Shown: positions 1 through 64,000 of the stretch, piece by piece
How positions within the stretch are numbered: the first letter of the stretch is position 1
Layout of the letters: each line of letters opens with the position of its first letter
IMG/VR virus record: IMGVR_UViG_3300025000_000053
Coordinates: 124,001 to 188,000 of that record
Direction: 5' to 3' (one strand)
Length of the DNA stretch: 64,000 nucleotides
Position numbers and translations under genes: made by a program
The notes under the pieces: model-generated
Told to the model about the DNA's origin: nothing
Database searches by the model: none
Seen by the model: the letters and a program-made list of their open reading frames with translations, nothing else

Positions 1-1
1 T

Positions 2-2389
2 ATTGGTTTTATTAAAGAAGATTTTATAGATGAAAGATATAGATTATTGTATAAGAGGTCTGAATTTTTTAATAAAGAATTATCTCTTTTTGATATAGCA
101 AATAATTCAAAAATTTTTATGAAAACCTTTATGGTGTTTATTAATGGTAAATTTTTTGATAATACTAAATTATTATGTAAGGGTGATACAACATATATTA
201 TTTTTGATATAGCTGAGATAAATAACACTAATGGTATTCCTTATGAATATTTTGAAGAATTATTAACTATGGATGCCGATATTAGTATTATTATTATACC
301 AAACTGTGAATATGGTATATATAATACCAATATCAATGTATTACGAGCTAATTCAAATGAATTGGCTTTAAGTAGATTTAATTTAGTTAATAGTTTAGAT
401 ACTGAAAGTCAATATATTACTTTTGTTAATAATAATTCTTTCTTATTTTCCTCTGTTATAACGGATAGTGAAAATTCAGAAAGTCTTTTAAGATTTTATG
501 ATAATACTTTTAGTAATTTTGATAGTGTATTAATTCATATTAATATATTTGGTTTTAGACATTTATTAGACCAAATTGATTTAATCGGAACTGATAAATA
601 CTTCCAAATACCAATTCAAAATATGCCAATACCAATAGAAAACATAATGATTTTTAGAAATATTGATGGTAAAAAGTATTTTGCACATGATATCCAGTTA
701 AAGTTGTATTATCCTAATATTTATGAAGTTCTTAATAATTATAATGATAATGATTTAACATTATATGTATTTTATTCAAATAATACATTTACTTCTGAAA
801 AATATAAAAATGAATTAGAATTATATCATCAGTTGACAGATAATGTTTTAAATAAATATAAAGATAATTCTATTTCAGATATTATTAAAAACTTTCAACC
901 TGATACTCTTGTATATGATTTAAATGATTTTAAAGAATTATCTTCAACACCAACAGAATATAAAATGAACACTTTAGATGAATGGGTTAAACAAAATGCT
1001 AATTTATTACAAAGTTATTTAAATAACCAAGCTAAAAAATCTGATGGCTATTATTTAGATATATCAAAAATTGATTTATCTACTAGATATAGGGAGAATA
1101 ATTATACTGAGATTATTGATGATAATTTAAGAGAGGTTTTTAATGAGCCACGTTATGTATTTATTTTTAGAAATGAATTTAATTCTGAATCTCTTAATTT
1201 AAGATTTTTTATTGATGGTATATTATATATACCCGATAAAGTTTATAAAACCGATAAATATGAATTTTTTTATATTCCTATAACTCTAATTAATGCAAAT
1301 TCTATAGTAGAAATAGAAAAAGTAAATAAAATATTTTTTAATCAAGTAATTAATATAAGTTCAATTGATGATTACATTGAATTAAATTTTCCAATAGAAA
1401 TTTCAGCCAATGATGTTTTTATTATTGATAATAATACTAATGTTTATATAGATAGAGATAAATTTTCTTTATACATCAAAGATGATGAAAATAATTATAA
1501 TGAAATAGTAAATAAATCATTTATTTCGTCAGCTGTATTTTATGTTAAACTAAAAGATGAGAACTTATTATTACAAAATTTATCATTAAATGTTATAAAA
1601 AATAGTTTAATTTATACTTGGTCTATTTTAACAGAAGAAGATAAAACTAGTTCATACACTATAAATAATAGTTTAATAAATGATAGAAGACAATTTAGAA
1701 TATTTAAAAATGAGGTATATATATTACCTAATTATAGCTATAATATAACCTTTGTTGATATTAATACTGTGATAGTTGATATTATCATGATAAAAAATAT
1801 AGGTGATGTTTTTACAATAGAAATTTCTCCAGATAAATTTAAAATGGTTTATGAACAAGATGAAATTGAAAGTAGTGGATTGGTTGATTTAACTGGGTTG
1901 ATATATAAACCTTTAGATTTAAATTGGTATGATATTTTTTTAAATGGTATTAAATTAAATAAAAATAATATAGAAATTTTATCACCAACTAAAATGATTA
2001 TTAAAGGAATAAATTCAACTAAAAATTTAGTTATATTTGAGAAAAATAGAGATAATGAATTTATATCTATAAAAAATAGTGAACCTTCTTTGATTGATAA
2101 TGTAATAAAAAATATAGATGATTTTAAAAATCTTGTTACTAGTGAAAATGAGGATATTGTTGATTCAATGCCTAATAATAAAGATAATGTGTTTTCTTTA
2201 TTATATAATTTACATGAAAAAATATTAAAAGATAGATTCTTAAATCCAGATACAGATCAAGTTTCTGTTGAAAATAGAGAATACTTCACAACAGTTTTTA
2301 CTGATGATAATAGTACATTTATTGTAAATCCTGATTTAAAAAAATATTCTAATATACAAACTGATTTAGAATTAAATCCTAATAAATAA
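2..2389 (+). CDS. Large putative virion structural protein, 5'-truncated by the window edge
   Basis: Frame is open from position 2 (IGFIKEDFIDERYRLLYKRSE...), so the track's TTG at 47 is not the true start. N/I/D-rich and beta-rich composition; first gene of a + strand block whose other genes carry late-type promoters. Confidence 0.5.
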   Translation: MGFIKEDFIDERYRLLYKRSEFFNKELSLFDIANNSKIFMKTFMVFINGKFFDNTKLLCKGDTTYIIFDIAEINNTNGIPYEYFEELLTMDADISIIIIPNCEYGIYNTNINVLRANSNELALSRFNLVNSLDTESQYITFVNNNSFLFSSVITDSENSESLLRFYDNTFSNFDSVLIHINIFGFRHLLDQIDLIGTDKYFQIPIQNMPIPIENIMIFRNIDGKKYFAHDIQLKLYYPNIYEVLNNYNDNDLTLYVFYSNNTFTSEKYKNELELYHQLTDNVLNKYKDNSISDIIKNFQPDTLVYDLNDFKELSSTPTEYKMNTLDEWVKQNANLLQSYLNNQAKKSDGYYLDISKIDLSTRYRENNYTEIIDDNLREVFNEPRYVFIFRNEFNSESLNLRFFIDGILYIPDKVYKTDKYEFFYIPITLINANSIVEIEKVNKIFFNQVINISSIDDYIELNFPIEISANDVFIIDNNTNVYIDRDKFSLYIKDDENNYNEIVNKSFISSAVFYVKLKDENLLLQNLSLNVIKNSLIYTWSILTEEDKTSSYTINNSLINDRRQFRIFKNEVYILPNYSYNITFVDINTVIVDIIMIKNIGDVFTIEISPDKFKMVYEQDEIESSGLVDLTGLIYKPLDLNWYDIFLNGIKLNKNNIEILSPTKMIIKGINSTKNLVIFEKNRDNEFISIKNSEPSLIDNVIKNIDDFKNLVTSENEDIVDSMPNNKDNVFSLLYNLHEKILKDRFLNPDTDQVSVENREYFTTVFTDDNSTFIVNPDLKKYSNIQTDLELNPNK

Positions 2390-2470
2390 TTTTATAGATA
2401 CCTTTGTGATATAACATGAAGGTATCTAAAACATTTAAATAATAAAAAATGAAAAGGGGTGTATTGAATA

Positions 2471-3091
2471 ATGCCAGATCGTATAGCGATATCACTATTA
2501 TCAAGAGAAAACAAGGCCGATGCTTTACCTGAAGAGGTAATGATTCATAAAACCACAGGGCAAATTTTAATTAAAACCACAGCTGGTGATATAATCTCTT
2601 TTGATTCATTAAATAGAATAAAAAGTCATATAGATAATACAACTACCACATGTTTAAATTTAGATATTAGAGGTGATATGTCTTCAATAGAAATAAGTGA
2701 AACTGAATTACCATCTATTATATCATATGATACAAATATTTTAACAAATTCTATAATACTATATCAAAATAAAGAATTTGCCAAAACAATATTATCTATT
2801 GATTTAGACTGTATTAAATTATCAGACACATCATCTTTAACTGGGTTTGATCCTATTGCTAATATAGATTTTGTATTTACAAAAACAGGTGTTACTAAAA
2901 CTTTTAATATACAGTTACCAATATCAGATTTAAATCAAACCGTTATAGATCATATTGCTTTTTTAGATTCTGGTGAAAGTTTAGGGGATTTTATTATTTC
3001 ATTAGATAGTATTAAATTCAATAAGAATATTTTAGACATAGATAATAAGAATATAAGTATTTTATATAGTATTTTGGTTATAACAGAATAG
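2471..3091 (+). CDS. Hypothetical protein, probably virion-associated
   Basis: 206 aa; RBS AAGGGGGTG; AACA-N6-TA motif at 2430-2441. Confidence 0.5.
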   Translation: MPDRIAISLLSRENKADALPEEVMIHKTTGQILIKTTAGDIISFDSLNRIKSHIDNTTTTCLNLDIRGDMSSIEISETELPSIISYDTNILTNSIILYQNKEFAKTILSIDLDCIKLSDTSSLTGFDPIANIDFVFTKTGVTKTFNIQLPISDLNQTVIDHIAFLDSGESLGDFIISLDSIKFNKNILDIDNKNISILYSILVITE

Positions 3092-3104
3092 GAGGGTTTT
3101 AATT

Positions 3105-3461
3105 ATGGCTTCTACACTTAAACCTATAAAACAATTGAAACAAAATTCTGCTAATATAAGTGATATTTTAAAATCTTTTGTATTTGGTGATACCGATATA
3201 AAAGAATATAATCCAAACACCATTTATATGAAAGGTAATCTAATTATAAAATTAAATGAAATTACAGGTAAGTATGAAGTTTTACACTGTAAAACTGATA
3301 ACATTACAGGAATATTTAATATTAATAATTGGAGTATAACTATAGTTAATGATATAGTGATACAGGATATAATTAATAATAATTTGATAAAATTATCAGA
3401 AACAGAACCAGATGATATAAATAATCAAATTTGGTTTCAAACAATTGCTATAAAAAGTTAA
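3105..3461 (+). CDS. Hypothetical protein, possible tail-fibre/minor virion protein
   Basis: RBS GGAGG. YNPNTIYMKG...W segment and C-terminal LSETEP...IWFQ resemble motifs of phage tail accessory proteins. Confidence 0.35.
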   Translation: MASTLKPIKQLKQNSANISDILKSFVFGDTDIKEYNPNTIYMKGNLIIKLNEITGKYEVLHCKTDNITGIFNINNWSITIVNDIVIQDIINNNLIKLSETEPDDINNQIWFQTIAIKS

Positions 3462-3579
3462 TAAATATTATAAAGAATGATATAAATAATTTTTTTATTT
3501 TATCATTCTTTATAATATATTTTATCTAAATTAAACAATATCATAAGTGTTATAATAAAAGGAGGGTTATTATCAAATT

Positions 3580-4110
3580 ATGTTTAATTTTTTTAAAAAA
3601 GAACCATGTGACCTAACGGAACATACATTCTTTTCAAACATTAATTATTGGGTCAACATCGGTATCGACAAAATTCCTATTAATAATCCTATAAAAAAAA
3701 GAGTTGTTAGTAAATTTTTAAAAATCAAATTTCTTTCATATGACAAACACTTAAAAGAGTTCATCAAAAAAACCCTTACTATAACTAAGGAGTGTGATAT
3801 AGTTGAAATACAAAATTTATTGATTAATATTGTAAAAGACTATGAAGATGAGATTAATAAAAAAGGTATTCCTGATATATTTATAGAAAAATTTAAAAAG
3901 CTCCATGAGAATAATCTTCAAATAATATTTGATGCAATTGGTTCTATATGTACAAGTAAATTCTATGATTCTTTACATGAAAAAATGGCAGCTATACTAG
4001 ACATATTATTATTTTCATTTAGAGTTACATTTACAGATGTTGAACAAACTATCAATGAACTAAATGGTGAAATAGAAAGTGTATTAAAAGGTTCTATTTT
4101 TGATATTTAG
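3580..4110 (+). CDS. Hypothetical helical protein
   Basis: 176 aa; RBS GGAGG; AACA-N6-TA at 3534-3545. Confidence 0.6.
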   Translation: MFNFFKKEPCDLTEHTFFSNINYWVNIGIDKIPINNPIKKRVVSKFLKIKFLSYDKHLKEFIKKTLTITKECDIVEIQNLLINIVKDYEDEINKKGIPDIFIEKFKKLHENNLQIIFDAIGSICTSKFYDSLHEKMAAILDILLFSFRVTFTDVEQTINELNGEIESVLKGSIFDI

Positions 4111-4138
4111 AATAAGATGAACCTTGGAGGTTTTTATT

Positions 4139-4636
4139 ATGGAAAATCTTAATATTGAGGCATTCTTACAATATGGGGTTCTTGGTATTATAGCTTGGGT
4201 TTTTTTAAAAATGACTAGTAAACTTTTCAATTCTCAATTAGAACAATTTAAACTCTTACTTGATACAGTTATTGAAAAAGATGGTAAACCAATAAAAGAC
4301 ATTGAAGAAAGTGTCTCATTAACACAACAGATGATGAATAATCATCAAAAATACCTAATCGAAAATATACATAATTTGACAGATAAGGTTAACAGTTGTT
4401 TAAATGAAAAAGATGATATTTGGAAATTATTTATGAATCATGAACAACAATCAATACAACATATACAAGATATAAATGAACGTTTAAATGAATTTAGAAC
4501 ACTTTTAAATAGTATTGAAAAAAGATATAATATGAAATTGTCATGTGAAAAATTAGAATTTTTGTTAACACAAAAAACAGCATTGACACAATCTGAGATA
4601 AGGGACATAATTGATAATGCTAAAATTATTGAATAA
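4139..4636 (+). CDS. Holin-like protein (BhlA/UviB-type N-terminal TM helix plus coiled coil)
   Basis: GGAGG at 4126-4130 favours ATG 4139 over the track's 4124. N-terminal FLQYGVLGIIAWVFL hydrophobic helix followed by coiled coil. Confidence 0.45.
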   Translation: MENLNIEAFLQYGVLGIIAWVFLKMTSKLFNSQLEQFKLLLDTVIEKDGKPIKDIEESVSLTQQMMNNHQKYLIENIHNLTDKVNSCLNEKDDIWKLFMNHEQQSIQHIQDINERLNEFRTLLNSIEKRYNMKLSCEKLEFLLTQKTALTQSEIRDIIDNAKIIE

Positions 4637-4643
4637 AAAAATA

Positions 4644-4680
4644 ATATGATAAGATGATTTCTTATATCATCTTATCATAT
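4644..4680. terminator. Bidirectional intrinsic terminator between convergent blocks
   Basis: ATATGATAAGATGAT-ttcttat-ATCATCTTATCATAT, 15-bp stem with A/T tracts on both sides. Confidence 0.75.
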
Positions 4681-4683
4681 TTA

Positions 4684-4935
4684 TTATTTTGTAACCAAAA
4701 TAAATCTATTATCCAAAATTGAATAATGTGGATACTTAGATTTAAATTCAATCGCAAACTTACTTTTATTTAATAGTTCTTGCAATTCATCTGAAATAAG
4801 CTCATCAATTTTTTCTTTAGCATCTAATGATTTCATACATAATTCATAAATTCTACATTCTTCTGGGAGACATGATTCATCCCAAATTAAACAACTTGAC
4901 ATAATTGCTTGTCTTAACTGACCATTTGTAACCAA
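4684..4935 (-). CDS. Hypothetical protein
   Basis: 83 aa ORF with RBS AAGGGG. Confidence 0.6.
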   Translation of the reverse strand: MVTNGQLRQAIMSSCLIWDESCLPEECRIYELCMKSLDAKEKIDELISDELQELLNKSKFAIEFKSKYPHYSILDNRFILVTK

Positions 4936-5019
4936 TTAAATTTCCCCTTCCTTGTATTTCTTTTAGGTATTTTTATATTTAATAATTACTTTTTTCATAA
5001 AATACCCATTTCCTTTCTT

Positions 5020-5313
5020 TTATAAATTCTTTATCTTTAATGGTTTTATACTAGAAATCCAAACACTGCTAGAACTACCTTCCATAGTATCCCATTCATA
5101 TCTTATTTCAATTTCATAAGTTTCGGTTATAATCTTATAAATTTTAGTATAAAAACACCAATAAACATATTCATCGTATCCTTGCTTTGATGTATAACTA
5201 TTAATTAATGAAACCTTTAAAGGAACATAATTGTATTTCTTTAAATATTCCTTTACTTCTTTGGGTAAAAGGAATATTCTTATCTTCATATATAATTTTA
5301 AGAAATTCACCAT
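5020..5313 (-). CDS. Hypothetical protein
   Basis: 97 aa; translationally coupled to the upstream ORF; RBS GGAGG. Confidence 0.6.
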   Translation of the reverse strand: MVNFLKLYMKIRIFLLPKEVKEYLKKYNYVPLKVSLINSYTSKQGYDEYVYWCFYTKIYKIITETYEIEIRYEWDTMEGSSSSVWISSIKPLKIKNL

Positions 5314-5678
5314 AAGTTATTTTCCTCCTTTTCTAAATAAGGAAATTTAATATCAAATACCTCTTTATTATACAAATCCTTTTTATAACAATCTTTACAA
5401 AAGGGATACTCTTTTTTAGTATCCCTATGTATTAATCTTATGTCAGTCACAGCCTTACATACAACACATTCTTCAAATAACAAAATACTTTTATTATCTA
5501 TTTTTGTTATGTCAATTTCTTCATAACAAGTAAAATATTTAATATTAAACAAATTAATGTGTTTCTCTTTCATATTTATTAGTTTCATACTTAGAATGTG
5601 ATTAGATGAATTAAATTCAGTTACTAAAAAAGTTTGTATTAAACCATTTTTCCAATAAATCGTTAACAATTTTCTCAT
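5307..5678 (-). CDS. Hypothetical protein with CxxC...CxxC zinc ribbon
   Basis: CVVC and CKDC motifs. Confidence 0.6.
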   Translation of the reverse strand: MRKLLTIYWKNGLIQTFLVTEFNSSNHILSMKLINMKEKHINLFNIKYFTCYEEIDITKIDNKSILLFEECVVCKAVTDIRLIHRDTKKEYPFCKDCYKKDLYNKEVFDIKFPYLEKEENNLW

Positions 5679-5693
5679 ATTTATTCATCTCCA

Positions 5694-7820
5694 CTATTTT
5701 TTATTATGTTTCAACGACATTTTAGGAATTGTTCGTAATTTATAATTTTTAACTGCTTCTTCCATAAAATAGTTATGAATATTAAATCCATTACTTACAT
5801 TATTCTTTAATAAAGAATATTTACCTTCTTTATTCATAACATATGTGTTTACATTATCTTTAAAATAATATGTTAATATGGATAAAGCTTTTATTTTTAT
5901 GTTTTCTTCTTCTAAAGGAATTAAAATTTCTACCCTTCTATCTAAATTCCTAGTAAGTAAATCAGCACTTGAAATATAAATACCACTATTATGAAAATAA
6001 TACATACGACTATGTTCTAGATATCTACCTATTACACTTCTAATAGTTATATTTTTATTAATAGGTTTCATAGAACAAATTCCTCTACAAATAATATTAA
6101 TCTTTACTCCATTTTCAGATGCAAAGTATAATTTCTTTATTATATCTTTGTCAGACAATGAATTTAATTTTAATGTAATACATGTTTTCTTTTTATTTTT
6201 AGCTTGTTTAATTTCATTATCTATCAACTGGTATATTTTATTCCTTAGATTATATGGAGCAAAATATAACTTATTAATATCTGTAGATGGTTCAGAAAAA
6301 CCTGATAATATATTAAATATATGAAGTAAGTCTTCACTTATTTTTTGATTAGAAGTGAAATAAGACAAATCTGTATAAATCTCAGATGTTTTGTCATTAT
6401 AATTACCTGTACCTAAATGAGAATATAATTTTAATCCTCCCTTATGAGTTCTTTTAACAACAACTATAAATTTACAATGAGTTTTTAATTCATCCATACC
6501 ATAAATTATTCTACAGCCAGCTAGTTTTAGTTTCTCTATTAAAGATATATTTCTATTTTCATCAAATCTAGCTTTTATTTCTAGTAAAACACTAACTTGT
6601 TTACCATTTATAGCTGCTTTACATAAAGCTTCAACTATAGGTGAATCTTTTGATGAAACTCTATATAAAGTTTGTTTAATAGCAACAACATTACTATCAA
6701 TAGAAGCATGTTCAATAAATTTTACTATTGGATCAAAACTTTCATATGGGTGATGTAATAAAATATCATTATTATCAATGGCTGTAAACATATCATGTTC
6801 ACCTATTAATTCTTGTGGATATTGAGAATTAAATTCATTATATTGTAAAATCTGATTTTTAATTGGCATAGATATAAGAAATGAATAATCCAATAAGTTA
6901 TCACTTTTAAATACATGACTTTTATTTAATTTAAACATTTTCATCAATATCTTTATTACTTGTTTAGATAAAGTATCTGTCACTTCCATAAATATAGGTT
7001 CACTATATTCTCTTAATAATAGAGAAGACTTCATTCTATCAACAAGATAAATATCTTTATCATGTTCAATTTCAATATTACCTTCTTTTAAAATTCTCAT
7101 GCATCCTTTATTTAAAATATTTTTATTAACAAATATTTTATTTAAAAATGTAAAAACAATATCCTCAAGGAATATATATTTATTTATTTCATCGTCAGTT
7201 TCAACTTTGTATAATCTTTCAAGATGTTCTATTGGTATTATAGAAATAACTTGAAGATTCTTATTATATTTATCCTCTAATGATACAATTATATTTAATT
7301 GTTTTGATTTAATAGGAGGGAATTCTTTAGTGGTATCATATGACATTGGAGTTAAAAGAGGGTAAATATTTTTATTAAATATATTCTCTATATATTCTCT
7401 TTCTTTCTTTGTTAAATTATCATACTTACAAATATGAATATTATTCTTATTGATAATTTTCAATAAATTTTTATAACTACTATTTTGTAATAACTTAAAT
7501 TCTTTAATTGATTCTAAAACCTTTTCATATTCTTCTTCATATGATAATCCAGATATATCATTATTCCTTTCATTAATAACATTATTAACTAGAGATGAAA
7601 ATCTAACCATAATAAATTCATCTAAATTACTAGAAGAAATGCCTAAAAATTTTAGTCTTTCTAATAAAGGTATTTCATCTCTAATACTTTGGTGTAAAAC
7701 CCTTTTATTAAAATCTAACCAACTTAATTCTCTATTGATATAAAAATGAGATTTATTAAAAGAATTAAATTGTTTTATTTCATTATTTAATAAGGTTGTA
7801 AAATTATCAGTTATAATCAA
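5694..7820 (-). CDS. ppk1: Polyphosphate kinase 1
   Basis: RELSWLDFNKRVL, ISSSNLDEFIMVR, HHPYESF, KQTLYR, KARFDE, LKTHCK (phospho-His), HLGTGNYN, RYLEHSR, SADLLTRNLDRRVE; full length, 708 aa. Confidence 0.95.
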   Translation of the reverse strand: MIITDNFTTLLNNEIKQFNSFNKSHFYINRELSWLDFNKRVLHQSIRDEIPLLERLKFLGISSSNLDEFIMVRFSSLVNNVINERNNDISGLSYEEEYEKVLESIKEFKLLQNSSYKNLLKIINKNNIHICKYDNLTKKEREYIENIFNKNIYPLLTPMSYDTTKEFPPIKSKQLNIIVSLEDKYNKNLQVISIIPIEHLERLYKVETDDEINKYIFLEDIVFTFLNKIFVNKNILNKGCMRILKEGNIEIEHDKDIYLVDRMKSSLLLREYSEPIFMEVTDTLSKQVIKILMKMFKLNKSHVFKSDNLLDYSFLISMPIKNQILQYNEFNSQYPQELIGEHDMFTAIDNNDILLHHPYESFDPIVKFIEHASIDSNVVAIKQTLYRVSSKDSPIVEALCKAAINGKQVSVLLEIKARFDENRNISLIEKLKLAGCRIIYGMDELKTHCKFIVVVKRTHKGGLKLYSHLGTGNYNDKTSEIYTDLSYFTSNQKISEDLLHIFNILSGFSEPSTDINKLYFAPYNLRNKIYQLIDNEIKQAKNKKKTCITLKLNSLSDKDIIKKLYFASENGVKINIICRGICSMKPINKNITIRSVIGRYLEHSRMYYFHNSGIYISSADLLTRNLDRRVEILIPLEEENIKIKALSILTYYFKDNVNTYVMNKEGKYSLLKNNVSNGFNIHNYFMEEAVKNYKLRTIPKMSLKHNKK

Positions 7821-7862
7821 ATTTATTACCCCCTAATATTTTATTTATTAGTATTCATTGTT

Positions 7863-7872
7863 ATAATATATA
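7863..7872 (-). promoter_or_regulatory. Putative early promoter TATATATTAT (representative copy, upstream of ppk1)
   Basis: Exact copies at 10798, 17472, 33512, 37829, 45268, 47581, 49479, 54921 and one-mismatch copies at 8994, 12704, all intergenic and upstream of minus-strand genes. Confidence 0.7.
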
Positions 7873-7911
7873 AATAAAAAGAAGATAACTATATAGTTAT
7901 CTTCTTTTTAT

Positions 7912-8148
7912 TTATATATAATCTTCATAGAAATATATTATTATATAAAAACCAAATATAATTAATTGAACTATATGATATTCATTTTTTATCAGACTCA
8001 AATTTAAAGTAAATGACCATGATACATTTGTAATAAAAGTAGATAATAGTAATTTCCATCCACCATATTTTTCCCTTTTAACTAAAAGAAAAATTGTTAA
8101 TAATGATAATAATATAGATAGATTACCTAAATAAAATAATTTAATCAT
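7912..8148 (-). CDS. Small membrane protein
   Basis: 78 aa with three hydrophobic stretches. Confidence 0.5.
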   Translation of the reverse strand: MIKLFYLGNLSILLSLLTIFLLVKREKYGGWKLLLSTFITNVSWSFTLNLSLIKNEYHIVQLIIFGFYIIIYFYEDYI

Positions 8149-8515
8149 TTTTATTTATTTGTAAAATATGACACCATTTAAAAAATCTATCACCATAATC
8201 TGTTGATATATTGACACCTCTCCAAGTAATTGCTTTTACAATACCGTGGTTTAAATTATTTTCATAGTTATAAATAACAGTATCACCTAAATTTATTTTA
8301 TTCCGAAGTAAACCACCACATCGTTCAATAATATGTCCACAATAAATATTTTTAATTATTTTATCTTCTGCAAAAGTTAATAAATCTATTTTATCTTCTT
8401 TTAAATTAATAAATAACGGTTTGGGTATAGATAAATGTATTTTTTTAGTAGAATTTAACTCTTTGATTAAATCAGTAAATTTTTCACCATACATAACTTC
8501 TCTAATTATCATCAA
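8141..8515 (-). CDS. Hypothetical protein
   Basis: 124 aa; RBS AAGGGG. Confidence 0.55.
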   Translation of the reverse strand: MMIIREVMYGEKFTDLIKELNSTKKIHLSIPKPLFINLKEDKIDLLTFAEDKIIKNIYCGHIIERCGGLLRNKINLGDTVIYNYENNLNHGIVKAITWRGVNISTDYGDRFFKWCHILQINKND

Positions 8516-8581
8516 GAATTTACCCCCTTAAATAAAAATATTAATTTAATGTATGTATTAAAATAAATTTCTATTTTTTCA

Positions 8582-8971
8582 TCAACTATAGATTCTTCCT
8601 TCTAAATCATCACTTAAAATTCCGTTTTTTAACCACCCATGATAACCATTTTGCCCTAAATGATTGATTGAAGGAGTAGCTGTTAAATTCGGTATTTCCC
8701 CTGTAATAATCCAACCGTGTTCTTTTCTTTTTCCATCAACCCCTCCACCAAATCTAGAATCAATTAACCAATGATGACCATTTGGTAAAACAATTATAAT
8801 CGGTAATCTCTTACCATACCAATCTCTAAAATATTCTGGAGAAATTATTTCTTTTTTGTAAACTTCAATTTCTAGTAAATCCTCATCACAATAAAACATA
8901 TCCCCAGGTTGTAATTTTTCACCTTTTTCTAACATCTCTTCATAGTTAATTAATCGGCATTTCCAAGACAT
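8582..8971 (-). CDS. DUF6527-like protein
   Basis: W-I-T-G...NLTATPSI...YHGWLKNG resembles DUF6527 (from memory); early-type motif at 8994-9002. Confidence 0.45.
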   Translation of the reverse strand: MSWKCRLINYEEMLEKGEKLQPGDMFYCDEDLLEIEVYKKEIISPEYFRDWYGKRLPIIIVLPNGHHWLIDSRFGGGVDGKRKEHGWIITGEIPNLTATPSINHLGQNGYHGWLKNGILSDDLEGRIYS

Positions 8972-9004
8972 ATTTTTTATCTCCTTTATATAAATAATAT
9001 ATTT

Positions 9005-10249
9005 TTACTTCTCTTCATTAAATCCATACACATCTAACATTAGTGTATTTATATATAAAGCATTAACATATACTAATAATCTATAAGTTGAATATATATT
9101 AACATTTTTTGTTATAAGTGTTAATGTATTAAAATCAATATCATATTCACCTATATCTCTATTTAACATTTTATTATCCATCATAACAGAAAATTTTAAA
9201 ATTGTTTCTAATGGAATACCATGAGTTAAACAATAGTCAATAGATGCTAGTATAGAGTTATTTAATACTTGTTTTATATTCATTAAATCAGGCATAGTAT
9301 CACTTTCAACTTTATATAAAGGATATGCATATAAAGTCCATCCATTAGGCATTTGTTCACTAAATAAATTATTTATTGTAAACATGGGTATTATTTGATT
9401 TTTATTATCAATAATCGACATATCAGTTTGTGTTATTATTCCTGAGGATTGTGTTACATAATAATATAAACCGGCTCCATTAAATTCTGTTGAGATTGTA
9501 AAAGTCGTAGCATATGAATCGGCAACCATTCCTTTCTTGTTACCATCATCAATAGCTAAATTAGAAAAAATTGTATCTATATTAACAGGATAAAATCTAA
9601 AAAATTCATCATTAGATGAAGCGTTCTTTACTTTATAAGTTACTGGATATATAGATACACTATTTATATAATCTAAAAAAGTTTTAATACTTCCATCAGG
9701 AGTATACAAATCAATTCCTATATCTTTAGATAAAAGTTCCATAAGCCCTCTAGGAACATAGCTTTCTAAACATGTTTCTAAAAAAAATGGTTTATCTTGT
9801 CTTATTCTATTCTTCAAATAATTAGCTTGATTTAATTGTTGTATTTGCGTATCTGTTACTATTGTTACATCAAAATACATTTTTATACGATTTAATAAAT
9901 ATTTTATATATACACCTTTTGTTTTATCTTCAATAAATGGTTGTAAATTACTAAAATCTATATCCATAAAATTATCTGTAATTCTAGTAGTTAAGTATGT
10001 TCCGTAGAGAAATGTGTCACTATCATCTAATTCAATTCTTGGTTTAATTATTAATATAGGTTTATTCTTTTTTATAAATTCTCTATTTGAGTTTTGAAAT
10101 ATATTGAATTGTTTATAAGCTATAGTAGAACTAATATGAATTGTTTTAAAATAATTTGGAACAAATAAACCTCTAACAAATTCTGTCATAAAAGAAGTGA
10201 TATTACCAAAAGTATGTGCTAAAGATGTTTGAGCCATAGCATATTCCAT
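9005..10249 (-). CDS. Putative jumbo-phage virion/core protein
   Basis: 414 aa; RBS GGAGG; late-type promoter AACA-TTCATT-TA at 10279-10290. Confidence 0.45.
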   Translation of the reverse strand: MEYAMAQTSLAHTFGNITSFMTEFVRGLFVPNYFKTIHISSTIAYKQFNIFQNSNREFIKKNKPILIIKPRIELDDSDTFLYGTYLTTRITDNFMDIDFSNLQPFIEDKTKGVYIKYLLNRIKMYFDVTIVTDTQIQQLNQANYLKNRIRQDKPFFLETCLESYVPRGLMELLSKDIGIDLYTPDGSIKTFLDYINSVSIYPVTYKVKNASSNDEFFRFYPVNIDTIFSNLAIDDGNKKGMVADSYATTFTISTEFNGAGLYYYVTQSSGIITQTDMSIIDNKNQIIPMFTINNLFSEQMPNGWTLYAYPLYKVESDTMPDLMNIKQVLNNSILASIDYCLTHGIPLETILKFSVMMDNKMLNRDIGEYDIDFNTLTLITKNVNIYSTYRLLVYVNALYINTLMLDVYGFNEEK

Positions 10250-10342
10250 AGAATTAACCTCCTATTTTATATATGTATTAAATGAATGTTTTGTTATAAA
10301 GAATAAATGAAAAAAATAAAGGTGAATAATTTCACCTTTATT

Positions 10343-10726
10343 TTATCTAAGATTCTCAATATTAAAATTCTCTTTAATATACTTCACTTCTGGTGAAGGT
10401 TGAAATTCACCTTTAGGGATATATATTGCTAACATATCCCTACCATTTGGGTCTTTAGAAGATATAGTAACGACATACTTTGTATTTACATCAAAGTTTG
10501 TTTTACCTTCTCCTTTATAAATAATACTACAATTTTTAGGGATAATTAATGTCACTTTATCCCTAACCAATAAGTATCTATTAAATTTCATAGGGTCATT
10601 TGTCACCCGAATAAGATACTGATTATCTATATCAATTTTATTGATAAGATGCTCCAACTCGTCTTTCGTTAATTCGGGTGCCCTTTTACTGATTATCCCA
10701 ATCAGTCGGGCAACCTTCACCTCCAA
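10343..10726 (-). CDS. Hypothetical protein; start possibly the ATT at 10756
   Basis: Own early-type promoter at 10798-10807. A strong AGGAGG at 10765-10770 lies 8 nt before an in-frame ATT. Confidence 0.6.
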   Translation of the reverse strand: MEVKVARLIGIISKRAPELTKDELEHLINKIDIDNQYLIRVTNDPMKFNRYLLVRDKVTLIIPKNCSIIYKGEGKTNFDVNTKYVVTISSKDPNGRDMLAIYIPKGEFQPSPEVKYIKENFNIENLR

Positions 10727-10832
10727 ACGAATCTTCCTAAAATAACCTCTTTTAATTTTAAGCTCCTCCTTTAAATTTTTTCTTACTTATCACGCAAATA
10801 ATATATAAATGAAATACTAGAATATACGATTT

Positions 10833-12646
10833 TTAAATATTGTTAAATTCATATAAACCAATGATTTGGTCTTTTAATAGATTAAAGTCATCATTAAATA
10901 AACCATCATTTCTAGAAATAAACATAGAGGTTACTGGGTTAAAGGTCTTATTAAAGGCTTTTATATGTTTTTTAGATTTCAGGGATATGATATTTAGCAC
11001 ATCTCCGTCAAAATCTGCATTTAAAACTTTTAATATTTGTATAGGGAGACTCATTGTATATTGATCAATAATATCATTTTTAACATCTATTATCTTCATT
11101 AAAAGCATGGATCCATAATTAATTGTCATTGTGTTCATATTGTTCGTTAGACAATACAGTTCTCTTATGAACTTCCTTAGTTTTCACTAAGATACCAGAC
11201 TATATTATCATCTTTATAATAAGTTATATGAAGAGACACTTATTTCGATTTAAGGGATTTTCACCCACTCACTTGAGCCCTACTCCTAATGCTTATTTCA
11301 AAGCTAAAGGATAGTCGTTGAACCTTTCTCTAATTAATAGAGACTTGGCTGCGGATTACTCAATCCTAAAACCTTATTACTTATACCCTAGATGATTAGT
11401 CTAAGCCACTATAACATCACTATTATAGTTTAGTAGTTTTAGGCTATAAGAGATTTCCCGACAATTAAAGTGTTGATTTTCACTATAAATCACTCTATAG
11501 TGCCCCACAAAGTTTAGGGTTCCTATTGATAAGAACTTTTGGTTCCCATTTCTTTAATAAATATTTCATTATCTCATACAATTTATTATTATATACAATA
11601 GTGCCTTTATACCAATATTCATATGCTTCGTTTTCAGAAATATCATTTATTCTAGAAACATGAGTTATTATCTCATATTTATATAATTCTAAAAATGCTA
11701 AATAACCTATTTTTATTTCATTTGCTTTTAATATAGGGTCGGGAATTACAACGTTCCTAGCAGAAAAATTTAATTTACCACCAAGAATCTCCCACTTAAT
11801 ATGACCTTTTCTTTGATCTATTTGTTTAAATATTAAATAACATAATTCAATTAATTTCTTTTGAATTATACTAAGGATTTTATTCTCGTCAATATCTCCC
11901 CAATCTTTATTCTTTCTAGTCTCTATTAAATCCCTATCCTTTAATAGATTACTTAAAGAAACTATTGGATTAAACTTCTTATCCATAGAATTATAAAAGA
12001 AAGATTCACCTTTAAATTGAGAAGGTCTCAACACAGATGAATAAACTGGAATACATGAAGAAAATATTTTATCTTTTTCCTTATATATTTCATCAATCAT
12101 TTCAATCTTATTCTTTTTCTTAATTCTATAAAAATCCATTATTTCATCAAATCTTTTTTTAAACTCCATAATACCAATACCTTTAAATGGGGTTTTTCCT
12201 TGTTTATCAATTATATGACCATCCTTAGTAAATTCTTTATCATATTCAATAATTTCAAGGAAACCCTTTTCCCCAATTATTGATTTTAACATTCTATAAA
12301 ATATTGGATGTATTATACTATAGTCACCTAATTTAATCCAACCAGTAATTTTCAAATCAACATCTTTAAATTTAACTGTTGTACCACAAATATTACATTC
12401 TTCTTCATCATATAATCTCCCTTTTAATTCACCACATTCACAAGTATATCTTTCAGCAAATGCATCATCATCTTCAAAATCTGTAGCAAATAAAGGAGAT
12501 TGAATACCATATTTAGATTTTTTTTGTTTACCTTTAAAAGCAGGTTCTTTTATTTCAAATCCTTTACCTATAATAAAATCTTTTTCACACTCCTCATCCC
12601 AATTTAATTTTACTAATCTAACTTCGTCATGTTCCAAATAAAACAC
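10833..12646 (-). CDS. Phage multisubunit RNA polymerase beta' N-terminal part, spliced (exons 12646-11516 and 11126-10833, ~474 aa); probably the non-virion RNAP
   Basis: Zn-binding CECG...CNIC, GKLNFSARNVVIP, junction INRNP|TINYGS, catalytic NADFDGD in exon 2; early-type motif at 12704-12713. Confidence 0.9.
11127..11515 (-). mobile_element. Group I intron (IA-like, 389 nt, no ORF) in RNAP beta'N
   Basis: 5' exon ends in U with P1 CCCU|A:UGGGG (U.G at the splice site); P10 ACAA:UUGU; core AAUUGUCGGG, AAUCCGCAGC, GUUCAACGACUA, AUAUAGUC; terminal G at 11127; splicing restores the frame. Confidence 0.92.
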
Positions 12647-12768
12647 ACCTCCATTTATTTATCTTATTTAAAAGTTCTTAAGCTTTTAAATCTCTACTAA
12701 AAGATAATATATGTATAAAAAAAATATTGTTTATCAGATTATTATTTCTGATAAACAATAATAAATTA

Positions 12769-13428
12769 TTAAGGTTTAATAACTTGAACAACTTTCAAAT
12801 ACCAAGAGTCCTTACCAGTTAAAGCAAATAATACATCTGAATATATACTATAGTCAAGGGAGTGAATAAATTTTTTTATTTCAATCTTATCTTCTTTTAT
12901 TTCTTCGCACTTAATTCTGAGTTCTTCAGCTTTATCAATAATTTCTTTCTTAAAATTCTCCGCTTCTTTTTCATTATCAAAATAAATAAAATTATTTTGT
13001 TCTCTATTTCCCAATAGTGGTAATAATTTTTTGTCTTTTGATATAAATTTACCACCATTCATAAATGTATTATAACCGAATTTAAGTGAATATCCAAAAA
13101 TAACATCTTTAAAATCTTCAATAGTTTTCATACGCATTTCTTCCCCGTATACTCTATCCACATATCTGTAGACCCACTCTGTTGTACCACCGAAGATACT
13201 ACAATTAGTATGTAGGATATCACCATCACCATTTCTTATGGTTTCAATAGCGTCTTTAATTTTATCGCTAAACAATTTAAACTTTCTATCAATTATAAAC
13301 ATGTTTGGTACTGAAAAGTATCCTCTACCATCAGTATCTTTATGAATACAGTAGTCAGTTCCATCTTCGAAAAAAACCCTATTACAATATTCAGGATCTT
13401 CTGGTTTAAAATAAATTTCATATTTCAT
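12769..13428 (-). CDS. Hypothetical protein
   Basis: 219 aa ORF with RBS. Confidence 0.6.
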   Translation of the reverse strand: MKYEIYFKPEDPEYCNRVFFEDGTDYCIHKDTDGRGYFSVPNMFIIDRKFKLFSDKIKDAIETIRNGDGDILHTNCSIFGGTTEWVYRYVDRVYGEEMRMKTIEDFKDVIFGYSLKFGYNTFMNGGKFISKDKKLLPLLGNREQNNFIYFDNEKEAENFKKEIIDKAEELRIKCEEIKEDKIEIKKFIHSLDYSIYSDVLFALTGKDSWYLKVVQVIKP

Positions 13429-13457
13429 AAAACTTCACCCCTTGTATAATTATTATT

Positions 13458-13685
13458 TTATTCTTTCCAATTCATATTTTCTCTAATTATATTTAATAAT
13501 AATTTTTCATATTCTTTTTTCTTCTGTAAAACTTCTTCAACTGTATCATCTGAATGAATAAAAGCTATAACGATTTCTTGACCAATGGGATTTTTTAATA
13601 TTAATCTAGTCGTAGTTTTTGTTTCAGTACCAATAAATTTATATGAAACATCATATACATCTATAAATAATTCAAAATCCACCAT
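13458..13685 (-). CDS. Hypothetical protein
   Basis: 75 aa; RBS GGGGG. Confidence 0.55.
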   Translation of the reverse strand: MVDFELFIDVYDVSYKFIGTETKTTTRLILKNPIGQEIVIAFIHSDDTVEEVLQKKKEYEKLLLNIIRENMNWKE

Positions 13686-13709
13686 AATTCCCCCACTTAA
13701 AAAATAGAT

Positions 13710-14297
13710 TTATAACTCATTTTTTCTATTTTTTAATTCCATTAATATACGTTTTAATATTACTTTTTGCATTGCATAAATTTCTTTCATATATTGTTCT
13801 TTTTCAGTTTCATAAAGAACTTCTGTTATTTCTAATTCATTATTTATCCAAATTGATAAATTTTTTATTCTATTGTTAGCTCTAAATAGTTCATTGCTCA
13901 ATCTAACATTATCATCTTGAAAGTGTTGTCTACTACGTATAAGTTGTTCTTTTGAAACATCTTTAAAAAGTTTCTTTTCAAAATCATCTAATTCTATTTC
14001 TGGATAGTCTTCATCCATTATTTTTTCTAATTTATTTTCATTCTCAGATAATGAAATAGGTAATTGTGATGTAAAATTATCATCTCTAAATGGCTGTAAT
14101 AATTTAAGGAATTTATTTATATCATCAGCATTAATTCCTTTTTCTTGAATTTCTTTAGTCTTATCACTAATGTTAATATCACCGGAATTACTATGATTGG
14201 CTAGCATATTAGCAATTTCCTCTGGTGTAAATAATTCCATAATATTTAATTCTTCATCACTTGAAATTTTTTTATCAATCCTTGTAAAATTAGGCAT
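13710..14297 (-). CDS. Hypothetical acidic/coiled-coil protein
   Basis: 195 aa; overlaps the AAA gene stop. Confidence 0.6.
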   Translation of the reverse strand: MPNFTRIDKKISSDEELNIMELFTPEEIANMLANHSNSGDINISDKTKEIQEKGINADDINKFLKLLQPFRDDNFTSQLPISLSENENKLEKIMDEDYPEIELDDFEKKLFKDVSKEQLIRSRQHFQDDNVRLSNELFRANNRIKNLSIWINNELEITEVLYETEKEQYMKEIYAMQKVILKRILMELKNRKNEL

Positions 14298-15606
14298 ATA
14301 AACTATCCCCTCTATTTAAATATTTTTTTTGTAATGTTTTATAATTATTGAAATTTTTAAGATATTCTTCTTTACTTTTGATAAGAATATCATATGTTGT
14401 TTTAACTGCTTCTTCAATAGACAAATTTTTATTAACAGCTAATAAATATAAAGTACTAGTTATAATTTCTTTGAGACTAGCCATAGATAAATTATCACTA
14501 TATTTAACAAAAAGTTCTATAATTCCCTTATCAATATTAGATTGATTTTCATCTTTATAAACTTTATAATCAGATAGTAATTCTTCAATATTTCTATTTT
14601 TAAAAAATGCATAACGTGTATTTTCTGATGGATTATCAATCTTATATGTGCGATCAAAACGACCAGATCTATTCATGAAAGCAGGATCAATTTGTTCTGG
14701 ATAATTTGTTGTACCAATAAAATATACACCAGATTGAGTATTAATACCATCAAGAATATTTAAAAATTCAGATCTATTTCTTTCATTAATTAATGAGTCA
14801 ATATCTTCAATTATAATAATAGCTCGTTTACCTTTCAATGACTTAAGTAATATGGATAAAATTTTAGTCATATCATTAATGTTAGGATTTATAACTATCT
14901 TAGTGATAGTTGGTGGTATAATTCTAATAATTTCTCGTATCATAGCAGTTTTACCATTACCAGGTTCACCATATAGAATGGCTCCTCGCTTATATACTAG
15001 TTGTAATTTTTTATACATACCATAAGTCTCTTGTTTAAAAAATAAATTAAAATCTTCTATGACTTCTGTTAATACAGAGTCCTTAGTAAATATGAGTTTT
15101 TCTTTAATAACTTTTTTCTTCACAATATCAACTAATTTTTTTGTATCATTAGAAGAATTAGAAATCTCTACATATTCTCTATCTTTACATTTAAAATCAA
15201 TTTCCTGAAACATATTTGTACCGTTATCTCGCTGTAGTATCACCTTTACTTTTTTTAGAAATGGTTTTAAATATTCAGTGTCAATTAGAAAACTACAATA
15301 GATAGAATACCTATTAGATGTATAAAATACAATAGAATTAATTTTCTTAGATGCAGCAATACATTGAAATACTTTAGAATTATTTGATAACTCATAAATG
15401 TCAACCATTTCTGGTTGAGGAAGATTATCAGGATAATCATAAACAGTACCCATATCTTTAAATTTAAAAGTTCTAAGAATATCTTTAATAATATTTTCAC
15501 TATATACTTGAAAAACAATCTTTTGATATCTTTCTAAACTAATATCATATTTATAAAATTCTTCATTAAATAATTTAATAAGTGCTAATTCCATAAATTT
15601 ATCCAA
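14290..15606 (-). CDS. AAA+ ATPase, YjoB-like
   Basis: YKRGAILYGEPGNGKT (Walker A), IIIIEDID (Walker B), TTNYPEQIDPAFMNRSGRFDR (second region of homology). Confidence 0.85.
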   Translation of the reverse strand: MDKFMELALIKLFNEEFYKYDISLERYQKIVFQVYSENIIKDILRTFKFKDMGTVYDYPDNLPQPEMVDIYELSNNSKVFQCIAASKKINSIVFYTSNRYSIYCSFLIDTEYLKPFLKKVKVILQRDNGTNMFQEIDFKCKDREYVEISNSSNDTKKLVDIVKKKVIKEKLIFTKDSVLTEVIEDFNLFFKQETYGMYKKLQLVYKRGAILYGEPGNGKTAMIREIIRIIPPTITKIVINPNINDMTKILSILLKSLKGKRAIIIIEDIDSLINERNRSEFLNILDGINTQSGVYFIGTTNYPEQIDPAFMNRSGRFDRTYKIDNPSENTRYAFFKNRNIEELLSDYKVYKDENQSNIDKGIIELFVKYSDNLSMASLKEIITSTLYLLAVNKNLSIEEAVKTTYDILIKSKEEYLKNFNNYKTLQKKYLNRGDSLYA

Positions 15607-15720
15607 AATATATCCTCCTTTTATATTAATTCACTATATATTTGATAATTCATATTGAATAAACATCTATGAACTTCTTTAAGAATCATAAATAAAACAC
15701 ATTTTAAAATATTTATAAAA

Positions 15721-16188
15721 TTATTTTTGTTTTTTAAATACCTTAACTAATTTCTCTAATAAATTTTGATATTCATACCATTCTTTACAACAATCTTCTT
15801 TTGAATATTTTACTATGCATTCATTCACTCCAGGAATTAAACCTCTGCCACCCATAGGACGTTCATTAAATGATAAACTACAACCATGTTCTGTTAATAA
15901 CATACATTCACCACCCCAAGAAGGATCAACAATACTTGCATTTTTATTTCTTATTCTAAGGTATAGTGTACGATCCCTATTTTTATCAAAAACATCACCA
16001 TCCCACCAATCAATTGATATATGGCCTTTTTTAATTATTTTTTTTAAAGTTTCAAAACTTATATCTTCAAAATCTCTAGGTGAAAAATGACATCCTAAAC
16101 TTTTACAACAGTATCCCTTACATTTAGCACATAACTCAATATTTTCATTATTATCTTGAAGATTATTTTCTATTTGTATATTCAACAT
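15721..16188 (-). CDS. YkgJ-family CxxCxxCC metal/Fe-S cluster protein
   Basis: CAKCKGYCC...ECMLLTEHGCSL...RP..GR. Confidence 0.7.
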   Translation of the reverse strand: MLNIQIENNLQDNNENIELCAKCKGYCCKSLGCHFSPRDFEDISFETLKKIIKKGHISIDWWDGDVFDKNRDRTLYLRIRNKNASIVDPSWGGECMLLTEHGCSLSFNERPMGGRGLIPGVNECIVKYSKEDCCKEWYEYQNLLEKLVKVFKKQK

Positions 16189-16218
16189 AATATTTTTTCT
16201 CCCATCTTTAACTTAAAA

Positions 16219-16704
16219 TTAAATATATTTATTTATATTTTTTCTAATAAATTCTCTAACTTTATTAAGTTCAATATCGCTTGGTTTAGTTATATTAATA
16301 CTATTTAAAGAATTTATTAAATCTTCCTCATCTAAGCATAATTCATATTGAGGTGAGTTACAATCACCATATTCAAGTTCAACAGTATCACAATTTATTT
16401 TACCTGAAATATCTATACAAGTTCCATCGGGTTTAATACAATAAGCATGTACTAAAGCTTTATCATAAAAAGTTTCTTTATCTTCATTATCAAATTCTGC
16501 TTCTAAATCAAATAAAAGTTTTATGTTATAACCAAGCTCTAAGTGTAAAGCATGTGCGAATATATGACATTTCCTATTTAAATATTGTGCAATAAATTTT
16601 CCACTTTGTCTTGCTTTTATCTCCATTATTTCGATTTGTTCTGTATTGGGTATTCCATAAAATGAATGCCGATTTAATAATTCAATTTTTCTTTTTAAAT
16701 ACAT
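16219..16704 (-). CDS. Hypothetical protein, possible papain/transglutaminase-like Cys-His-Asp fold
   Basis: KCHIFAHAL...VHAYC...IDISG spacing. Confidence 0.35.
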   Translation of the reverse strand: MYLKRKIELLNRHSFYGIPNTEQIEIMEIKARQSGKFIAQYLNRKCHIFAHALHLELGYNIKLLFDLEAEFDNEDKETFYDKALVHAYCIKPDGTCIDISGKINCDTVELEYGDCNSPQYELCLDEEDLINSLNSINITKPSDIELNKVREFIRKNINKYI

Positions 16705-16707
16705 TTT

Positions 16708-17121
16708 TTATTTTCCTCCATTATTATCAATCCCTTTAATTTTATCAATATTTAATCTAAAAGGTATTTTAGAATTTTCTAGTAAAAGTTTAACCCTATT
16801 TATAATACTATCAATAATAAAGGTATAAAGTCCATCAATACCATTAAAACCCAATTCAAAACTAAATACTAAGAATGTTTCATTATTATCAATAAAATTA
16901 TCATATATAACTTTTTCAATAGCATAGAATATGTCATCCTTCAAATTAATTTTTTTACCTTCAACAGTATCAAGAACAATAACAAGTTCAGTATTATCTG
17001 ATATACACTTAAAAATATTTCTATTAATAATCCTCATATTAACTAAATAAGATTCTGTATTGGAAAAGTTAAAATAATCAATTTTTTTAAGAAGTTCCTT
17101 ATTCATAACATGCATAATCAA
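16708..17121 (-). CDS. Hypothetical protein
   Basis: 137 aa ORF. Confidence 0.55.
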   Translation of the reverse strand: MIMHVMNKELLKKIDYFNFSNTESYLVNMRIINRNIFKCISDNTELVIVLDTVEGKKINLKDDIFYAIEKVIYDNFIDNNETFLVFSFELGFNGIDGLYTFIIDSIINRVKLLLENSKIPFRLNIDKIKGIDNNGGK

Positions 17122-17142
17122 TTGTCTCCCCTTTATTTTAAA

Positions 17143-17433
17143 TTAATACCAAATGCGAGCATACCAGCCTTTTTCAATATATTTATTTTTAATTTCTTCT
17201 TCAGTTTTACCAGAATCAAATTGATTATCTGACCCAGAATATAAACCAGAATCTGATTTAGTGTAAAGTAAAAAAACCTTATTTATATTATCATAAACAA
17301 TATAGTCAATACATTCCATAAAATCAATATCCTTAAATGTTAATTTTGCAAAAGGTACAAAATCAATTTTAAATTCTTTTCTTAATTCAGTTCGAGTACC
17401 TAAAATTCTCTTAATAAAAATTACTTTATGCAT
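17143..17433 (-). CDS. Hypothetical protein
   Basis: 96 aa; RBS GAGGAG; early-type motif at 17472-17481. Confidence 0.6.
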   Translation of the reverse strand: MHKVIFIKRILGTRTELRKEFKIDFVPFAKLTFKDIDFMECIDYIVYDNINKVFLLYTKSDSGLYSGSDNQFDSGKTEEEIKNKYIEKGWYARIWY

Positions 17434-17487
17434 AATTATCTCCTCTCAACTTTATTTTTTATTCTAGTATAATAATATATAAATTAA

Positions 17488-17519
17488 AAGATATATGATA
17501 ATTAATTATCATATATCTT
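17488..17519 (-). terminator. Terminator downstream of nrdD
   Basis: Perfect 32-bp palindrome AAGATATATGATAATTAATTATCATATATCTT. Confidence 0.65.
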
Positions 17520-17534
17520 AATTATTTATATTCT

Positions 17535-19955
17535 TTAAATATGTGTTCCTCTGTCTTTAAGTTCTGATTTTTTAGCACTATTAAACATATTTATTGTACT
17601 TAAATATCCTGTAATTCTTCTTACTCTATTAATGTCTTCAGAACTACAACTCGGACATTCTTTAGGATATACACCTGAATAATTACATGAACGACAAAAA
17701 TCAACTGGGAAGTTAATTCCACCATAACCAACATCACAATCTTTCATATATTTAATAATATTAATTACAGCTTCAGTATTGTGAAGAAATGGGGATGTTG
17801 ACTCAATATAAGTAATATGACCAGCATTACAATATTTATGAAAAGCTCCTTCTAACATAATTTTTTTAAACCAACTGATTTCATAACCTACTGGTATATG
17901 AAAACTATTAGTATAATATTCTTTATCAGTAACACCTGGAATTATACCAAATTGTTTTCTATCAAGTCTTAAAAATCTACCAGATAATCCTTCAGCCGGA
18001 GTTGCTAATAAAACTATATTAATTTTTCTTTTAAGTGTTTCTTTATCAGAAAATTCTCTCATTGTTTTTATAATATTTAAACCAAGTTCATAAATATTTT
18101 TATCTTCTCCATGATGTTTACCAGTTAAAGCTACTAATGCTTCCGCAAGACCAATAAATCCAATTGACATAGAACCATGTTTAATAGCTTCTTCTATTTT
18201 ATCATTATACCCTAATTTATCAGAATCTAGATATAAACTTTGACCCATAATAAAAGGCATATCTCTTACAAGTAGATTCTTCTGTATGTCATATCTATGA
18301 TTAAGTTGATCAAATATAAGATTTGACTTACTTTCAAGTAATGTAAAAAACTTTTCAATACTACCTTTTGCTTCTATTGCAATTCTAGGTAAATTTAATG
18401 TTGTAAATGATAAGTTACCTCTCTTATCTGTAGTTTCAGGTCCATTAATATTACCAATAACCCTAGTTCTACAACCCATATAAGCTACTTCAGCGTCACC
18501 TGTGTATTGCTTATTAAAACTAGAATCCATAAATGAAAAAGTTGGATTTAATTTAGTACCAGCTATTTCACATGCTAATTTAAATAAGTCATAATTAGGG
18601 TCTCCGGGTTCCACATTTACACCATCTTTAACTTTAAAGATAATATTTGGAAAAATTGGATTTTCCCCTTTACCTAAACCTGCTTTATATGCAAGTAAAA
18701 TATTCTTTGTTACTTTCCTACCAGCATCACTCATATCAGTACCAATATTTAAACTACTAAAAGGGACCTGTGCCCCAGCCCTAGAATGCATACTATTTAA
18801 ATTATAAATAAGGGCCTCACAAGCTTGATAAGCTTCATTATCATTAGCATCAACAAAAAAATCAGCCATATCACGATCAAAAAAAGCAAATGATTGACCA
18901 CCATGCATATCCACTGTACCGCCTCTTTCGAGGTATTTCAAACGGGTTAGACTATATCATATACCTATTTTTTTATTATAGGCACCCTGGCACTTCGGAT
19001 CGGGATTTTCACCCTAATTACCCCTACTCTACTCGCTTCGTGTATCAAATTGATACCTTATTTTATACACCAAAAAGTGTATTAGCTTTCGATAGTCGTT
19101 AGCGTTTCTCTACTATTTTTTAAAATATTAGAGCTTACGACGGTATTACCTGCTATCCTTATTTCAGGACCGTAGGCTCTCTTAGAAAGTGTATTCATTA
19201 CTATTATAACTATAATAGTATTTATTTAACTTTTACCGTTAGCCAGATATAATATCCGACACCCATCTATTGATGGTTCACCAGGTTATTCAATGCACAT
19301 TACTGTACAAGGGAACAAATTAATTATTCTGGGCACTTTGTAAAACTATAGCTGCTAATGCAGTTGCACTACTTGTTCTTTTAGGTGGTCTAATCCAACC
19401 ATGTCCATTATCAAAACCTTTAGTTAATATTTCCTTAAGCGGTATTTGTAAACAAGTTAAGGTTTTTCCATAAAAATCCAAATCATGTATATGAATAGAC
19501 CCATCTATATGAGCATTTGATATTTCTTCAGGTATCAATCTAGATAAGTAATACTTTCTTGATGCCTCACTTGCAATTTGTAACATTTTAGCCATTGGAC
19601 CTGTACCAATGTTAGCATTTTCTCTTGAAGTTTCTTTTAATATATCTTCAACACAATCCATCAATTCACTCTGACCTTCTCTAATACGTGTTCTTTTATT
19701 TCTATATAAAATATACGCTTTTGAAGTTTTAGCTCTACCATTATTAATTAAAACAGTCTCAACAACATCTTGTATGTCTTCAACATTATGTATATCTTTA
19801 CCTAAATTTTCTAATCTGTTATAAACTTCTAATGCCAATTTAAAAGAAGTCGAATTATCATTACCACCTAAAGATTTTGCTGCTTTAAAAATACAACTAG
19901 CTACTGTTTCAATACTAAAATCAACTATTCTACCATCACGTTTTCTAACTTGCAT
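17535..19955 (-). CDS. nrdD: Anaerobic (class III) ribonucleoside-triphosphate reductase, spliced (exons 19955-19326 and 18911-17535, ~668 aa)
   Basis: N-terminal ATP cone, IHIHDLD, junction QSAQN|DMHGGQS, YMGCRT, YYTNSFH, CxxC...CxxC, glycyl-radical RRITGYL. Confidence 0.95.
18912..19325 (-). mobile_element. Group I intron (414 nt, no ORF) in nrdD
   Basis: P1 GAAU|AA:UUGUUC; core ACGACUAUC and GAUAUAGUCU; terminal hairpin CCUC-GAAA-GAGG; final G at 18912; splicing restores the frame. Confidence 0.9.
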
Positions 19956-19989
19956 TTATTTACCCCCCTTAAATTTTTTATTTATAATA

Positions 19990-20556
19990 TCAATAAAAAT
20001 ATTTATAATAAATATTTTTAATTACCTCAGCATCCCATAATGCATTATGTTTAAAGATATTAGATTTAATTGTCGTATCTAATAATTCTTCTCTATTAGT
20101 ATTAAAAGCTTTGCGCATATCCATCTCACTATTATAAAAATTACATATATCTTGATTAATATCATAACAAGCTGGACAAATATTTTTAGGTAAGTCAAAA
20201 GCTGAACCAAATAAATCAATAAGTAATACAAAATCATAATGACACACATCTGAAATAAATAAAATTTCTTCATTACCAAACTTACTTAACCATTTTTTTA
20301 ATTGGTTTGTCATTTCTTTTTTATTACCATGAAAATAATAATCTGGTACCTTTGCCTTTTGATCAGTATTATCAGTCCTACTTACCCATAGTTTATCAAT
20401 AACATTTTTTTGTATCCATTCATCTACTTGTGTTTTGTCATAATCATTAAACTCTAAATATAATTTATCACCATTTTCTGATATAATACCTAATGAAATT
20501 AAAGTAGTATTCTTATGAAGCCCCGTGAATTCACAATCAAAAAATAATTTTATCAT
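19990..20556 (-). CDS. DEDDh 3'-5' exoribonuclease (Rv2179c/DUF5051-like)
   Basis: FFDCEFTGL...LISLG...YD...HNALWDA. Confidence 0.85.
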   Translation of the reverse strand: MIKLFFDCEFTGLHKNTTLISLGIISENGDKLYLEFNDYDKTQVDEWIQKNVIDKLWVSRTDNTDQKAKVPDYYFHGNKKEMTNQLKKWLSKFGNEEILFISDVCHYDFVLLIDLFGSAFDLPKNICPACYDINQDICNFYNSEMDMRKAFNTNREELLDTTIKSNIFKHNALWDAEVIKNIYYKYFY

Positions 20557-20579
20557 AATTTATCCCTCTTTTCTTTGTA

Positions 20580-20966
20580 TTAATCATCAAAAGCCTTTTC
20601 AGTTGGTATTTCTTTAATATCCCAATCATCTTTATCTCTATTTTCGTTTATTATTTCATTACATAAATTGATACATTTTTTACATATACTTGCTTGTTCA
20701 GAATAAACAATAAGATTTTCATCCGTATTCTTTTCTCCACAAAAAGAACAAAAGACACCGCTTTCTCTATAAATATTTTCTGAGGAAGCAACAACAATTC
20801 CTTTATAATTAAATTTATTTTCTTCTATCCAATCTCTAAATTTTTTATTAATAACTTCCAAATACTCACTTTCTGGAACTAGAATTTTTGAATCTAAATG
20901 TATTAATTTAGTATTTATAACTTTTTTAATAAAAGAAAATTTCAAAATATCACCTCCATCATTCAT
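20580..20966 (-). CDS. Protein with a ClpX-type C4 zinc finger
   Basis: CSFCGEK...ICKKCINLC. Confidence 0.75.
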   Translation of the reverse strand: MNDGGDILKFSFIKKVINTKLIHLDSKILVPESEYLEVINKKFRDWIEENKFNYKGIVVASSENIYRESGVFCSFCGEKNTDENLIVYSEQASICKKCINLCNEIINENRDKDDWDIKEIPTEKAFDD

Positions 20967-22002
20967 TTAACCAATTAATTAATTGGTTTCTTGGTTCTTT
21001 ATTATATAAAAAATATTGAGCTACACATCCACCACCACATCTCATTATTTTATTACAATTATTAATACAAAGTTCTGGTACTTCTCTTGTTCTTAAAAAT
21101 ACAATTAATTTATCATAATACCATATATCATATAAACTTGTTTTTAAAATATTAGTAGGTGATATAAAATCACCCAACCATTTAAATGCTTCACAAGGAA
21201 ATATTCCACCTTTAGCCGATATATTTAATTTGTTAATAGCAACTGAACATGGTTTATTATTTTTGTCATTAATTATACAATTAAATGGACAACCAAATCT
21301 AACAGATATATCTTTATATCTGTTATCACTAATTTTATTATTAATTTCCTTTAATAATAGTTCCATATTGTCTCTACTAACCTCTAACTCATTATTATTA
21401 AAACATCTCCCTTGTGGAACAAGTCTTAATAAACTTATTTTTTTAATACCAATATCATTAATTATATCTATTAAATCTAGAAAATCAAGATAATTTATAC
21501 TCATAGGCACAAAATGAATTTCTGTTTCAATATTATATTTTAGACAACTTTTAATTGAATTTATAATAGTGTTAAAGGCATTTTTAATTTTAACAATTTT
21601 ATATATAGTTTCGTCATTTGACCCATGTAAACTAATCACAATCTTATTAATATTTTCTTTTAAAAATAATAAAATATCTTCCGTTATAGACGATAATTTA
21701 TTATTATGATATATGATTCCACAACTATATATTGTAATATGTAAACCTAATTTTTTAGCAAAAGAAATTATTTTTTTAAATTCAGGATGAAGTAATGGAT
21801 CTCCACCAGATATTGATAAATTTTCAACTCCTTCAGAAACAGCATCTAATAATATATTTTTTATATCTGAAAAAGATAATATATCTTTACTTTTAGAATT
21901 AGCTTTAGATGAACAGTGAATACAATTTAACATACATTTATTTGTTATTTCTATACATAAATTTTTTAAACTAATATCTGGAAATAATTCACACATTCTC
22001 AT
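20959..22002 (-). CDS. Radical SAM/SPASM-domain protein
   Basis: CMLNCIHC, SGGDPLL, C-terminal CSVA...GIFPC...C...CGGGC. Confidence 0.9.
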   Translation of the reverse strand: MRMCELFPDISLKNLCIEITNKCMLNCIHCSSKANSKSKDILSFSDIKNILLDAVSEGVENLSISGGDPLLHPEFKKIISFAKKLGLHITIYSCGIIYHNNKLSSITEDILLFLKENINKIVISLHGSNDETIYKIVKIKNAFNTIINSIKSCLKYNIETEIHFVPMSINYLDFLDLIDIINDIGIKKISLLRLVPQGRCFNNNELEVSRDNMELLLKEINNKISDNRYKDISVRFGCPFNCIINDKNNKPCSVAINKLNISAKGGIFPCEAFKWLGDFISPTNILKTSLYDIWYYDKLIVFLRTREVPELCINNCNKIMRCGGGCVAQYFLYNKEPRNQLINWLNE

Positions 22003-22014
22003 TTAAATACTCCT

Positions 22015-23226
22015 TTATACAATCAAATTATTTAATTCAATACGAGATATTTGTGATGTTGAATTATGAAATTTCTTCATTGATAAATTAACTAATGTAG
22101 ATGATACTCTTGCCGAAGTTAATCCAATATTAGTTATATTTAATTTTTCATACATAAGACCAGCACACACTCGACATAACTTTTTAGATACATTTCCCAT
22201 TGGAGTTCTCATTTTAACTTTATTACCAATATATTTATTTATATTATCATCATCCAATAAAATTAGTTTATTTCTTTCCATAATATATCTATATATATAA
22301 TCATTAATATTTTCTTTAGTTATTTCTACCTCCATTAATGCTTTAGAACCACAGTCACTACCTTTTTCATCCAAAACAACAGCTTGTAAAGCTGCAATAA
22401 TTTTTTTAGAAAAATAACCAGAATCAGCTGTTCCAATAGCTTTAGGATATGCACCCGTTATAATAGCATTTCCGTAAACAGCTAAATCTTCTTTTTTTAT
22501 ACCTTCCATTAAACAATTTTCAACAAAATCAAATTCACCTGTAGATGGATTATATACCGGACCTTTCATAATATTAGTGTTTTTATAGTTATTACTGAAA
22601 GTACCTCTAGCACCTGATTTATATAATTCATATCCAGTGTCATCTTTTAATTCTTCTTCAGCTAATTGTATTAGCTCTTTTTCAATTTTAACTGCTGTTA
22701 TTATATCCCCTTGTTTTAACTTTTCCTTATTTTCTTTTATTAATTTATTCTTCAAATCAATAACTTTAGGAATAGGTTTAAATAATTTCATAGTATATGA
22801 ACCTGAAATAACAATATGAAATTGTTGAGCTAACCATTGAATATCATTAAGATAATTAACCATAATATCAACAGATATTTTATCATTTAATAAAGCTTTA
22901 GAAAGTTTATTTTCTATTTCTGAAAGTACTTTCTTATCTATAGTTTTATTAACATAACCAAGAATATTAACTAAATTTCTTTCAATTATATATTTATTAT
23001 AAATAAATAAACCTATATTAGTTGTAACTTTTTCTTTGTTAAAATATTCATTTGGTTTTAAATCAAATTCATCCCAGGTTTTAAATCTACTATTAATAAC
23101 ACTGACTTTACCGTTATTATCTTTTTTAATACTATCACCAAATAGGTTTAATAATAATTCAAATGTTATATCTTCTGGTTTTAAACTTAATATATATTCT
23201 TTATCCTTTTGATTTATCATTCCCAT
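22015..23226 (-). CDS. Phage RNA polymerase beta' C-terminal part; probably the virion RNAP
   Basis: SGARG, bridge helix GTADSGYFSKKIIAALQAVVL..DCGS, Zn site CRVC, trigger-loop-like NIGL...LSMKKFH; late-type promoter at 23260-23271. Confidence 0.88.
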   Translation of the reverse strand: MGMINQKDKEYILSLKPEDITFELLLNLFGDSIKKDNNGKVSVINSRFKTWDEFDLKPNEYFNKEKVTTNIGLFIYNKYIIERNLVNILGYVNKTIDKKVLSEIENKLSKALLNDKISVDIMVNYLNDIQWLAQQFHIVISGSYTMKLFKPIPKVIDLKNKLIKENKEKLKQGDIITAVKIEKELIQLAEEELKDDTGYELYKSGARGTFSNNYKNTNIMKGPVYNPSTGEFDFVENCLMEGIKKEDLAVYGNAIITGAYPKAIGTADSGYFSKKIIAALQAVVLDEKGSDCGSKALMEVEITKENINDYIYRYIMERNKLILLDDDNINKYIGNKVKMRTPMGNVSKKLCRVCAGLMYEKLNITNIGLTSARVSSTLVNLSMKKFHNSTSQISRIELNNLIV

Positions 23227-23339
23227 TTTATTTTATCACTCCTTCTGTATTTTATTGATTATAAATTTGTTTTGGTTTATATAAAAATAAAAAATTTATA
23301 TAATTGATATTATAATATCAATTATATAAATTAATTTTA

Positions 23340-24203
23340 TTATGATGTATATATGCGGTAAATAATAGTTAAGTCTTTAGATAATTGTAATAATTCATTA
23401 CCGATATTTAATTTAGAAAATAGTTTAACTTGTTTAAAATCATATGAACCATCGGCTAATTGACTTCTAATACCAGTAAACAAACCAATGGAATTAATCC
23501 TAGCCTGTTCAATATTACCATTAAGTTCAAACCATTCTCTTACATCAGTTTTATTTATCTTTAAAATAATTTCAATAAATGTTTCGATTGGTTCTGTACG
23601 AGTTGTATCTTGAACACCGGCTTGTACTTCAGTGCCATCCTCATCACCTTCAGCATCTTTCCAAAGAACTTTAATCTCTGGAGTAGCTTCAAATTTTTTT
23701 AAATAATATGCTTTTTTACCATCAACTAATACTTTTTTAAACCAATATTTTTCAGCATCCTGTTCAGAAAGAGTATCTGTAATAACTCTAAAAGGTACCA
23801 TATCAAAAATTTCTCTTTCATAGAATTTAACATCTAAAACAGAAGTTATTGAATCACCACAACCACCAGTACCAACACCGAAAAGACAAATTAATGTATC
23901 TTTAGGATAAATATCAGTTACGGGTGTTCCAGTTGTAGCTATACCCATAATATTATTTAAATAATCAACTGTTAAAGGAGATGCTACACCAAAAATCTTT
24001 TCCAAAACAAATAAAGCTCCACCTAACACTATTTGATTCTCTTCTTCAAAAAGAATTTCACCCAATTCAGTAATACCTTTTTCATTTACTGTAGGATTAA
24101 ATCCTCCTATTATTTTAGTTCTTTGTAAAACATTTGGTTTAAATTCAAAAGATAAAATATCATTTGAATTAAGGTTATCTTTTTTTTTAATAATTTTATC
24201 CAT
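23340..24203 (-). CDS. Baseplate/tail-collar fibre-like virion protein
   Basis: NQIV...GVGTGG...INSIGLF...LTIIYRIY pattern resembles tail-collar (DUF3751-like) domains; late promoter at 24242-24253. Confidence 0.5.
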   Translation of the reverse strand: MDKIIKKKDNLNSNDILSFEFKPNVLQRTKIIGGFNPTVNEKGITELGEILFEEENQIVLGGALFVLEKIFGVASPLTVDYLNNIMGIATTGTPVTDIYPKDTLICLFGVGTGGCGDSITSVLDVKFYEREIFDMVPFRVITDTLSEQDAEKYWFKKVLVDGKKAYYLKKFEATPEIKVLWKDAEGDEDGTEVQAGVQDTTRTEPIETFIEIILKINKTDVREWFELNGNIEQARINSIGLFTGIRSQLADGSYDFKQVKLFSKLNIGNELLQLSKDLTIIYRIYTS

Positions 24204-24253
24204 TAGAATATTCCACTTCCTTCCTTTACTATTCGTTATCTTATTTATTTGTT

Positions 24254-26989
24254 TTATAATTCACGAATAATATTTATATTATCCTTTATCAATAATGATG
24301 TTTTATTTAATAAGAATGCTTCGGCATTGTTATAATTAATGATATTAATATTATCTTTAAAGTCAATATTTTTTATTAAAGATTTAATCAATAAATTAAA
24401 TAATGACTTATCCTTTCCATTCAATATGCTTGTTATTTTTTCTATATCATTTATAGTAAGTTTATAAGATGAATCAATAGTTTTCTTAATAATATTTAAT
24501 ATATCTATTAAGGTTTGATTTGTTTCATATAACATCTCAGAATTCTTAGAACAATTATCATTATAATTTAATTTATTTTGTCCTATCAAATTAGCAGATA
24601 GGAATTTAATTATATCAAAGGTACTAAAATACTTTTTAATAATATTTGTCTTTAGTAAATTCCATATTGATATAGGTTCAAATAAATCACTTTTCACAAT
24701 ATTCTTATTTAAAGATATTATTTTATTATTATTTATTATATTATCCTTAGTGAATAATTCTTTATATAATAAAATGAAATTCTCTATAAGTAATATTTTG
24801 TCTTCATTATTTAATTTAATACTAAATGAAGCATTATTATCTTTATATATAAGATTAAAATTATCTTGAGTATCTAGTATTTTATCAATACTTTTAATAT
24901 CATGAATTAATCTAATCATATTAAAATATCTACTATTCATTAAATAAACTATATTTAATGATGTAATATCAGTAGTATAAGATTTAAAAAAATCTATAAG
25001 TTTTATTAAAGCATTTATTGTACTAGTATTAGAATCATTAAAAAACATATCTGTATATTTTAACTCATTAATTACTTTATTTAATCTAAATACAGTATGT
25101 GTAATATATTCAGATATTTTTTCATCACTAGATGAAAAAATTATATTATACATATTAATATTAACATTTTGTAAATACTCTAAAAAAGTTATAGCTTTTT
25201 CACCATTAGACATTGTAAACATCTCATTGGTTTCATTAGAAATCATTAAAGTATTAAATAACTTCATATATGCTCTATACTCATCTATATTTTGACATGT
25301 TGCTAATTTTGTAATAATAAAATCATTTAAATTTCTAATATTACTATAAAGAGAATTTACATCTTCAGCACTTGTTACATTTAAATTTTCTATAAAACTA
25401 AGAATATTAACATCTATTAAGTCAGAATTGTTATTTATATATTGTCGTATTGTATTAAAATCACTTTTAAAATTAAATCCCATTACAGATAATATTTTTG
25501 ATGGTGAATATAAAATATTACCAACCATCTTATTTTTTTTACAAACTAAAGCTATTAAAAATATTACAACATTAAATATTTCAAATTCAGTATTACTAAA
25601 AATTTTAGGTAATTTAATTAATATATTGGAAACTTCTGTTTTTTTATCTATTAACATTTTTAAAAAATAAATAACTTCAAATAACATTTCAGTCATTTTA
25701 TACATTATTTGTATATTTAAATATTTGGTTTCAATAAAATTAAAATCTTCTTTATATAGTTGGGCTTTCACTTCTTCATCAACCCAATATGGATCATTAA
25801 TAATGACTTCATCATAGTCTAATTTATTATTATTATTTTCTAAAGCTAAAGCGATATTTCTTTCACTTATATCTACTAATTGGAAATATAATGAATACAT
25901 TTTTTCAGCGTCTTCAACTAAAGTAATATTTCCCAACCCGTCATCTTCTTCTTTATAAAGAAATAAAGGATTTTTACTTTCATCTAAATTATGTTGTTTT
26001 ATTAGATAATAAGAAAAAATTCTTACCCGTTCAAAATCTAATAAAGAACAAAGATCATATAATACTTTATCTGTTGATTTATATCTTAAAAGATTATTTA
26101 AATTTTTTAATATAACTCTTTGATGCTCTAAAGATAAATAAGATATAAATGGTACATTATAAGAATCAAACATCATTTTTATTGATTCTAAATCATAAAA
26201 ATCCCTTGTTATACCACTTTTAAATATATCTGAAAAAGTTCTTTGAATTGTCATAAATATTATACATAGAGCAATAAAATTATCATATAAGTCATATGTT
26301 TTGCTATATTCTTTTATATATATTACAGTCATAAAATATTCTCTGGATTGATTATAAAATTCATTAAATTTTATATACATATTATCACTTATATCTTTTG
26401 TCATTTGTAAAATAGAGAAATTTTTAGATTGTCTAGCAAATGAAATATCAATTTTATTTGAACCAAGAAAATTAAGATATTTTTTATTTGGATTGTTATT
26501 CTTTAAAGTTTCTAATAGACCAACATTTTTAATCACATTTATATTTTCTATTGAGTATTCATGAATTGGTACCCCATATTCTAAATTTAATTCAGTACAA
26601 GTTTCTTCATCTAAATATATGAAAGATGTATCAATATCAGGTAAACCATTCAATGTTCTGTAATAATTATTTTTTTCAACATAATTACTTATAATAAGTT
26701 CTCTTTGTTTTTCTATTATTATATCTCTTAAATTATATGGTATTAATAATTTATTTTCAGAATATTGACGCACTAATTCTAAATTAGTAACACCTGCATT
26801 TATTATTGATTGACTATCAAATTGTCTATATGTATTAAAAGAATCTATTTTTAATATAGCTGATACATATCTATCACTTTCTTTTAAAGTTTCTAGTGTA
26901 TCTAATAACTTAGCTTCCTTATCAAATTTAATTGTAAGTGTGGGTATAATTAATTTTATTTCGTTGAAAATATTATCTATTAAATACAT
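24254..26989 (-). CDS. Large virion protein, probable baseplate wedge subunit
   Basis: 911 aa; NNYYRTLNGLP and LLRYKSTDKVLYDLCSLL motifs; adjacent to the collar-like gene; RBS GGAGG. Confidence 0.5.
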   Translation of the reverse strand: MYLIDNIFNEIKLIIPTLTIKFDKEAKLLDTLETLKESDRYVSAILKIDSFNTYRQFDSQSIINAGVTNLELVRQYSENKLLIPYNLRDIIIEKQRELIISNYVEKNNYYRTLNGLPDIDTSFIYLDEETCTELNLEYGVPIHEYSIENINVIKNVGLLETLKNNNPNKKYLNFLGSNKIDISFARQSKNFSILQMTKDISDNMYIKFNEFYNQSREYFMTVIYIKEYSKTYDLYDNFIALCIIFMTIQRTFSDIFKSGITRDFYDLESIKMMFDSYNVPFISYLSLEHQRVILKNLNNLLRYKSTDKVLYDLCSLLDFERVRIFSYYLIKQHNLDESKNPLFLYKEEDDGLGNITLVEDAEKMYSLYFQLVDISERNIALALENNNNKLDYDEVIINDPYWVDEEVKAQLYKEDFNFIETKYLNIQIMYKMTEMLFEVIYFLKMLIDKKTEVSNILIKLPKIFSNTEFEIFNVVIFLIALVCKKNKMVGNILYSPSKILSVMGFNFKSDFNTIRQYINNNSDLIDVNILSFIENLNVTSAEDVNSLYSNIRNLNDFIITKLATCQNIDEYRAYMKLFNTLMISNETNEMFTMSNGEKAITFLEYLQNVNINMYNIIFSSSDEKISEYITHTVFRLNKVINELKYTDMFFNDSNTSTINALIKLIDFFKSYTTDITSLNIVYLMNSRYFNMIRLIHDIKSIDKILDTQDNFNLIYKDNNASFSIKLNNEDKILLIENFILLYKELFTKDNIINNNKIISLNKNIVKSDLFEPISIWNLLKTNIIKKYFSTFDIIKFLSANLIGQNKLNYNDNCSKNSEMLYETNQTLIDILNIIKKTIDSSYKLTINDIEKITSILNGKDKSLFNLLIKSLIKNIDFKDNINIINYNNAEAFLLNKTSLLIKDNINIIREL

Positions 26990-27072
26990 TTATATCTTAT
27001 ACCTCCTTTGATAAAAACATACTATTAATGAAATGTACTTTTAAAAATCTTTTTTAAGGGGATGAAAAAATA

Positions 27073-27723
27073 ATGAGTAGTATAGCGAATATTAAATTTA
27101 AAAACACTAAAAATAAACCAGTTATTGATTCAGATACAAGTGCATTTTCTTTACCTTTTTATAAAGATGGTGAATATTTTTCCAATATAGATAATTTTGT
27201 ATCTTTTATTAAAGCAGTTGAAAAACAAGTAAGAAGTGATAATTTTTATAAAAAGTATATTTCATATTTAAAAAATGATATTGGTTTAACTAGGTGTCAG
27301 GTTTTATCTAATATAGATGATGAAAGCGCTGAGATTGATCTTCATCATGGTCCAATACTTACTTTATTTGATTGTGCATGTATAATAACAGATTATCATT
27401 TAGCTAAAAATAAAAAAATAAATACCTTTATTATATCTAATGCTTTATTAGAGGAACATAAAAACAATAATATTCAGATAGTAATGTTATCTAAAAGTGT
27501 TCATCAACAAGTACATGATAATAATATTTTTATTAATCTTAAACAAGCTTTTGGTGATTTAGTTACATTCTTAAACAAATATAAATCAGGAATTCATCCT
27601 GAACAAATTCAAAAAATAAATAAATATATTGAATTATCTGAGAGGTATGAATCGTTTGATAAAAATGTACTTGAATTGAAAAAAAATATTAAATCATGGT
27701 CTAATAATGAAATTATTTTTTAA
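27073..27723 (+). CDS. His-rich protein (HNH/His-Me-like), paralogue of 35298-35963
   Basis: C...DLHHGPILTLFD...VHQQVHDN; late promoter at 27016-27027. Confidence 0.5.
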   Translation: MSSIANIKFKNTKNKPVIDSDTSAFSLPFYKDGEYFSNIDNFVSFIKAVEKQVRSDNFYKKYISYLKNDIGLTRCQVLSNIDDESAEIDLHHGPILTLFDCACIITDYHLAKNKKINTFIISNALLEEHKNNNIQIVMLSKSVHQQVHDNNIFINLKQAFGDLVTFLNKYKSGIHPEQIQKINKYIELSERYESFDKNVLELKKNIKSWSNNEIIF

Positions 27724-27772
27724 AATTATAATACTAATAACTTAATAAGTTATTAGTATTATAATTAATTAA

Positions 27773-28405
27773 TTAGCTATCAAATAATTTAACTGTATTA
27801 AAAAGAATCTGACTTAATTCATCAGATATCCCAAATCTTTCTTTATTATCAATTAAACTCTTATAAATATCACCATTCTTATGTCTCATTGAAGCTGCTT
27901 TCCAATCACAAATCATTTCAATCAAATCAATAAGATTCATACCCCTTAATGTATATCTTTCTTTAATTTCAGGATTTGGAGTATTACAATTAGGACATTT
28001 ATTATAATATGGGTGGTTATTTAGATTATTCAATCCAAATCCACATTCAGTACAGTATTTTTCTTTTTCATCATAAAATTCAACATGGTGTCTATTTTTA
28101 GAATAATGTGAATCTAATGCAACTTTCATTTCCTTTAAATACGTTTTATATTCTTCACTTCCATAAGTAGAATCTTTTAATTTAGGTCCATATACAGCAA
28201 AAATATCTAATTCAGGTTGTTCCATTTTACTTTTGTCATGATTCAAAGCTCTTTCATTTAATTCACTTATGATTAAATTTATAAAACCAGCAACTTTATC
28301 AATATGTGTTTTTGTATCACTTATAGATTCTTGTATAAGTTTTCCATCAATATTATTATTTGACAAATTTAATCCCTCTTTTCTTTTTTTATTATCAAAT
28401 ATCAT
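27773..28405 (-). CDS. HD-like DUF5662-type protein with an inserted zinc ribbon
   Basis: HDKSK, HYSKNRHH, DLIEMICDW; CTECG...CPNC insert. Confidence 0.7.
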   Translation of the reverse strand: MIFDNKKRKEGLNLSNNNIDGKLIQESISDTKTHIDKVAGFINLIISELNERALNHDKSKMEQPELDIFAVYGPKLKDSTYGSEEYKTYLKEMKVALDSHYSKNRHHVEFYDEKEKYCTECGFGLNNLNNHPYYNKCPNCNTPNPEIKERYTLRGMNLIDLIEMICDWKAASMRHKNGDIYKSLIDNKERFGISDELSQILFNTVKLFDS

Positions 28406-29085
28406 AGTTCCACTCCTGTCTGAATGAGTCCTTTTATATTAAGTTCTTTATCAATAACTTTAATAAACCTGTCTATACACCATATATCATCTTTAAGTAT
28501 ATTGCATTTACTAAATAAATCAAAGAATTTATTAGCATTATGGTAATACTTAAATATCTTAACAATACCTAAAGTAGTTGTAATAATTGATTCAATTTGG
28601 TCCTCAGTTAATATTTGTTTAATACCTTCATCTAAATCCATTTCAGGATTTATTGCTTCTACTTCTAAATAAGTATATGGACATATAAATCTACTATTCC
28701 ATTTATCTATTTCATATAAAAAATTATTTAATTTAAAGCTTTTTCTTAATTTATTTCCTACAAAAATAGGAATATATATTGATTTTTCTTTATTATAATT
28801 AATCATAAGTTTTTTAAATACATCCGAATTTATAATAATAGTTCTTTCATTTTGAATTTTATGTTTTTCTGTTCTTTCAACATTAGTTTTTGTTGTATGT
28901 TCATATGTTATAGAACCATCGATAAGAGATAATATTTTTCTTAATCTAATACTTTTATTTTTATATTTAAATATCCAGTTTCCTTGTTCCTCAAATTTAA
29001 CAAATTGACATCCTTTGTCAATCAAAATCTTTTCTATTTCTTCCGCTGTACCGAGATTAAAAATCTTTATTTCCTTTTCTAACAT
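28402..29085 (-). CDS. CYTH / triphosphate tunnel metalloenzyme
   Basis: EKEIK at the N-terminus, IRLRK, KLRKSF, YLEVEA. Confidence 0.75.
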   Translation of the reverse strand: MLEKEIKIFNLGTAEEIEKILIDKGCQFVKFEEQGNWIFKYKNKSIRLRKILSLIDGSITYEHTTKTNVERTEKHKIQNERTIIINSDVFKKLMINYNKEKSIYIPIFVGNKLRKSFKLNNFLYEIDKWNSRFICPYTYLEVEAINPEMDLDEGIKQILTEDQIESIITTTLGIVKIFKYYHNANKFFDLFSKCNILKDDIWCIDRFIKVIDKELNIKGLIQTGVEL

Positions 29086-29127
29086 TTTTATTATCCTCCT
29101 TTTAACTAACGTAACTAAAAAATATTA

Positions 29128-29889
29128 TTAAATTAAAATACTAATTAAGGGAACTAAGTAATGTATAAAATTATAATTAATATTTATATCATTAACATAA
29201 GCTGTATCTTTAACACCAATTATTTCTTTATTATATTTTAAATCATTTAATCTAAATAATGATTGTGTATTTAATTCTCTATAATATTCAATACATAATT
29301 TTCTTCTTTTATAATAATCAATAAAATCTTTTAAGAATTCTATTACTCTTTTTCTTTTAGATATTTCATTCATTTTAAAAAATGTATGTAAAAAATCCAA
29401 CATATATTGTCTATGACATTCTAAAGTAGTATCAGATATTCCTTTTACATCAATAGTAGTATTATTATAATAAAATTCATTTTCATTTAAATAATAATAA
29501 GAAGTATAAATATTTTTTTCAATAAAAGAAATATTATCTAATTCTGTAACAATACATCTTTTAGTTACTATAATAGCATCTTTTTTTATAGATAAAATAT
29601 CATCATCTTTAAGATTATTATTATTAAAAAACCATTCTCTTACTTCTATAAATTTTTCATTTAATCTCTTAAATAATTCTTTATCATTTTTCATATATAA
29701 ACCTATTTGAACTTGTTTTTGTTTTCTATCTAAAGTTTCTAAATAATTTATTTTACTAGAATCTAAAAGATTGAATTTCTTTATTAAATTAAATCCTGCT
29801 GATTTAATATCATATTCAATTATCTCATTTGAAATCAAATACTCAATATTTTTATTTAAGTAAAAGTGTTTTTTAAATAAAGAACTCAT
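29128..29889 (-). CDS. Possible divergent DNA-polymerase palm-like protein
   Basis: EYDIKSAGFN and SIKKDAII recall polymerase motifs A and C; late promoter at 29922-29933. Confidence 0.35.
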   Translation of the reverse strand: MSSLFKKHFYLNKNIEYLISNEIIEYDIKSAGFNLIKKFNLLDSSKINYLETLDRKQKQVQIGLYMKNDKELFKRLNEKFIEVREWFFNNNNLKDDDILSIKKDAIIVTKRCIVTELDNISFIEKNIYTSYYYLNENEFYYNNTTIDVKGISDTTLECHRQYMLDFLHTFFKMNEISKRKRVIEFLKDFIDYYKRRKLCIEYYRELNTQSLFRLNDLKYNKEIIGVKDTAYVNDININYNFIHYLVPLISILI

Positions 29890-29960
29890 AAATTGTCATC
29901 TCCTAAAAAAAATAAGATTCTTAATAATTTGTTAAAATGAAAGTATTTTTCTAATAAATA

Positions 29961-29988
29961 AAGACCTTAGTATTTATACTAAGGTCTT
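29961..29988 (-). terminator. Intrinsic terminator
   Basis: AAGACCTTAGTAT-tt-ATACTAAGGTCTT. Confidence 0.65.
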
Positions 29989-29999
29989 TACTATTTAAA

Positions 30000-30668
30000 T
30001 TAACAAATTGCTTTCACTATAGTTTTGATAAGATCTTTCTTTTTATCATTTTTACTAACTTTCAACGCATTTGTTTTACAATATTTATATAATTCTTCCC
30101 TTTCCATAGATTTTAGTCTCTTAATAAGCTTATCCTTATTCACATCTGGTGACATTACATCAGATGGTTTTAGCTTATTAACAATATCCGTTAAATTATT
30201 GATAACCTGTTCTTTATTAGGTATCTTAGTAACTTTATCTGTATCTTTCTTTAGCTTCTTATATGAATAAGTCTTTAACTTATATTCATTCTCAATGAAT
30301 TCACATATCATCTTAAGATATTCAAACTCATCTTCTGATTTTGAACATAATAAAACAACATTCATATTACTAAGAGCACCTTTGACAATAGTTGAAATCA
30401 ATAAATTATTATCATCTTTTTTAAGATACTCAGTATATTTCTTTTTATAGGTTTTTGTCATACCATCATTAATAAATAATGATGCAATATGAGGTGGGGG
30501 TATTAATGCTTTAATAGCCATTACATTAGAATATTTTCCTTTCTTTCCTTTAGATGTAATATTATGTGATAATAGTAAAAATTGAAATTTATTTGGGTCA
30601 AAATTTTTTAAAAAATCCCCAATAAATTCTTTTGAATTAATTCTAACTATACAACCCATGATATACAC
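30000..30668 (-). CDS. Hypothetical protein with a C-terminal Rho-N/HeH-like nucleic-acid-binding helix pair
   Basis: REELYKYCKTNALKVSKNDKKKDLIKTI. Confidence 0.45.
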   Translation of the reverse strand: MYIMGCIVRINSKEFIGDFLKNFDPNKFQFLLLSHNITSKGKKGKYSNVMAIKALIPPPHIASLFINDGMTKTYKKKYTEYLKKDDNNLLISTIVKGALSNMNVVLLCSKSEDEFEYLKMICEFIENEYKLKTYSYKKLKKDTDKVTKIPNKEQVINNLTDIVNKLKPSDVMSPDVNKDKLIKRLKSMEREELYKYCKTNALKVSKNDKKKDLIKTIVKAIC

Positions 30669-30674
30669 TCCCTT

Positions 30675-32486
30675 TTAGTCATTATTAGTTAATCCGAGTT
30701 CCTCTTTCAATTTTTTCATTTCTTCACTTTCATCAGAATAATTTTCTTCAGTTGATTCTATTTTATCTGTTAAAACGGTTACACCATTACCTAAATCATG
30801 AACAGATAATGATGTGAATTCACATCCTCCATTTGGTTCATCTACAGAGATAGATAAATTTTCATTATCATGATAATTAGGTATTGTGCTATCATGTTCA
30901 ATAGGATTAAAAACACCAATAGATAATGAGTCATTATCACATTGATATGTTGTTTCATCAGTTACTGATACTTCTACATTTCTACCATTGTATGCTTTTT
31001 TTAAATCATTTTTAATAATATCATCTTCTATTGTTATACCGTAATCTTCAACCATCATGTTTCTTATTTCTTTTTGAAACTCCTCTTTATTTTTTTCATT
31101 AGATTGTTCTAAAATATCAATATCAATAGTTACCCTTGAAATTGGTTTTTTAATAGTATAATTAAGAATTTCATTATCATCATGAGGGACAATATTTTTT
31201 ACTGTTTCTTGGAGATTTGTTTTAAGGTTTTTTAACATTTCTAATTGTTCTTCAGTTAGAATAGTATTTTTATCTAGACCATCACTATCTGTAAAAATTA
31301 TATCCTCGGGCACATCAGGACAGTTGTAATATTTCTTGTGATCTAAATATATTATATCCTCTTCATTTAATTTATTTCTTAGTATTTCTAAATAATTATC
31401 TTTAGCTTCAATTGAAATAAAGAATAATTCATCAATTGGTACTCTCAAATATTCTAATAACAATAGTTCCTTTTCTGTAAAATCATCAGCATAATTCTTC
31501 ATATTAAAATCTGGATCTTTTTTCATTTCAACCCAGGATTCTTCTTGTCTTTTGTCAATAACATCTATTGGTGATAATATATTTTCATTTCTTATTATTA
31601 CAGGTTTTCTTATATCACTTTTAACAAGTGGGAGAGAATTTAATGCTTCCAAATACTTATCATTAGCCTCATCAGAATCAAAAGTATTCTCGTTTAAATA
31701 GCTATCTTTTTTCATGTTAATTTCCTCCTTTTGTTTATTAGATATAACTTCTTCCATAGAATCACTTTCTACCTCCATTAGAGGTTTAGTTAATTTATAT
31801 GCCATTTGTTTGGCAATATAATTTTCATTTCTTTCAATTTCCATGGAAATTTTCTTTCTTAAATCAATAAAAGTATATTTCTTATTACATTTAGGACATT
31901 TTAAATCATGAAAATTATTATCATATTCAACAAATTGATTACAAGCGGAACATAATAATTCATCTCCATTTATACGATAAATATATGCAAAATCTAATAT
32001 AACTAAGTCACCATTATCTCTATACCCCCAGTTTAAATAATTCCTAGGTACAGTTCCAACATCTCCTAATAAATATGACTCTGCTAAAATTGATAAAATT
32101 GATTGAAGATTTCCTTTTTGTTCAATAAATTCTTCTTTACTTATAACAGTAATATATTCACATGCTAATATAAGTTCATTAGTTTCATAAACTTTAATTA
32201 CATAAGGTTGTAATTCATCTGACATTGTAAATTCATTCAGATTATCCTGAATACCCCATTTATCTAATGCTATTTTAAAAACATAATTATCAATTAAAAT
32301 AGCAAACCTATTAGTTCCTGGTCCTAATTCAACATAATCTAAACCATGTTTATTTAATACTTCAATCATCATATCAGTCTTCTGATTATTATCAGATATC
32401 TTAACAGATTTACACACATCATATAAATCTATTAATAATTGTTTTTTAAAGTGTTCTAATATTCTACTTTTAATAGTTTTTTTCAT
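30675..32486 (-). CDS. Ser/Thr protein kinase-like protein with zinc ribbon and long acidic tail
   Basis: LGPGTNR, VFKIA, DNLNE, GDVG...NWG, VILDFAY; CSAC...CPKC; D/E-rich C-terminus. Confidence 0.7.
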   Translation of the reverse strand: MKKTIKSRILEHFKKQLLIDLYDVCKSVKISDNNQKTDMMIEVLNKHGLDYVELGPGTNRFAILIDNYVFKIALDKWGIQDNLNEFTMSDELQPYVIKVYETNELILACEYITVISKEEFIEQKGNLQSILSILAESYLLGDVGTVPRNYLNWGYRDNGDLVILDFAYIYRINGDELLCSACNQFVEYDNNFHDLKCPKCNKKYTFIDLRKKISMEIERNENYIAKQMAYKLTKPLMEVESDSMEEVISNKQKEEINMKKDSYLNENTFDSDEANDKYLEALNSLPLVKSDIRKPVIIRNENILSPIDVIDKRQEESWVEMKKDPDFNMKNYADDFTEKELLLLEYLRVPIDELFFISIEAKDNYLEILRNKLNEEDIIYLDHKKYYNCPDVPEDIIFTDSDGLDKNTILTEEQLEMLKNLKTNLQETVKNIVPHDDNEILNYTIKKPISRVTIDIDILEQSNEKNKEEFQKEIRNMMVEDYGITIEDDIIKNDLKKAYNGRNVEVSVTDETTYQCDNDSLSIGVFNPIEHDSTIPNYHDNENLSISVDEPNGGCEFTSLSVHDLGNGVTVLTDKIESTEENYSDESEEMKKLKEELGLTNND

Positions 32487-32524
32487 ATTTTCATCTCCTA
32501 TAAAATAATTTTCAAAGATTCGAT

Positions 32525-33472
32525 CTAATCATTCGAACCTAAATTACCGGATGTGAAATCCAACATATCATTTTGAAAATCTTCAAAACTATTATAGTTG
32601 TTATCAGTTACAACTCTTGTCATAAAATTATCATTTTTTTTATTTTTCTTATTCCTTTTCTTATTATCTTTTTCTTTATCTCGTATTAATTTTGTAGCCC
32701 TTTTACTAACACCTTTTTCTTTCATAAGTTTAATAGAATTCCAACCCATATCATTAAGATTTTGATAAACTCTTAATTCTTCAGCAGTATCTCTAGTAAC
32801 AAATCTTCCGTTATAATGAATAACTTCATCCTGTACAGTAGTGTCTTGTATCTTATCAAAATATTTACCATTCATTACTTCATTAAGTTTAGGAACATAT
32901 TCTTTTTGTTTAGACTCTTTAATTTTCTCTTTACTCTCAAAAAACTCAGCCAATATATCTATACTATGTATTGACTTTAATTTTTTATCTGGAATTGATG
33001 TAATATTCCCATCTTTAATAATTTCTAAAACAACTTTATCAGTTATTTTAGAAGATTTAAATTCTTGTACCTCTTCCTTAATATTTAAAGCTATTAAATT
33101 ATCAATAACTTCTTCATCAGGATAAAGATATTTAGTTTTACTTAAAATAATTTTATTCTTTATTAAAAACTTATTGGTAAAATTATTACGCATTCTTGGT
33201 TTGGCTGGAATAAATTCATCTATCATTTCATTCCTTATTTTAATTTTCAATAGTTCCATATTACCATGTTTTTCTGCTAGTTTATTCATATACTCATCAT
33301 AAACCCTTAAACCTACCATATAATCATTTATATTTTTATAACGCCTTCTAATCTTCTTTGCAGATCTTTCTAATTCTGTAGAAGGCTCCGAAGAACATCT
33401 ATGATAGTTATCTCCAAAGTCATTTACATAAACTTCAAACAAGAATAAATTTTTATTAACTGAAACTTCCAT
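32525..33472 (-). CDS. Hypothetical protein
   Basis: 315 aa; early motif at 33512-33521; RBS GGGGGAG. Confidence 0.65.
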   Translation of the reverse strand: MEVSVNKNLFLFEVYVNDFGDNYHRCSSEPSTELERSAKKIRRRYKNINDYMVGLRVYDEYMNKLAEKHGNMELLKIKIRNEMIDEFIPAKPRMRNNFTNKFLIKNKIILSKTKYLYPDEEVIDNLIALNIKEEVQEFKSSKITDKVVLEIIKDGNITSIPDKKLKSIHSIDILAEFFESKEKIKESKQKEYVPKLNEVMNGKYFDKIQDTTVQDEVIHYNGRFVTRDTAEELRVYQNLNDMGWNSIKLMKEKGVSKRATKLIRDKEKDNKKRNKKNKKNDNFMTRVVTDNNYNSFEDFQNDMLDFTSGNLGSND

Positions 33473-33590
33473 CTATCTCACACTCCCCCAGTATTTCTTA
33501 TTTATATTATAATAATATATATTTGATAATCGGATTATTAAATTAGACATTAGAGTTTAACTATAACTCTAATGTCTATTAAAAATATTG

Positions 33591-34505
33591 TTATATCGTC
33601 GTCATTGGGGCATACTGCTTCTTAAGAGTTAAAATATTATCTATAACTAATTTGACCCATGTATCTAAATTAGGTTTATTTAATAATTTATCATCAATTT
33701 CTAATACAACTAATTTATGTTTTTCTGGTTCACCAGTTTGAATCTTATCTAAAATATCGTTAATATTAGGAACTTTTATTTCATATAATAAACCAAAATG
33801 TTCATTTTCTGTTAATGTTATATACCCATTGTATGTAAAAGTTGGTAACAATGGTATAGGTAAACAAAAATCCTCTTGTATTATTAATTCTTCTTTTATC
33901 TCTCTCATAAGATTTTCTCTTAATATTGTAAATTGATTTTTTAGATAACATGAACGAGTAAAACCAACATGACCTTGAATCATAGTTATTTTATCTTTCA
34001 TTCTCCCATTAAGTGATTCTAAAAGAAGAATATTCTTATTATCAGTTATATAACATGCTACCACTAATTGTTTATAAAGAGGATTATATTCAGCTTCAAA
34101 TCTTGGTAATATAATAAAATCTTCATCATCTAAAAAAGTTTTATCATTCTTAAATAGAGGTTTATTTTCATTCATGAATATACCATTTACAATATTACCA
34201 TCTTCATCATATTTTTTTGATTGAAGTGTCACACCATTATGTTCGTGTACTAAACTAACTAGAGAATTTACTCGTATTATTTCATCATATAATCCATAGT
34301 TTTTATTGTTATTTATAGCTTTTATATTGAATTTACTGGGTAAACAAATTATTCTTTCCCAATATTTATCTTCTGTTTTCAATAATTCTTCTATTCTTAA
34401 TTTTATACTATGAAACCTATCTGATTTTAACGGATAATCGTATAAATGCGTTGTAAGAAATTCAATAGTTTGATTTTCTTTATTAACATTACCTCTTGTC
34501 ATCAT
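33591..34505 (-). CDS. NUDIX hydrolase with an N-terminal extension
   Basis: EYNPLYKQLV, QGHV...ENLMREIKEEL Nudix box. Confidence 0.75.
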   Translation of the reverse strand: MMTRGNVNKENQTIEFLTTHLYDYPLKSDRFHSIKLRIEELLKTEDKYWERIICLPSKFNIKAINNNKNYGLYDEIIRVNSLVSLVHEHNGVTLQSKKYDEDGNIVNGIFMNENKPLFKNDKTFLDDEDFIILPRFEAEYNPLYKQLVVACYITDNKNILLLESLNGRMKDKITMIQGHVGFTRSCYLKNQFTILRENLMREIKEELIIQEDFCLPIPLLPTFTYNGYITLTENEHFGLLYEIKVPNINDILDKIQTGEPEKHKLVVLEIDDKLLNKPNLDTWVKLVIDNILTLKKQYAPMTTI

Positions 34506-34532
34506 TCCTTTATTCCCCCTATTTATATTTAT

Positions 34533-35120
34533 TTATTTATGTGTTCCCTCTTGATTAATTTTATACTTTTCATATGCTTCTTTAATCGCTCTATCACATT
34601 CTTTATTATTTAAATAAGCACCTAAAAAATCTTCATAACTAATATTACATTTATTAAATTTATTAAAATATTTATGTTGCTTATTTGTTTTATATAAAGG
34701 CATATGTGAGTTAATATGAAATATTCTCACTTTTTTTAATTTATTTAATAATTTAAAAGCTTTAATAATACATTCTTGATTAGCAACTCTAGTTATTTTA
34801 GATGTATATAAAACTCCATTAACAGAAGTTTTTAACCAATTATAAATCCATTCTGTTAATGATTTTACACATAATAAAGAATCTGTGTATAATTCAATTG
34901 TATAATCAACAACTTTACTTACAGTTATGTATTCATCTACTAGTTCTAAAGATTTTTGTATAGAATAGATTTCAGCAAAATTATTAGTTTTATCTTCAGT
35001 AATTATTTCATCACTAAGTAATAAATCATCATCTTTAAATATTCTATATGAAGAAACAGCTGTAAATTTTTTATTAACTTTTTTAAATCCACCACCATCT
35101 GTAAAGATTCGTATTCTCAT
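34533..35120 (-). CDS. rnhA: Ribonuclease H (type I)
   Basis: IFTDGG, TNNFAEI, YTDS, WIYNW, HINSH, N..CD. Confidence 0.88.
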   Translation of the reverse strand: MRIRIFTDGGGFKKVNKKFTAVSSYRIFKDDDLLLSDEIITEDKTNNFAEIYSIQKSLELVDEYITVSKVVDYTIELYTDSLLCVKSLTEWIYNWLKTSVNGVLYTSKITRVANQECIIKAFKLLNKLKKVRIFHINSHMPLYKTNKQHKYFNKFNKCNISYEDFLGAYLNNKECDRAIKEAYEKYKINQEGTHK

Positions 35121-35154
35121 ATTTTATACCCCCATGTAGTTTTTTCTATTTTAT

Positions 35155-35220
35155 TTATATTTTTTTAAACAAATATATAATGGATAATGATTGTGGTATA
35201 CCGCCACATACTCTTATCAC
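35155..35220 (-). CDS. Putative 21-aa small ORF (MIRVCGGIPQSLSIIYLFKKI)
   Basis: GGAGG 8 nt upstream of GTG 35220; TAA at 35155-35157; not in the track. Confidence 0.3.
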   Translation of the reverse strand: MIRVCGGIPQSLSIIYLFKKI

Positions 35221-35297
35221 TTTCCCTACCTCCTTTATTTTATATATTTCCTTACTAGAAGAAACGGGCTCTTCTAGTAAGGAAACTATCTTATCTT

Positions 35298-35963
35298 TTA
35301 TGAAGCTTCATCAATAATTTGTGGAAAAGTAAATCCTTTTATTTCAAGATAAATATATTTTTTCTCTAGAATACTCATATCAGGTTCAATAAGTTCTTTA
35401 GATATTTTAAACTTAGCTTCAAGTAATGATAATAAATCCTTAGATATAAATTTTTCATATTCTTCAATAAAAGATACAAAATTACCAAATAAATTTTGTA
35501 ATGGTATAAATAACTTACCATTATGAACTAATTCATGAACTGTAACACATAGTGGTATTAAACCAACTGTATTTCTATAATGAAGTAGTGTAACCTCTTC
35601 GGCTATTAATAATGGATTAATATCTTTTTCTTCATTAATCCATTTATCTAAAATTATTTGTGTTAAATCAAATAAGGTAAATGGTTCGTGATGAATTTCA
35701 ATAGAAACTCTTTTAGTATCCTTGTTATTAATATTATTAAAAAAAGAACATAAGGTCATATCAATTTCATCTCTTAGATATTGTACATATTGTTTATATT
35801 CCATTGAACTTCGAATTATTCTTTCTATAGTTTTTATAAGTTTAATTTTATCTTTCTCATTCATAATAATAACATTACGAGTTGATGTTGGTAATTCATT
35901 TATTTTTACATATTCAATTTTGTTATTATTTTCATAATTATCAACAACTTTAGGCATTCTCAT
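35298..35963 (-). CDS. His-rich protein (HNH/His-Me-like), paralogue of 27073-27723
   Basis: C...EIHHEPFTLFD...VHELVHNG; late promoter at 35991-36002. Confidence 0.5.
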   Translation of the reverse strand: MRMPKVVDNYENNNKIEYVKINELPTSTRNVIIMNEKDKIKLIKTIERIIRSSMEYKQYVQYLRDEIDMTLCSFFNNINNKDTKRVSIEIHHEPFTLFDLTQIILDKWINEEKDINPLLIAEEVTLLHYRNTVGLIPLCVTVHELVHNGKLFIPLQNLFGNFVSFIEEYEKFISKDLLSLLEAKFKISKELIEPDMSILEKKYIYLEIKGFTFPQIIDEAS

Positions 35964-36031
35964 TTTATCACCCTCATTTCATATTTTCTTTATTTAATTG
36001 TTAGAAAATAGTGAGAGAGTGATAAAAAATA

Positions 36032-36538
36032 TTAATAATGTCTTTCAATAAATTCCATTACCATTTTTTCTCTATCTAAATAGGTAAATTCACTTTCTTC
36101 TATCCCATAATCTTCTTCCATTATTATTTCTAGTATTCCTATAAATTTTTTAATAGCCTTTTTAACTTTATCCTTTTCATCATTACCAAAATTAAAAAAC
36201 TTAACAATCTCTTTTAAATCTTTAATTGAACTTTCTAAATCTATTAAAAATTGATGAAATGCCTCAGCAAATGCTTCTTCTTCATATTCAAAAACAGGTA
36301 TGTTATCATCAAAGCATATAAGATCATATGAAGAAAAATCATTTAATTGTTTAATACAAGATTTATGTAGTTTATTTTTTTTAATTTTTTTTACCTTATA
36401 ATGTTTTTTACCTCTTTTTTTTAAAAATAATTCTACCAGTTTTTCATCATTAGTAAAACCTAAAAACATTCCTGATTTTTTATTAAGAATAAAATATACA
36501 TACATGTTATCACTTCTTTTCCACTTTTGTTTTATCAT
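36032..36538 (-). CDS. Hypothetical protein
   Basis: 168 aa ORF (likely ATG start at MYVYF). Confidence 0.6.
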   Translation of the reverse strand: MIKQKWKRSDNMYVYFILNKKSGMFLGFTNDEKLVELFLKKRGKKHYKVKKIKKNKLHKSCIKQLNDFSSYDLICFDDNIPVFEYEEEAFAEAFHQFLIDLESSIKDLKEIVKFFNFGNDEKDKVKKAIKKFIGILEIIMEEDYGIEESEFTYLDREKMVMEFIERHY

Positions 36539-36746
36539 TTAAAACTTTCTTAACTTTTAAATATTTACTTATTTCTTTAATAGATTTACTTTTCTTCATA
36601 CCTTTAATATGTTTACTAATTATGTCATTAAGTTCTTTATCTTGAAATTCTTCATTAAAAAATTTAGTAAAATATTTAAATCTTTCATATACATCTTCAA
36701 CTTTATCAACAAATTCATCTATAATAATACTTTTATTATCAATCAT
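36510..36746 (-). CDS. Hypothetical protein
   Basis: 78 aa ORF with RBS. Confidence 0.55.
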   Translation of the reverse strand: MIDNKSIIIDEFVDKVEDVYERFKYFTKFFNEEFQDKELNDIISKHIKGMKKSKSIKEISKYLKVKKVLNDKTKVEKK

Positions 36747-36821
36747 AGGTCCTCATCTCCCATACTAAATATAATGAAGGTGTAAAGTATTTTTACTTTA
36801 CACCTTCATTATTTATAATTT

Positions 36822-37787
36822 TCAACTATTTAAATACTCTTGTAATATACCAATTATACTGGTAAAAACTTTATCATTTTTTATTGTAAATCCAGCAGCT
36901 TTAGCATGTCCTCCACCACCGAAATATTTCTCAGCCCATTTACCTAAATGGACATCATTTTTATTACTCCTTAAATCAACCTTACCCGATGTTAAATCAA
37001 TCATTAGTGCAACATCAATTTCAGGATATTTTTCACATATTTTATTACCTAGAATACTAATAAAACCTGTAAATGAATCAATAAATACAATACCGGCCAC
37101 ATACCCTTGGATTTCAATTATATGAACTTTTTCCAATTTCTTTTTAATAAATATATCTTCTTTATCTCTCATTCTATTCACTAATATTCTTAACTCAATA
37201 TTAATTAAATCTTCTCCATTTTTAATATTAGTTTTTATATTATTTTTAAAAAGTTCTAATCCCATTAAACTGCACGCTATACTTAAATCATATGCTTCAA
37301 AATTTTTATTCTTATACCATCTATAAGTATCATATTCAGTTACAAGTTCTACAAATTTATACAATTTCCAATAGATCCTACTAAATAATGTTTTATCATT
37401 CATACTCTTATTATAGTATTCAGTTATTAATTCGGTTCCTGATGTTAATCTACCAACCCTTTCACTTATTACTTCAGCCCAGGAATAACGATTTAAAAAC
37501 TTATTCGTATCATGATGATCTCTTAAAACTACTTCAAAATCAGGTCTATTACTTATATATGAATCTATAAGTTTGGCTGTTTCTAATGGAACACCCATAT
37601 CAGTGATAATTAATTTATCAAATTTATCAGCATGATTATTTAAAAAATCCTGAACTATTGTTCCTATTTTGAGTCTATCTACAAATCTAGTATACACTTT
37701 ATTACCTAAAGCTTCTTCAAATATTTCAATAACTACACCACAACCAGCACCATCTAGATCCCTATCAGTAAACGATTGAACATTCAT
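36822..37787 (-). CDS. DHH/DHHA1 phosphoesterase (NrnB-like)
   Basis: DRDLDG, ITD, RDHH, GGGGHAKAAG; early motif at 37829-37838. Confidence 0.88.
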   Translation of the reverse strand: MNVQSFTDRDLDGAGCGVVIEIFEEALGNKVYTRFVDRLKIGTIVQDFLNNHADKFDKLIITDMGVPLETAKLIDSYISNRPDFEVVLRDHHDTNKFLNRYSWAEVISERVGRLTSGTELITEYYNKSMNDKTLFSRIYWKLYKFVELVTEYDTYRWYKNKNFEAYDLSIACSLMGLELFKNNIKTNIKNGEDLINIELRILVNRMRDKEDIFIKKKLEKVHIIEIQGYVAGIVFIDSFTGFISILGNKICEKYPEIDVALMIDLTSGKVDLRSNKNDVHLGKWAEKYFGGGGHAKAAGFTIKNDKVFTSIIGILQEYLNS

Positions 37788-37845
37788 TATTCAACATCTC
37801 CCTATAATTTATTTTTATCTTTATTTAAATAATATATAAATAAAA

Positions 37846-37877
37846 AATATAATGAGTTACATGTAACTCATTATATT
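37846..37877 (-). terminator. Terminator
   Basis: Perfect 32-bp palindrome AATATAATGAGTTACATGTAACTCATTATATT. Confidence 0.65.
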
Positions 37878-37892
37878 TTCATATCATTAATC

Positions 37893-38510
37893 TTATCCAG
37901 TAATTGAACTTTGTATAGAATTTAAAGAACCAGTAATTATTGATAATGATTCTTTAATCATATTATTTGCTGAATTTATTGTTTCAGTTAGAGGTATTTG
38001 ATTTGAATTATCAATTGTTTGTTCTGAGCCATTTAGTGTATCACCATATAATGGTCGTAAAGTTACAGCACTTTCTTGTAAAGTATACATATTAAGTTTA
38101 TTATCTTGTTTTTCTTTAGCAACATAATTTTCAATATGAAGTTTTATCCATTCTTGAATATCACCATATGTCATAGTTAAATAACTTGTTACTTCTGAGG
38201 ATAATGTATTTAACACTGTCTTAGTTGCTTTTTCTGTAAGAACAGCAATATCAGTTTTTGTCAATTTTCCATCTGATGCAGCTAGCTTCAGATCACCAAC
38301 AGTTGTTTGATTTAAAGCTACAACAACTCTTTGAATTGTACCTAGAGCAGAATCAATATATTTATTAACTTTTTCATCCTTAACTTTTTCTTTTACAATA
38401 TTAATTTTTGTATTAAAAAAAGTAGATGCTTGTGCTCCTAAAACTGTAACAAGAATGGTTGTAATACCTAGAATTAATTGTACAATAGGACTATAATTAC
38501 TTAAATCCAT
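37893..38510 (-). CDS. Holin-like protein (LL-H family-like)
   Basis: N-terminal TM helix IVQLILGITTILVTVLG, then VVALNQT...IENYV pattern; late promoter at 38536-38547. Confidence 0.55.
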   Translation of the reverse strand: MDLSNYSPIVQLILGITTILVTVLGAQASTFFNTKINIVKEKVKDEKVNKYIDSALGTIQRVVVALNQTTVGDLKLAASDGKLTKTDIAVLTEKATKTVLNTLSSEVTSYLTMTYGDIQEWIKLHIENYVAKEKQDNKLNMYTLQESAVTLRPLYGDTLNGSEQTIDNSNQIPLTETINSANNMIKESLSIITGSLNSIQSSITG

Positions 38511-38549
38511 AATTTAAAACCCCCTTTGATTTTTTTAATTAGTTGTTTA

Positions 38550-39884
38550 TTATATATTTTTAAATTTATTTTTCACTTCTTCTGATTTACCACATGTCAG
38601 ATTACCCTCTTTACATTTTCCTTTAACACATGGTGGTTCAGCCTCTTCAAATAATATCTTTGATATTTTCTTTAATTCAATAACTTTTTTAGTTGAATTT
38701 GTTCTTATTTCTGTTTGAGCCGTCATACATAACCTATCCTTTAACATCTCAACATCAGCCCTTGCATTATTACTTATAAAATATTTTATCATATCACAAT
38801 TTAATAATAATGGTAATACTGAAATGTAATTTTTATTTTTAATATATAATTCTAATCTAAATTTTTGTATTTCAGAAATTAAATTCATATATGAATCAAT
38901 AAAAATAGAGTTTTTAATTGATTCAGGAACATAAACTTCCCTATTTTCATTAATAATAATATCAGATAATTCTTCTCTTACTATAGTTGGAATTCTATGT
39001 CTTATTTGTTGATGATAGGATGCTAAACTACATGATAATATGAAAGAACTTCTACTATGTTCAGCTATACCTTTATGACCATAATCAAGAACTCTTTTTA
39101 TAAGTTTCTCTAATTCATCTTGATTGTCTTCATATTTATCAACATATGTTTCCGTTGGTGATTGTTGTGTGCTCGTAAGTGCTGCCAATCCAACATTTTT
39201 ATTATTATATAAATGATTTATATTTAATAATCTACATTCACCAATTTTATTTATACCATTAAATAAATGTAATTTAAGTGATTCAAATAAGCTATTATGT
39301 TTATAATTATCTTGTGTTTTCTTAAAAGTATCTACTGACAGTCCAAAACCAGATAAATATAATTTCTCTATTATTAAATTAATTAATTCATCATTAATAT
39401 AGGGGTATTCCCCTAAATAAAATAACATATCAATCAGTTTATCACCAGTTAATGAAACAGTAATATTTGTTTTAGTCGCTAAAGGTAAGATATATCGTGC
39501 ATCTTCAAATGTGATACCATGTTTAAAATCTTCTACTTTAGGTCTACCAACACAACCTTCTCTCAATTCACTCATTTGTGAATATAAGTTAAAACCTTTT
39601 TCTATTAAGTTATGGGCCTTTTCAGTATCTTCTCTCTCAAATTCTTTTATTTTATTATATGCATCTGAATTCATTTGAACATATCTTTGACTTTGTTGAA
39701 CATAAGAATCTTTACATTCACATATTAAAGTACTCTGAACTCTATTAATACCCTCCAATATAAAAAAAATATTTGTGAATTTTAATAAATCACGTAATTC
39801 ATTCACAGAGGGTTTAAGTTTACTATCCTGTATAAAATGTTTAATATTTAATAAACCACCAACAGATACAACACTAATTTCCAT
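38550..39884 (-). CDS. thyX: FAD-dependent thymidylate synthase, tandem-domain ThyX
   Basis: SYVQQSQRY and EDARYILP in the first half; HQQIRHR, R.C..AQ.EIR in the second. Confidence 0.8.
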   Translation of the reverse strand: MEISVVSVGGLLNIKHFIQDSKLKPSVNELRDLLKFTNIFFILEGINRVQSTLICECKDSYVQQSQRYVQMNSDAYNKIKEFEREDTEKAHNLIEKGFNLYSQMSELREGCVGRPKVEDFKHGITFEDARYILPLATKTNITVSLTGDKLIDMLFYLGEYPYINDELINLIIEKLYLSGFGLSVDTFKKTQDNYKHNSLFESLKLHLFNGINKIGECRLLNINHLYNNKNVGLAALTSTQQSPTETYVDKYEDNQDELEKLIKRVLDYGHKGIAEHSRSSFILSCSLASYHQQIRHRIPTIVREELSDIIINENREVYVPESIKNSIFIDSYMNLISEIQKFRLELYIKNKNYISVLPLLLNCDMIKYFISNNARADVEMLKDRLCMTAQTEIRTNSTKKVIELKKISKILFEEAEPPCVKGKCKEGNLTCGKSEEVKNKFKNI

Positions 39885-39924
39885 TTTCTAATTACCCCTT
39901 TTATTTTTTATTTTAACTAATTAA

Positions 39925-41295
39925 TTAGTTAATATTTCTTAAAATTGTAATAATTCTTTCTGCTTCAATTCTATCACTATTTTTTTCTTCTTCACTTAAA
40001 TTTTCATAGCAGGTATCTATTTGTCTAGCCCATCTTTCAACAAATTCTTGAGGTATAGTAAGTGATCCATTTTCATTTGTAATACACTTAGTAAATAAAT
40101 ATTCCATCCAACCTGACCACATTTGATGACATAAATCAGATAATGTTTCTTTTATTTTATATAAATTTTCTGTCATTTCATCAAAATTAATTTTATTAAC
40201 AATATTATTTTCTTTCATATCACCATTTAAAAATTTAATAATATTACTATAAATTTTACACTTTTCTAACTCTTTTAGTTGAAAAGAAATTTCTCTCTTT
40301 TCTTCTATTAATTTAATAATTCTTTCTCTTTCTTCTGTAGCACCCTTCTCTTTATTTAGTTGAGCCAATTGTTCTAATGTATCAATACGTTGTTTCTCAC
40401 ACCAATTAGGTTCTGAATCAGGCAAAAAGTCTATCATCCTTTTCATTTCCTCTATTTTTTCTTGTTCTAATTTAATTAAATCTTTAATTTGAATTAATTC
40501 AATACCTGTATCTTTTAATAAGTTAATAGCTTCAATATCATTATAAAGTTCATCATATATAACTCTTTTAATACCTTTATGAATAATCATTTTAGCACAT
40601 AAAAAACATGGTGAACAATTAACAAACAAGTCGGCATCACGTGCATTATCACCAGCTTTATCTAAAGCTTGAAATTCAGCATGTACTGAATTACAAATAT
40701 CTGCTCTAGTGCCAGAAGGTATATTTTCTTTTTTTCTTCTACATATATCTTTACAATTAATAGTGTAATTATAGGCTTCTGCAATAATCTCATTATTTTT
40801 TACAATAACACAACCAACTTTTCTACTTAAACATGTGGAATTTGTAGATAATTTATAACATTTTTCCATATATTCACTATATTTAAATTTTATTAGAGTA
40901 CTTTGTTTCCGATGTAAATAACAATCTAGTTCTTTTGGTTTATGAATACCAGCACAATCCATTTGATGTAACTGAAAACAATTTTCACATTCTTTATATA
41001 ATGAGGTGTCGTCTAAAAAACATTTTATTTTTATAGGACCATCAAAAATATCACCTTCTCTATTAACAAAAATTCCTATACATTGATGTGTTTTAAAAAA
41101 GTCACAATTATCACATTTTCCTGTTACAAAAAATGTTTTAGTAATTTCCATTTTTTTATCTTTCATACATTCAACTCCTTTAGATTTTTCATAAATAGAA
41201 CCATACTTATTAATATAAAAACCAAAACAAGGATAAGATTTATATCTACACCCCAAACATTTTTCTATTAAATTGTATTCTCTTATATCATCCAT
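39925..41295 (-). CDS. dCMP deaminase-family protein with a Cys-rich N-terminus and an RyR-like C-terminal domain
   Basis: CLSRKVGCVIV, HAE, PCFLC; multiple CxxC at the N-terminus; LSDLCHQMW...YENLSEEEKNSDR at the C-terminus. Confidence 0.8.
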   Translation of the reverse strand: MDDIREYNLIEKCLGCRYKSYPCFGFYINKYGSIYEKSKGVECMKDKKMEITKTFFVTGKCDNCDFFKTHQCIGIFVNREGDIFDGPIKIKCFLDDTSLYKECENCFQLHQMDCAGIHKPKELDCYLHRKQSTLIKFKYSEYMEKCYKLSTNSTCLSRKVGCVIVKNNEIIAEAYNYTINCKDICRRKKENIPSGTRADICNSVHAEFQALDKAGDNARDADLFVNCSPCFLCAKMIIHKGIKRVIYDELYNDIEAINLLKDTGIELIQIKDLIKLEQEKIEEMKRMIDFLPDSEPNWCEKQRIDTLEQLAQLNKEKGATEERERIIKLIEEKREISFQLKELEKCKIYSNIIKFLNGDMKENNIVNKINFDEMTENLYKIKETLSDLCHQMWSGWMEYLFTKCITNENGSLTIPQEFVERWARQIDTCYENLSEEEKNSDRIEAERIITILRNIN

Positions 41296-41321
41296 TTTAT
41301 TTTCATCCCTTATAATAATAT

Positions 41322-42077
41322 TTAAGTAATTTTAATATCATGAATATAACTGGTATAGTCCACATTAAATTTCTTATTAATAACTTGAATAATCTTTTCT
41401 GTTATTTCTTCTTTATTTGACATTTCATCCTTATTAACTTCAGACATACAATCAATTCTTTCCCATCCACATAATTGAATAACGGTTTCTTTTATTCTGT
41501 TTAAAGCATATTGATGATCTTTCTTTTCATGAATATCATTTATATCTTTAATATTTTCTCCACTACGATTTTCTAAATTTTTTATAACTTTTCTTATATT
41601 AACATCTAGAAATATAACTAAATCAGGTTTTGGTAATTTAAATACTCCGTATTCAATATAATGAATCCAATCAGCATATGAAAATATATCACTTACTATA
41701 CCATTTAATTGTAAATTAGCAGACATATGTAGTATATTTGAAGTTGTATATCTATCACAAATTATATTCATACCTTCTTGTAATTTTTCATAATAACTCT
41801 TAGTATTATTTTTTTTATTGAATAAAGTATATATTCTGTCTACAGTATAAAAACTAGAAGCTTGTTTTATATAAGATAACACATCTAATCCATCATTCTT
41901 ATTAAAATTACCTTCTAAATATTTCTTAACTAAGTAAGATGAATTATCTTCATAATTAGGAAATGATAATAGTTTAGTTTCAACTGATAAGAAATTTAAT
42001 AAATTAGTTAATAATTTAGATTGGGTTTCTTTCCCCGACCCATCAACACCTTCAATAACAATTAGTTTACCTTTCAT
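41322..42077 (-). CDS. tmk: Thymidylate (dNMP) kinase
   Basis: IVIEGVDGSGKETQ, ICDRYTTS, PDLVIFLD. Confidence 0.9.
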   Translation of the reverse strand: MKGKLIVIEGVDGSGKETQSKLLTNLLNFLSVETKLLSFPNYEDNSSYLVKKYLEGNFNKNDGLDVLSYIKQASSFYTVDRIYTLFNKKNNTKSYYEKLQEGMNIICDRYTTSNILHMSANLQLNGIVSDIFSYADWIHYIEYGVFKLPKPDLVIFLDVNIRKVIKNLENRSGENIKDINDIHEKKDHQYALNRIKETVIQLCGWERIDCMSEVNKDEMSNKEEITEKIIQVINKKFNVDYTSYIHDIKIT

Positions 42078-42191
42078 TTTTTTACCTCCTTTTTTATAAA
42101 AAAATAATTATAATATAGTTACCAAAAAAATTAAAAATTACTATTAAAGTAATTTTTAATTTTAATAATATAATGATTTGAGTATATTAAT

Positions 42192-42491
42192 TTACACTAA
42201 AATACTCAGTCTATTTAATTTATTTAAATTTATATTATATTCAACTATAAAATATCTATAAAAATTATCCTGATCGTGTGTTTCTTTATTTATTAGTGCT
42301 TTTCTTATAAAATCTAAAGCCTCTTCTTTAGTTTCAAATAGTTTTGGATTATAATTATTAGTTTTTGTTCTGAAGTCCAATTTATTATTATTATTATATA
42401 AAGTAGTTTGTAGTATTTTACATATAGAAAAACTAATAACCGGAAAACCTTCAGTGTAAAATATCTGTTCAATCATATAATAATTATCCAT
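42192..42491 (-). CDS. Hypothetical protein
   Basis: 99 aa ORF. Confidence 0.5.
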   Translation of the reverse strand: MDNYYMIEQIFYTEGFPVISFSICKILQTTLYNNNNKLDFRTKTNNYNPKLFETKEEALDFIRKALINKETHDQDNFYRYFIVEYNINLNKLNRLSILV

Positions 42492-42505
42492 TATTTATTT
42501 ACTCC

Positions 42506-42961
42506 TTATTTATAATTTTTAAATAAATCAGATATGTTGGTTTTAAAAATAGATAAGATAAATTCCTTAATATTCAAAAGAATATTAAGTTTTTTTCGTT
42601 TATTAATCTTTATTAATAGTTTAATTACTTTATTAATGTTTTCTCTATCTTTTTTAGATAAGGATAAATAATCACTTATTAATGAAAGATTACTAATAGT
42701 ATCTGTTATTCTACATGTAAATTCTTCTATTGTATTATTAACAACAAATAATTCTTCTGATGTAAGTATAAATTCATCAAATTCATTTAAAACTAATTCA
42801 CTAAATGTATTTATTAATCTCATTATTTCTTTCTTATCTGATATTTTATTAATACTAAATTCATTTATATTCTTTAAAAGAATATATTTAATAATGAAAT
42901 TTCTATCTTCCGATATAGCTATAGTCCTTTTTTTACTATCTTTAAGTACATATAGTTTCAT
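42506..42961 (-). CDS. Hypothetical protein
   Basis: 151 aa ORF; N-terminus loosely resembles 36032-36538. Confidence 0.55.
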   Translation of the reverse strand: MKLYVLKDSKKRTIAISEDRNFIIKYILLKNINEFSINKISDKKEIMRLINTFSELVLNEFDEFILTSEELFVVNNTIEEFTCRITDTISNLSLISDYLSLSKKDRENINKVIKLLIKINKRKKLNILLNIKEFILSIFKTNISDLFKNYK

Positions 42962-43015
42962 AATTTATCAAACCTTTAATTTTATTAGAAATTTTTTTCA
43001 TTATAAACATCCCCT

Positions 43016-43624
43016 TTATTTACTTATAATATTGGATAAGATGGAATTATTTACAGTCAAATTTATTTTATTACACAAATTAGAAAGTTTTTCATAATCT
43101 TTCTCTTTAACTAATTTAACTTTTATAACAAATTTATCATTTTCTTCATCATAATAAAGAAAATCATATGATAATATTGTGGCTGATAAATGTTCCTTAG
43201 TGATTAATTCAATAGAATTATATATAAAATCAACATTGAATATACTTTGTAAATAGTTTTCTAAAAATATTATTTGAGCTTTATCTAAGAACTTTACATT
43301 TACAGGATATTCTATTACTATATCATTAATTGTTAATGATATTTCATCACCATTTTCAAATTTATAAATATAAAAATACTCTTCTGTTATACTATTAATT
43401 ATGTCTTTTATAAAGTTATCAAAATTAAGTACATAAAAAGTTTTAAATTCTATTATTTTTTTAATTAACTTATTAATATCTTTATTTTCTTGTATATACT
43501 GATGTAACTCTTTAAAACTTACATTCCTTATTGGTTGTCTTTCTATTTGCTCTTTCTCTAATAAAGTTATAGTCTTTTCAGCTAACCAGTTTAAAAATAC
43601 TTTTTTAATTTTTAACATTTTCAT
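43016..43624 (-). CDS. Hypothetical protein
   Basis: 202 aa, coupled to the upstream ORF. Confidence 0.6.
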   Translation of the reverse strand: MKMLKIKKVFLNWLAEKTITLLEKEQIERQPIRNVSFKELHQYIQENKDINKLIKKIIEFKTFYVLNFDNFIKDIINSITEEYFYIYKFENGDEISLTINDIVIEYPVNVKFLDKAQIIFLENYLQSIFNVDFIYNSIELITKEHLSATILSYDFLYYDEENDKFVIKVKLVKEKDYEKLSNLCNKINLTVNNSILSNIISK

Positions 43625-44207
43625 CAGTCTCCTTTTTTACTTTATTTATTATAATATCATTTATACTAGAGTCATATTTAGATATTAAATCATAAAATTC
43701 ACTTATTTGTTTAAACTTAAATGGTATTATTATTTCAATATCCTTATCTATTTCTATTCTTATTGGTTCTGATATTAAATCATATTCTTCATATATAGGT
43801 CGTTTATTAGATACACGTAAATCTTCACTTAGTAAATTAGAAATAAAGTTTTTAATATAACTTAATAAATGGAGTTGTTCTATATTATTAAATACTTTAA
43901 TATCAAATAAGCATTTTGGTATAATAAAATTAACATTAATACTATAAGTAATTATACCAAATCTAGATATGTTTTTATTTATTTCCATGTTATTAATTTT
44001 ATATTGAATAATTTCTTTAATTATATTAATATTGATTTTTGTAGTATCAATTTTTGTTAATAAATGATTTAAATATGTTATCATTTCAGATAAATCTCTT
44101 TTTTCAATTCTATTAATAATAAGATTATTCATATTACTAAGTAATAGTTCTTTTTCTGTTAGTTCTTTTGAATCACTAATTGGTTTTAATCCTTCTTTAA
44201 TAATCAT
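43605..44207 (-). CDS. Hypothetical protein
   Basis: 200 aa; RBS GGAG. Confidence 0.6.
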   Translation of the reverse strand: MIIKEGLKPISDSKELTEKELLLSNMNNLIINRIEKRDLSEMITYLNHLLTKIDTTKININIIKEIIQYKINNMEINKNISRFGIITYSINVNFIIPKCLFDIKVFNNIEQLHLLSYIKNFISNLLSEDLRVSNKRPIYEEYDLISEPIRIEIDKDIEIIIPFKFKQISEFYDLISKYDSSINDIIINKVKKETDENVKN

Positions 44208-44222
44208 TTATCATATCTCCTT

Positions 44223-44768
44223 TTATAAATTTTCATCAATAATTTTATCTAATTCATTACAATACCTAATTAAAGTAGTATTTGGTATCATATCTTCTTT
44301 AAATTTAAATAATAAAGATATTTTTATATGACCAATATAATCTAGTGATACTTGTATTAGTGATGGTTCTAATCTTAAATATCCTAACTCATATAAAAAA
44401 TCCTTATCATAAAATATATTAGATAATTTCATTTTGACATATTTATTAATAGAATTAATTTCTATAATATTAATATCCTTTATACTAATTATTAAATCCT
44501 CGTCATTAATACATATCCCATATAATATTTTTTCATTTATTAACATTTCACTTATTTGCATCTTAATCATCTTTTTAAGAATTTTATCTAGAATAATAGT
44601 TTTATTAAAATATTTATCTATTAAAAAATTAATATTATTTAAATCTTTTTTAAAGTCTTTAAGTTTCATTTTATCATCCAACTTTTGTTTAAAAGTTTCT
44701 ATAACATTATCCATTTTTCTCCTTCTATCATTTATTCCAAGTTCAATTATATTTTCCATTATCAACAT
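44223..44768 (-). CDS. Hypothetical protein
   Basis: 181 aa; RBS GGGAG. Confidence 0.6.
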   Translation of the reverse strand: MLIMENIIELGINDRRRKMDNVIETFKQKLDDKMKLKDFKKDLNNINFLIDKYFNKTIILDKILKKMIKMQISEMLINEKILYGICINDEDLIISIKDINIIEINSINKYVKMKLSNIFYDKDFLYELGYLRLEPSLIQVSLDYIGHIKISLLFKFKEDMIPNTTLIRYCNELDKIIDENL

Positions 44769-44775
44769 CTCCCTT

Positions 44776-45204
44776 TTAATGTAATATCATTATTGAACTA
44801 TATTCAATAAAGTTTAGTTTAACTAAAAATTTAATAAAATATTCTTTATTAATATAACCAACTTCTATTTCTTCTATTATACAATCACTTCCTTTATCTT
44901 TTAATATCTTATTAATTATTTCAATTGTTGGTTGTTCATTATTTACTATATAATCTCTTACTAGTATATTAATTCTATTAAGTAAGTTAATATTTAATAT
45001 ATTAGTTTCTTCATTAATTGAAAATAATATTTCTAATCCTACTAAGTAGCCTGTTGGTGTTTCTATTACTTTTATATCTTTCTCTTCACTTTTTCCTAAA
45101 TTAATAAAGAAATCTTTAATTATATTAGTCTTAATATTATATACAATCTTATTGTATATATAGTTTATTAACATATCATTACCAATTGTATTTATTATAT
45201 TCAT
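44776..45204 (-). CDS. Hypothetical protein
   Basis: 142 aa; early motif at 45268-45277. Confidence 0.6.
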   Translation of the reverse strand: MNIINTIGNDMLINYIYNKIVYNIKTNIIKDFFINLGKSEEKDIKVIETPTGYLVGLEILFSINEETNILNINLLNRINILVRDYIVNNEQPTIEIINKILKDKGSDCIIEEIEVGYINKEYFIKFLVKLNFIEYSSIMILH

Positions 45205-45281
45205 AATTATTCATTCTCCCTTTTATAAAATTATTCATTATATCTTTTATATAATGTAACTTATATAATAATATATAAATA

Positions 45282-45935
45282 AAAAATTAGTATAAGGATA
45301 AATATATTTTCTATTATGAAAATATATTTATCCTTATACTAATCTCAAGATTATTTTTACATATAAAAATAGTGTAACTCCCTCTCCGATGGATATTATC
45401 AAGGGGGCAGTAGGGTGCTTCGTTTATATTTTTACAATATGCTTCGGTAATACTAGTGAATTGGTTTATTAATATTATTATTTGTATGTTTGCGTTAATG
45501 CTCTGTTTTATTTTTTATATTAACGATAAATGTTAATATTGGGCATATCAATTGATATGCCCAATATTTTTATCAATATGCTTTGTATTATAATTTATAT
45601 GTATATAATATTATATACATATTATTATTATTTAGAACCAGTTTAGATTAAATAAATTTATCTTTATGATATGTTTATGTATAAGTTTTTTTTAAATTTA
45701 GAATTAATCTTTCAGATTAATCAATACTTTTACCCTACTGCCCTTGAGCGATTTTCAATTATTGTCTGTTCTCACAGACAATAATCTCAATCATGGCCTA
45801 CAATTCACTCGCGTGAACGCCCCCTTGATCCAAAATCGTCAATATAAATTATGTAACGACGAATCATTACAATTGTAATTTATACTAACGATTTTACACA
45901 TCTTCATATTGATAAAAACATAAAGATGCTGGATT
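45282..45935 (-). ncRNA. Candidate large structured non-coding RNA (~650 nt)
   Basis: No ORF; late-type promoter at 45935-45946; terminator at 45287-45342; GNRA hairpins on the minus strand; long-range GC-rich pairings. Confidence 0.55.
45287..45342 (-). terminator. Strong intrinsic terminator closing the ORF-free unit
   Basis: 25-bp stem TTAGTATAAGGATAAATATATTTTC / GAAAATATATTTATCCTTATACTAA, followed on the minus strand by a U-tract. Confidence 0.75.
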
Positions 45936-45976
45936 AATTATATGTTCAATTAAATTATTTTTAATTTATTAAATTT

Positions 45977-46822
45977 TTAATAAAAAATAAAACCATTAGT
46001 ATCAAATAATTTAATCATATTATTAATAAACTTTCTAGTCATTTTATCTTTTATTTCATAATTATTTTTAAAATATATAATAAAAATCATTGATAAATTT
46101 TTACTATAAGTTTCTTGTAATATTTCTCTAAAAGATTTATCTCTATTTTTAAGTGATATCTCATCCCAATTTTTTATTATTGAATATGAGTATAATCCTA
46201 ATTTTCTTTTTTTCTTAGAAAATCCAGCTAGATGTCTAGAAAATATATAATCGGTATTAATATCACTATTCATTAATTTAAAATTATCAACCAAATTAAT
46301 ATAACTATTTAAATAATAAGGTTTCTTTTTAATATTCCCTATATTAAATGTAAAAAAAATATTATTACATTGACATGTATGTTCCTTATTTAAAATAATA
46401 ACATCTTCTAATATATAATTAGGATAAAATAAGTATAATACTGATAAGAAATTATCTAAAGGTAATTCAATAATAGGTTCACCTATTTCTTTTGATTGTA
46501 AGTTTATTTTAAATAATTTCTTATATTTATTATCTTTAAATAAAGTAAAATAACGATTATTATTTAAATCAACATGACTAATCATATTATTATCTTTATT
46601 TATTATATATTTATCATTCATAAATAAATGAATAAATTCAATATCTCTTAATAAAGCATTAAATATAACATCTAAAGAAGGTAAACCATCTTTTAATGGT
46701 GTAATAGTTATTTTATTATTTTTAATTGTATAACGCCACCATGTATAAGTTCTTCTAGTTAATCTCTTATAAGTAACAACTCTGTCTAAAATTGGATGTA
46801 TAAAATTCATAATAAAAATCAC
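45977..46822 (-). CDS. Hypothetical protein
   Basis: 281 aa ORF. Confidence 0.6.
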   Translation of the reverse strand: MIFIMNFIHPILDRVVTYKRLTRRTYTWWRYTIKNNKITITPLKDGLPSLDVIFNALLRDIEFIHLFMNDKYIINKDNNMISHVDLNNNRYFTLFKDNKYKKLFKINLQSKEIGEPIIELPLDNFLSVLYLFYPNYILEDVIILNKEHTCQCNNIFFTFNIGNIKKKPYYLNSYINLVDNFKLMNSDINTDYIFSRHLAGFSKKKRKLGLYSYSIIKNWDEISLKNRDKSFREILQETYSKNLSMIFIIYFKNNYEIKDKMTRKFINNMIKLFDTNGFIFY

Positions 46823-46831
46823 CCCTTAATT

Positions 46832-47341
46832 TCATATTAATACATCTCTAGCATTTAATATGAATAAAGTATGAATAAATTGAGATACTGTTTTTCCAAG
46901 TAAGTCACAGTACATTTCTTCACCCTTCCAACAATTATTTTCATCTATATAACCTAATATATCAATTTTACCAAATTTCCTCATATATTGAAATATAGCA
47001 TGAGCACATTCATGTGTAATTACATTTATATTACATTTTTCTATAGGAATAAGTATTTCTCCAATTTTATTTAATGTAATATCTCCTTTATATATTTCTA
47101 AGTCTCTACATATTGCATCAAAATTACATTTTCTATACCCTCCAGTATTATTATAATAAACATACATTGATTCATGAGAATTAAATATAAATACTTCATA
47201 ATATTTATCATTTCTTTGCATCTGTTGTGGATATATTTTAAATATTTTAAGTAATCCATTTACATTCATCTTAATCCTCCTTTTAATATAAAAAAATAAG
47301 AACTTATTAAAAAGTTCTCTAGATTTTAAAAAGCTATTCAA
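46832..47341 (-). CDS. HExxH metallopeptidase-like protein
   Basis: VITHECAH followed by a downstream EE. Confidence 0.55.
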   Translation of the reverse strand: MNSFLKSRELFNKFLFFYIKRRIKMNVNGLLKIFKIYPQQMQRNDKYYEVFIFNSHESMYVYYNNTGGYRKCNFDAICRDLEIYKGDITLNKIGEILIPIEKCNINVITHECAHAIFQYMRKFGKIDILGYIDENNCWKGEEMYCDLLGKTVSQFIHTLFILNARDVLI

Positions 47342-47609
47342 ACAAAGATTCAGAATTTATTATTCATCTATAATAAAATTATCACATTTATTATAAATAT
47401 TATTAACTAAAATATGAAAAAAATAATATCTGTGTTTCTCACAGATATTATTTAATATAAAGTTATTCAATTTCATAACAGAAAAATATTTGATTTTTTT
47501 GTAAGAAGCTTCTCTATACAAGTTATATATGAGGATTATCAAAATATCTCTCCACAATAATCCTTTTCTTATTCTATTGAATAATATATATTTAGAAACA
47601 CTAAAAATA

Positions 47610-47903
47610 CTAAAAAAGTTTATTATTTATTTTGTAGTTTTTATTAAATATATCACTTTCCCTTTCAATAATATTTAAATACATTAATCTTTTAAAAACT
47701 CTTGATACCTCACCCCTATCTAAATCCAAAGTACGAACTATGTCAGATTGTTCTATACGTTTAAATTCATTATTATTAAGTCTCGGTATTAAATATAATA
47801 ATACTTTATAATCACTTTTAATCAAAAATGGATTTTTTGCTAAGTTCATAAAGAATTCAATATTCTTTATATTTTTTGGATCTACGCTCACCAATACCAC
47901 CAA
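47610..47903 (-). CDS. Winged-HTH DNA-binding protein
   Basis: YKVLLYL...QSDIVRTLDLDRGEVSRVFKRL..LNII. Confidence 0.75.
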   Translation of the reverse strand: MVVLVSVDPKNIKNIEFFMNLAKNPFLIKSDYKVLLYLIPRLNNNEFKRIEQSDIVRTLDLDRGEVSRVFKRLMYLNIIERESDIFNKNYKINNKLF

Positions 47904-47913
47904 CCCCTAAAAA

Positions 47914-48318
47914 TTAAAGTGATAAAATTTTTAAATAGTTTTCAAATGAATTATGGTCTAATAACAAAGCTAAGTTATCAAAATTATTATTAACAATATC
48001 TGTTAATTTCCAATCATCTATACGGACATTATAAAAAGTTCTAGAATACAACACAAAGTCAGCATATACACCTTTTTTAAGATTATTTAAAGAATTAATT
48101 CCTGTATTAAAATCATGAAATGTTAAACTATTAATATTATCATTAATTTTATGCATAGATAAAGATGTAAACCTACTAAGTAAAATATTTGCAAGTTTAT
48201 TACTACATTCAGGTATATATTTTATTTCTCGTTTACTGAGTTTCATTTCACCACTAATACATAATTGATTTTCATTACTAAAAACAACTTTAATATTTCT
48301 AATATACATTGAATTCAC
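47914..48318 (-). CDS. Hypothetical protein
   Basis: 134 aa; RBS GGAG. Confidence 0.6.
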   Translation of the reverse strand: MNSMYIRNIKVVFSNENQLCISGEMKLSKREIKYIPECSNKLANILLSRFTSLSMHKINDNINSLTFHDFNTGINSLNNLKKGVYADFVLYSRTFYNVRIDDWKLTDIVNNNFDNLALLLDHNSFENYLKILSL

Positions 48319-48330
48319 TCCTAAATTTAA

Positions 48331-48636
48331 TTATTTTTTATTTAGATATCTACAAAATAGATCATACATATCAACAACACGGTTTATACCAATATCATTA
48401 CTGTCATAAAATTCAACAGCTCTCCAAAGATCACTGATGATATTTATTTTATTATTTATTTCAGCAATTATTTCCTGAACTGCTCTAATATCATCTAAGA
48501 TGTTTTGTGAATAATTAAATGCACGAATACAATTTAATTCTTTAAGTCTATCAATTATATTTATTAAATCCTCTTTATTAACAATAATATCTTCTACCTC
48601 TTTACAATATAAATAATTATAACTTCCACCACTCAT
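48331..48636 (-). CDS. Hypothetical phage protein
   Basis: MSGGSYNYLY N-terminus; 101 aa. Confidence 0.65.
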   Translation of the reverse strand: MSGGSYNYLYCKEVEDIIVNKEDLINIIDRLKELNCIRAFNYSQNILDDIRAVQEIIAEINNKINIISDLWRAVEFYDSNDIGINRVVDMYDLFCRYLNKK

Positions 48637-48665
48637 AATTTTTTCAACCCCCTAAGTAAAATTAT

Positions 48666-49442
48666 TCATTTACATAATTTATCCTTAAATTCTTCAATAA
48701 AATCTTTTGATAAAATTTGATTATGATATATCCATTCCCATTTAACATTATCTTTAAACTCTAGTATAAAATCTTCTGATAATACTTGTTTAGAGCTTAT
48801 TAAATCCCATTTAACATTATCCTTAAATTTCCTAATAAAATCTTCAGATAAAATTTGGTAAAAACTTATGTCAATCCAATCAACCTTATCTTTAAATTCA
48901 CAAATAAATTTTTCAGATAAATTCTGATTACAACTTATTGACATCCAATCAACTTTATTTTGAAATTCTCTAATAAAGTTTTCTGATAAAATCTGACAAA
49001 AACTTATTTCAATCCAATCAACTTTATTCTTAAATTCTCGTATAAATTCTTCAGATAATTTCTGTTCTGAACTTATTGATATCCAATTAACTTTATTTTG
49101 AAATTCTCTAATAAAGTTTTCTGATAAAGTCTGATGATAACTTATTTTATTCCAATTCACTTTATATATAAATTCACGAATAAAATCTTCAGATAATTTC
49201 TGATGAGACCATATTTCAATCCAATCAACCTTATTCTTAAATTCTCGTATTAATTCCTCAGATAAAAATTGAGTACAACTTATAGCTTCCCAATCAATTT
49301 TATCATTATATTTTTTAATAAATTCTTCAGATAATTTTTTATACATAGATATATTTGCCCAATTAATTATATCTTCATTACATTCAATTATATCTATAAC
49401 AATATCATCTTTCTTAATAAGAATATCATTCATATTAAACAA
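48666..49442 (-). CDS. Tryptophan-repeat solenoid protein (10 x 23 aa)
   Basis: Consensus VDWxxISxxQxLSEEFIREFKNK; 69-bp DNA periodicity; early motif at 49479-49488. Confidence 0.85.
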   Translation of the reverse strand: MFNMNDILIKKDDIVIDIIECNEDIINWANISMYKKLSEEFIKKYNDKIDWEAISCTQFLSEELIREFKNKVDWIEIWSHQKLSEDFIREFIYKVNWNKISYHQTLSENFIREFQNKVNWISISSEQKLSEEFIREFKNKVDWIEISFCQILSENFIREFQNKVDWMSISCNQNLSEKFICEFKDKVDWIDISFYQILSEDFIRKFKDNVKWDLISSKQVLSEDFILEFKDNVKWEWIYHNQILSKDFIEEFKDKLCK

Positions 49443-49491
49443 CCACCATTCATATTTTATTTATATTTTTTCATTATAATAATATATATTT

Positions 49492-50181
49492 TTATTTATT
49501 AATATTTTTTCTACCTATATACATCATTATACCATAATAACCTCCAGTTATTCTTTTTGGTTCCTTCAGATATAAATCATTTAATGCAATAATTTCAAAA
49601 TCATTAAAATAATTTTTCATTTCATTTTTAGTGATAGGTATTTGTTTAAAATTTAAATAATTGATATCATTTTTTGATAATTTATTATCTAATAACATTT
49701 TATTTTTTTGATTAATATTAAATATTGGGTCATTTTCAGAGAGTGTATTAATAAGAACTACTCCATTATAAATTAAACCATTTTTTATATTATTTATAAG
49801 TTTTTTAATATTATTTTTTGATAAATAAGATATTGTCATTGAGCATATAATTAAAGAATATGTGTTTACAGGTATATTAAAAGATGTGATATCTTCTGTT
49901 TTAAATATACATTTAGAATTACAATATTTATTTTTAAGTTCTTCAATTATAACATTAGAAAAATCAACACCTTCAACTGAAAACCCATTTTGTAATAAAA
50001 AATTTACGTTTTTACCAATACCTATTCCTAATTCAAGTGATTTACCTATTGGAATATATTCTAAACATTCTTGTAATAATATATCAGGATTTGGGTTAAA
50101 ATAATGATCTCCAATAGTATAAATATTATTATAGTGGTTTTTAATACTATTTATTTCACTTTCTTCCAATAAAGAAAACAT
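49492..50181 (-). CDS. Class I SAM-dependent methyltransferase (TehB-like)
   Basis: SLELGIGIGKN, GVDFS, EDIT, YSLIIC. Confidence 0.85.
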   Translation of the reverse strand: MFSLLEESEINSIKNHYNNIYTIGDHYFNPNPDILLQECLEYIPIGKSLELGIGIGKNVNFLLQNGFSVEGVDFSNVIIEELKNKYCNSKCIFKTEDITSFNIPVNTYSLIICSMTISYLSKNNIKKLINNIKNGLIYNGVVLINTLSENDPIFNINQKNKMLLDNKLSKNDINYLNFKQIPITKNEMKNYFNDFEIIALNDLYLKEPKRITGGYYGIMMYIGRKNINK

Positions 50182-50408
50182 TTAATAATAAAACCTCCTT
50201 TTATTTAATATTTTTTTCTCTAATTAAAAGTTGTTGAACAAATAATTAATGACTAATTTTATTAAATTTTTCAGGAGGTTACTGATGACAAATGCCTGGA
50301 CATCTGCTCGGTAATAACAAACTTTTGACCTTAATTAATTCTAAAGATAATTTAGAATTTAAGGTTTCTTTTGTTACCACACTCGTAGAGTATTTTTATC
50401 TGTTCACC

Positions 50409-50420
50409 AACATCTTTATA
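50409..50420 (+). promoter_or_regulatory. Putative late promoter AACA-N6-TA (representative copy, upstream of RNAP beta)
   Basis: Also at 2430, 3534, 27016, 50237, 56171 (+) and 10279, 23260, 24242, 29922, 35991, 38536, 45935 (-); matches the AR9 late consensus as I recall it. Confidence 0.7.
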
Positions 50421-50456
50421 ATAAAAAAATTATAAGGAAAGGTTGGTGAACAGATT

Positions 50457-53400
50457 TTGATTTTTATTTCTGATATACCACATTTAAAAACCTATAAGCA
50501 AAAAGTTCTATTACCTAAAGATGAGAAGTATCCTAGTATTAATAGTGTAGTTTTTATTATTAATAATAACATACAATCATCTATAGGACTATTAAACCAT
50601 CAATTTATTAAGAATAATAACATGTATCATTTTTATTTTATGGATCACGTATATAACGGTAAATTATTTAATAGAACTTTTAGAGTTTTATATCGTAATG
50701 AAAGAAATGATATTTATAATAATATAGAAAAAGAAGTTCGATTCATACAAACAGTTCTAGATTTACATTCAGTAAATAAGAAAAATATATATGTTGATTT
50801 AATAAAACATAATAGTTTATTCTTTCAATTAAGTAAAAAAGTTAATTTTACAATTCGTATTAAAAATTATATAGATTATCTAGATAAGTTAATTAATGAT
50901 AGTCATTTTAATCAGTATAAGTATAAAACTATTTGTATTGATATTAATAGTTGGGTTAGTGATTTAAAGACTCAAATAAAAGGTAAATTAAATTTTGATA
51001 ATCCAATATTTATTATTTATTATTGTATGTATAAATACCTTGAAAAATTTAAAGAACTAGGGGATATTAATATTATTTTCTATACTAATGATAGTGTATT
51101 AAGATTAAATCCTTCATTATGTGATAAAAGCTCATATTCTTTATTTAAGAAAGAGATTATCAAAGCGTCTCCTAAAAGTTTATTAGATATGAGTGAAGAT
51201 AATATTGAAAAAGTACTAAAAAGAAAAGATGTTGCTGATAAAATAATAGGATATCTTAATGACCAACATAGATTTGTTGGTGATGATAAAACTGAAGAAG
51301 ATGAAAATTTTGAAACTAGTATTGAAGATAAAGTAGATGAAATAATTGATGCTAATAAGTTAGATAATAATAGTAATGATGAGATGTATAGTGAAGTTTC
51401 AAAAGTTATTATTAATGATGATGAAATTATAAAAAAAATTCATATGATGAATCAAGAGAATAAAGTTGGTAGAAGTACAGCTTCTATTAAAAGGGACGAA
51501 GAATTAAGAAAAAGACAAAAAGAGATAATAAAAGATAAAATAGGAATAGATAATATCTATGAAACTAATAAAGAACAACTAGATATTCCTAAATTTGATG
51601 TTACAGATAAAGTTAATACTACTAATAAAAATGTAACTACTATAAGATATCCTCAATTTGAAAAAGCTTATAATGAAGTTCTTCATGAAAAGGATTTACT
51701 TAATAATATAAAATTTTTAAATGAAAAATCTATTCCAGTTTATATTAGAGGTATAGAACGAGTTGATTCATCCGATGAATTAAATTTAAAAGAAACATAT
51801 ACTTTTGATTTAGAAGATGAAAATAGAGTTAGGCATAAATTAAAATTTGATATCCCTAAATTTATAGATGATAAATTTTTATATCTTGGTGGTAATAAAA
51901 AGATTATTATGAAGCAATTATTTATGAAGCCAGTGGTTAAGACTGGACCAGATGAAGTACAGATTTGTACTAATTACAATAAGATGTTTATTAGACGCTA
52001 TGGTAATAAAATATCATCTAAAATAGAAAAAATGAGAAAATTATTATATGAACAAAAAGAAGGTAAAGGTATTAAAGTTAAATATGGTAATAATTTATCT
52101 ATTAATAACAAATATGATACTACTATAGAATATGATGAATTATCTAAAAGCTTTACTTATATCCGTATAGGTAAAACTGAATTTTATTTTAATCAAGATG
52201 ATGCTACAAATATAGTTAAAGATAAAAAAATAAAACTTAATCAAAATGAATTCTTATTAGGTCTTATTGAAAATGGTAAAAATCCAATACCTATTACAAT
52301 TGATAAAAATACTCAAAAAATAGGCACATCTTTCGATATAGTTGACTATATACTTTCTATGTTGACACAAGGATTAGTGCAAGATTTTGATGATACTAAA
52401 AGTGGTAAGAAATTTGTTTACACTAGAGCTTATATAATGGAAAGACATGTTCCAGTAGTTTTGTTAATTTCATTCTTAGAAGGTTTATCTACAGTAATAA
52501 AAAAAGCTAATATTAAACATTATTTTTCAGATAAAAGACCTAAAGATATTACTCATAATGAGGGAATAATTCAATTTAGTGACGGGTATTTAATATATGA
52601 AAAATATCCATTTGAAAATTCTTTATTAATGAATGCATTTGCAGATATTCCAACTAAAACTTTCGAATATGGTGAATTTGATTCAAAAGATGTTTATTTA
52701 TCTTTATTTGATACTTTATATGGTAATAGGATAATTGGTAATGCCTTTCTTAACTCATATGAATTTTTAATTGATCCTATTACAAGAGAAGTATTAGAAG
52801 ATTTAAACTATCCAACAGATTATGTTTCTTTAGTTTTATATGCTAATTCTTTATTAGCAACTAATTCATATATTAAAGAAAATAATATGAATTTATATAG
52901 AATAAGATCAAATGAACTGGTTAATGCCTTATTATATAAAGAAGTTGCTAATGCTTATATTAAGTATAGAACTACTTCTTTAAATAATAATCCTGTTAAA
53001 ATTTCTGTACCACAAGATGTTATTATTAAAAAGATACTTGTTGCACAGACAGTCGAGGACTACAGCACATTAAATCCTATAACCGAAGTCGAGAAATCCC
53101 GTATGATCAGTCCAAAAGGACATTCAGGAATGAACCTGGATGAAGCGTATACACAAGATAAAAGAGCATATGATAAAACGATGCTTGGTATAATAGCTAT
53201 GTCAACTTCACCGGATTCATCGTGTGGAGTAACAAGACAACTTACATTAGAACCCAATATAAAAAATCCGAGGGGATATATCGATATAAATGACGATAGA
53301 TTAGAAATTTTAAAAGATGCAAATCTATTTTCTCCAGCTGAATTATTATCTCCTCTCGGAAATACAAGGGATGAACTTGCTATTGTCCCACTATGTAGAA

Positions 53401-56093
53401 ATATATAGTTAAAAACTCTTCTAATTGTCGGGGACATCCTTAACGCTCTTATTACCAAACTAATATAGTAATATATTAGTGGTGAAGGGTAATGCCTTAG
53501 GTATGGTAACAAGATAAGAGATTGGGTTATCCGCAGCTAAGATTCCTATAAATTTTATAGGAATAAAGTTCAAAGACTATCGAAAGCATGTTTATTATTG
53601 ATATAAAATATAATAAACAGAAGTGAGTAGAGTAGGGAAACCGAAACGGAGAGCATCTGAACACATAATGGTGAAGATGATGATATAGTCTGTCACTTAT
53701 GGAAATCATAGGTGGTTCCTGGATAGCATAAGAACAGCGATAAATAAAACTTGTCGCATTATCTAGTAATAGATAAATAAAAAATCTCCTTAATTGTCGG
53801 GAAATCTCTTAGAGCCTAAAACTACTAAGTTATATTAGTAATAATATAATGGCTTAGTCTAATCAACTAAGGTATAGTAATAAGGTTTTAGGATTGAGTA
53901 ATCCGCAGCTAAGATTCTAATATATTAGAATAAAGTTCAACGACTATCGAAGGCAAACTTATTATAGAAATAAAAATATAATGAGTTTGTTAGTAGAGTA
54001 GGGCTCAAGTGAGTTCTGAAATGGGAGACTCCTTATTATTTAATAATAAGGATGAAGATATAGTCTTATATCCTAAGGAAACTTAGGGAAGTTCATAAAA
54101 GAACTGCATAGATTAACGATCTATGTGAAATAAATGGAGTGTAAAACAATCGAAACATATCGTACCTGTAGTTAAACAATCACCAGTTTTATTATCTAAT
54201 GGAGTTGAACAAGTTATTCAATATCACTTATCTGATGATTTTTCAGTTGTAGCTAAAGATGATGGTGAAGTTGTTGAGATAGATAGTGAAACTGGTTTAA
54301 TTATTATTAAATATAAAAATGGTGAAACTAAAGTAATTGATACAAGTCCAAAAGTTGTAAAAAATGGTAAACTAAATGCCCACTTATATGGTGACATATA
54401 TGTGAATCTTCTTTAATTGTCGGGGAAACTCTTAGAACTTTTTATTATATAATAAAAAGATTGAGTAATCCGCAGCCAAGTCTCATAGTAAAAAAAATAA
54501 AGTTCATGAAGAACTCTATTACAAAGATATTGGAAAATTTTATAAAAAATCAAATACTCCATGGTATTTTATTGTATAACAAAGTTGATGATGAGTTGAT
54601 CTGAGTTCTTTTTTAATAATTTTAAAATCTATATCTATCAAATATTTCTCTAATAAGGGAAGTGTTTCTTCAATGAATATATTAAAAAGTTCTAAGTTCT
54701 TTTTAGCTATGAAAAAGTCACTAATTTTTTTGATATCATTATTATATCTTTTTAGTTCATTTTCATACCTCTGGGTAAAGAATTTTTTAGTTAATTCTAT
54801 CGATATAGGATTACAAAACTCATCACTTAACTCATTAATATTCCTCATTATAATATCTTTGTAATTAATTTCTCCTTGCTTCATTTTATTTATCATTCCT
54901 TTCTTTTTTATATTACGTAAATAATATATAAATGAAAAATAATGAAATACTATGAGAAAGGTTCAACGACTATCCCTTTGGCTTTGAAATAAGCAATAGG
55001 AGTAGGGCTCAAGTGAGTGGGTGAGAATCCCTTAAATCGAAATAGGAAGCATCCTTATGAGATGAAGATATAGTCTAGTATCTTATCGAAAGATAAGGAA
55101 GTTCATAAGAGAACTGCATAGATTAACGACCTATGTGAATATATATCGGCTGGTGGTTTCTTCTTATCAAATAAATTAACATGTAATTTGAAAGTAGGGC
55201 AAAAAATAAAAAAACGAGATATATTAGCTTATGACAGTAACTTTTTTAGTAATAGTAAATTATATGGTAATAGATTCAATATTGGTTCATTACAGAAAAT
55301 AGCGTGTATGTCCTCATACTCAACATATGAGGATTCTACTTTTGTCACTAAGAAATTATGTGAAGATATGGCAACTGAGATTGTTATGGAAAAACCAGTT
55401 GTCTTAGGTAAAAATGCTAATGTTGATTATATTGTTGAAATAGGTCAAAATGTTAGTGTTGGTGATGAACTAATTAGATTTGAAGTTTCTTTTAAAGATG
55501 AATCACTAAATAAATTTCTTTCAAATATTGGAGATGAATTAAAAGAAGAAATTAAAGCAATGGGTAAAACACCTATTAAAACTAAATACTCTGGTGTAAT
55601 TGAAGACATTAAAGTATATTCAACTGTAGATGTAGAAGAACTATCTCCAACATTAAAAAAAATTGTTAATAATTATTATGATAGAATTAATAAGAAGAAA
55701 AAAATTATTAATAAATATAATAAAAGTGATTCTGTATATAAATGTGGTATAATGTTAAATGAACCTGTAACTAAGATTGAAACTAAAGATGGTAAAGTTA
55801 AAAGTCATACTGTTAATTCAGGAGTTTTAATTATATTTTATATTAAATATAAAGATACAGTTGGTGTTGGTGATAAGATATGTTTCTTTACTGCTTTGAA
55901 ATCTATTGTCGGTGAAGTTATCCCTGAAGGATATGAACCATATTCTTTATTTAGACCAGATGAGAAGATTTCTTCAGTGGTTGCTCCAGGAGCAGTAATG
56001 AATAGAATGACCCCTTCTGTTATTCTATCAATGTTCGGTAATAAAGTATTGATAGAATTAAAACGAAAATTAAAAGATATTTATGATGAATAA
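50457..56093 (+). CDS. Phage RNA polymerase beta part, spliced from 4 exons (50457-53372, 53722-53741, 54137-54368, 55149-56093; ~1370 aa); probably the virion RNAP
   Basis: KGHSGMN, STSPDSSCGVTRQL, junctions NTRD|DSIRTAM|SVKQSKHIVP and VVKNG|AGGFFL, VGDK, NRMTPS; lacks the extreme beta C-terminus; late promoter at 50409-50420. Confidence 0.9.
53373..53721 (+). mobile_element. Group I intron 1 of RNAP beta (349 nt, no ORF)
   Basis: P1 GGGAU|GA:UUGUCCC; P10 GAUAGCA:UGCUAUU; AAUUGUCGGG, AUCCGCAGC, GUUCAAAGACUA, GAUAUAGUC; ends in G. Confidence 0.9.
53722..53741 (+). other. 20-nt micro-exon GATAGCATAAGAACAGCGAT
   Basis: Bounded by the terminal G of intron 1 and the P1 of intron 2; encodes DSIRTA plus AT of the Met codon. 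Confidence 0.85.
53742..54136 (+). mobile_element. Group I intron 2 of RNAP beta (395 nt, no ORF)
   Basis: P1 GCGAU|A:UGUCGC; AAUUGUCGGG, AAUCCGCAGC, GUUCAACGACUA, GAUAUAGUC; ends ...AAAUG. Confidence 0.9.
54369..55148 (+). mobile_element. Group I intron 3 of RNAP beta (780 nt) carrying an antisense ORF in the P6 loop
   Basis: P1 GGU|A:UGCC; same core motifs; stem TCTCATAGTA (54481-54490) : TACTATGAGA (54948-54957) encloses a ~460-nt insert; ends ...AUAUCG. Confidence 0.88.
54540..54896 (-). CDS. Orphan ORF antisense within intron 3
   Basis: 118 aa (114 aa from the second ATG); RBS-like AAGGA; early-type promoter at 54921-54930; no LAGLIDADG, GIY-YIG or HNH motif visible. Confidence 0.65.
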   Translation of the reverse strand: MINKMKQGEINYKDIIMRNINELSDEFCNPISIELTKKFFTQRYENELKRYNNDIKKISDFFIAKKNLELFNIFIEETLPLLEKYLIDIDFKIIKKELRSTHHQLCYTIKYHGVFDFL

Positions 56094-56101
56094 ATAAAAT
56101 T

Positions 56102-56139
56102 AATAATATCAATAGAGAAAATTCTCTATTGATATTATT
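56102..56139 (+). terminator. Terminator after RNAP beta
   Basis: 18-bp stem AATAATATCAATAGAGAA / TTCTCTATTGATATTATT followed by a T-tract. Confidence 0.75.
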
Positions 56140-56220
56140 TTTTATATTATCATTTTTTGTTTAATAAAAAAACATTAATTTAAACAATAAACTTTTAATG
56201 AAAGGGGTTGTAATAATAAA

Positions 56221-59200
56221 TTGGATATAAAAAATAAAACTAAAATTAAGACTAAGTCACCCACAGCATTAAATTGGTTTAAAAATGTTGGAAAATCTTT
56301 AGGTTATACTACAACTGAATTAATTGAAGAAATGATTCCTGCTCCAATAGAATTTATTAAAAGTAATACTCAAACATTTAAAAATTTTTATGATGAATTA
56401 CGTAAAAATAAATCAATAAATAAAAAATTGTCGGATCAAATGATAAAGAATGAATATATCAATATAGGTCAAACAGCAATAAAAAATGCTTTAAAAGATA
56501 TTAAATCAGGTAAGATTTATAACAAAGATAGACAAGATGAAATATTTAATGATGATATTGATTTTGAATTTGGTGATGATATAAATTTTGATAATGAAGA
56601 TTATAAAGTTTCATCAGATACAACATCTGAATCAAGTACAAGTAGTTCTTCACCTACTATCAACAGAGTGAATATTACTTCTAATATCAATAGAAATAAT
56701 CCTATGGTTAGAGCTGTAGAAAGACAAACTGAAGCTATATATAATACAACTCAAGCTAGTGATAAAATATCAATATCTTTAGCTACTAATCATATGATGA
56801 TAAATAGAAAAGTAGGGGAAGATATAAATACAGGTTTAAGTGCTATAAATGATAATTTAAGTTTACTTGTTAATTTTCAAAGTGAATCAATGACTAAATA
56901 TATAGGTACTACATTTAAATACTATGAAGAAAGTTTGAATGTATTTAACAATATTCATGAGCAAATGAAAAAAGGTACTATTACTGTAGATGATAAGACA
57001 GGTAAAGAAAAATTTGATCCTATGGAATCAGTTTTTCTTTCTAGAGGTGGGTTAAATCTATCAGGTTATGCTAATTTAATTAAAAAACAGTTTGGTACAG
57101 CTGTAGACCAAGATATGATTTTATCTCAATTAAAATATATGTTATCAGATAAAGACCAATTAAAATTTTTAGCTGCTTCACCTATAAGTTTTTTATCTAC
57201 TAAGATAGTAACTGCATTTATTCCGTCTATGTTAAAACAAACATTAACTAGTATGAATAAAAGTTTTGAAAATTTCTTCCCAGCTTTATTAATGAAAGCT
57301 AATAGAATGGTTGGTTCTCAAAATCCAATACTTAATTTCTTAGGTCAAGTTTTTGGTATAAATGTAAAACAGAAATCATCTGTTGATTTATCTCAATATA
57401 ATAAAGGTAAAACTGCTTTTGATGGTTATACAAAGAAAGCTATAACAGAAGTAATACCAGGATATTTAAGAAAGATTTTAGCTGCATTAAATGGTAAAGA
57501 AGAAGTTGCTTTTGATTATGATAATGGTGTTTTTAAATCTATGGATTCTATGAATAAAGATTTTCAAAGTACTGTTAATAGAAGTATATTAAGTAGTTTT
57601 TCTGATGTTATGAATGAAATAAAAGACAAAGCAAATGCTTTTAATATTCAAAATGATGAGGAACGAAAGAAATTTAATAAAGACTTAGAAAGTTTTTTCT
57701 TAAAACTTCCTAGTTTAAATAAATTAATAAATCCTATAAGAACTAAAGATAATGATGGTAATAGTATAAATGAATTAAAAACTGTACATGATTTTGGTAG
57801 TGAAGAAATGAATAATTTCTTTAGACAATTAGTACTATCACTTGATAAAGGTGATATTCAGAAAATGTTTGGTACAGATGTATTAAATGCTAGAAAAAAT
57901 AAAGAAAAAATATATAATGATGCTGAACTTAATCCATTAAGATATAACGCAGCTTTAATTAATAATCAATTAAATTTTGATGATCATATTAAGAGAAATA
58001 AATATAATAAAAGTCAATTTGAAGTAAAAAAAGGTTTTGGAGTTTTATCTAAAACCGATCAATTTAATAAAATTGATTTGGACTATTTACGTGATATTAA
58101 AGAAATTTTATTAAGAGGTATTAAAGTATTCCCTGTAACTCAGATAATTAATCCAGATGGTTCAATATCTCAACCAAGTTTTGAATATCATGATACACAA
58201 TTAAGAAGAATGAGAAGTCAGGAAAGAGAAAGAGATAGAAAATTTAAAGTAAAACCCCAACAAGATACTGAAATTACACCTGAATTAGAAAGGATTAATA
58301 GACAGCAGGGTAAAAGAATAGTTAATAGATTATCAGATTCAGATATAACTCCTGAAGAAATGAGAGAACAAATTAGAGTATTTGATGAACAAAGAAGAAG
58401 TGATTCAGAAAGAGATAGAAGACAACAAAGTGGTTGGTTAGGAAGTTTTATATCTGGGGATATGCAAACTAAATATAATTTATTAAGAGAAAAAGTAAGA
58501 GATATCTTTAATACACCTGCTAAATTACTTAATACTGTATTTAAAAAAATAGATGAAACTATGTTTAAAATAGTCTTTGGTGATGATGACAAAGGTAATT
58601 CTTCTTTTCTTAATAGAACATGGTCTTTAATGCAAAGTAATTTTCAAAAAATGTCTGAATGGTTTAAAGATAAAATATTTAATCCTATTAGAGAATCTTT
58701 ATTTGGACCAAATGGTTTTATAACTAAATTAAAGAATTCTGAATTATTTACAAAAATTAAATCTAATTTTAGTAAATTAACAGATTTTTTATTTGGACTA
58801 AAAGATTCTACTGGTAAAAGAAAAGGTGGGATGTTTTCTGATACATCTAACCATCTTTTAGATATATTTGATAGTGCTAAATACTATTTTACAGGTAAAG
58901 CTTATATAAATAGATCAGGATTATCTTTTCCTACTAATAATAAAAGTGTATTTGGTGAACTAAAATCAATGTTTTCAGGTTTTAAAGATACTATAAAATC
59001 TTATTTATTTGGTAGAAGGAATCAAGATGGGAATATACAAGAAACAGGTATTCTTTCAACAGCTATTAATAGTATAAAGGATGGTTTTCAAAACTTTTCA
59101 AATGCTATTTTTGGTCCACAGAAAATTGGTGGTAAGGATAATAAAAATTATGTAATAGTTAGTGATTTATTTAAGAAGTTTAAAGAAAGATTACCTAAAT

Positions 59201-62200
59201 CATTATCTTTTGGTATTATCGGAGCTGGTAGTGGGTTATTAATGGGTGGTAAGTTAGGTTTATTAGGTTCATTATTTCTTCCTGGTGGTCCTATTGGTGG
59301 AGCTATTGTTGGTACCACAGTTGGTTTCTTATCTCAATCAGATAGATTTAAAGATTGGTTATTTGGTTCTAAAGATATTAATAATAATCGTATTGGTGGT
59401 TTTATTAATAAGAAAACTCAAGAGTTCTTTAAAAAAAATAAAGTTGGTATCGTTGGTGGTGCCAGTTTAGGAGCTCTTAAATCTATATTAGGATTTGGAT
59501 TATTACCCTCGTTCTTTTTACCTGGTGGTCCTATTGGTGGTGCATTATTTGGTGCCGGTTTATCAATGTTAGTTAGTTCAGAGAAATTTAAGAAATTTAT
59601 GTTTGGGGATTTACAAGCAGACGGAAATAGAATTGGTGGAATAGCTCAAAAAATATTTGGTAAAGTTGATAGAAATAAAGCTAAAAAGATGTTTGGTAAT
59701 GTTAGTGCTGGTATAATAGGTGGAGCTGGTATAGGATTCGTAACTAGTAAATTTGGTTTATTAGGTGCCGCTTTATTACCAGGTGGTCCTTTAGGTGGAG
59801 CCTTATTAGGTGCCGCCGCCGGTATTGCTCTATCTTCTGAAAAATGGAAGAAGTTAGTATTTGGTGAATTTGATGATGAAACTCAATTAAGAAAAGGTGG
59901 TTTATTAGGTAAAGTTATTAATTGGACTAATTTAGAAATTCTTCAACCTATTAAAATTAAATTACAAGAAATAAATTTAAATGTTAAAGAATGGTTTACA
60001 AGAAGTATTGCTAACCCATTTCTTAATGCAATTGATCCAATTAAACATGAAATAAAATTAATGATACGTAGTTTAAAAGATAATTTTGTAGAAGGTTGGA
60101 CTAGTTTTAAAGTTTTTATTGGTAATGTATTTGAAAAACATGTAGGTGCACCTTTTGGTAAATTTATGGAAGATAGAGTTATGAAACCATTAAGAGGATT
60201 TATATCAAAAATATTAGGTGGGATTGGTAGAATTGTTGGTAGTATTGTATCAGCACCATTTAAAGGTATGGAAGGTTTATCAAGAGGATTAAATAGAAAA
60301 CATATGCAAGCTGGTTTAGATGCATATGTTGAAGAAGGTTGGAGTGATTTATTAGATTTTAAAGGTAGAAGACAACGTGGAGAAAAAATAGGTTTCTTTG
60401 GTGGATTAAAGAAATTTAAAGATATTTATTTTAATAGAGAAGCTAGAGAGGACGCTAAAAATAGTAGTAAAGGTGCTCCATATTCTAAGCAATTAGAAAT
60501 TGATAGACAAAAACGTGAAGAAGAGGCTAATACTAAATTTTCCAATGAAAGAGAAAACATAAGAAAAATGTGGAGTTCTTGGAGAGATAGAAAAAGAGCT
60601 GGTGCTGATAATAATTATGATAATTTTAGTCCTGATGGTAAAGTTGTTAAAAACCAGTATTACCCTCCAGATGAACAAAGAGTAGATAGAAATTCACCTA
60701 ATCCAATTAATGATGTTACAGATGATATAACTAGAAGAACTGGTAGGAAAGGAAGAAGAGGTAAACCTAATCCTAAACCTGTAAATGATCAAAGTGTAAT
60801 TATATTACCTGGTTCAGTTCAACAAGATGACACATCAACGATTGTTGATGATGTTACAGATGTTATCTATAGAAGAACTGGAAATAGATCAAATAGTAGA
60901 AGAGGAAAAAAATCAACAACATCCCCACAACCTATTATTAATCAAAATGAACAACAATCTGAAGAGTCATCACAACCAATTATTAATCAAAATCAACCAC
61001 CTAGTAAAAAACCATCTACTACAAGAATTAAATCATCTAATGAATTATTACTACAGATAGCTACTGATGTAAGAACTATTGCTAAAGAAGTTAATGGTCA
61101 ATTAGATGGTGTTGGTGGTAATGTTTATAAAATAAGAAAATTAATTCAATCACAACAAGGTATATCAGATGAAGATTTAAGTGGTGAATCGAATAGAGAT
61201 AGGATTGGATTCTTTGGTAAAATAAGAAGAATGTTATATAGACCAATAGATACTATTAAAGAGAAAGTATTAGGTTCTATTAAATTTGTAACTGATAAAA
61301 TTACTTCTGTAGGTAAAACAATATTTGATTTTAGTAAAACAATATTGGTTACTATACCTAAACAAATATTTTCAACTATGTACAATATAGGTTCTGAAAT
61401 ATTATCAATCGGAAAAGAAACTTTTCTTAATATAATTAAATTACCTGGTCAATTATTGAATTTATTTGCTCAAACCACAAAAATATTTGCTGAATCAATT
61501 AAAATGATATCACCTGCTATTGGGGAAACTCTTAAAGGTGTTGCCAAATTATTCTCAGGTACAATGGGAATGATCGCTGAATCAATGATAGGTGTTGGTA
61601 AAGGTATTGGTCAAGTTGCTTTTAGTATTGGTGAGGCTATTGGCTCAATAATATCTACTTTTAGTAAAGGTTTGATGAGTGTAGTTCCAGTAGTAGGTAA
61701 ATTTTTATTGACATCTAGTAAGATGATTATGGATTTCGGATTTGGTATAATTAAGAATGTTGGTGGTTTATTAACAAGTATTACTAAATCTTTATTTAGT
61801 ATAGCAACATCACCAATTAGATTTGCAGCGGATATGCTTGGTAGAGCTGTAGGTATTAAGAGATCTGAAATGTATATTACAGGTGGTGTTATTGATGTAG
61901 TTAGAAGGATTGGTGATAATACCTCTGACTTTACACAAAAACCAAAAGATGATAATAGAAGTAATATATTTGATAATTCAGATAATGTTGTTATGCCAGT
62001 AAGAGTAGATGGTGTTACTTCAGTTAGAATTGTTGGTTCGGATAGACCAATTCCTATTTATTTTAATATGAATATGAATCAAAATCAACGTAGAAGTAAT
62101 TCATTTAATAATAATATATCAGGATTGCCTAATTCAATTAATACGGGAAATAATAATTATTTAGTTTCTTCATTAACGAATGCACTTGATATATTTGATA

Positions 62201-64000
62201 CAGAAAATGATAAAGAAGAAGAAAATAAACGAATAGAAAAAGAAAGAGAAAAAGAATTATATCAAAACCAACTCGAAGTTTCTAAAAAAACATCAGGGTT
62301 CTTAATAGCTCAAAATAATTTAAGAAATGAAAAAGATTTTACTAGAAATAATGAAATAAGACAGACATCATTATTGCAACAAATTGCAAATATATCAAAA
62401 AATCAACATGAAAGTTGGTTATCACTATTTGGTAAGAAAGGTATTTTAACAGTTGCCTTTTTATTAACACTACCATATTTAGAAAAAATATTTAAATGGA
62501 TTAAGGGATTTTTTGGTGGTGATGATGATACTGGTATTGGAGGTGGTATATCTACTGTTGTTAAAAAGGCATTAGGTTTAATAGAAAAAAACGATGGTAG
62601 TCGTAAAGATGCTGAAGATAAAGATATTATAAATGCTCAGGGTAGAGAAAGTTATATTAAAGGTACCGCTGTTTTAGCAAGAAGATATAGTCCTAAGTTA
62701 GTAAAAGCAATAGAAAAAGGTAAAGATAAAATAGCGAATTCTAATATTGTAAAAAATGTTACTAGATATGGTTCAAATTTAAAAAATGCTTTTAATCCAT
62801 CAAGTACTGTCAGAGGTGGAACTATTGATGCATCTTTCAAGGTTACTGATGATACTGGTAAAATAATTAAAGAAGTTACTGTAAATGATTCAAATAAAAT
62901 TATTCAAGCTATTAAGAATACTTTTGAGAGATTTTTTAATAATTCATTTGTTAAGAAACTATTAGGTTCATCTGCTGGTAAAATAGCTAGTAAAATAATA
63001 AATGAAGTTACTAAAGTATTAAATTATAAGACTATGTTTAATAATATGGCTAAATTATCAAAGGCTTTTTTAAGAACAGGTGTTATTATGTTTGCTGCCC
63101 CTGTAATAATATCTTGGGATTTAGCTACAGGTGCCTATGAAGCATCAAGAATATTTAAAGTTGCAAATGAATCTGTTGATGGTAAAATGCAAATAGCTTC
63201 TTCTGTAACTAAAGCATTAATAGGATTCTTCCCAGTAATTGATATTTTATCAGAAATATTTAATGAGCAGACTGGTATGAGTTTAAAACAATATGTTGCA
63301 ACAACTATTTATTCAATGTTAGCATCAACAGAAGAAATTAAAAAATTAGAAGTAGATAAAAAAGCTTTTGAGCAAGATAAAAATGAGTATAATGAAAAAA
63401 ATAAAACTAAACTATCATTAAATGCATATAATGATATGAAAAATAAAACGTTCTTCCAGAAATTTATTAGTAATCCCTTATCAAAAACTAAAGATTTTAT
63501 TGTGAAAACAGGAAGCAGTATCAGTAATAGTCTATCTGAAAATTGGGATAATTTTAAAGGTGGTTTTAGTAAAGGTTTTAAAATGATGGGTGATGATGTT
63601 TCTAATGCAATGTCTAAAACACCTGAAATGATTAAAACATTTAAGGATACATTATCTAAAAATTGGAAAGAACTAAAAGATAATAGCGAAAAACAATGGA
63701 ATAATATGAAAGGCTTTGTTTCTAAATCTTTAAAGGATACTAATAATACGTTGGGTATATTATTTGGATATAAAGATGAAGAAGGAAATGATGTTAGTTT
63801 TACAGAAGGATTTAATAAAGGATTTAAAGGACTTATAAAAAGCATTAGAGATAGTTGGAAAGATATTGGTGATGGTGCTAAATTTTATTGGGATAATACA
63901 AAAGCATTCACAGAAAGAAAATGGAAAGAATTAAGTGAGAAATTACCAAAGGCATTTGAAAGTTTAGATAACTGGTTAGGTGAACTATTAGGATTTAAAG
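56221..64000 (+). CDS. Giant virion protein (tape-measure/tail-associated-like), >2590 aa, 3'-truncated by the window edge; absent from the ORF track
   Basis: RBS AAAGGGG and TTG at 56221 (MDIKNKTKIKTKSPTALNWF). Frame open wherever spot-checked, through to 64000. Helical composition, Gly-rich LPGGP(I/L)GGA repeats, late promoter at 56171-56182. Confidence 0.75.
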   Translation, partial: MDIKNKTKIKTKSPTALNWFKNVGKSLGYTTTELIEEMIPAPIEFIKSNTQTFKNFYDELRKNKSINKKLSDQMIKNEYINIGQTAIKNALKDIKSGKIYNKDRQDEIFNDDIDFEFGDDINFDNEDYKVSSDTTSESSTSSSSPTINRVNITSNINRNNPMVRAVERQTEAIYNTTQASDKISISLATNHMMINRKVGEDINTGLSAINDNLSLLVNFQSESMTKYIGTTFKYYEESLNVFNNIHEQMKKGTITVDDKTGKEKFDPMESVFLSRGGLNLSGYANLIKKQFGTAVDQDMILSQLKYMLSDKDQLKFLAASPISFLSTKIVTAFIPSMLKQTLTSMNKSFENFFPALLMKANRMVGSQNPILNFLGQVFGINVKQKSSVDLSQYNKGKTAFDGYTKKAITEVIPGYLRKILAALNGKEEVAFDYDNGVFKSMDSMNKDFQSTVNRSILSSFSDVMNEIKDKANAFNIQNDEERKKFNKDLESFFLKLPSLNKLINPIRTKDNDGNSINELKTVHDFGSEEMNNFFRQLVLSLDKGDIQKMFGTDVLNARKNKEKIYNDAELNPLRYNAALINNQLNFDDHIKRNKYNKSQFEVKKGFGVLSKTDQFNKIDLDYLRDIKEILLRGIKVFPVTQIINPDGSISQPSFEYHDTQLRRMRSQERERDRKFKVKPQQDTEITPELERINRQQGKRIVNRLSDSDITPEEMREQIRVFDEQRRSDSERDRRQQSGWLGSFISGDMQTKYNLLREKVRDIFNTPAKLLNTVFKKIDETMFKIVFGDDDKGNSSFLNRTWSLMQSNFQKMSEWFKDKIFNPIRESLFGPNGFITKLKNSELFTKIKSNFSKLTDFLFGLKDSTGKRKGGMFSDTSNHLLDIFDSAKYYFTGKAYINRSGLSFPTNNKSVFGELKSMFSGFKDTIKSYLFGRRNQDGNIQETGILSTAINSIKDGFQNFSNAIFGPQKIGGKDNKNYVIVSDLFKKFKERLPKSLSFGIIGAGSGLLMGGKLGLLGSLFLPGGPIGGAIVGTTVGFLSQSDRFKDWLFGSKDINNNRIGGFINKKTQEFFKKNKVGIVGGASLGALKSILGFGLLPSFFLPGGPIGGALFGAGLSMLVSSEKFKKFMFGDLQADGNRIGGIAQKIFGKVDRNKAKKMFGNVSAGIIGGAGIGFVTSKFGLLGAALLPGGPLGGALLGAAAGIALSSEKWKKLVFGEFDDETQLRKGGLLGKVINWTNLEILQPIKIKLQEINLNVKEWFTRSIANPFLNAIDPIKHEIKLMIRSLKDNFVEGWTSFKVFIGNVFEKHVGAPFGKFMEDRVMKPLRGFISKILGGIGRIVGSIVSAPFKGMEGLSRGLNRKHMQAGLDAYVEEGWSDLLDFKGRRQRGEKIGFFGGLKKFKDIYFNREAREDAKNSSKGAPYSKQLEIDRQKREEEANTKFSNERENIRKMWSSWRDRKRAGADNNYDNFSPDGKVVKNQYYPPDEQRVDRNSPNPINDVTDDITRRTGRKGRRGKPNPKPVNDQSVIILPGSVQQDDTSTIVDDVTDVIYRRTGNRSNSRRGKKSTTSPQPIINQNEQQSEESSQPIINQNQPPSKKPSTTRIKSSNELLLQIATDVRTIAKEVNGQLDGVGGNVYKIRKLIQSQQGISDEDLSGESNRDRIGFFGKIRRMLYRPIDTIKEKVLGSIKFVTDKITSVGKTIFDFSKTILVTIPKQIFSTMYNIGSEILSIGKETFLNIIKLPGQLLNLFAQTTKIFAESIKMISPAIGETLKGVAKLFSGTMGMIAESMIGVGKGIGQVAFSIGEAIGSIISTFSKGLMSVVPVVGKFLLTSSKMIMDFGFGIIKNVGGLLTSITKSLFSIATSPIRFAADMLGRAVGIKRSEMYITGGVIDVVRRIGDNTSDFTQKPKDDNRSNIFDNSDNVVMPVRVDGVTSVRIVGSDRPIPIYFNMNMNQNQRRSNSFNNNISGLPNSINTGNNNYLVSSLTNALDIFDTENDKEEENKRIEKEREKELYQNQLEVSKKTSGFLIAQNNLRNEKDFTRNNEIRQTSLLQQIANISKNQHESWLSLFGKKGILTVAFLLTLPYLEKIFKWIKGFFGGDDDTGIGGGISTVVKKALGLIEKNDGSRKDAEDKDIINAQGRESYIKGTAVLARRYSPKLVKAIEKGKDKIANSNIVKNVTRYGSNLKNAFNPSSTVRGGTIDASFKVTDDTGKIIKEVTVNDSNKIIQAIKNTFERFFNNSFVKKLLGSSAGKIASKIINEVTKVLNYKTMFNNMAKLSKAFLRTGVIMFAAPVIISWDLATGAYEASRIFKVANESVDGKMQIASSVTKALIGFFPVIDILSEIFNEQTGMSLKQYVATTIYSMLASTEEIKKLEVDKKAFEQDKNEYNEKNKTKLSLNAYNDMKNKTFFQKFISNPLSKTKDFIVKTGSSISNSLSENWDNFKGGFSKGFKMMGDDVSNAMSKTPEMIKTFKDTLSKNWKELKDNSEKQWNNMKGFVSKSLKDTNNTLGILFGYKDEEGNDVSFTEGFNKGFKGLIKSIRDSWKDIGDGAKFYWDNTKAFTERKWKELSEKLPKAFESLDNWLGELLGFK

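What the first reader, a model, noticed from the sequence alone, without database searches (positions are those of the whole stretch)
5694..7820. Intact polyphosphate kinase 1 under a phage early promoter
Seen: a 708-aa PPK1 with all catalytic motifs, preceded by TATATATTAT (7863-7872) and embedded among phage orphan genes. Established: PPK1 makes polyP from ATP and can regenerate NTPs; polyP affects stress responses, Lon proteolysis and nucleoid condensation. To my knowledge it is an unusual phage gene. Inference: energy or phosphate banking, NTP supply, or DNA compartment organisation during infection.
Basis: partly seen in the sequence, partly recalled or inferred. Interest (0 to 1): 0.6.

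Follow-up and report, generated by a model that had tools for sequence, protein, structure and literature searches.

The report
Early-expressed polyphosphate kinase in jumbo phages
A giant bacterial virus related to Bacillus phage AR9 carries an intact polyphosphate kinase behind the promoter type that AR9 uses in the first minutes of infection, and about half of its uncultured relatives have kept this gene, so it probably matters to infection although its role is untested.

Summary
Window 5694-7820 (-) encodes a 708-aa canonical PPK1: four full-length Pfam domains, 699.6 bits on TIGR03705 (cut-off 465.85), and every catalytic and ATP-binding residue checked is conserved.

The window lies mid-way in a 249,853-bp IMG/VR phage contig at about 24.5% GC. 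Its nearest cultured relatives are AR9/PBS1-type jumbo phages of Bacillota.

This genome has 57 exact copies. 51 are intergenic, mostly 33-100 nt before a same-strand start, each with a purine 7 nt downstream. Upstream of ppk that base is G at 7856.

The same motif precedes ppk in relatives down to 36% PPK1 identity. Phage PPK1s form one clade sister to Bacillota enzymes. Their distances track the phage RNA polymerase (Mantel r = 0.92), and dN/dS is 0.13. 15 of 28 related contigs of 200 kb or more carry the gene. Misassembly is excluded.

Function is inferred only, most likely an ATP/polyP buffer with NDP-kinase activity. Expression could not be tested. Verdict: a new member of a known kind, of moderate interest.

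The parts
5694..7820 (-). ppk1 coding sequence, 708 aa, TTG start. Domains in window coordinates: N 7431-7742, middle 6870-7406, C1 6291-6794, C2 5793-6269. The autophosphorylation histidine H448 (E. coli H435) is the codon at 6477-6479.
7829..7833 (-). Ribosome-binding site GGGGG, 8 nt before the TTG start
   Evidence: AGGGGG and GGGGGT are among the most enriched upstream hexamers in the genome.
7856..7856 (-). Predicted transcription start (+1, G), 6 nt after the promoter core, giving a 36-nt 5' UTR
   Evidence: Inferred from AR9 AAATATATATTAT-(6N)-G+1. This position is a purine in 51 of 51 genomic copies. Not mapped experimentally.
7863..7875 (-). AR9-type early (virion RNA polymerase) promoter element, ATT-TATATATTAT. 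The A at 7875 matches the A seen 3 nt before the core in 49 of 51 copies.
   Evidence: Conserved upstream of ppk in relatives.
7871..7914 (-). Terminator-like hairpin (20-bp stem) with a T-run. It ends the upstream transcription unit and abuts the ppk promoter.
5307..5678 (-). 123-aa ORF 15 nt downstream of ppk, probably co-transcribed, function unknown
   Evidence: Seen only in the 90% relatives.
5020..5313 (-). 97-aa ORF, probably the same early operon, function unknown
4684..4935 (-). 83-aa ORF, last gene of the putative early operon, function unknown
4643..4681 (.). Bidirectional terminator-like hairpin (16-bp stem, T-runs on both strands) between the ppk operon and the convergent block
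9005..10249 (-). u414 (phrog_21946), the conserved upstream neighbour of ppk. It is a core AR9-type gene with a late-type promoter motif. It is context only and not part of the ppk unit.

Best explanation
The gene encodes a catalytically competent, canonical PPK1 that is a long-standing resident of a lineage of uncultured AR9/PBS1-like jumbo phages.

SHOWN. (1) Full PPK1 architecture with every catalytic and ATP-binding residue checked. (2) The gene sits about 130 kb into a 250-kb phage contig, has the phage's own base composition, and is under purifying selection. (3) Phage PPK1s form one clade sister to Bacillota enzymes and have diverged in step with the phage RNA polymerase. (4) ppk is the first gene of a roughly 3.2-kb unit bounded by two hairpin terminators. 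It is preceded by an element identical to the core of AR9's mapped early promoter, and that element is kept upstream of ppk across the lineage.

INFERRED. (5) The injected virion RNA polymerase transcribes ppk within minutes of infection. The same motif drives the non-virion RNA polymerase subunits, an NAD-dependent DNA ligase, a gyrase-A-like topoisomerase and an oligoribonuclease-like DHH enzyme. (6) The enzyme catalyses reversible ATP + polyP(n) <-> ADP + polyP(n+1), plus the polyP-driven NDP->NTP reaction known for PPK1. (7) Most likely role: while host energy metabolism still runs, it banks phosphoanhydride bonds and phosphate as polyP. When the ATP/ADP ratio falls it runs backwards and acts as an NDP kinase. 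That would buffer ATP and NTP supply for host-independent transcription and replication of a genome of about 228 kb in a probably anaerobic, energy-poor Bacillota host. The direction and purpose of the flux cannot be read from sequence.
For: Family and residues.

Phage context: 249,853-bp virus record, CheckV 100%; RNA polymerase subunits, NrdD, virion protein; nearest cultured relatives are AR9, PBS1, Goe21, LPJP1 and the Staphylococcus jumbo phages.

Composition: ppk GC 21.8% and GC3 11.1%, against 24.6 +/- 3.6% and 13.0 +/- 3.4% for phage genes.

Selection: dN/dS 0.13.

Clade: 37 phage rows with SH-aLRT 97, or 39 rows with 82, sister to Bacillota with 99. The nearest cellular PPK1s reach only 40-43% identity, against 45-90% among phage copies.

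Co-inheritance: Mantel r = 0.918 between PPK1 and RNA polymerase distances, matched by 0 of 5000 permutations, slope 0.92. PPK1-positive genomes occur in every main RNA polymerase lineage, with a minimum of 3 changes on that tree.

Promoter.

Early regulon content.

Precedent that polyP matters to phages: host polyP is reported as required for lytic growth of P1 and fd (Li, Rao and Kornberg 2007, as cited in PMC2435150).
Against: The early class is assigned by sequence identity to AR9's consensus, not by a mapped 5' end. The three bases before the core read ATT here where AR9 has AAA. Lavysh et al. note that a single deviation inactivated one predicted AR9 early promoter. However, A(A/T)(A/T) is this genome's own consensus.

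From my general knowledge, PPK1 kinetically favours polyP synthesis and PPK2 is the usual polyP-consuming enzyme, so the draw-down half of the model is the weaker half.

The genome has no PPK2 or PPX, so no second polyP enzyme supports a cycle.

13 of 28 related large contigs lack PPK1, so the gene is dispensable in some lineages.

The host is unknown.

The bacterial side of the tree holds only the 80 best-scoring reference genomes plus two outgroups.
Confidence: 0.55

Rival explanations
1. PolyP acts as an effector rather than a store. Early synthesis of the polyanion would reprogramme the host, for example by stimulating Lon-type proteolysis of ribosomal or nucleoid proteins to free amino acids, by condensing or silencing host DNA with nucleoid proteins, by chelating Mg2+, or by acting as a chaperone.
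For: Early timing fits a takeover function. PolyP activates Lon degradation of ribosomal proteins (cited in PMC2435150). PolyP also organises Hfq-DNA condensates and silences AT-rich and prophage genes in E. coli (PMC11894788). From my general knowledge, PPK1 favours synthesis. The genome has no PPX or PPK2 to consume polyP.
Against: All the effector data come from Proteobacteria, and nothing is known for the probable Bacillota hosts. Silencing of AT-rich DNA would also hit this 24.5% GC phage genome. No candidate polyP-binding partner was found beside ppk, where the neighbours are orphans or late structural genes.
Confidence: 0.2
2. Draw-down only. The phage enzyme mainly runs in reverse from the start, converting the host's existing polyP granules into ATP and other NTPs.
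For: PPK1 is reversible and has NDP-kinase activity (general knowledge). The closest cellular PPK1s are from Clostridia, so the likely hosts make polyP. The phage carries NrdD and other nucleotide-handling genes.
Against: The host's own PPK1 could already do this. PPK2, the enzyme better suited to polyP-driven NTP synthesis, is absent. Early in infection the ATP/ADP ratio should favour synthesis.
Confidence: 0.15
3. The 10-mer is a host sigma-A extended -10-like promoter and not a virion RNA polymerase promoter, so ppk timing is not necessarily 'early' in the AR9 sense.
For: TATATTAT resembles an AT-rich -10 hexamer. No transcript mapping exists for this phage.
Against: 51 letter-perfect copies of a 10-mer with a fixed purine 7 nt downstream and no -35 partner are unlike sigma-70-type promoters. 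Sigma-70-like sites are not enriched here (53 found, 67 +/- 8 in shuffles). [quoted passage not shown] The genome encodes AR9-type RNA polymerase subunits.
Confidence: 0.07
4. Artefact or passenger: host DNA mis-joined into a phage contig, or a recently captured gene with no role in infection.
For: Several 'phage' PPK1 records in GenBank are really bacterial DNA: the Acinetobacter phage MD-2021a contigs and MT835512. The contig's two ends are divergent copies of each other, so the assembly is not flawless.
Against: The gene lies about 108 kb or more from the two end copies. The same u414 - early promoter - ppk arrangement is seen in more than 20 independent assemblies. Base composition is fully ameliorated, dN/dS is 0.13, and divergence tracks the RNA polymerase.
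Confidence: 0.03

Closest known systems
Bacterial polyphosphate kinase 1 (E. coli PPK, PDB 1XDO/1XDP; TIGR03705)
   Same: Same four-domain architecture and length. Autophosphorylation histidine, second histidines and ATP-binding residues are all conserved. There are no notable indels against Bacillota enzymes.
   Different: It is encoded by a virus and driven by a phage RNA polymerase promoter. It is only 40-43% identical to the nearest cellular enzymes. Four clade-signature residues were found: S486, S583, T623, N658.
PPK1 of Vibrio phages vB_VcorM_GR7B and GR11A (GenBank MT366760, MT366761)
   Same: A cultured jumbo phage (208 kb) with an annotated full-length PPK1 among hypothetical genes.
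   Different: 33% identity. It branches with the proteobacterial type outside the clade described here, so it is an independent capture. It has no AR9-type early motif upstream.
Early (virion RNA polymerase) promoters of Bacillus phage AR9, AAATATATATTAT-(6N)-G+1 (Lavysh et al. 2017, PMC5312081)
   Same: The core 10-mer is identical, with the same 6-nt spacer to a purine start and several dozen copies per genome (41 in AR9, 51 here). An AR9-type late motif, AACA-N6-T[A/G], co-exists in the same genome.
   Different: The upstream triplet is A(A/T)(A/T) rather than AAA. The +1 base is A in 37 copies and G in 14. About 13 copies carry an extra TTTTTT(C/A)GTAT box about 20 nt upstream, which the passages of the AR9 paper I read do not mention. 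No AR9-type cultured phage carries ppk.
Virus-encoded phosphorus auxiliary metabolic genes (ppk1, ppk2, pstS, phoH) reported from metagenomes (e.g. PMC13188868)
   Same: A phage-borne copy of a host phosphorus-metabolism gene. Viral ppk1 transcripts have been reported in environmental metatranscriptomes.
   Different: Those reports are catalogue entries on mixed viral contigs. Here the gene is tied to a defined jumbo-phage lineage, a defined promoter class and long vertical inheritance.

Membership tests
Polyphosphate kinase 1 (PPK1) | Four-domain architecture: N, head/middle, and two PLD-like C-terminal domains | tested here: met
   All four Pfam models match end to end.
Polyphosphate kinase 1 (PPK1) | Score above the curated equivalog cut-off | tested here: met
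   TIGR03705 699.6 bits against 465.85; NF003921 719.7 against 701.
Polyphosphate kinase 1 (PPK1) | Autophosphorylated histidine (E. coli H435) and the partner histidines H454 and H592 | tested here: met
   H448, H468 and H603 align with them and are invariant in 12 phage homologues.
Polyphosphate kinase 1 (PPK1) | ATP-binding residues (E. coli N45, R375, S380, R405, R564, R621) | tested here: met
   N65, R387, S393, R418, R579 and R629 are conserved. Residue roles are recalled from Zhu et al. 2005 and were not re-read here.
Polyphosphate kinase 1 (PPK1) | PolyP synthesis from ATP, and the reverse and NDP-kinase reactions | not testable with these tools
   Needs an enzyme assay.
AR9-type early (virion RNA polymerase) promoter | Consensus AAATATATATTAT-(6N)-G+1 | tested here: met
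   ATT-TATATATTAT-aacaat-G at 7875->7856. The core matches 10 of 10, the spacer and G match, and one of the three upstream A's matches, which fits this genome's own A(A/T)(A/T).
AR9-type early (virion RNA polymerase) promoter | Over-represented, intergenic, oriented, and at a fixed distance from gene starts | tested here: met
   57 copies, 51 intergenic, mostly 33-100 nt upstream of same-strand starts.
AR9-type early (virion RNA polymerase) promoter | A mapped 5' end that appears early and without protein synthesis | not tested
No cultured representative exists.
AR9/PBS1-like jumbo phages | Split beta and beta' genes for multisubunit RNA polymerases | tested here: met
   Window 11495-12646, 22015-23226 and 50457-53408; genome 7777-9315, 83286-84446 and 235115-236665. 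Best cultured matches are LPJP1, Goe21, PBS1 and the Staphylococcus jumbo phages.
AR9/PBS1-like jumbo phages | Both early and late AR9-type promoter classes | tested here: met
   Early motif. Late motif: 60 in upstream gaps against 25 antisense and 18.6 +/- 4 in shuffles, peaking 30-50 nt before starts.
AR9/PBS1-like jumbo phages | Uracil in place of thymine in virion DNA | not testable with these tools
   Sequence files cannot show dU. I did not search for the enzyme set that would imply it.
Viral auxiliary metabolic gene | Flanked on both sides by viral genes on one contig, not at a prophage edge | tested here: met
   About 130 kb from one contig end and 118 kb from the other, with phage genes on both sides. 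Synteny holds in independent assemblies.

The most novel reading that the evidence does not exclude
PPK1 is an ancestral part of the immediate-early programme of a large, so far uncultured branch of AR9-like jumbo phages. PolyP made in the first minutes of infection would have a specific, required role: an energy and phosphate buffer, or a takeover polyanion, that lets these host-transcription-independent viruses replicate genomes of about 230 kb in energy-poor anaerobic Bacillota. That would make polyP metabolism a new axis of phage-host conflict.
Probability: 0.3. Interest if true: 0.65.

Novelty: new member of a known kind. Interest (0 to 1): 0.45.

Why it matters

Here a phage lineage has carried its own polyP synthase for as long as its RNA polymerase lineages have been diverging, and has wired it to its immediate-early promoter. 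That argues that manipulating polyP, or the ATP/NTP pool through polyP, gives a lasting advantage during infection.

It also gives a concrete system for asking what polyP does in infected cells. The enzyme is easy to express and assay, and the promoter class is defined.

It extends AR9's two-promoter logic to a wide uncultured group. No paper in the searched library links polyphosphate kinase with jumbo phages.

The caveats are serious: there is no cultured host-phage pair, no expression data, and the enzyme itself is ordinary.

Tried and rejected
- **Sigma-70 consensus scan**: 53 sites against 67 +/- 8 in shuffles, so it is uninformative in this AT-rich DNA. No site falls at the ppk promoter.
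- **u414 as a functional partner of PPK1**: the adjacency is conserved down to 23% u414 identity. But u414 is a core gene of AR9-type phages that lack PPK1, is annotated as a structural or membrane protein, and carries a late rather than early motif. I read this as conserved gene order, not a functional pair.
- **DHH/DHHA1 phosphoesterase as a polyP partner**: it also has an early promoter, and Vibrio phage GR7B has a DHH gene near its ppk. But its homologues are NrnA/NrnB-like oligoribonucleases in many Bacillota phages without PPK1. Rejected.
- **A second polyP enzyme**: no PPK2 and no PPX in the genome.
- **Expression test**: I did not try it another way and read laying was not used.
- **GenBank 'phage' PPK1 hits**: the Acinetobacter phage MD-2021a records are bacterial chromosome. 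MT835512 nests in Lachnospiraceae. Neither counts as a phage PPK1.
- **Single-protein IMG/VR scan with the RNA polymerase subunit**: it found one locus. I repeated it with an alignment.
- **First tree run with the mixture model**: it timed out. I rerun it with LG+G4.
- **Li, Rao and Kornberg 2007**: the paper is not held in the library, so it is cited only through PMC2435150.
- **The large representative-protein search, structure prediction and complex prediction**: not used, because the family assignment is unambiguous.
Full report
**1. The observation**

The ORF at window 5694..7820 (minus strand) is 708 aa with a TTG start. It matches all four PPK1 Pfam domains end to end. It scores 699.6 bits on the TIGR03705 equivalog, whose cut-off is 465.85.

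Its best solved relative is E. coli PPK, 1XDO (E = 7e-98). From that alignment I mapped these residues: EcN45/R375/S380/R405/H435/H454/R564/H592/R621 correspond to N65/R387/S393/R418/H448/H468/R579/H603/R629. The residue roles are from my memory of Zhu et al. 2005. All nine are invariant among 12 phage homologues.

The immediate neighbours have no Pfam match above cut-off, and at most match PHROG families of unknown function.

**2. What the window is**

The window is bases 124001-188000 of a 249,853-bp IMG/VR virus record that CheckV rates 100% complete. Overall GC is 24.5%.

Around ppk lie split beta and beta' RNA polymerase genes, an anaerobic ribonucleotide reductase, a radical-SAM protein and a virion protein. 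The nearest cultured relatives of the 983-aa RNA polymerase subunit are Listeria phage LPJP1, Bacillus phages Goe21, PBS1, AR9 and Internexus, and the Staphylococcus jumbo phages. The conserved 414-aa neighbour gives the same answer. None of those phages has a PPK1.

A 2026 review places AR9-like phages outside the nucleus-forming Chimalliviridae.

**3. Not a misassembly**

- ppk lies about 130 kb from one contig end and 118 kb from the other.
- Its GC (21.8%) and GC3 (11.1%) sit inside the phage gene distribution (24.6 +/- 3.6% and 13.0 +/- 3.4%).
- The arrangement u414 - ppk - convergent block recurs in independent assemblies from JGI, ENA and Logan, on contigs of 100-264 kb.
- dN/dS against the two 90% relatives is 0.13.

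**4. The promoter**

A sigma-70 consensus scan is uninformative here: 53 sites against 67 +/- 8 in shuffles.

- It has 57 exact copies in the genome, against a Markov-2 expectation of about 27.
- 51 copies lie in the 10.8% of the genome that is intergenic.
- Every intergenic copy points at a same-strand start, mostly 33-100 nt away.
- A is found 3 nt before the motif in 49 of 51 copies.
- A purine is found 7 nt after it in 51 of 51 copies (A 37, G 14).

Lavysh et al. 2017 mapped 41 early AR9 transcription starts by dRNA-seq to the consensus AAATATATATTAT-(6N)-G+1. They are read by the injected virion RNA polymerase without new protein synthesis. Late promoters are AACA-(6N)-T[A/G], and continuously expressed genes carry both (PMC5312081).

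The late motif is also enriched in this genome: 60 in upstream gaps, against 25 antisense and 18.6 +/- 4 in shuffles, peaking 30-50 nt before start codons.

ppk has the early motif only. The predicted start is G at 7856, giving a 36-nt leader, a GGGGG ribosome-binding site and the TTG start. u414 has the late motif only.

A 20-bp hairpin with a T-run (7914..7871) directly precedes the ppk promoter. A bidirectional hairpin (4643-4681) follows three small downstream ORFs. This gives a putative early operon of about 3.2 kb.

Other genes behind the same motif include two phrog_25005 RNA polymerase proteins, an RNA polymerase beta fragment, an NAD-dependent ligase, a GyrA-like topoisomerase and an NrnA-like DHH/DHHA1 enzyme.

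**5. Conservation of that control**

The exact 10-mer with its downstream purine lies 41-70 nt before ppk in nearly every locus whose PPK1 is at least 55% identical to the window's; L015 is the one exception. The set with the motif includes the 3.6-kb contig binned as a 'Brevinematia' MAG. It also appears on deep branches where PPK1 identity is 36-45% and locus GC is 25-38%: L027, L032, L038, L044 and L039/43.

One subclade with 671-aa enzymes lacks both u414 and the motif within the sequence fetched.

**6. Distribution and origin**

The word-based protein search returned more than 100 clusters at 46-90% identity. Many are on contigs of 200-272 kb. IMG/VR gave 45 loci.

The best cellular matches among reference genomes of 185,579 species are Lachnospiraceae and other Clostridia at 40-43% identity.

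In an LG+G4 tree of 77 sequences, the viral-contig PPK1s form one clade. Support is SH-aLRT 97 for 37 rows and 82 for 39. The clade is sister to a Bacillota clade with support 99, rooted on proteobacterial-type sequences. The Vibrio phage GR7B enzyme lies outside it, so that phage captured its gene independently.

All ten divergent PPK1-bearing contigs tested (216-257 kb) encode the same RNA polymerase subunit at 33-45% identity.

An RNA-polymerase-based survey found 28 contigs of at least 200 kb. 15 carry PPK1, one of them N-terminally short. 13 do not, and nine of those are at least 94% complete.

On the RNA polymerase tree, PPK1-positive genomes occur in every main lineage and PPK1-negative genomes fall in three clusters, with a minimum of three changes. 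Pairwise PPK1 and RNA polymerase distances correlate with Mantel r = 0.918, matched by 0 of 5000 permutations, slope 0.92.

The simplest history is one old capture from a Bacillota-like donor, followed by vertical descent and a few losses. Caveats: bacterial sampling is limited to the best-scoring genomes, and the trees are quick searches without bootstraps.

**7. Mechanism**

What is shown is a competent enzyme, its phage residence, its long retention under constraint, and an early-type promoter. What the polyP is for is inference.

I favour a buffer model. Synthesis would run while host ATP is plentiful, just after injection. Reversal and polyP-driven NDP-kinase activity would follow as demand from phage transcription and replication rises.

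The alternatives are polyP as a takeover polyanion (Lon stimulation, nucleoid condensates), or draw-down of host granules only.

There is no PPK2 or PPX in the genome. The idea of DNA-compartment organisation has no support for a non-chimallin lineage.

**8. Comparison and novelty**

The enzyme is a plain PPK1, with only four clade-signature residues and no notable indels against Bacillota enzymes.

Phage-borne ppk1 is already on record: annotated in two cultured Vibrio phages and listed among viral phosphorus genes in metagenome studies.

What appears to be new is the link to a defined AR9-like lineage, its long vertical history there, and the conserved early-promoter control. No paper in the searched library pairs 'polyphosphate kinase' with 'jumbo phages', and the 2026 review does not mention polyphosphate.

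I rate it a new member of a known kind, with interest 0.45.

**9. Limits**

- The host is unknown.
- Uracil-containing DNA was not assessed.
- Chimallin was not searched for in this genome.
- The residue roles and PPK1 kinetics rest on my memory of the literature.

Noticed in passing
window 53368-53713 and 53732-54088 (+); also 11176 (-), 54087 (+), 55097 (+): Two tandem group I introns by Rfam (RF00028, 61 and 60 bits), just after the RNA polymerase beta'-like ORF. A conserved element of about 90 nt (core GGAAGTTCATAAGAGAACTG) occurs 18 times in the 250-kb genome. It is always intergenic and often lies exactly 38 nt before an ORF restart, so it looks like intron 3' ends. The genome may therefore hold about 18 introns, splitting RNA polymerase beta (11495-12646 plus 10833-11138) and NrdD, among other genes.
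   Followed up: partly
window 11157-11321: The only nucleotide-level matches to GenBank phages fall here: 79% to Staphylococcus phage PALS_2, and 96% over 50 nt to Vibrio, Enterococcus and Staphylococcus phages. They lie inside one of the intron-like elements, which suggests a mobile intron core shared across distant phages.
   Followed up: partly
whole contig (G000 1-21181 against 228289-249853), outside the window: The first 21.2 kb is colinear with the last 21.6 kb at only 82-89% identity, and the match runs to the very end of the contig. The unit genome is about 228 kb. Either two strain variants were joined around a circular or permuted map, or the phage has a long diverged terminal repeat. 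CheckV's '100% complete' hides this.
   Followed up: partly
genome-wide; in the window e.g. 10807, 47590, 54930 (-): About 13 of the 51 early-type promoters carry an extra box, TTTTTT(C/A)GTAT, about 20 nt upstream of TATATATTAT. Others, ppk among them, instead follow a hairpin plus T-run. These are two sub-classes of early promoter that the passages of the AR9 paper I read do not mention.
   Followed up: no
window 56221 to beyond the window end (genome 180221-190087, +): A single open reading frame of 3288 aa with both an early and a late promoter motif upstream. No family search was run on it.
   Followed up: no
window 36822-37787 (-): A DHH/DHHA1 phosphoesterase (NrnA/NrnB-like oligoribonuclease) sits behind an early promoter in the same hairpin-plus-T-run context as ppk. 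Homologues occur in Bacillus, Clostridioides, Lysinibacillus and Streptococcus phages, which fits a Bacillota host.
   Followed up: yes
window 17535-18941 (-), 20959-22002 (-): The NrdD-like anaerobic ribonucleotide reductase matches only the C-terminal two thirds of its profile, so the rest is probably in a separate exon. A radical-SAM protein lies nearby. Together they point to an anaerobic host.
   Followed up: no
L051 (JBKBIJ010000174.1), L132 (CAKLQF020000010.1), L133 (MT835512.1): Three database labels look wrong. The 3.6-kb 'Brevinematia bacterium' MAG contig carries u414, the early promoter and a phage-clade PPK1, so it is a mis-binned phage fragment. The 'Acinetobacter phage MD-2021a' records are bacterial chromosome (ent, fur and pqq genes). 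The PPK1 on 'Bacteriophage sp.' MT835512 nests within Lachnospiraceae.
   Followed up: yes
G022 (IMGVR_UViG_3300042922_000542, 161321-162553): A related 246-kb phage with direct terminal repeats has only a partial PPK1 match: 255.8 bits, below the cut-off, covering profile positions 235-653 in a 613-aa frame. It may be a truncated or decaying copy.
   Followed up: no

What the first reader, a model, noticed from the sequence alone, without database searches (positions are those of the whole stretch)
35961..36027. Second RBS-occluding hairpin with the late promoter in its loop
Seen on the minus strand: UUUUAUCAC-UCUCUCAC-UAUUUUCU pairs with AGAAAAUA-UGAAAUGAGG-GUGAUAAAA, burying the RBS and the A of AUG 35963. 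AACA-ATTAAA-TA lies in the loop (36002-35991). The gene is downstream of an early-type operon with no terminator in between. Inference: same timing device as at RNAP beta, so it is a recurring design in this phage.
Basis: partly seen in the sequence, partly recalled or inferred. Interest (0 to 1): 0.6.

Follow-up and report, generated by a model that had tools for sequence, protein, structure and literature searches.

The report
Hairpin restricts translation to late transcripts
In an uncultured giant phage related to Bacillus phage AR9, a 65-base RNA hairpin hides one gene's ribosome-binding site on long read-through transcripts, while a late promoter inside the hairpin loop starts a short, unfolded transcript; this design is well known from phage T4 but I found no description of it for this phage family.

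Summary
On the minus strand, 36027-35963 folds into a 24-bp interrupted hairpin (-21.6 kcal/mol, z -5.7). It pairs the Shine-Dalgarno sequence and the A of ATG 35963. The 13-nt loop holds AACAATTAAATA, an exact match to the AR9 late-promoter consensus AACA-N6-T[A/G], whose last base is the start site.

The window comes from a 250-kb AR9/PBS1-like phage from groundwater. Both AR9 promoter motifs behave as promoters in this genome. The gene is the ortholog of AR9 g242, which is strictly late and has a mapped start site at the equivalent motif.

A transcript starting at 35991 is unstructured. Relatives keep the hairpin through compensatory changes. Distant orthologs have the same geometry built from unrelated arm sequences (15 of 32 orthologs versus 23 of 156 neighbouring genes).

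The best explanation is a T4-type gate (as in gene e and I-TevI): only transcripts from the embedded late promoter are translated.

- A strong hairpin with a weak U-tail (36812-36771) lies inside the upstream early operon.
- The design is rare in this genome: 3-4 of 58 late-promoter genes, no enrichment.
- The RNAP beta copy has no early operon upstream.

No expression data exist. This is a new member of a known kind.

The parts
36003..36027 (-). 5' arm of the hairpin (anti-Shine-Dalgarno strand). It is present only on transcripts that start upstream.
   Evidence: The arm sequence is unique in the genome.
35991..36002 (-). Late-promoter motif AACAATTAAATA (AR9 type, AACA-N6-TA). The predicted transcription start is A35991. 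It lies in the 13-nt loop 36002-35990.
   Evidence: It is invariant in the relatives L005 and L006 while the arms vary. The AR9 ortholog has a mapped start site at the same motif.
35963..35989 (-). 3' arm. It contains the Shine-Dalgarno GAGGGUGA (35975-35968) and the A of the start codon.
   Evidence: It is unpaired in the 35991-initiated leader (-1.1 kcal/mol).
35298..35963 (-). Regulated gene, 221 aa. It belongs to phrog_12252 and is the ortholog of AR9 g242 (47% identity). It may be an HNH-like nuclease, but that evidence is weak.
36032..36746 (-). Two small upstream genes (78 aa, and about 157-168 aa) with no promoter motif of their own. Transcripts that cross them carry both hairpin arms.
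   Evidence: The same gene order is found in the relatives.
36771..36812 (-). Perfect 19-bp hairpin with tail AUUUAGUAU after the DHH phosphoesterase gene. It is a possible leaky terminator or processing site inside the early operon.
37829..37838 (-). Nearest upstream early-type promoter core TATATATTAT, 51 nt before the DHH gene. A terminator with a U-run (37871-37848) precedes it.
35246..35286 (-). 18-bp hairpin just after the gene's stop codon. It is the likely 3' end of the nested late transcription unit.
50398..50455 (+). Second instance, at the intron-split RNAP beta gene (TTG 50457). The motif AACATCTTTATA is at 50409-50420 and the predicted start is 50420, between the arms.

Best explanation
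This is a translational gate that depends on which promoter made the transcript, of the kind known from phage T4. Transcripts that enter from upstream contain both arms. These are read-through from the early-type promoter at 37838 across the 78-aa and roughly 160-aa genes, or from any other upstream start. Their 24-bp hairpin sequesters the Shine-Dalgarno sequence and the first base of the AUG, so the 221-aa gene is poorly translated. The phage's non-virion RNA polymerase starts at A35991, inside the loop. That transcript has a 28-nt leader without the 5' arm, is unfolded, and is translated. The protein is therefore made only when the late polymerase is active, even though the gene sits inside an earlier transcription unit. 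Shown here: the structure, the motif, the open late leader, the conservation, and the late class of the AR9 ortholog. Inferred: that read-through RNA exists, that 35991 is used as a start site, and that the hairpin blocks ribosomes in vivo.
For: Structure: -21.6 kcal/mol, z -5.74. The leader from 35991 folds at only -1.1 kcal/mol.

Promoter call: the AR9 late consensus is AACA-N6-T[A/G] with the last base as the start site. In this genome 49 of the 76 motifs that lie within 100 nt upstream of a same-strand gene start put that start site 20-39 nt before the ATG. Motif density is 3.4/kb in intergenic DNA versus 1.6/kb in coding DNA. In AR9, my motif-predicted start sites coincide with the mapped ones for g012, g145, g188 and g214.

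Ortholog: AR9 g242 has FPKM 0 / 55 / 752 at 5 / 20 / 40 min and a mapped late start site with a 32-nt leader. It is divergent from its early neighbour and has no significant leader structure (z -0.7).

Early operon: TATATATTAT occurs 57 times, 52 of them intergenic, and is oriented toward genes. One copy is at 37838.

Conservation: in relatives with 75-91% protein identity the loop motif is kept and the stems are kept by paired changes, for example CTCTC/GAGGG versus CTCCA/TGGAG and ATCAC/GTGAT versus AACAC/GTGTT. Each relative folds at -22.9 to -24.9 kcal/mol with z -6.0 to -7.5.

Convergent geometry: distant orthologs down to 37% identity (L013, L018, L026, L044) have unrelated arms, an NACA-N6-TA motif between the arms or at the end of the 5' arm, and the Shine-Dalgarno or start codon in the 3' arm.

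Enrichment: 15 of 32 non-redundant orthologs versus 23 of 156 neighbouring genes have the ribosome-binding site paired to upstream bases (Fisher p 1.5e-4).

RNA level: the sense-strand fold is more stable than the antisense fold in 18 of 21 cases.

Precedent: T4 gene e, I-TevI/II/III, segB, mobE and soc.
Against: There are no RNA or protein data for this uncultured phage.

A strong hairpin at 36812-36771 may stop much of the early transcription before it reaches the gene.

Genome-wide, occlusion is not enriched among genes with a late-promoter motif: mean 0.36 versus 0.31, p 0.05; strong cases 3 of 58 versus 6 of 221; and 3 of the 7 strongest occluding hairpins carry the motif.

The expected link between lack of an upstream terminator and presence of occlusion is only a trend (13 of 24 versus 2 of 8, p 0.2).

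Some orthologs (L010) and AR9 g188 have the promoter inside a hairpin whose 3' arm stops short of the Shine-Dalgarno sequence.

The upstream stop codon is only 4 nt from the stem base, so terminating ribosomes may open part of the stem.

The orthologs are phylogenetically related, so the Fisher test overstates independence. The sense/antisense test used hairpin limits chosen on the sense strand.
Confidence: 0.6

Rival explanations
1. The hairpin is mainly a transcription terminator or insulator for incoming transcription, with the late promoter nested in its loop. Long transcripts end or are processed at the hairpin. Transcripts started in the loop carry only the 3' arm and pass through. Covering the ribosome-binding site would be secondary. 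This can coexist with the best explanation.
For: AR9 g188 has a mapped late start site in the loop of a perfect 17-bp hairpin (z -4.9) that ends before the Shine-Dalgarno sequence. L010 is similar. Two other long hairpins without U-runs bracket this region (36812-36771 and 35286-35246), so hairpins without U-tracts may act on the phage polymerases. The RNAP beta copy has no early operon upstream.
Against: No U-run follows the 3' arm; the next bases are AAAAUG. The clear terminators in this genome have 7-9 U and tight loops. This hairpin has a 13-nt loop and internal loops. In most orthologs the 3' arm specifically covers the Shine-Dalgarno or start codon.
Confidence: 0.12
2. The element is a translational coupling device. 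On polycistronic RNA the hairpin keeps the gene silent unless ribosomes finishing the upstream ORF, whose stop is 4 nt from the stem, melt the stem. The gene's translation is thus tied to the upstream gene rather than blocked.
For: The stop codon 36034-36032 lies 4 nt from the first paired base. Spacing is similar in L005, L006 and L053. In L013 the 5' arm may lie inside the upstream reading frame.
Against: A terminating ribosome would reach only about 6 A-U pairs at the stem base. The 7 pairs that hold the Shine-Dalgarno sequence and the two inner helices would stay closed; this is my inference from the geometry. Coupling does not explain an invariant promoter in the loop. The AR9 ortholog is late-only.
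Confidence: 0.08
3. The effect is at the DNA level. The inverted repeat extrudes as a hairpin or cruciform and presents the template-strand promoter as single-stranded DNA to the non-virion polymerase, which recognises its promoter in single-stranded form. This would boost or license the late promoter.
For: The AR9 non-virion polymerase recognises the template strand and starts specifically on single-stranded DNA. The template strand folds as DNA at -11.4 kcal/mol, z -4.2, with the whole motif in the loop. AR9 g188 has a mapped start site in a perfect inverted repeat.
Against: The motif's position relative to the stems varies: it is in the loop here, partly in a stem at RNAP beta and in L053, and in the 5' arm in L012 and L038. 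The constant feature is the ribosome-binding site in the 3' arm. Sense RNA is more stable than antisense in 18 of 21 cases, with more G-U pairs. 54 or more of the 58 candidate late promoters have no such repeat.
Confidence: 0.07
4. The inverted repeat is an operator for a dimeric DNA-binding protein that overlaps the promoter, perhaps the gene's own product, as with I-TevI autorepression.
For: I-TevI binds an operator overlapping its own late promoter. The product may be nuclease-like.
Against: The arm sequences change freely between orthologs whose proteins are 75-91% identical, and they change in a pairing-preserving way. The arms occur nowhere else in the genome. The stems are interrupted and their spacing varies.
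Confidence: 0.04

Closest known systems
Phage T4 gene e (lysozyme) leader
   Same: Long early transcripts form a hairpin that sequesters the ribosome-binding site. Late promoters lie in the DNA that encodes the 5' strand of that structure, so late transcripts lack it and are translated (PMC3014915).
   Different: T4 uses host RNA polymerase with the gp55 late sigma factor and a TATAAATA promoter. Here the motif is the AR9-type AACA-N6-TA, read by a phage-encoded multisubunit polymerase on the template strand. The regulated gene is not a lysis gene. The T4 case is proven by experiment; this one is not.
T4-family homing endonuclease genes I-TevI, I-TevII, I-TevIII, segB and mobE (Aeh1)
   Same: These are late genes embedded in earlier transcription units. 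A stable hairpin hides the ribosome-binding site and a late promoter is placed so that late transcripts cannot form it (PMC2988022). The product here may also be an HNH-like nuclease (weak evidence).
   Different: The gene here is a conserved core gene of AR9-like phages (283 homologs). It is not a mobile intron-borne or free-standing endonuclease. No autorepression operator is evident.
AR9 late transcription units nested in early operons (Lavysh et al. 2017, PMC5312081)
   Same: The phage family, the early and late promoter motifs, and the arrangement of a late promoter inside an early operon are the same.
   Different: In AR9 such genes are described as continuously expressed at the RNA level, and no translational filter was described. 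The paper's text contains no occurrence of 'hairpin' and leaves the 5' UTR motifs unexplained. The hairpin here would turn continuous RNA into late-only protein.
Phage N4 virion RNA polymerase hairpin promoters
   Same: A promoter is associated with an inverted repeat, and the polymerase reads single-stranded features. This comparison rests on my general knowledge and is the lead for the DNA-level rival.
   Different: N4 promoters are short DNA hairpins (5-7 bp stem, 3-nt loop) that are themselves the recognition element. Here the recognition motif is a linear sequence that works at more than 50 other sites without any repeat.
Intrinsic (rho-independent) terminators
   Same: Both are stable stem-loops at the end of an upstream gene.
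   Different: This element has no U-tract, a large loop and internal loops, and its 3' arm is the next gene's ribosome-binding site.

Membership tests
T4-type RBS-sequestering hairpin with embedded late promoter | A stable RNA helix pairs the Shine-Dalgarno sequence and/or start codon with upstream leader sequence. | tested here: met
   24 bp, -21.6 kcal/mol, z -5.74; Shine-Dalgarno and A of AUG paired.
T4-type RBS-sequestering hairpin with embedded late promoter | A late promoter is placed so that its start site lies downstream of the 5' strand of the helix. | tested here: inconclusive
   There is an exact match to the AR9 late consensus in the loop, with predicted start 35991. The motif behaves as a promoter genome-wide, and the ortholog's start site is mapped in AR9. 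No start site has been mapped in this phage.
T4-type RBS-sequestering hairpin with embedded late promoter | The late transcript cannot form the inhibitory structure. | tested here: met
   The leader from 35991 folds at -1.1 kcal/mol, z -0.05.
T4-type RBS-sequestering hairpin with embedded late promoter | Longer transcripts from earlier promoters run into the gene. | tested here: inconclusive
   An early-type promoter lies at 37838 and the two genes directly upstream have no promoter motif. However, a strong hairpin with a weak U-tail at 36812-36771 may attenuate transcription.
T4-type RBS-sequestering hairpin with embedded late promoter | Translation from long transcripts is repressed and is relieved on late transcripts. 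| not testable with these tools
   This needs toeprinting, reporter fusions or ribosome profiling.
T4-type RBS-sequestering hairpin with embedded late promoter | The structure is conserved in relatives through pairing-preserving changes. | tested here: met
   (close relatives; 6 pairs with changes on both sides). (distant orthologs with unrelated arms).
Intrinsic terminator | A G+C-rich stem with a tight loop is followed directly by a U-tract. | tested here: not met
   The tail is AAAAUGAGAAUG on the minus strand and there is no T-run on the plus strand. The terminator scan did not report it.
AR9-type late promoter (non-virion RNAP) | The sequence AACA-N6-T[A/G] lies about 20-40 nt upstream of a gene start. 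| tested here: met
   AACAATTAAATA, with the start site 28 nt before the ATG.
AR9-type late promoter (non-virion RNAP) | Deoxyuridine at template positions -11 and -10, and recognition by a gp226-type subunit. | not tested
   The base composition of the virion DNA is unknown. The window encodes a ThyX-domain protein, so uracil DNA cannot be assumed.

The most novel reading that the evidence does not exclude
The inverted repeat works on both DNA and RNA. Extruded as a hairpin in A+T-rich, replicating or supercoiled phage DNA, it presents the template-strand promoter to the non-virion polymerase as single-stranded DNA, a form that enzyme is known to use. This would license a subset of late promoters. 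The RNA copy of the same repeat silences read-through transcripts.
Probability: 0.07. Interest if true: 0.75.

Novelty: new member of a known kind. Interest (0 to 1): 0.4.

Why it matters
The finding extends a classic T4 post-transcriptional device to the AR9/PBS1-like jumbo phages. These phages transcribe with their own two multisubunit polymerases and use a quite different late promoter. In AR9, a late promoter nested in an early operon has been read as 'continuous expression'. This element suggests that some such genes are late-only at the protein level. It also singles out one conserved gene family of unknown function (phrog_12252 / AR9 g242). Many lineages have independently kept or rebuilt the gate at this gene, which implies that early synthesis of the product is harmful, and a weak structural lead points to an HNH-like nuclease. 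The hypothesis can be tested in AR9-family phages that can be grown.

Tried and rejected
- Megablast of the region against cultured phage genomes found no match. Relatives were reached only through protein searches.
- The RNA-run search listed only three tiny metatranscriptomes holding none of the sampled words. Read laying was therefore not used, and no expression evidence could be obtained.
- Genome-wide test of a 'recurring design': occlusion of the ribosome-binding site by sequence upstream of the predicted start is not enriched at late-promoter genes. The same holds in AR9, where 6 of 77 candidates score above 0.7. I rejected the idea that this is a general rule of late genes.
- Association between lack of an upstream terminator and presence of occlusion among orthologs goes in the expected direction but is not significant.
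- Protein function: Pfam gave only a sub-threshold DUF3091 hit. A PDB profile search found nothing and Foldseek found nothing. The HNH-like reading rests only on VIA-align Z 5.5 and 4.1 and on language-model look-alikes. I present it as a lead, not a finding.
- Dispersed repeat or operator family: the arms occur once in the genome.
- AR9 homologs of the upstream genes, sought in order to transfer an expression class, were not found.
- A formal covariation count on a hand-registered alignment was not possible. The MAFFT alignment is out of register at indels, so only the RNAalifold counts and direct reading of single folds are given.

Full report
WHERE THE WINDOW COMES FROM. The window is bases 124001-188000 of a 249,853-bp virus record from IMG/VR. 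It has about 23% G+C. The best DNA-holding samples are groundwater metagenomes. Nucleotide search against cultured phages finds nothing. The protein next to the finding has its closest cultured relatives in Bacillus phages AR9 and PBS1 (47% identity), Staphylococcus jumbo phages and Yersinia phiR1-37. The window also carries an intron-split RNA polymerase beta gene. It is therefore an uncultured AR9-like jumbo phage.

THE OBSERVATION. Read on the minus strand, the spacer between the stop codon of the upstream ORF (36034-36032) and ATG 35963 is almost entirely one stem-loop.
- The 5' arm is 36027-36003, the loop is 36002-35990 and the 3' arm is 35989-35963.
- The predicted fold has 13 + 3 + 8 base pairs at -21.6 kcal/mol. 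Shuffles average -8.2 (z -5.74, none of 200 as stable).
- The Shine-Dalgarno GAGGGUGA and the A of the AUG are paired.
- The loop holds AACAATTAAATA.
- ATG 35963 is the start codon, because all orthologs begin M-R-x-P at that position.

IS THE LOOP MOTIF A PROMOTER? In AR9, 94 of 118 mapped late start sites follow AACA-N6-T[A/G], with the last base as the start. Early promoters follow AAATATATATTAT-N6-G. Both motifs behave as promoters in this genome.
- TATATATTAT occurs 57 times. 52 copies lie in the 11% of the genome that is intergenic, and each points at a gene start 33-350 nt away.
- Of the 76 late motifs within 100 nt upstream of a same-strand gene start, 49 put the predicted start 20-39 nt before the ATG. 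Intergenic density is twice the coding density.
- The motif is under-represented in the window as a whole: 69 found versus 104 expected.
- As a check of the method, the start sites I predicted from the motif in the AR9 genome coincide with the published mapped sites for g012, g145, g188 and g214.
For the target, the predicted start is A35991, which gives a 28-nt leader.

THE GENE AND ITS AR9 ORTHOLOG. The 221-aa product belongs to phrog_12252, of unknown function. Its AR9 ortholog is g242. In the AR9 transcriptome g242 is strictly late: FPKM 0, 55 and 752 at 5, 20 and 40 min. It has a mapped late start 32 nt before its ATG, at an AACA-N6-TA motif. AR9 g242 is divergent from its early neighbour (RNase H, g241), so it cannot receive early read-through, and its leader has no significant structure (z -0.7). 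In the window the same gene lies co-directionally inside a long leftward gene array, and that is where the hairpin appears.

WHAT EACH TRANSCRIPT LOOKS LIKE. RNA starting at 35991 folds at only -1.1 kcal/mol, no better than shuffles, so its ribosome-binding site is open. Any RNA coming from upstream contains both arms.

The nearest upstream early-type promoter is at 37838-37829, directly after a terminator with a U-run (37871-37848). It drives a DHH phosphoesterase gene. A perfect 19-bp hairpin follows (36812-36771, -26 kcal/mol) whose tail is only AUUUAGUAU. Two small genes with no promoter motif of their own come next. Those two genes can only be transcribed by polymerases that pass that hairpin, so some read-through toward the target is likely, but it may be attenuated. 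'No terminator in between' is therefore only partly right.

A further 18-bp hairpin (35286-35246) follows the target's stop codon. The gene thus looks like a late single-gene unit nested in an earlier operon, an arrangement described for AR9.

CONSERVATION. The protein has 283 homologs in metagenomes. I fetched 48 loci from IMG/VR and several from other assemblies.
- In relatives with 90-91% protein identity, the loop block AACAATTAAATAAAGAA is invariant while the arms differ, and the differences preserve pairing. The outer stem is CTCTC/GAGGG in the window and CTCCA/TGGAG in L005. The inner stem is TATTTTCT/AGAAAATA versus TATTCTTT/AAAGAATA.
- A relative at 75% identity (L053) has ATCAC/GTGAT changed to AACAC/GTGTT.
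- RNAalifold on the four distinct sequences finds 6 pairs with changes on both sides, even though the alignment is out of register at indels.
- Folded singly, the three relatives give -24.9, -22.9 and -22.9 kcal/mol, with z -6.9, -6.0 and -7.5.
- More distant orthologs have unrelated arm sequences but the same geometry. L013 has z -3.9, L018 and L026 have z -4.0 and -3.4, and L044 (37% identity) folds at -36.3 kcal/mol with z -6.5. Weaker versions occur in L008, L012 and L038. In those clades the motif between the arms reads GACA- or CACA-N6-TA.
- Over 32 non-redundant orthologs, 15 have the Shine-Dalgarno/AUG segment paired (probability > 0.6) to bases at least 25 nt upstream. Only 23 of 156 neighbouring genes in the same loci do (Fisher p 1.5e-4, rank test p 0.003). 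These lineages are related, so the p-values are optimistic, but the arms are not homologous in sequence.
- The arms of the window's hairpin occur nowhere else in the genome.

RNA OR DNA? The AR9 non-virion polymerase recognises the template strand and can start on single-stranded DNA. A DNA hairpin that exposes the promoter is therefore a real alternative. The template strand does fold as DNA (-11.4 kcal/mol, z -4.2). Three observations favour RNA.
- The motif's place relative to the helices varies among orthologs and at RNAP beta, whereas the ribosome-binding site is always in the 3' arm.
- The sense-strand fold is more stable than the antisense fold in 18 of 21 cases and has more G-U pairs. 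The caveat is that the hairpin limits were chosen on the sense fold.
- More than 50 candidate late promoters in this genome have no such repeat.

IS IT A RECURRING DESIGN? The 983-aa ORF at 50457 is the N-terminal part of an RNA polymerase beta subunit. Its start region lies in a hairpin at 50398-50455 (-32.3 kcal/mol, z -8.2). The motif AACATCTTTATA and the predicted start 50420 lie between the arms, and the leader from 50420 is open. A relative keeps the hairpin with one U-A to C-G exchange.

However, the gene upstream of it is divergent and there is no early motif upstream. A second late-type motif (start 50248) and a 9-codon mini-ORF lie in the spacer. The 'early versus late' logic therefore does not explain that copy.

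Genome-wide, only 3-4 of 58 genes with a late motif show the design. Occlusion is not enriched among them (0.36 versus 0.31, p 0.05; strong cases 3 of 58 versus 6 of 221; 3 of the 7 strongest occluding hairpins carry the motif). AR9 is similar.
- Its homing-endonuclease gene g188 has a mapped late start in the loop of a perfect 17-bp hairpin (z -4.9) that stops short of the Shine-Dalgarno sequence.
- Its virion-polymerase genes g145 and g189 have only weak versions.
These AR9 cases show that the polymerase does start inside inverted repeats in vivo. They also show that such hairpins need not cover the ribosome-binding site, which keeps a terminator or insulator role in play.

MECHANISM AND RIVALS. 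The best-supported reading (about 0.6) is the T4-type gate: only transcripts born at the embedded late promoter are translated. It is better described as gating by promoter of origin than as a clock, because read-through from upstream late promoters would also be silenced. The rivals are:
- a terminator or insulator with a nested promoter (0.12; it can coexist with the best reading);
- translational coupling to the upstream ORF, whose stop codon is 4 nt from the stem (0.08);
- presentation of the promoter as single-stranded DNA (0.07);
- a protein operator (0.04).
The remaining probability is for no function.

COMPARISON WITH WHAT IS KNOWN. The device matches T4 gene e, where long early RNAs fold over the ribosome-binding site and late promoters inside the structure give open RNAs. 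It also matches the T4-family endonuclease genes I-TevI/II/III, segB and mobE, and soc. The differences are the transcription machinery (a phage-encoded multisubunit polymerase and a template-strand AACA-N6-TA promoter) and the phage family. Full-text searches found no description of such a gate in AR9-like or other jumbo phages. The AR9 transcriptome paper contains no occurrence of 'hairpin' in its text and leaves its 5' UTR motifs unexplained.

WHAT THE PROTEIN MIGHT BE. Sequence methods give nothing. An AlphaFold model (mean pLDDT 70.5) has no Foldseek match. With VIA-align its best match is the phage GVE2 HNH endonuclease (Z 5.5, rmsd 3.3, 82 residues), with T5 SciA, Vibrio endonuclease I and McrA lower in the list. 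Language-model look-alikes include HNH and T5 nicking-endonuclease clusters (0.94 and 0.91). Invariant residues include an E-x-H-H-E-P-F strand and two histidines in a following helix. This is a lead only, since Z is below 8. It would fit the T4 pattern, in which nucleases are the genes kept silent until late.

VERDICT. This is a new member of a known kind and of moderate interest.

Noticed in passing
window 53368-53713 and 53732-54088 (+); also about 54940-55185: Two adjacent group I introns (Rfam RF00028, 61 and 60 bits) interrupt the RNA polymerase beta gene between the 983-aa part (50457-53408) and the 301-aa part (55188-56093). A third structured stretch just before 55188 resembles sequences seen at genome positions about 51,660 and 73,040, and may be another intron 3' half.
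   Followed up: partly
whole genome; in the window for example 37838, 33521, 47590, 49488, 54930 (-): The AR9 early-promoter core TATATATTAT occurs 57 times, 52 of them intergenic, always pointing at a gene 33-350 nt downstream. In about ten cases a terminator hairpin, a U-run ending in [A/C]GTAT and about 17 nt precede it, forming a composite terminator-promoter module.
   Followed up: partly
window 36771-36812 and 35246-35286 (-): Two perfect 18-19-bp hairpins with 4-5-nt loops and no real U-tract (z -7.2 and -7.6) bracket the region. They could be terminators for the phage polymerases, RNase III sites or 3'-end stabilisers.
   Followed up: partly
window 38550-39884 and 39925-41295 (-): A 444-aa protein with a ThyX (Thy1) domain and a 456-aa protein with a dCMP deaminase domain lie next to each other. 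A thymidylate synthase is unexpected if this phage has uracil DNA like AR9 and PBS1, on which the AR9 late polymerase depends.
   Followed up: no
window 5694-7820 (-): A full-length polyphosphate kinase 1 (all four PPK domains, E 1e-67 to 1e-29) is encoded by the phage.
   Followed up: no
window 50237-50313 (+): Upstream of the RNAP beta hairpin lies a second late-type motif (AACAAATAATTA, predicted start 50248). It is followed by a strong AGGAGG and a 9-codon mini-ORF (50286-50315), which may be a leader peptide.
   Followed up: no
window 56221 to beyond 64000 (+): A giant ORF of about 3,288 codons starts here and runs past the end of the window.
   Followed up: no
window, both strands: AACA-N6-TA is under-represented in the window as a whole (69 found, 104 +/- 10 expected; all 100 shuffles have more). 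It is enriched upstream of genes. This is consistent with selection against stray late promoters.
   Followed up: partly
L044, L038, L040, L041, L045 (GACA) and L028, L034 (CACA), upstream of the orthologous gene: In more distant clades of this phage group the presumed late motif in front of the ortholog reads GACA-N6-TA or CACA-N6-TA instead of AACA-N6-TA. This hints at clade-specific changes at position -11 of the promoter.
   Followed up: no
AR9 (KU878088.1) about 149,060-149,150 (-), locus L067 9062-9150: The mapped late start of AR9 g188 (a Hef-like homing endonuclease next to the RNAP beta gene g189) lies in the loop of a perfect 17-bp hairpin (z -4.9). This parallels the regulation of T4 intron endonucleases.
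   Followed up: partly
L056 738-1394: The ortholog on this short groundwater contig has one in-frame TAG where relatives have GAG. The source called the gene with TAG read as Q. This is most likely an assembly error or a pseudogene. The window's own genes are open under the standard bacterial code.
   Followed up: partly

Follow-up and report, generated by a model that had tools for sequence, protein, structure and literature searches.

Introduction

The non-virion RNA polymerase (nvRNAP) of the Bacillus jumbo phage AR9 is the textbook case of a polymerase that needs deoxyuridine in its promoter, and every characterized member of the wider group to which it belongs (PBS1/AR9, S6, and phiR1-37) has uracil DNA (U-DNA). 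In AR9, the valine at position 206 of the promoter-specificity subunit gp226 clashes with the methyl group of thymine, whereas the V206G mutant accepts T (Fraser et al. 2022, PMC9209446), and the recent literature that we read treats gp226 orthologs as belonging to known or presumed U-DNA phages. Moreover, PBS1 has a dTMP phosphatase (Dtm), which we equate with AR9 g151, since the primers given in PMC12697855 encode the two ends of this protein, as well as a dCTP deaminase (AR9 g221), while a dUMP kinase activity is known in PBS2 infection.

Here, we examined a stretch of 64,000 nucleotides (the window; positions 124,001 to 188,000 of IMG/VR record IMGVR_UViG_3300025000_000053) from an uncultured 250-kb phage. 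A sequence-only reading of this window had noted AACA-N6-TA late motifs together with a tmk-deaminase-thyX operon, and had offered two interpretations, namely that this phage has thymine DNA (T-DNA) and reads the same consensus without uracil, or that the tandem ThyX, whose first half lacks RHR, and the kinase make a modified pyrimidine. Our analysis confirmed what had been observed, though the interpretation was only partly supported, with the comparative evidence favoring the first of the two alternatives.

The thymidylate genes and the long ThyX

Three minus-strand ORFs, encoding a thymidylate kinase, a putative deoxycytidylate deaminase, and a long ThyX, are packed 26–40 nt apart as one tight unit (Table 1). 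In the deaminase, the HAE and PCxxC motifs are present and align with those of the best solved relatives, the dCMP deaminases of S. mutans and T4, and the alignment extends through the T4-like C-terminal segment, though the protein is also 27% identical to AR9 g221, and its substrate preference is here only inferred from sequence. For the kinase, the Pfam score (59.6 bits) is well above the curated cut-off of 27, but discrimination between dTMP and dUMP cannot be read from sequence. A megablast search of the region against phage records gave no match.

Table 1. Features of the window discussed in the text (positions are those of the 64,000-nt window).
Position	Strand	Feature	Basis
41322..42077	-	tmk, thymidylate (dTMP) kinase, 251 aa; first gene of the unit	Pfam PF02223 (Thymidylate_kin) 4.1e-16; NCBIfam dTMP kinase 1e-21; PHROG 761
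39925..41295	-	CDA-fold deoxycytidylate deaminase (putative), 456 aa; catalytic domain at aa 139-272, Cys-rich N-terminal extension, long C-terminal extension of unknown role	Pfam PF00383 (dCMP_cyt_deam_1) 2.7e-20
38550..39884	-	thyX, long (tandem) FAD-dependent thymidylate synthase, 444 aa	Pfam Thy1 7e-31 in two stretches
42109..42120	-	Promoter-like element of unresolved class, 40-44 nt before the tmk ATG; early-type core TATATTAT (42110-42117) overlapping an AACT-N6-TA variant	Read from the sequence
42124..42163	-	A+T-rich inverted repeat followed by a T run, between the upstream gene and the tmk promoter-like element; terminator-like	Seen by eye; not reported by a G+C-dependent scan
38536..38547	-	Late-type AACA-N6-TA site directly after thyX, 37 nt before the next gene (holin-like, 37893-38510); marks the end of the nucleotide unit	Motif search; PHROG holin 3e-17 for the downstream gene
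36822..37787	-	DHH/DHHA1 phosphoesterase (NrnB-like), homolog of AR9 g157; own early-type TATATTAT 49 nt upstream (37829-37836)	Pfam DHHA1 2.8e-9; tblastn to AR9 g157; linked to thyX/tmk in relatives
17535..19955	-	nrdD, anaerobic ribonucleotide reductase, interrupted by an intron-like stretch	Pfam NRDD 6.9e-150 and 1.2e-29 in two pieces; stops in the middle stretch
22015..23226	-	Virion-RNAP beta'-C-like subunit, homolog of AR9 g264; late AACA-N6-TA site before it at 23260-23271	39% identity to AR9 g264; motif search
24242..24253	-	Late-type AACA-N6-TA site 50 nt before the homolog of AR9 virion protein g259 (23340-24203)	Motif search; tblastn to AR9

As for the tandem ThyX, the N-terminal half has C-E-C where RHR should stand but keeps the S-x-R-Y block (as S-Q-R-Y), while the C-terminal half has RHR but lacks S-x-R-Y. 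A phmmer search against the PDB found nothing, but with a family profile the C-terminal half could be aligned to M. tuberculosis ThyX, including RHR. In fact, the protein is 40–47% identical to the ordinary chromosomal ~440-aa ThyX of Clostridia and keeps every residue that is invariant in that family, and the same distribution of RHR and S-Q-R-Y between the halves was seen in all 20 aligned family members. The missing RHR in the first half is a family-wide feature, offset by complementary motifs in the second. The two halves are predicted to form a pseudo-dimer, with each half contributing complementary active-site motifs. Moreover, this long form is the sole Thy1 hit, with no ThyA present, in three of the five bacterial genomes checked (Dehalobacter, Orenia, and Halanaerobacter), which is an indirect indication that it makes dTMP. 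The NCBIfam model TIGR02170 scored 80 bits, below its cut-off of 87.9, because it describes the single-domain form. An AlphaFold2 model from a 20-row alignment was poor (mean pLDDT of 64, active-site loops under 50) and is given no weight, and a literature search for the biochemistry of tandem ThyX returned nothing useful. We considered that the tandem enzyme might be degenerate or neofunctionalized, but rejected this based on the family conservation and the three genomes above.

Promoter words

The raw count of AACA-N6-TA is below chance, with 69 sites in the window against 104 ± 10 in shuffles, but the motif is nonetheless a real positional signal. In this genome, 32 sites lie 31–50 nt upstream of start codons, against about 2–4 per 10-nt bin elsewhere, and no such peak was found for N5 or N7 spacing or for permuted cores. 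The upstream sites are biased by strand (50 sense against 20 antisense), and in comparison with dinucleotide shuffles the motif is twofold enriched between genes (90 vs. 45 ± 6) and depleted inside them (126 vs. 175 sense and 73 vs. 167 antisense). AR9, run as a positive control, showed the same pattern, and the peak at 31–50 nt was seen in AR9 (44 sites) and in the relatives G003 (32), G002 (30), and G005 (25), these being our labels for related genomes. The sites occur upstream of the homologs of the capsid, prohead protease, virion RNAP, and virion proteins, in keeping with the AR9 late promoter word AACA-N6-T[AT], which lies about 10 nt before the start site. The early-type core TATATTAT peaks 41–50 nt upstream of genes both in this genome and in AR9, where it is the annotated early promoter core. 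A sigma-70 promoter scan fell below shuffled expectation and is uninformative for this phage.

Kinship with AR9 and the clade-wide contrasts

By tblastn, 82 ORFs of the genome match AR9, including g089, g105, g154, and g270 (nvRNAP) and g078, g145, g189, and g264 (virion RNAP), and a paralog tree separated the two RNAP sets with 100/100 support. Of the genes that had been proposed beforehand as worth seeking in the rest of the genome, we found two full-length gp226 homologs, at genome positions 7777-9315 and 235115-236626 (23–25% identity; E-values of 1.7e-19 and 7e-11), in synteny between primase and g227/GroEL, while no phage dUTPase is encoded and tblastn gave no Ugi homolog. No phage UDG is encoded either. 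The absence of Ugi means little, as the U-DNA phages S6 and phiR1-37 lack one too. PF00692 hits in the records G003 and G015 could be dUTPases or trimeric dCTP deaminases and were set aside. A tblastn search of phage records with the gp226 of this phage found nothing, and hence AR9 gp226 served as the query. The genome belongs to a large and widespread uncultured sister clade with at least 160 gp226 homologs, many on 200–260 kb contigs.

Three sequence signatures set this clade apart from the seven cultured known or presumed U-DNA relatives (AR9, BpSp, LPJP1, Machias, S6, SA1, and phiR1-37), though it must be borne in mind that the two groups are two clades, and so the contrasts are not independent events. 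First, among records picked by gp226 homology, all nine that are at least 90% complete have a thymidylate synthase (tandem ThyX in four, single ThyX in two, and ThyA in three) and eight of nine have Tmk, whereas ThyX, ThyA, and Tmk are each found in none of the seven cultured phages. Here, ThyA and ThyX alternate among close relatives on the tree, which argues for sustained selection for dTMP synthesis. Second, motif I of the Dtm homolog, D-C-D-E-V (HAD motif D-x-D), is intact in 6/6 cultured relatives, but the nucleophile Asp is Cys in this phage and is replaced in 16/16 clade members, and thus the protein is predicted to be catalytically dead. Third, gp226 residue 206 is Val in 7/7 cultured phages but Pro here, at a position anchored by the invariant Trp208. 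Over 120 metagenomic homologs, it is V (30), L (18), T (17), R (16), P (10), I (8), G (6), and others, while W208 and N204 stay fixed. As 30 of the 120 still have Val, this residue alone does not decide the base, and the pocket may simply be built differently. In addition, Lys375 of gp105 appears as Asn here, but in a pairwise alignment only, and is given little weight.

Interpretation

Taken together, we consider it probable that the window, from a ~230–250 kb jumbo phage distantly related to AR9/PBS1, belongs to a phage of anaerobic Bacillota with T-DNA read by an AR9-type nvRNAP. While the gene identities, the motif statistics, and the clade-wide contrasts come directly from our analysis, the enzyme activities (including the conversion of dUMP to dTMP by ThyX), the assignment of polymerases to promoters, and the base in the DNA are inferred from gene content and comparison, and the sequence-only reading was right that sequence alone cannot tell T from U. 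In this view, the phage, like AR9, would transcribe itself with a virion RNAP (early promoters, core TATATTAT) and an nvRNAP with a gp226-type subunit (late promoters, AACA-N6-TA, read on the template strand). Unlike AR9, it would build T-DNA through a pathway in which NrdD supplies deoxynucleotides, the deaminase turns deoxycytidylate into deoxyuridylate, ThyX methylates dUMP to dTMP, and Tmk phosphorylates dTMP. As the three genes form a unit with an early-type promoter-like element, they would be on before replication, and the late promoter would then read 3'-TTGT-5' on the template, with the gp226 helix that excludes the 5-methyl group in AR9 being rebuilt (Val206 to Pro, Tyr210 to Gln, and Asp204 to Asn).

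Alternatively, the DNA might carry a modified pyrimidine, such as 5-hydroxymethyl-dU or a hypermodified thymidine, with ThyX or ThyA and the kinase making or handling the precursor. ThyA-fold enzymes do include dUMP hydroxymethylases, which a Pfam hit does not separate, the deaminase has large unexplained extensions, the Dtm-like protein is conserved although predicted to be dead and so would have some other role, and jumbo phages often modify their DNA. However, we regard this as unlikely. The original argument rested on the tandem ThyX looking odd, which it does not when set beside the clostridial enzymes, no hydroxymethylating ThyX is known, and the interchange of ThyX and ThyA among close relatives points to their shared activity, dTMP synthesis. 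No gene for further thymidine modification came to light, though without a dedicated search.

It seems about as unlikely that the phage retains U-DNA, with the deaminase acting on dCTP, Tmk being the dUMP kinase known from PBS2 infection, NrdD making dUTP from UTP, and ThyX having some other or residual role. In support, the characterized members of the wider group have U-DNA, the late promoter consensus is identical, the deaminase is homologous to the PBS1 dCTP deaminase, a Tmk could act as a dUMP kinase, and no phage dUTPase or UDG is encoded. Against this, a thymidylate synthase is kept in 9/9 complete clade members and replaced by a non-homologous one rather than lost, none of the seven cultured relatives has Tmk, ThyX, or ThyA, the dTMP phosphatase that U-DNA phages need has lost its nucleophile, Val206 is not conserved, and the family-invariant residues of ThyX are intact. 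Finally, that AACA-N6-TA is a mere by-product of A+T-rich intergenic composition (the genome is 24.5% G+C and the raw count is low) is very improbable given the spacing-, order-, and strand-specific peak, its recurrence in three relatives, the depletion inside genes, and the presence of the matching RNAP and gp226 genes.

More tentatively, this clade may descend from a U-DNA ancestor and have gone back to thymine, by acquiring a host-type thymidylate synthase (swapped several times between ThyX and ThyA) plus Tmk, letting its dTMP phosphatase decay into a catalytically dead fossil, and loosening the uracil gate of gp226, while keeping the template-strand AACA promoter. A paralog-rooted RNAP tree puts U-DNA phiR1-37 outside a pair formed by the Firmicute U-DNA phages and this clade (support of 92/88 in one half, unresolved in the other), which favors one reversal over two gains. 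The natural gp226 variants (Pro, Thr, Leu, Gly, and Arg at position 206) would then be a ready-made series for learning how an RNAP tells U from T.

By the three sequence signatures, a clade that keeps the polymerase and the promoter word has most likely given up uracil or never used it. This separates two things that looked coupled, the template-strand promoter mechanism and the unusual base, and would mean that this promoter system does not have to depend on uracil. It also offers natural variants at the exact residue shown by mutagenesis to gate U against T. As a practical matter, relatives of AR9 found in metagenomes should not be assumed to carry U-DNA. The ThyX part by itself is ordinary.

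Comparison with described phages and enzymes

In comparison with AR9/PBS1 (Takahashivirus) and the cultured relatives BpSp, Listeria LPJP1, Staphylococcus S6/Machias/SA1, and Yersinia phiR1-37, this phage shares the jumbo genome with its 82 common ORFs and blocks of synteny, split beta/beta' genes for a virion and a non-virion RNAP, a gp226-type specificity subunit, early TATATTAT and late AACA-N6-TA words at the same distance from genes, and intron-rich RNAP genes. Yet identity is only about 25–27% in capsid and gp226, and in addition to the ThyX, Tmk, and Dtm differences above, gp226 has N204/P206/Q210 instead of D/V/[YF], and there is no Ugi and no class I RNR, but NrdD instead.

The altered residue 206 recalls the AR9 gp226 V206G mutant (Fraser et al. 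2022, PMC9209446), in which the change is at the position whose side chain abuts C5 of the -10 template pyrimidine, and the relative G005 has exactly Gly there. However, the mutant is an engineered single change in a U-DNA phage enzyme, whereas here the whole 2.1bis helix differs, the residue is Pro, and it varies freely across the clade, bulky Arg and Leu included, and so the pocket geometry probably differs as well.

The long ThyX (~440 aa, two Thy1 domains) of Clostridia and other Bacillota resembles the phage protein over its full length, including the C-terminal Cys cluster, though a few conservative substitutions lie near conserved blocks. While the phage gene is placed in an operon with tmk and a deaminase, the bacterial one is located in a housekeeping locus next to rlmB, sigH, and nusG.

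Lastly, the logic of deaminating C nucleotides, methylating dUMP, and phosphorylating is that of the T4-type dTTP supply (cd dCMP deaminase, td thymidylate synthase, gene 1 dNMP kinase, and nrdD with intron), and in this phage too the genes would be early and an anaerobic RNR carries an intron-like insert. Here, however, there is ThyX instead of ThyA, a dedicated Tmk instead of a broad dNMP kinase, and a deaminase with large extra domains, and the cytosine modification pathway of T4 would be a further difference.

Genetic organization of the thymidylate locus

The window is bases 124001-188000 of a phage record, a 249,853-bp IMG/VR entry with 24.5% G+C, and here the tmk, deaminase, and thyX genes described by the sequence-only reading could be confirmed as three closely spaced ORFs on one strand, separated by only 26 and 40 nt. 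The first of these is a dTMP kinase according to both Pfam (Thymidylate_kin, 4e-16) and NCBIfam (dTMP kinase, 1e-21). The second is a 456-aa protein in which residues 139-272 form a CDA-fold deoxycytidylate deaminase (PF00383, 2.7e-20), with its best solved relatives being the dCMP deaminases of S. mutans, T4, and cyanophage S-TIM5, in whose alignment the HAE and PCxxC zinc motifs coincide. Outside of this domain, residues 1-135 carry three Cys-rich repeats, and residues 280-456 make up a long charged region with no family match, whereas the copy in the close relative is 396 aa and more distant relatives have plain copies of about 170 aa or none. The third is a 444-aa ThyX with two Thy1 stretches (PF02511, 7e-31).

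Upstream of tmk lies a 114-nt spacer that holds an A+T-rich hairpin with a T run, then a promoter-like element 40-44 nt before the ATG, and then a strong ribosome-binding site. Directly after thyX there is a late-type AACA-N6-TA site, which is 37 nt before a holin-like gene, and so the three genes form one unit. In the closest groundwater relatives (loci L025, L026, and L027), a protein with an Acb2/Tad1 hairpin domain, an anti-CBASS/Thoeris sponge family, follows thyX at the position of this holin-like gene. Moreover, a further jumbo relative (L030, an ENA contig of 235,747 bp) clusters Tmk, NrdD, NrdG, a 172-aa deaminase, a DHH phosphoesterase, and the long ThyX within 7 kb, a fuller nucleotide-supply island than the one found here.

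Coordinates of the features described, numbered within the window, the whole record (genome), or a related locus
Feature	Reference	Position	Strand
tmk, dTMP kinase	window	41322-42077	-
CDA-fold deoxycytidylate deaminase	window	39925-41295	-
thyX, long (two Thy1 stretches)	window	38550-39884	-
nrdD, interrupted by an intron-like stretch	window	17535-19955	-
Gene-free stretch with inverted repeats	window	45205-45976	
Virion-RNAP beta homologue, pieces	window	50622-53408 and 55308-56093	
Two adjacent group I introns (RF00028)	window	53368-53713 and 53732-54088	+
gp226 homologue, first	genome	7777-9315	
gp226 homologue, second	genome	235115-236626	
Homologue of the PBS1 dTMP phosphatase	genome	12049-12744	-
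Head and tail versions of one 21-kb region	genome	1-21181 and 228254-249853	
Protein with Acb2/Tad1 hairpin domain, after thyX	locus L025	11358-11729	

Promoter motifs

When simply counted, AACA-N6-TA is not enriched, as the window has 69 sites against 104 +/- 10 in dinucleotide shuffles. Instead, the signal is in where these sites lie. Over the whole genome, 32 sites fall 31-50 nt upstream of start codons, against roughly 2-4 per 10-nt bin elsewhere, while no such peak is seen with N5 and N7 spacings or with permuted cores. Upstream sites are 50 sense to 20 antisense. Moreover, against shuffles made separately for genes and spacers, the motif is depleted in genes (126 vs 175 sense; 73 vs 167 antisense) and doubled between genes (90 vs 45 +/- 6). 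AR9, where these promoters are experimentally established, gave the same picture with our crude ORF calls, with 44 sites in the same two bins and 84 vs 39 between genes. The downstream genes include the homologues of the AR9 major capsid protein, prohead protease, virion-RNAP subunits, and several virion proteins.

The AR9 early-promoter core, as taken from the 33 annotated AR9 early promoters, also peaks 41-50 nt upstream of genes here. It precedes the gp226 homologue, an nvRNAP beta piece, ligase, gyrase A, the DHH phosphoesterase, and, in a slightly off-consensus form, tmk. In addition, the hexamer GAGAAC is over-represented 20-70 nt upstream of genes in the whole genome (10 genes against 1.4 expected), and could mark a third promoter class or an operator.

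Relationship to the AR9 group

Of our 270 ORFs, 82 hit AR9 by tblastn at 22-49% identity and in syntenic blocks, and these include all pieces of the non-virion and virion RNAPs. Two full-length gp226 homologues are found, because the first 21 kb and last 21 kb of the record are 81-89% identical versions of the same region, and GroEL, the DNA polymerase, and an nvRNAP piece likewise appear twice. The record therefore probably joins two co-occurring strains, with the true genome being nearer 228 kb, and the same sample also holds contigs with 100% and 93% identical gp226. In the phage collection, the capsid protein finds only the AR9 group (Staphylococcus S6-like phages, AR9/PBS1, BpSp, Listeria LPJP1, and Yersinia phiR1-37), all at 23-27% identity, which makes this a deep relative and not a close one.

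Two adjacent group I introns (Rfam RF00028, 61 and 60 bits) lie between the pieces of the virion-RNAP beta homologue, and the AR9 counterpart, g189, is also split by several introns. Likewise, the anaerobic ribonucleotide reductase gene nrdD is interrupted by a stretch of roughly 0.4-0.5 kb full of stop codons, between an N-terminal piece of about 210 codons and the rest. This looks like an intron, as in T4 nrdD, though the Rfam gathering scan did not flag it. A 772-nt gene-free stretch holds G+C-rich inverted repeats and a 20-bp A+T hairpin but matched no Rfam family or tRNA, and is possibly a structured RNA or a regulatory or origin region.

Tandem ThyX

A word-based search for ThyX returned 216 homologues. 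Following two phage relatives, the best of these are chromosomal proteins of ~440 aa from Clostridium, Alkaliphilus, Halanaerobiales, Negativicutes, Dehalobacter, and Heliobacteria, at 40-47% identity. In a 20-sequence alignment, the phage protein keeps every invariant column. Here, the lack of RHR in the first half that the sequence-only reading had pointed out is correct, but it is a pattern of the family as a whole. The N-half has C-E-[LC] where RHR would be but keeps S-Y-V-Q-Q-S-Q-R-Y, whereas the C-half has RHR but lacks S-x-R-Y, as shown by the profile alignment to M. tuberculosis ThyX. Since canonical ThyX builds each active site from several subunits of a homotetramer, the likely meaning is a fused pseudo-dimer whose halves have divided the motifs between them, though this is an inference for which our AlphaFold model was of too poor a quality to serve as a test.

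In one bacterial contig, the gene sits in a housekeeping locus with rlmB, yacP, sigH, secE, and nusG. Moreover, among five bacterial genomes checked, three (a complete Dehalobacter chromosome, Orenia metallireducens, and Halanaerobacter jeridensis) have no ThyA and no other Thy1 protein, and there the long form must be the thymidylate synthase, unless those organisms are thymidine auxotrophs. The ThyX of this phage is thus ordinary.

Comparative tests for uracil or thymine DNA

Markers for this comparison were available from the literature. In AR9, the -10 and -11 template positions must be U, Val206 of gp226 abuts C5 of the -10 base, the V206G variant accepts T, and the valine is reported as absolutely conserved in gp226 of U-DNA phages (PMC9209446). 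In PBS1, the "dCMP deaminase" is really a dCTP deaminase, and a HAD-family dTMP phosphatase (Dtm) removes thymidylate (PMC12697855). The published cloning primers encode the two ends of AR9 g151, and so g151 is that Dtm. To obtain an unbiased sample, we collected IMG/VR records by gp226 homology and searched the large ones whole.

With regard to thymidylate synthase, all nine records (this genome included) that CheckV rates at least 90% complete encode one, being tandem ThyX in four, single-domain ThyX in two, and ThyA in three, but never both. Eight of the nine have Tmk, and three of five incomplete records also have a synthase. In contrast, the seven cultured relatives have no ThyA, no ThyX, and no Tmk. 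On a tree of the clade, ThyA and ThyX carriers are interleaved, and the function has been kept while the gene was replaced.

As for Dtm, this genome and every clade member have a homologue, with a pairwise E-value to AR9 g151 of 3e-4 and with the copy of one clade member (G005) hitting g151 directly. Motif I of the six cultured phages is invariantly D-C-D-E-V, whereas in all 16 clade sequences (including those of loci L262-L271) the nucleophile Asp is Cys, Thr, Met, Gln, Glu, Ile, Ser, or Val. The conserved E-K-K-S-D block that holds the motif III lysine in the cultured phages is also missing, and the two groups split with 100/100 support. This homologue, catalytically dead as judged from its sequence, is nonetheless conserved in all 16 members with a fixed Tyr after the lost Asp, and presumably has a new, non-phosphatase role.

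For gp226, with Trp208 as an invariant anchor and no gaps nearby, the cultured phages read D-x-V-[IM]-W-x-[YF], while this phage reads N-K-P-M-W-E-Q. Close and distant clade members have Thr, Leu, Gly, Gln, Ile, or Val at position 206. Among 120 metagenomic homologues, this position is V30, L18, T17, R16, P10, I8, G6, A5, and others, whereas N204 (105/120), W208 (118/120), and Q210 (101/120) are fixed. So, the residue that gates uracil in AR9 is under no such constraint here. Because Val persists in a quarter of the sequences and bulky residues are tolerated, we read this as a rebuilt pocket rather than a simple switch.

All three comparisons point the same way, though they are contrasts between two clades and so not independent events, and it is the repeated synthase swaps that speak for continuing selection. 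Of lesser weight, no Ugi homologue was found in this genome, but S6 and phiR1-37 lack one too. The genome also encodes an anaerobic NrdD and no class I RNR, and no dUTPase, ThyA, or UDG.

Proposed pathway and direction of change

The observation of the sequence-only reading, namely a thymidylate gene unit together with AR9-type late motifs, stands. Its interpretation is partly supported, in that of the two possibilities it raised, thymine DNA read through the same consensus is the one that these comparisons support, but a modified pyrimidine made by the tandem ThyX and the kinase loses its footing with a ThyX that is ordinary. In the most likely scheme, early transcription by the injected virion RNAP would switch on tmk, the deaminase, and thyX. 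Deoxycytidine nucleotides, from NrdD or from host DNA breakdown, would then be deaminated to the uridine form, ThyX would methylate dUMP using methylene-tetrahydrofolate and reduced flavin, and Tmk would make dTDP, with host kinases finishing dTTP to feed the replication of a genome that is 75% A+T. Late genes would next be read by the non-virion RNAP, whose gp226 homologue would recognise the template-strand complement of AACA, now carrying thymines. While the genes, the motif distribution, and the differences between the clades are observed directly in the sequences, every step in this scheme, including the enzyme activities and the base in the DNA, is inferred from homology.

To consider the direction of change, we used a tree of the beta'-C subunits in which the virion and non-virion paralogues root each other. 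Here, the clade is monophyletic in both halves (99/99 and 100/100). In the non-virion half, phiR1-37 is placed outside a pair formed by the Firmicute U-DNA phages and this clade (92/88), whereas the virion half is unresolved. Together with the decayed Dtm, this mildly favours a return from uracil to thymine over two separate inventions of U-DNA, though long-branch effects for phiR1-37 cannot be excluded.

Comparison with known systems

In the open-access papers searched, including a 2026 review of jumbo phages, we found no mention of such a group. Taken separately, the parts are all of known kinds, and include an AR9-type transcription system, a clostridial long ThyX, Tmk, a CDA deaminase, and a T4-like logic for dTTP supply. 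What is new is their combination and its spread, as this is a large uncultured branch of the AR9 group with at least 160 gp226 homologues, many on 200-260 kb contigs and some binned with Herbinix or labelled Romboutsia. Of real interest for work on phage transcription and DNA modification, this branch keeps the uracil-associated promoter system but carries the marks, on present evidence from sequence alone, of thymine DNA.

What the first reader, a model, noticed from the sequence alone, without database searches (positions are those of the whole stretch)
45282..45946. Candidate ~650-nt structured non-coding RNA with its own late promoter and terminator
Seen: the largest ORF-free gap in a densely coding genome. 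On the minus strand it starts at AACA-TATAAT-TA (45946-45935) and ends at a 25-bp terminator (45287-45342). Two hairpins have GNRA loops only on the minus strand: a 12-bp stem with GAGA (45758-45785) and a 5-bp stem with GCGA (45804-45817). The GC-rich segment ATCAAGGGGGCAGTAGGGT (45398-45416) has two overlapping complements, ACCCTACTGCCCTTGA (45732-45747) and GCCCCCTTGAT (45819-45829), suggesting alternative long-range folds. There are perfect 34-bp (45535-45568) and 26-bp (45597-45622) palindromes. I recognise no tRNA, tmRNA, RNase P or intron core. Inference: a novel large phage RNA. The alternative is a replication origin or packaging locus.
Basis: partly seen in the sequence, partly recalled or inferred. 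Interest (0 to 1): 0.85.

Follow-up and report, generated by a model that had tools for sequence, protein, structure and literature searches.

The report
Unclassified structured RNA gene in jumbo phage
A 650-base gene-free stretch of an AR9-like giant phage from groundwater most likely makes a highly folded non-coding RNA late in infection. It matches no known RNA family, is found in only three closely related phages, and has no expression data.

Summary
The window is a 22% GC, roughly 250-kb jumbo phage from groundwater, with multisubunit RNA polymerase closest to the AR9/PBS1 and Staphylococcus jumbo phages.

The two AR9 promoter motifs behave as promoters here. AACA-N6-TA lies 26-47 nt before 12 start codons, and TATATATTAT lies 25-72 nt before 8-9. 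The locus therefore reads as late promoter (TSS about 45935), about 650 nt with no conserved ORF, terminator hairpin (45346-45282), then an early promoter for the next gene.

Only three lineages carry the element. Across them 152 predicted pairs are 94% canonical, and 16 show compensatory changes against 0-5 in slid controls. G-U outnumbers A-C 29 to 4 on the minus strand.

The conserved part is a GC-rich core of about 250 nt, clamped by a long-range helix (45748-45733 with 45415-45398) around a variable AT-rich insert. Both perfect palindromes lie in that insert and are not conserved.

Rfam, ARAGORN and my own covariance model find no known family and no wider relatives. No RNA reads exist.

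Verdict: a credible but unproven new structured RNA. Its function is unknown, and a cis-acting DNA or untranslated-region role is not excluded.

The parts
45935..45946 (-). AR9-type late promoter motif AACA-N6-TA. The predicted transcription start is the last A, at 45935.
   Evidence: It matches the AR9 late consensus AACA-(6N)-TA/G (PMC5312081). In this window the same motif lies 26-47 nt upstream of 12 same-strand start codons, against 4 for the other-strand control. It is conserved in L003 and L127.
45897..45932 (-). 5' hairpin H1 (14 bp).
   Evidence: Alifold helix with 2 compensatory and 5 one-sided changes across three lineages.
45831..45896 (-). Long 5' hairpin H2: a 21-bp base plus an 8-bp apical stem (45852-45871).
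   Evidence: (I5). The apical stem has 3 compensatory pairs and is 100% canonical.
45819..45829 (-). G-rich strand S1, the alternative partner of S3.
   Evidence: It forms a perfect 11-bp complement with 45398-45408 in the window (I25). There is one compensatory G-C to U-A change in L127 and a mismatch in L003. Duplex energy is -23.4 kcal/mol against -13.2 and -14.4.
45804..45817 (-). Short hairpin H3, with loop GCGA on the minus strand.
   Evidence: The loop is GAGA in L003. In L127 the stem is rebuilt with different bases and carries an AAA/CAAA loop.
45757..45786 (-). Hairpin H4: a 12-13 bp stem with loop GAGA. It is closed by a 4-bp helix, 45789-45792 with 45750-45753.
   Evidence: Three adjacent compensatory pairs. 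The loop stays GNRA (GUGA) in both relatives.
45733..45748 (-). Strand S2 of the conserved long-range clamp. It pairs with S3 at 45398-45415.
   Evidence: A 16-bp helix, 98% canonical, with one G-C to A-U compensatory change. Duplex energy is -25 to -27 kcal/mol in all three lineages.
45702..45722 (-). Hairpin H5 (9 bp, GAA/GAAA loop).
   Evidence: One compensatory and one one-sided change.
45432..45701 (-). Variable AT-rich insert enclosed by the clamp. It holds the 26-bp palindrome (45597-45622), the 34-bp palindrome (45535-45568) and an invariant block GCAAACAUACA at about 45483-45493.
   Evidence: Identity between lineages is lower, with many indels. The 34-bp palindrome is missing from L003 as a 49-nt indel but is 100% identical in L127.
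45365..45431 (-). 3' core. It contains S3 (45398-45415) and a purine-rich segment, part of which (45373-45381) pairs with 45795-45802.
   Evidence: Strongly conserved in all three lineages. The long-range helices come from alifold.
45282..45346 (-). Intrinsic terminator: a hairpin of about 27 bp plus a U-run.
   Evidence: Called by the terminator scan. It has 3 compensatory and 4 one-sided changes. It belongs to the same class as the palindromic hairpins that directly precede four other early promoters in the window.
45268..45277 (-). Early-promoter motif TATATATTAT for the next gene (44776-45204). It marks the downstream boundary and is not part of the RNA.
   Evidence: It resembles the AR9 early consensus AAATATATATTAT-(6N)-G. 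The motif lies 25-72 nt upstream of 8-9 start codons in the window and is conserved in L003 and L127.

Best explanation
The locus is a separate transcription unit of an AR9-like jumbo phage. It produces a non-coding RNA of about 650 nt from the minus strand.

The phage's second (non-virion type) RNA polymerase starts at an AACA-N6-TA late promoter 31 nt after the stop codon of the upstream gene. Transcription ends at a long hairpin with a U-run, which directly abuts the early promoter of the next gene.

The RNA folds as follows:
- two 5' hairpins;
- a GC-rich core (45841-45696 plus 45431-45365), built from three short hairpins, two of them GNRA-capped in the window, and held together by a 16-bp long-range clamp and a second 7-bp long-range helix;
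- a variable AT-rich domain of about 270 nt, looped out by the clamp.

Shown: sequence anatomy, promoter and terminator logic within this genome, conservation, compensatory changes and strand asymmetry.

Inferred: that the RNA is made and is the functional product, and that it acts in trans as a folded RNA or RNA-protein particle. A possible partner is the upstream 281-aa protein, whose homologues in more distant phages are always followed by an analogous structured, promoter-led non-coding stretch. The molecular function is not known.
For: - No ORF longer than 44 aa. Indels in relatives are not multiples of three.
- The late and early promoter motifs are validated by their position relative to genes in the window and by the AR9 literature.
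- The RNA polymerase beta subunit is closest to Listeria LPJP1, Bacillus PBS1/Goe21 and Staphylococcus jumbo phages.
- The terminator is of the genome's usual type and sits in the usual position.
- Conservation is comparable to the flanking genes.
- Alifold on three lineages gives 152 pairs, 94% canonical, with 16 compensatory pairs against 0-5 for slid controls.
- The sense strand folds better than the antisense strand in all three lineages, and the consensus energy is -110 against -93 kcal/mol. G-U cells number 29 and A-C cells 4.
- The H4 loop stays GNRA.
- The clamp energy is conserved.
- The gap is the most structured in the window.
- Homologues of the 281-aa protein in L131, L207 and L209 are each followed by (A/T)ACA-N6-TA plus 295-571 nt of ORF-free sequence that folds strongly (z -5.4, -7.7, -9.8), although the downstream genes differ.
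Against: - There is no transcript evidence. The only RNA runs from the same study are tiny and hold nothing.
- With only three lineages at 73-78% identity, compensatory counts cannot be turned into a proper covariation statistic.
- The alifold structure was derived from the same sequences it is scored on.
- Early transcripts from the upstream operon probably read into the region, so it could function as a 3' untranslated region.
- The internal palindromes look like terminators for the opposite strand.
- The positional analogues in more distant phages share no detectable sequence or covariance-model similarity.
- The 281-aa protein gives no functional clue.
Confidence: 0.55

Rival explanations
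1. The locus is an untranslated, cis-acting part of neighbouring messages rather than a stand-alone RNA gene. It would be a long structured 3' end that stabilises or insulates the upstream early operon (small ORF, 169-aa and 281-aa genes). Alternatively it would be a long leader that lets late transcription reach downstream genes through a regulated terminator.
For: - An early promoter at 47590 and no terminator before 45346 imply read-through from the upstream operon.
- In L131 and L207 the terminal hairpin is followed within about 30 nt by the next gene's ribosome-binding site, with no visible promoter between. That gene must therefore be reached by read-through.
- The linkage is to the upstream gene family, not to any downstream gene.
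Against: - In the window and both close relatives the next gene has its own early promoter right after the terminator.
- The 12 late 5' leaders scored in this window are only 26-47 nt.
- A dedicated late promoter placed after the stop codon is conserved in four lineages.
- The elaborate clamp and GNRA-capped hairpins go well beyond a simple stabilising 3' hairpin.
Confidence: 0.2
2. The locus is a DNA-level element, either a replication origin or a packaging (pac) site. It might be transcription-activated, as at T4 R-loop origins or with ColE1 RNA II, where a promoter-driven structured transcript hybridises to an AT-rich unwinding region.
For: - A promoter is followed by G-clusters and then an AT-rich stretch of about 270 nt carrying 26- and 34-bp perfect palindromes.
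- Folding z-scores are equally strong on both strands.
- The 34-bp palindrome is 100% identical in two lineages whose flanks differ, as expected for a protein-binding or cruciform site.
Against: - There are no iterons or other direct-repeat families of note.
- There is no change in GC or AT skew at 45.5 kb. The only turn is at the gene-orientation switch near 50.2 kb.
- The palindromes are the least conserved parts, absent or degenerate in relatives.
- The same helices hold 29 G-U against 4 A-C cells, which a symmetric DNA cruciform would not favour.
- The unit ends in a strong terminator.
- Read contigs show no molecule ends here beyond assembly breaks at the palindrome.
Confidence: 0.13
3. 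The locus is a decayed remnant, such as a dead gene, a degenerate group I intron or a mobile insert, with no present function.
For: - The phage carries at least two, and probably three, group I introns with GC-rich cores in an AT-rich genome.
- One of them scores far below Rfam's threshold, so a divergent intron could be missed.
- The 49-nt palindrome indel shows that small insertions come and go here.
Against: - There is no Intron_gpI match even at E up to 10.
- The flanking ORFs are complete and are not exons of one gene.
- Conservation equals that of coding neighbours.
- Compensatory changes preserve the helices.
- The promoter and terminator are conserved in all three lineages.
Confidence: 0.05

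Closest known systems
Large 'ornate' bacterial and phage RNAs of unknown function (GOLLD, ROOL, OLE; cryo-EM shows homo-oligomers, PMC12286853)
   Same: The size class (about 600 nt) is the same. It is non-coding and phage-borne, with many helices, GNRA loops and long-range pairings. The function is likewise unknown.
   Different: There is no match to any Rfam model at gathering score or at E up to 10. Only about 250 nt is well conserved. It is known from three near-identical lineages rather than a broad family. There is no tRNA neighbourhood. Oligomerisation was not tested.
AR9 late transcription units (non-virion RNA polymerase promoters AACA-N6-TA/G; PMC5312081)
   Same: The promoter motif and spacing are identical. 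The motif's placement before genes in this window mirrors AR9. Early promoters resemble the AR9 early consensus, and terminators lie at operon ends.
   Different: The AR9 late units reported in the passages of PMC5312081 that I read are protein genes, one tRNA gene and some antisense RNAs. This unit has no ORF and a structured product of about 650 nt. The phage shares only 33-37% RNA polymerase beta identity with isolates.
Transcript-primed origins (ColE1 RNA II; T4 oriF/oriG R-loop origins). This comparison rests on my own knowledge.
   Same: A promoter-driven, structured non-coding transcript several hundred nt long, with G-clusters, runs through an AT-rich region.
   Different: This unit ends in a strong terminator. 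There is no skew or read-end signal of an origin. The AT-rich part is the least conserved.
phi29 packaging RNA (pRNA)
   Same: It is a phage-encoded structured RNA whose distant 5' and 3' segments pair. It could in principle act in virion assembly at late times.
   Different: There is no Rfam match. It is about four times longer and comes from an unrelated phage group. pRNA is made from an early promoter (own knowledge).

Membership tests
Any Rfam 15 family (including GOLLD, ROOL, OLE, HEARO, raiA, 6S, RNase P, phage pRNA, riboswitches) | A covariance-model match at or above the family's gathering score. | tested here: not met
   The whole window at gathering score gave only two group I introns at 53368-54088. 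The region 45100-46100 at E up to 10 gave only hairpin-type chance matches far below threshold.
tRNA / tmRNA | Cloverleaf or tRNA-like domain detectable by ARAGORN. | tested here: not met
   No tRNA or tmRNA gene anywhere in the window.
Group I intron | Conserved catalytic core (P3-P8, J8/7) and insertion within a gene whose exons flank it. | tested here: not met
   There is no Intron_gpI hit at E up to 10 in the region, although even a weak intron elsewhere is picked up. The flanking ORFs are complete, with a stop codon, and the downstream gene has its own promoter and ribosome-binding site.
AR9-type late transcription unit | AACA-(6N)-TA/G motif with the last base as start site. | tested here: met
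   The motif is at 45946-45935 and is conserved in L003 and L127. The same motif lies 26-47 nt before 12 genes in the window, against 4 in the control.
AR9-type late transcription unit | An RNA 5' end mapped at the predicted start in infected cells. | not testable with these tools
   No RNA run holds the sequence. The three metatranscriptome runs listed from the same study are 2-3 million letters each; the two that were laid gave nothing.
Structured non-coding RNA gene (generic) | Helices maintained by compensatory substitutions beyond what relatedness alone gives. | tested here: inconclusive
   16 of 152 pairs carry two-sided changes, against 0-5 in slid controls, and 94% of pairs are canonical against about 43%. 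Only three distinct sequences exist, so no significance test is possible.
Structured non-coding RNA gene (generic) | Strand specificity: G-U tolerated, A-C avoided, and loop motifs that make sense on one strand only. | tested here: met
   G-U 29 against A-C 4. The sense strand folds better in all three lineages. H4 keeps a GNRA loop on the minus strand.
Replication origin / pac site | Iterons or initiator boxes, a skew inflection, or molecule ends. | tested here: not met
   No meaningful direct repeats, no skew change at the locus and no ends in DNA contigs. Contigs are a weak test, and recombination-driven replication would leave no skew.

The most novel reading that the evidence does not exclude
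The 281-aa protein family and the structured RNA encoded just downstream of it form a protein-RNA module that is conserved by position in a clade of AR9-like jumbo phages. The RNA evolves fast in sequence, and the window's version is an enlarged, clamp-closed form. The module would represent a new class of large late phage RNA. It could be an RNA-protein particle or a self-assembling RNA used in virion assembly, genome replication or host takeover.
Probability: 0.2. Interest if true: 0.75.

Novelty: new variant of a known kind. Interest (0 to 1): 0.55.

Why it matters
Jumbo phages with their own multisubunit RNA polymerases are studied almost entirely through their proteins. A dedicated late promoter driving a large, clamp-closed, GNRA-decorated RNA would add a non-coding component to their late programme. 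It would also add one more large structured phage RNA to a short list (GOLLD, ROOL) whose functions remain open.

The positional link to one protein family gives a concrete handle: co-expression, pull-down, and cryo-EM of the RNA alone and with the protein.

As a by-product, the analysis shows that AR9-type early and late promoter motifs are used by an uncultivated groundwater phage that shares only about 35% polymerase identity with AR9-like isolates.

Tried and rejected
- **Known RNA families.** Rfam at gathering score and at E up to 10, and ARAGORN, gave nothing.
- **Nucleotide search of isolate phages**, near and distant modes, gave no match.
- **Exact-pattern scans.** Core 18-20-mers in IMG/VR and JGI metagenomes returned only the three known lineages plus four GC-rich chance hits. 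A 14-mer gave 120 or more chance hits and was useless.
- **Wider relatives.** A 23-sequence RNA polymerase beta alignment fetched 70 jumbo-phage loci. nhmmer and a calibrated covariance model of the 5' core found no copy in 1.4 Mb, nor in the syntenic gaps of L131, L207 and L209 with filters off.
- **Pairwise local alignment** of the window's RNA with those syntenic gaps scored no better than shuffles. I treat them as positional analogues, not homologues.
- **RNA evidence.** No listed RNA run holds the stretch, and laying reads gave zero RNA contigs.
- **The 281-aa neighbour.** Pfam, PHROGs, PDB sequence search, the ESM Atlas, and an AlphaFold model (pLDDT 66) searched with Foldseek against the PDB gave no informative match.
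- **The 34-bp palindrome as a repeated mobile element.** It occurs once in the window. It occurs once elsewhere in IMG/VR, in an unrelated 44% GC contig where it is an ordinary bidirectional terminator.
- **Recoded stop codons** as the cause of the large apparent gaps were rejected. 56191 onward is one open frame in the standard code.

Full report
**What the window is**

The window is 22% GC. It is identical to part of IMG/VR contig IMGVR_UViG_3300025000_000053, which is 249,853 bp and comes from a groundwater metagenome.

It encodes a multisubunit RNA polymerase beta subunit at 50457-53408. Two tandem group I introns follow it. It also encodes a dCMP deaminase.

By protein search, the polymerase is closest (33-37% identity) to Listeria phage LPJP1, to Bacillus phages Goe21 and PBS1, and to the Staphylococcus jumbo phages. 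This is the AR9-like group. There is no nucleotide match to any isolate phage.

**The observation**

The gap 45205-45976 has no ORF above 44 aa.

It is the largest ORF-free gap once two things are set aside. One is a gap that holds two group I introns (53409-54539). The other is an apparent gap that is really one ORF of more than 2603 aa running off the window.

The stretch folds about 14 standard deviations better than shuffles on either strand. It is the most structured of the eight intergenic gaps tested.

**Transcription signals**

The AR9 paper gives the late consensus as AACA-(6N)-TA/G, with the last base as the start site. It gives the early consensus as AAATATATATTAT-(6N)-G (PMC5312081). 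I tested whether these motifs behave as promoters in this genome.

| Motif | Position relative to genes | Control (same sites read on the other strand) |
|---|---|---|
| AACA-N6-TA (late) | 26-47 nt upstream of 12 same-strand start codons | 4 |
| TATATATTAT (early) | 25-72 nt upstream of 8-9 start codons | 2 |

Five of the early motifs are directly preceded by a long hairpin, usually a perfect palindrome, plus a U-run. These are terminator-promoter junctions.

The locus fits this grammar in order:
- The upstream 281-aa gene stops at 45977.
- AACA-TATAAT-TA follows at 45946-45935.
- The terminator hairpin occupies 45346-45282.
- The early motif at 45277-45268 lies 64 nt before the next gene.

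All three signals are conserved in both close relatives. This is the only strong late motif in the window with no ORF behind it.

**Relatives**

Protein and DNA searches found only three distinct lineages that carry the element. All come from two samples of the same kind of groundwater community.
- The window itself.
- L003, from contigs of 187-233 kb. Its flanking protein is 86% identical.
- L127, from a 9.9-kb contig. Its flanking protein is 79% identical.

Nucleotide identity across the element is 73-78%, similar to the flanking genes.

**Structure**

RNAalifold was run on the three sequences, from the predicted start to the end of the terminator. It gives 152 pairs, 94% of them canonical. 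Sixteen pairs have changes on both sides, against 0-5 when the 3' partners are slid by 1-3 columns. The clearest cases are:

- **H4 (45757-45786).** Three adjacent compensatory pairs. The loop changes from GAGA to GUGA, so it stays GNRA.
- **Apical stem of H2.** Three compensatory pairs.
- **Terminator.** Three compensatory pairs.
- **Long-range clamp S2:S3 (45748-45733 with 45415-45398).** One G-C to A-U exchange. Duplex energy is -25 to -27 kcal/mol in all three lineages.
- **H3.** The loop is GCGA in the window and GAGA in L003. In L127 the stem is rebuilt with other bases and carries an A-rich loop that is not GNRA.

There is one compensatory event in L127 and a mismatch in L003. A switch between the two pairings is therefore possible but not conserved.

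**Strand**

- The minus-strand RNA folds better than its complement in all three lineages, by 14, 11 and 2.5 kcal/mol.
- The consensus energy is -110 kcal/mol for the minus strand against -93 for the plus strand.
- The helices hold 29 G-U cells and only 4 A-C cells.

All three results favour a minus-strand RNA over a symmetric DNA structure.

**The palindromes**

Both perfect palindromes lie in the AT-rich domain of about 270 nt that the clamp loops out.

- The 34-bp palindrome is missing from L003 as a clean 49-nt indel. It is 100% identical in L127.
- The 26-bp palindrome is degenerate in both relatives.
- Their U-rich tails are on the plus strand, and I found no plus-strand promoter motif.
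- The 22-nt core of the 34-bp palindrome recurs in an unrelated 44% GC phage contig as an ordinary bidirectional terminator.
- A similar palindrome ends the analogous unit in L207.

I regard the palindromes as accessory and leave them unexplained.

**Wider search**

I aligned 23 polymerase homologues at 39-88% identity. With that alignment I fetched 70 loci of related jumbo phages, with 10 kb on each side.

Neither nhmmer nor a calibrated covariance model of the 5' core finds another copy in 1.4 Mb.

The upstream 281-aa protein does have remote homologues at 27-37% identity. In each lineage examined the homologue is followed by the same arrangement:
- an (A/T)ACA-N6-TA motif 20-35 nt after its stop codon;
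- 295-571 nt without an ORF that fold well above shuffles (z -5.4, -7.7 and -9.8);
- a terminal hairpin.

This holds for L131, L207 and L209, although the downstream genes are unrelated to one another. These stretches show no significant sequence or covariance-model similarity to the window's RNA. I call them positional analogues.

The protein itself has no Pfam, PHROG, PDB or Atlas lead. Its AlphaFold model (pLDDT 66) has no Foldseek match.

**Expression**

Only DNA runs hold the sequence. The three metatranscriptome runs listed from the same study are 2-3 million letters each, and the two that were laid (X5, X6) gave nothing. Expression is therefore untested.

**Interpretation**

The best reading, at about 0.55, is a genuine late-transcribed, structured non-coding RNA of a new and very narrowly distributed family. 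It has a conserved core of about 250 nt and a dispensable AT-rich insert.

| Rival reading | Weight | Main point |
|---|---|---|
| Cis-acting untranslated region of neighbouring messages | about 0.2 | Read-through from the upstream operon is likely. |
| DNA-level origin or packaging site, possibly transcript-primed | about 0.13 | No iterons, no skew change and no read ends. The strand asymmetry also argues against it. |
| Decayed remnant | about 0.05 | Conservation, compensatory changes and retained signals argue against it. |

The mechanism beyond "folded RNA, perhaps working with the 281-aa protein" is inference only.

Noticed in passing
window 53368-53713 and 53732-54088 (+): Two tandem group I introns (61 and 60 bits) directly follow the RNA polymerase beta ORF 50457-53408. 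Homologues in related phages are about 1380 aa and uninterrupted, so the gene is split here. A minus-strand 118-aa ORF (54540-54896) with its own early-promoter motif at 54930 lies in the same gap.
   Followed up: partly
window 18929-19221 (-): This is a probable third group I intron. The Rfam hit is weak (17.7 bits, E 0.04) but includes a GAUAUAGUCUAA core. It lies in the 378-nt, 35% GC gap between ORFs 19320-19955 and 17535-18941.
   Followed up: partly
window 56191-64000 (+): A single open reading frame of more than 2603 aa runs off the end of the window. The ORF lister omits it, which makes the region look ORF-free.
   Followed up: partly
window 7872, 10807, 17481, 33521, 37838, 45277, 47590, 49488, 54930 (-): A shared early-promoter-like motif (tttattTATATATTAT) lies 25-72 nt before start codons. 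Five copies are directly preceded by long, mostly perfect, palindromic terminators. The motif resembles the AR9 early consensus.
   Followed up: yes
window 48666-49442 (-): The 258-aa gene matching phrog_3532 (E 3e-78) is absent from the otherwise collinear relative L003, so it is an indel or a mobile gene.
   Followed up: no
window 50182-50456: The divergent intergenic region at the gene-orientation and skew switch folds strongly (z about -9). It has two late-promoter motifs (50237, 50409). A 12-bp inverted repeat (CTGTTCACCAAC / GTTGGTGAACAG) brackets the promoter and ribosome-binding site of the polymerase beta gene.
   Followed up: no
L131 8108-8403 (-), L207 4799-5218 (+), L209 4841-5411 (+), L130 7479-8302 (-): In L131, L207 and L209 the ORF-free, strongly folding stretch lies directly after the homologue of the 281-aa protein. 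Each has a long GC-clamped hairpin with a G-rich strand (GGGUAGGG-like) and then a purine-rich tail. L130 has a similar gap of about 825 nt near the polymerase gene, but no homologue of the 281-aa protein was found beside it. Homology to the window's RNA is not demonstrable.
   Followed up: partly
L206 6653-6674: The 22-nt core of the window's 34-bp palindrome occurs identically in an unrelated 44% GC viral contig. There it is flanked by A- and T-runs as a bidirectional terminator. This is probably convergence.
   Followed up: partly
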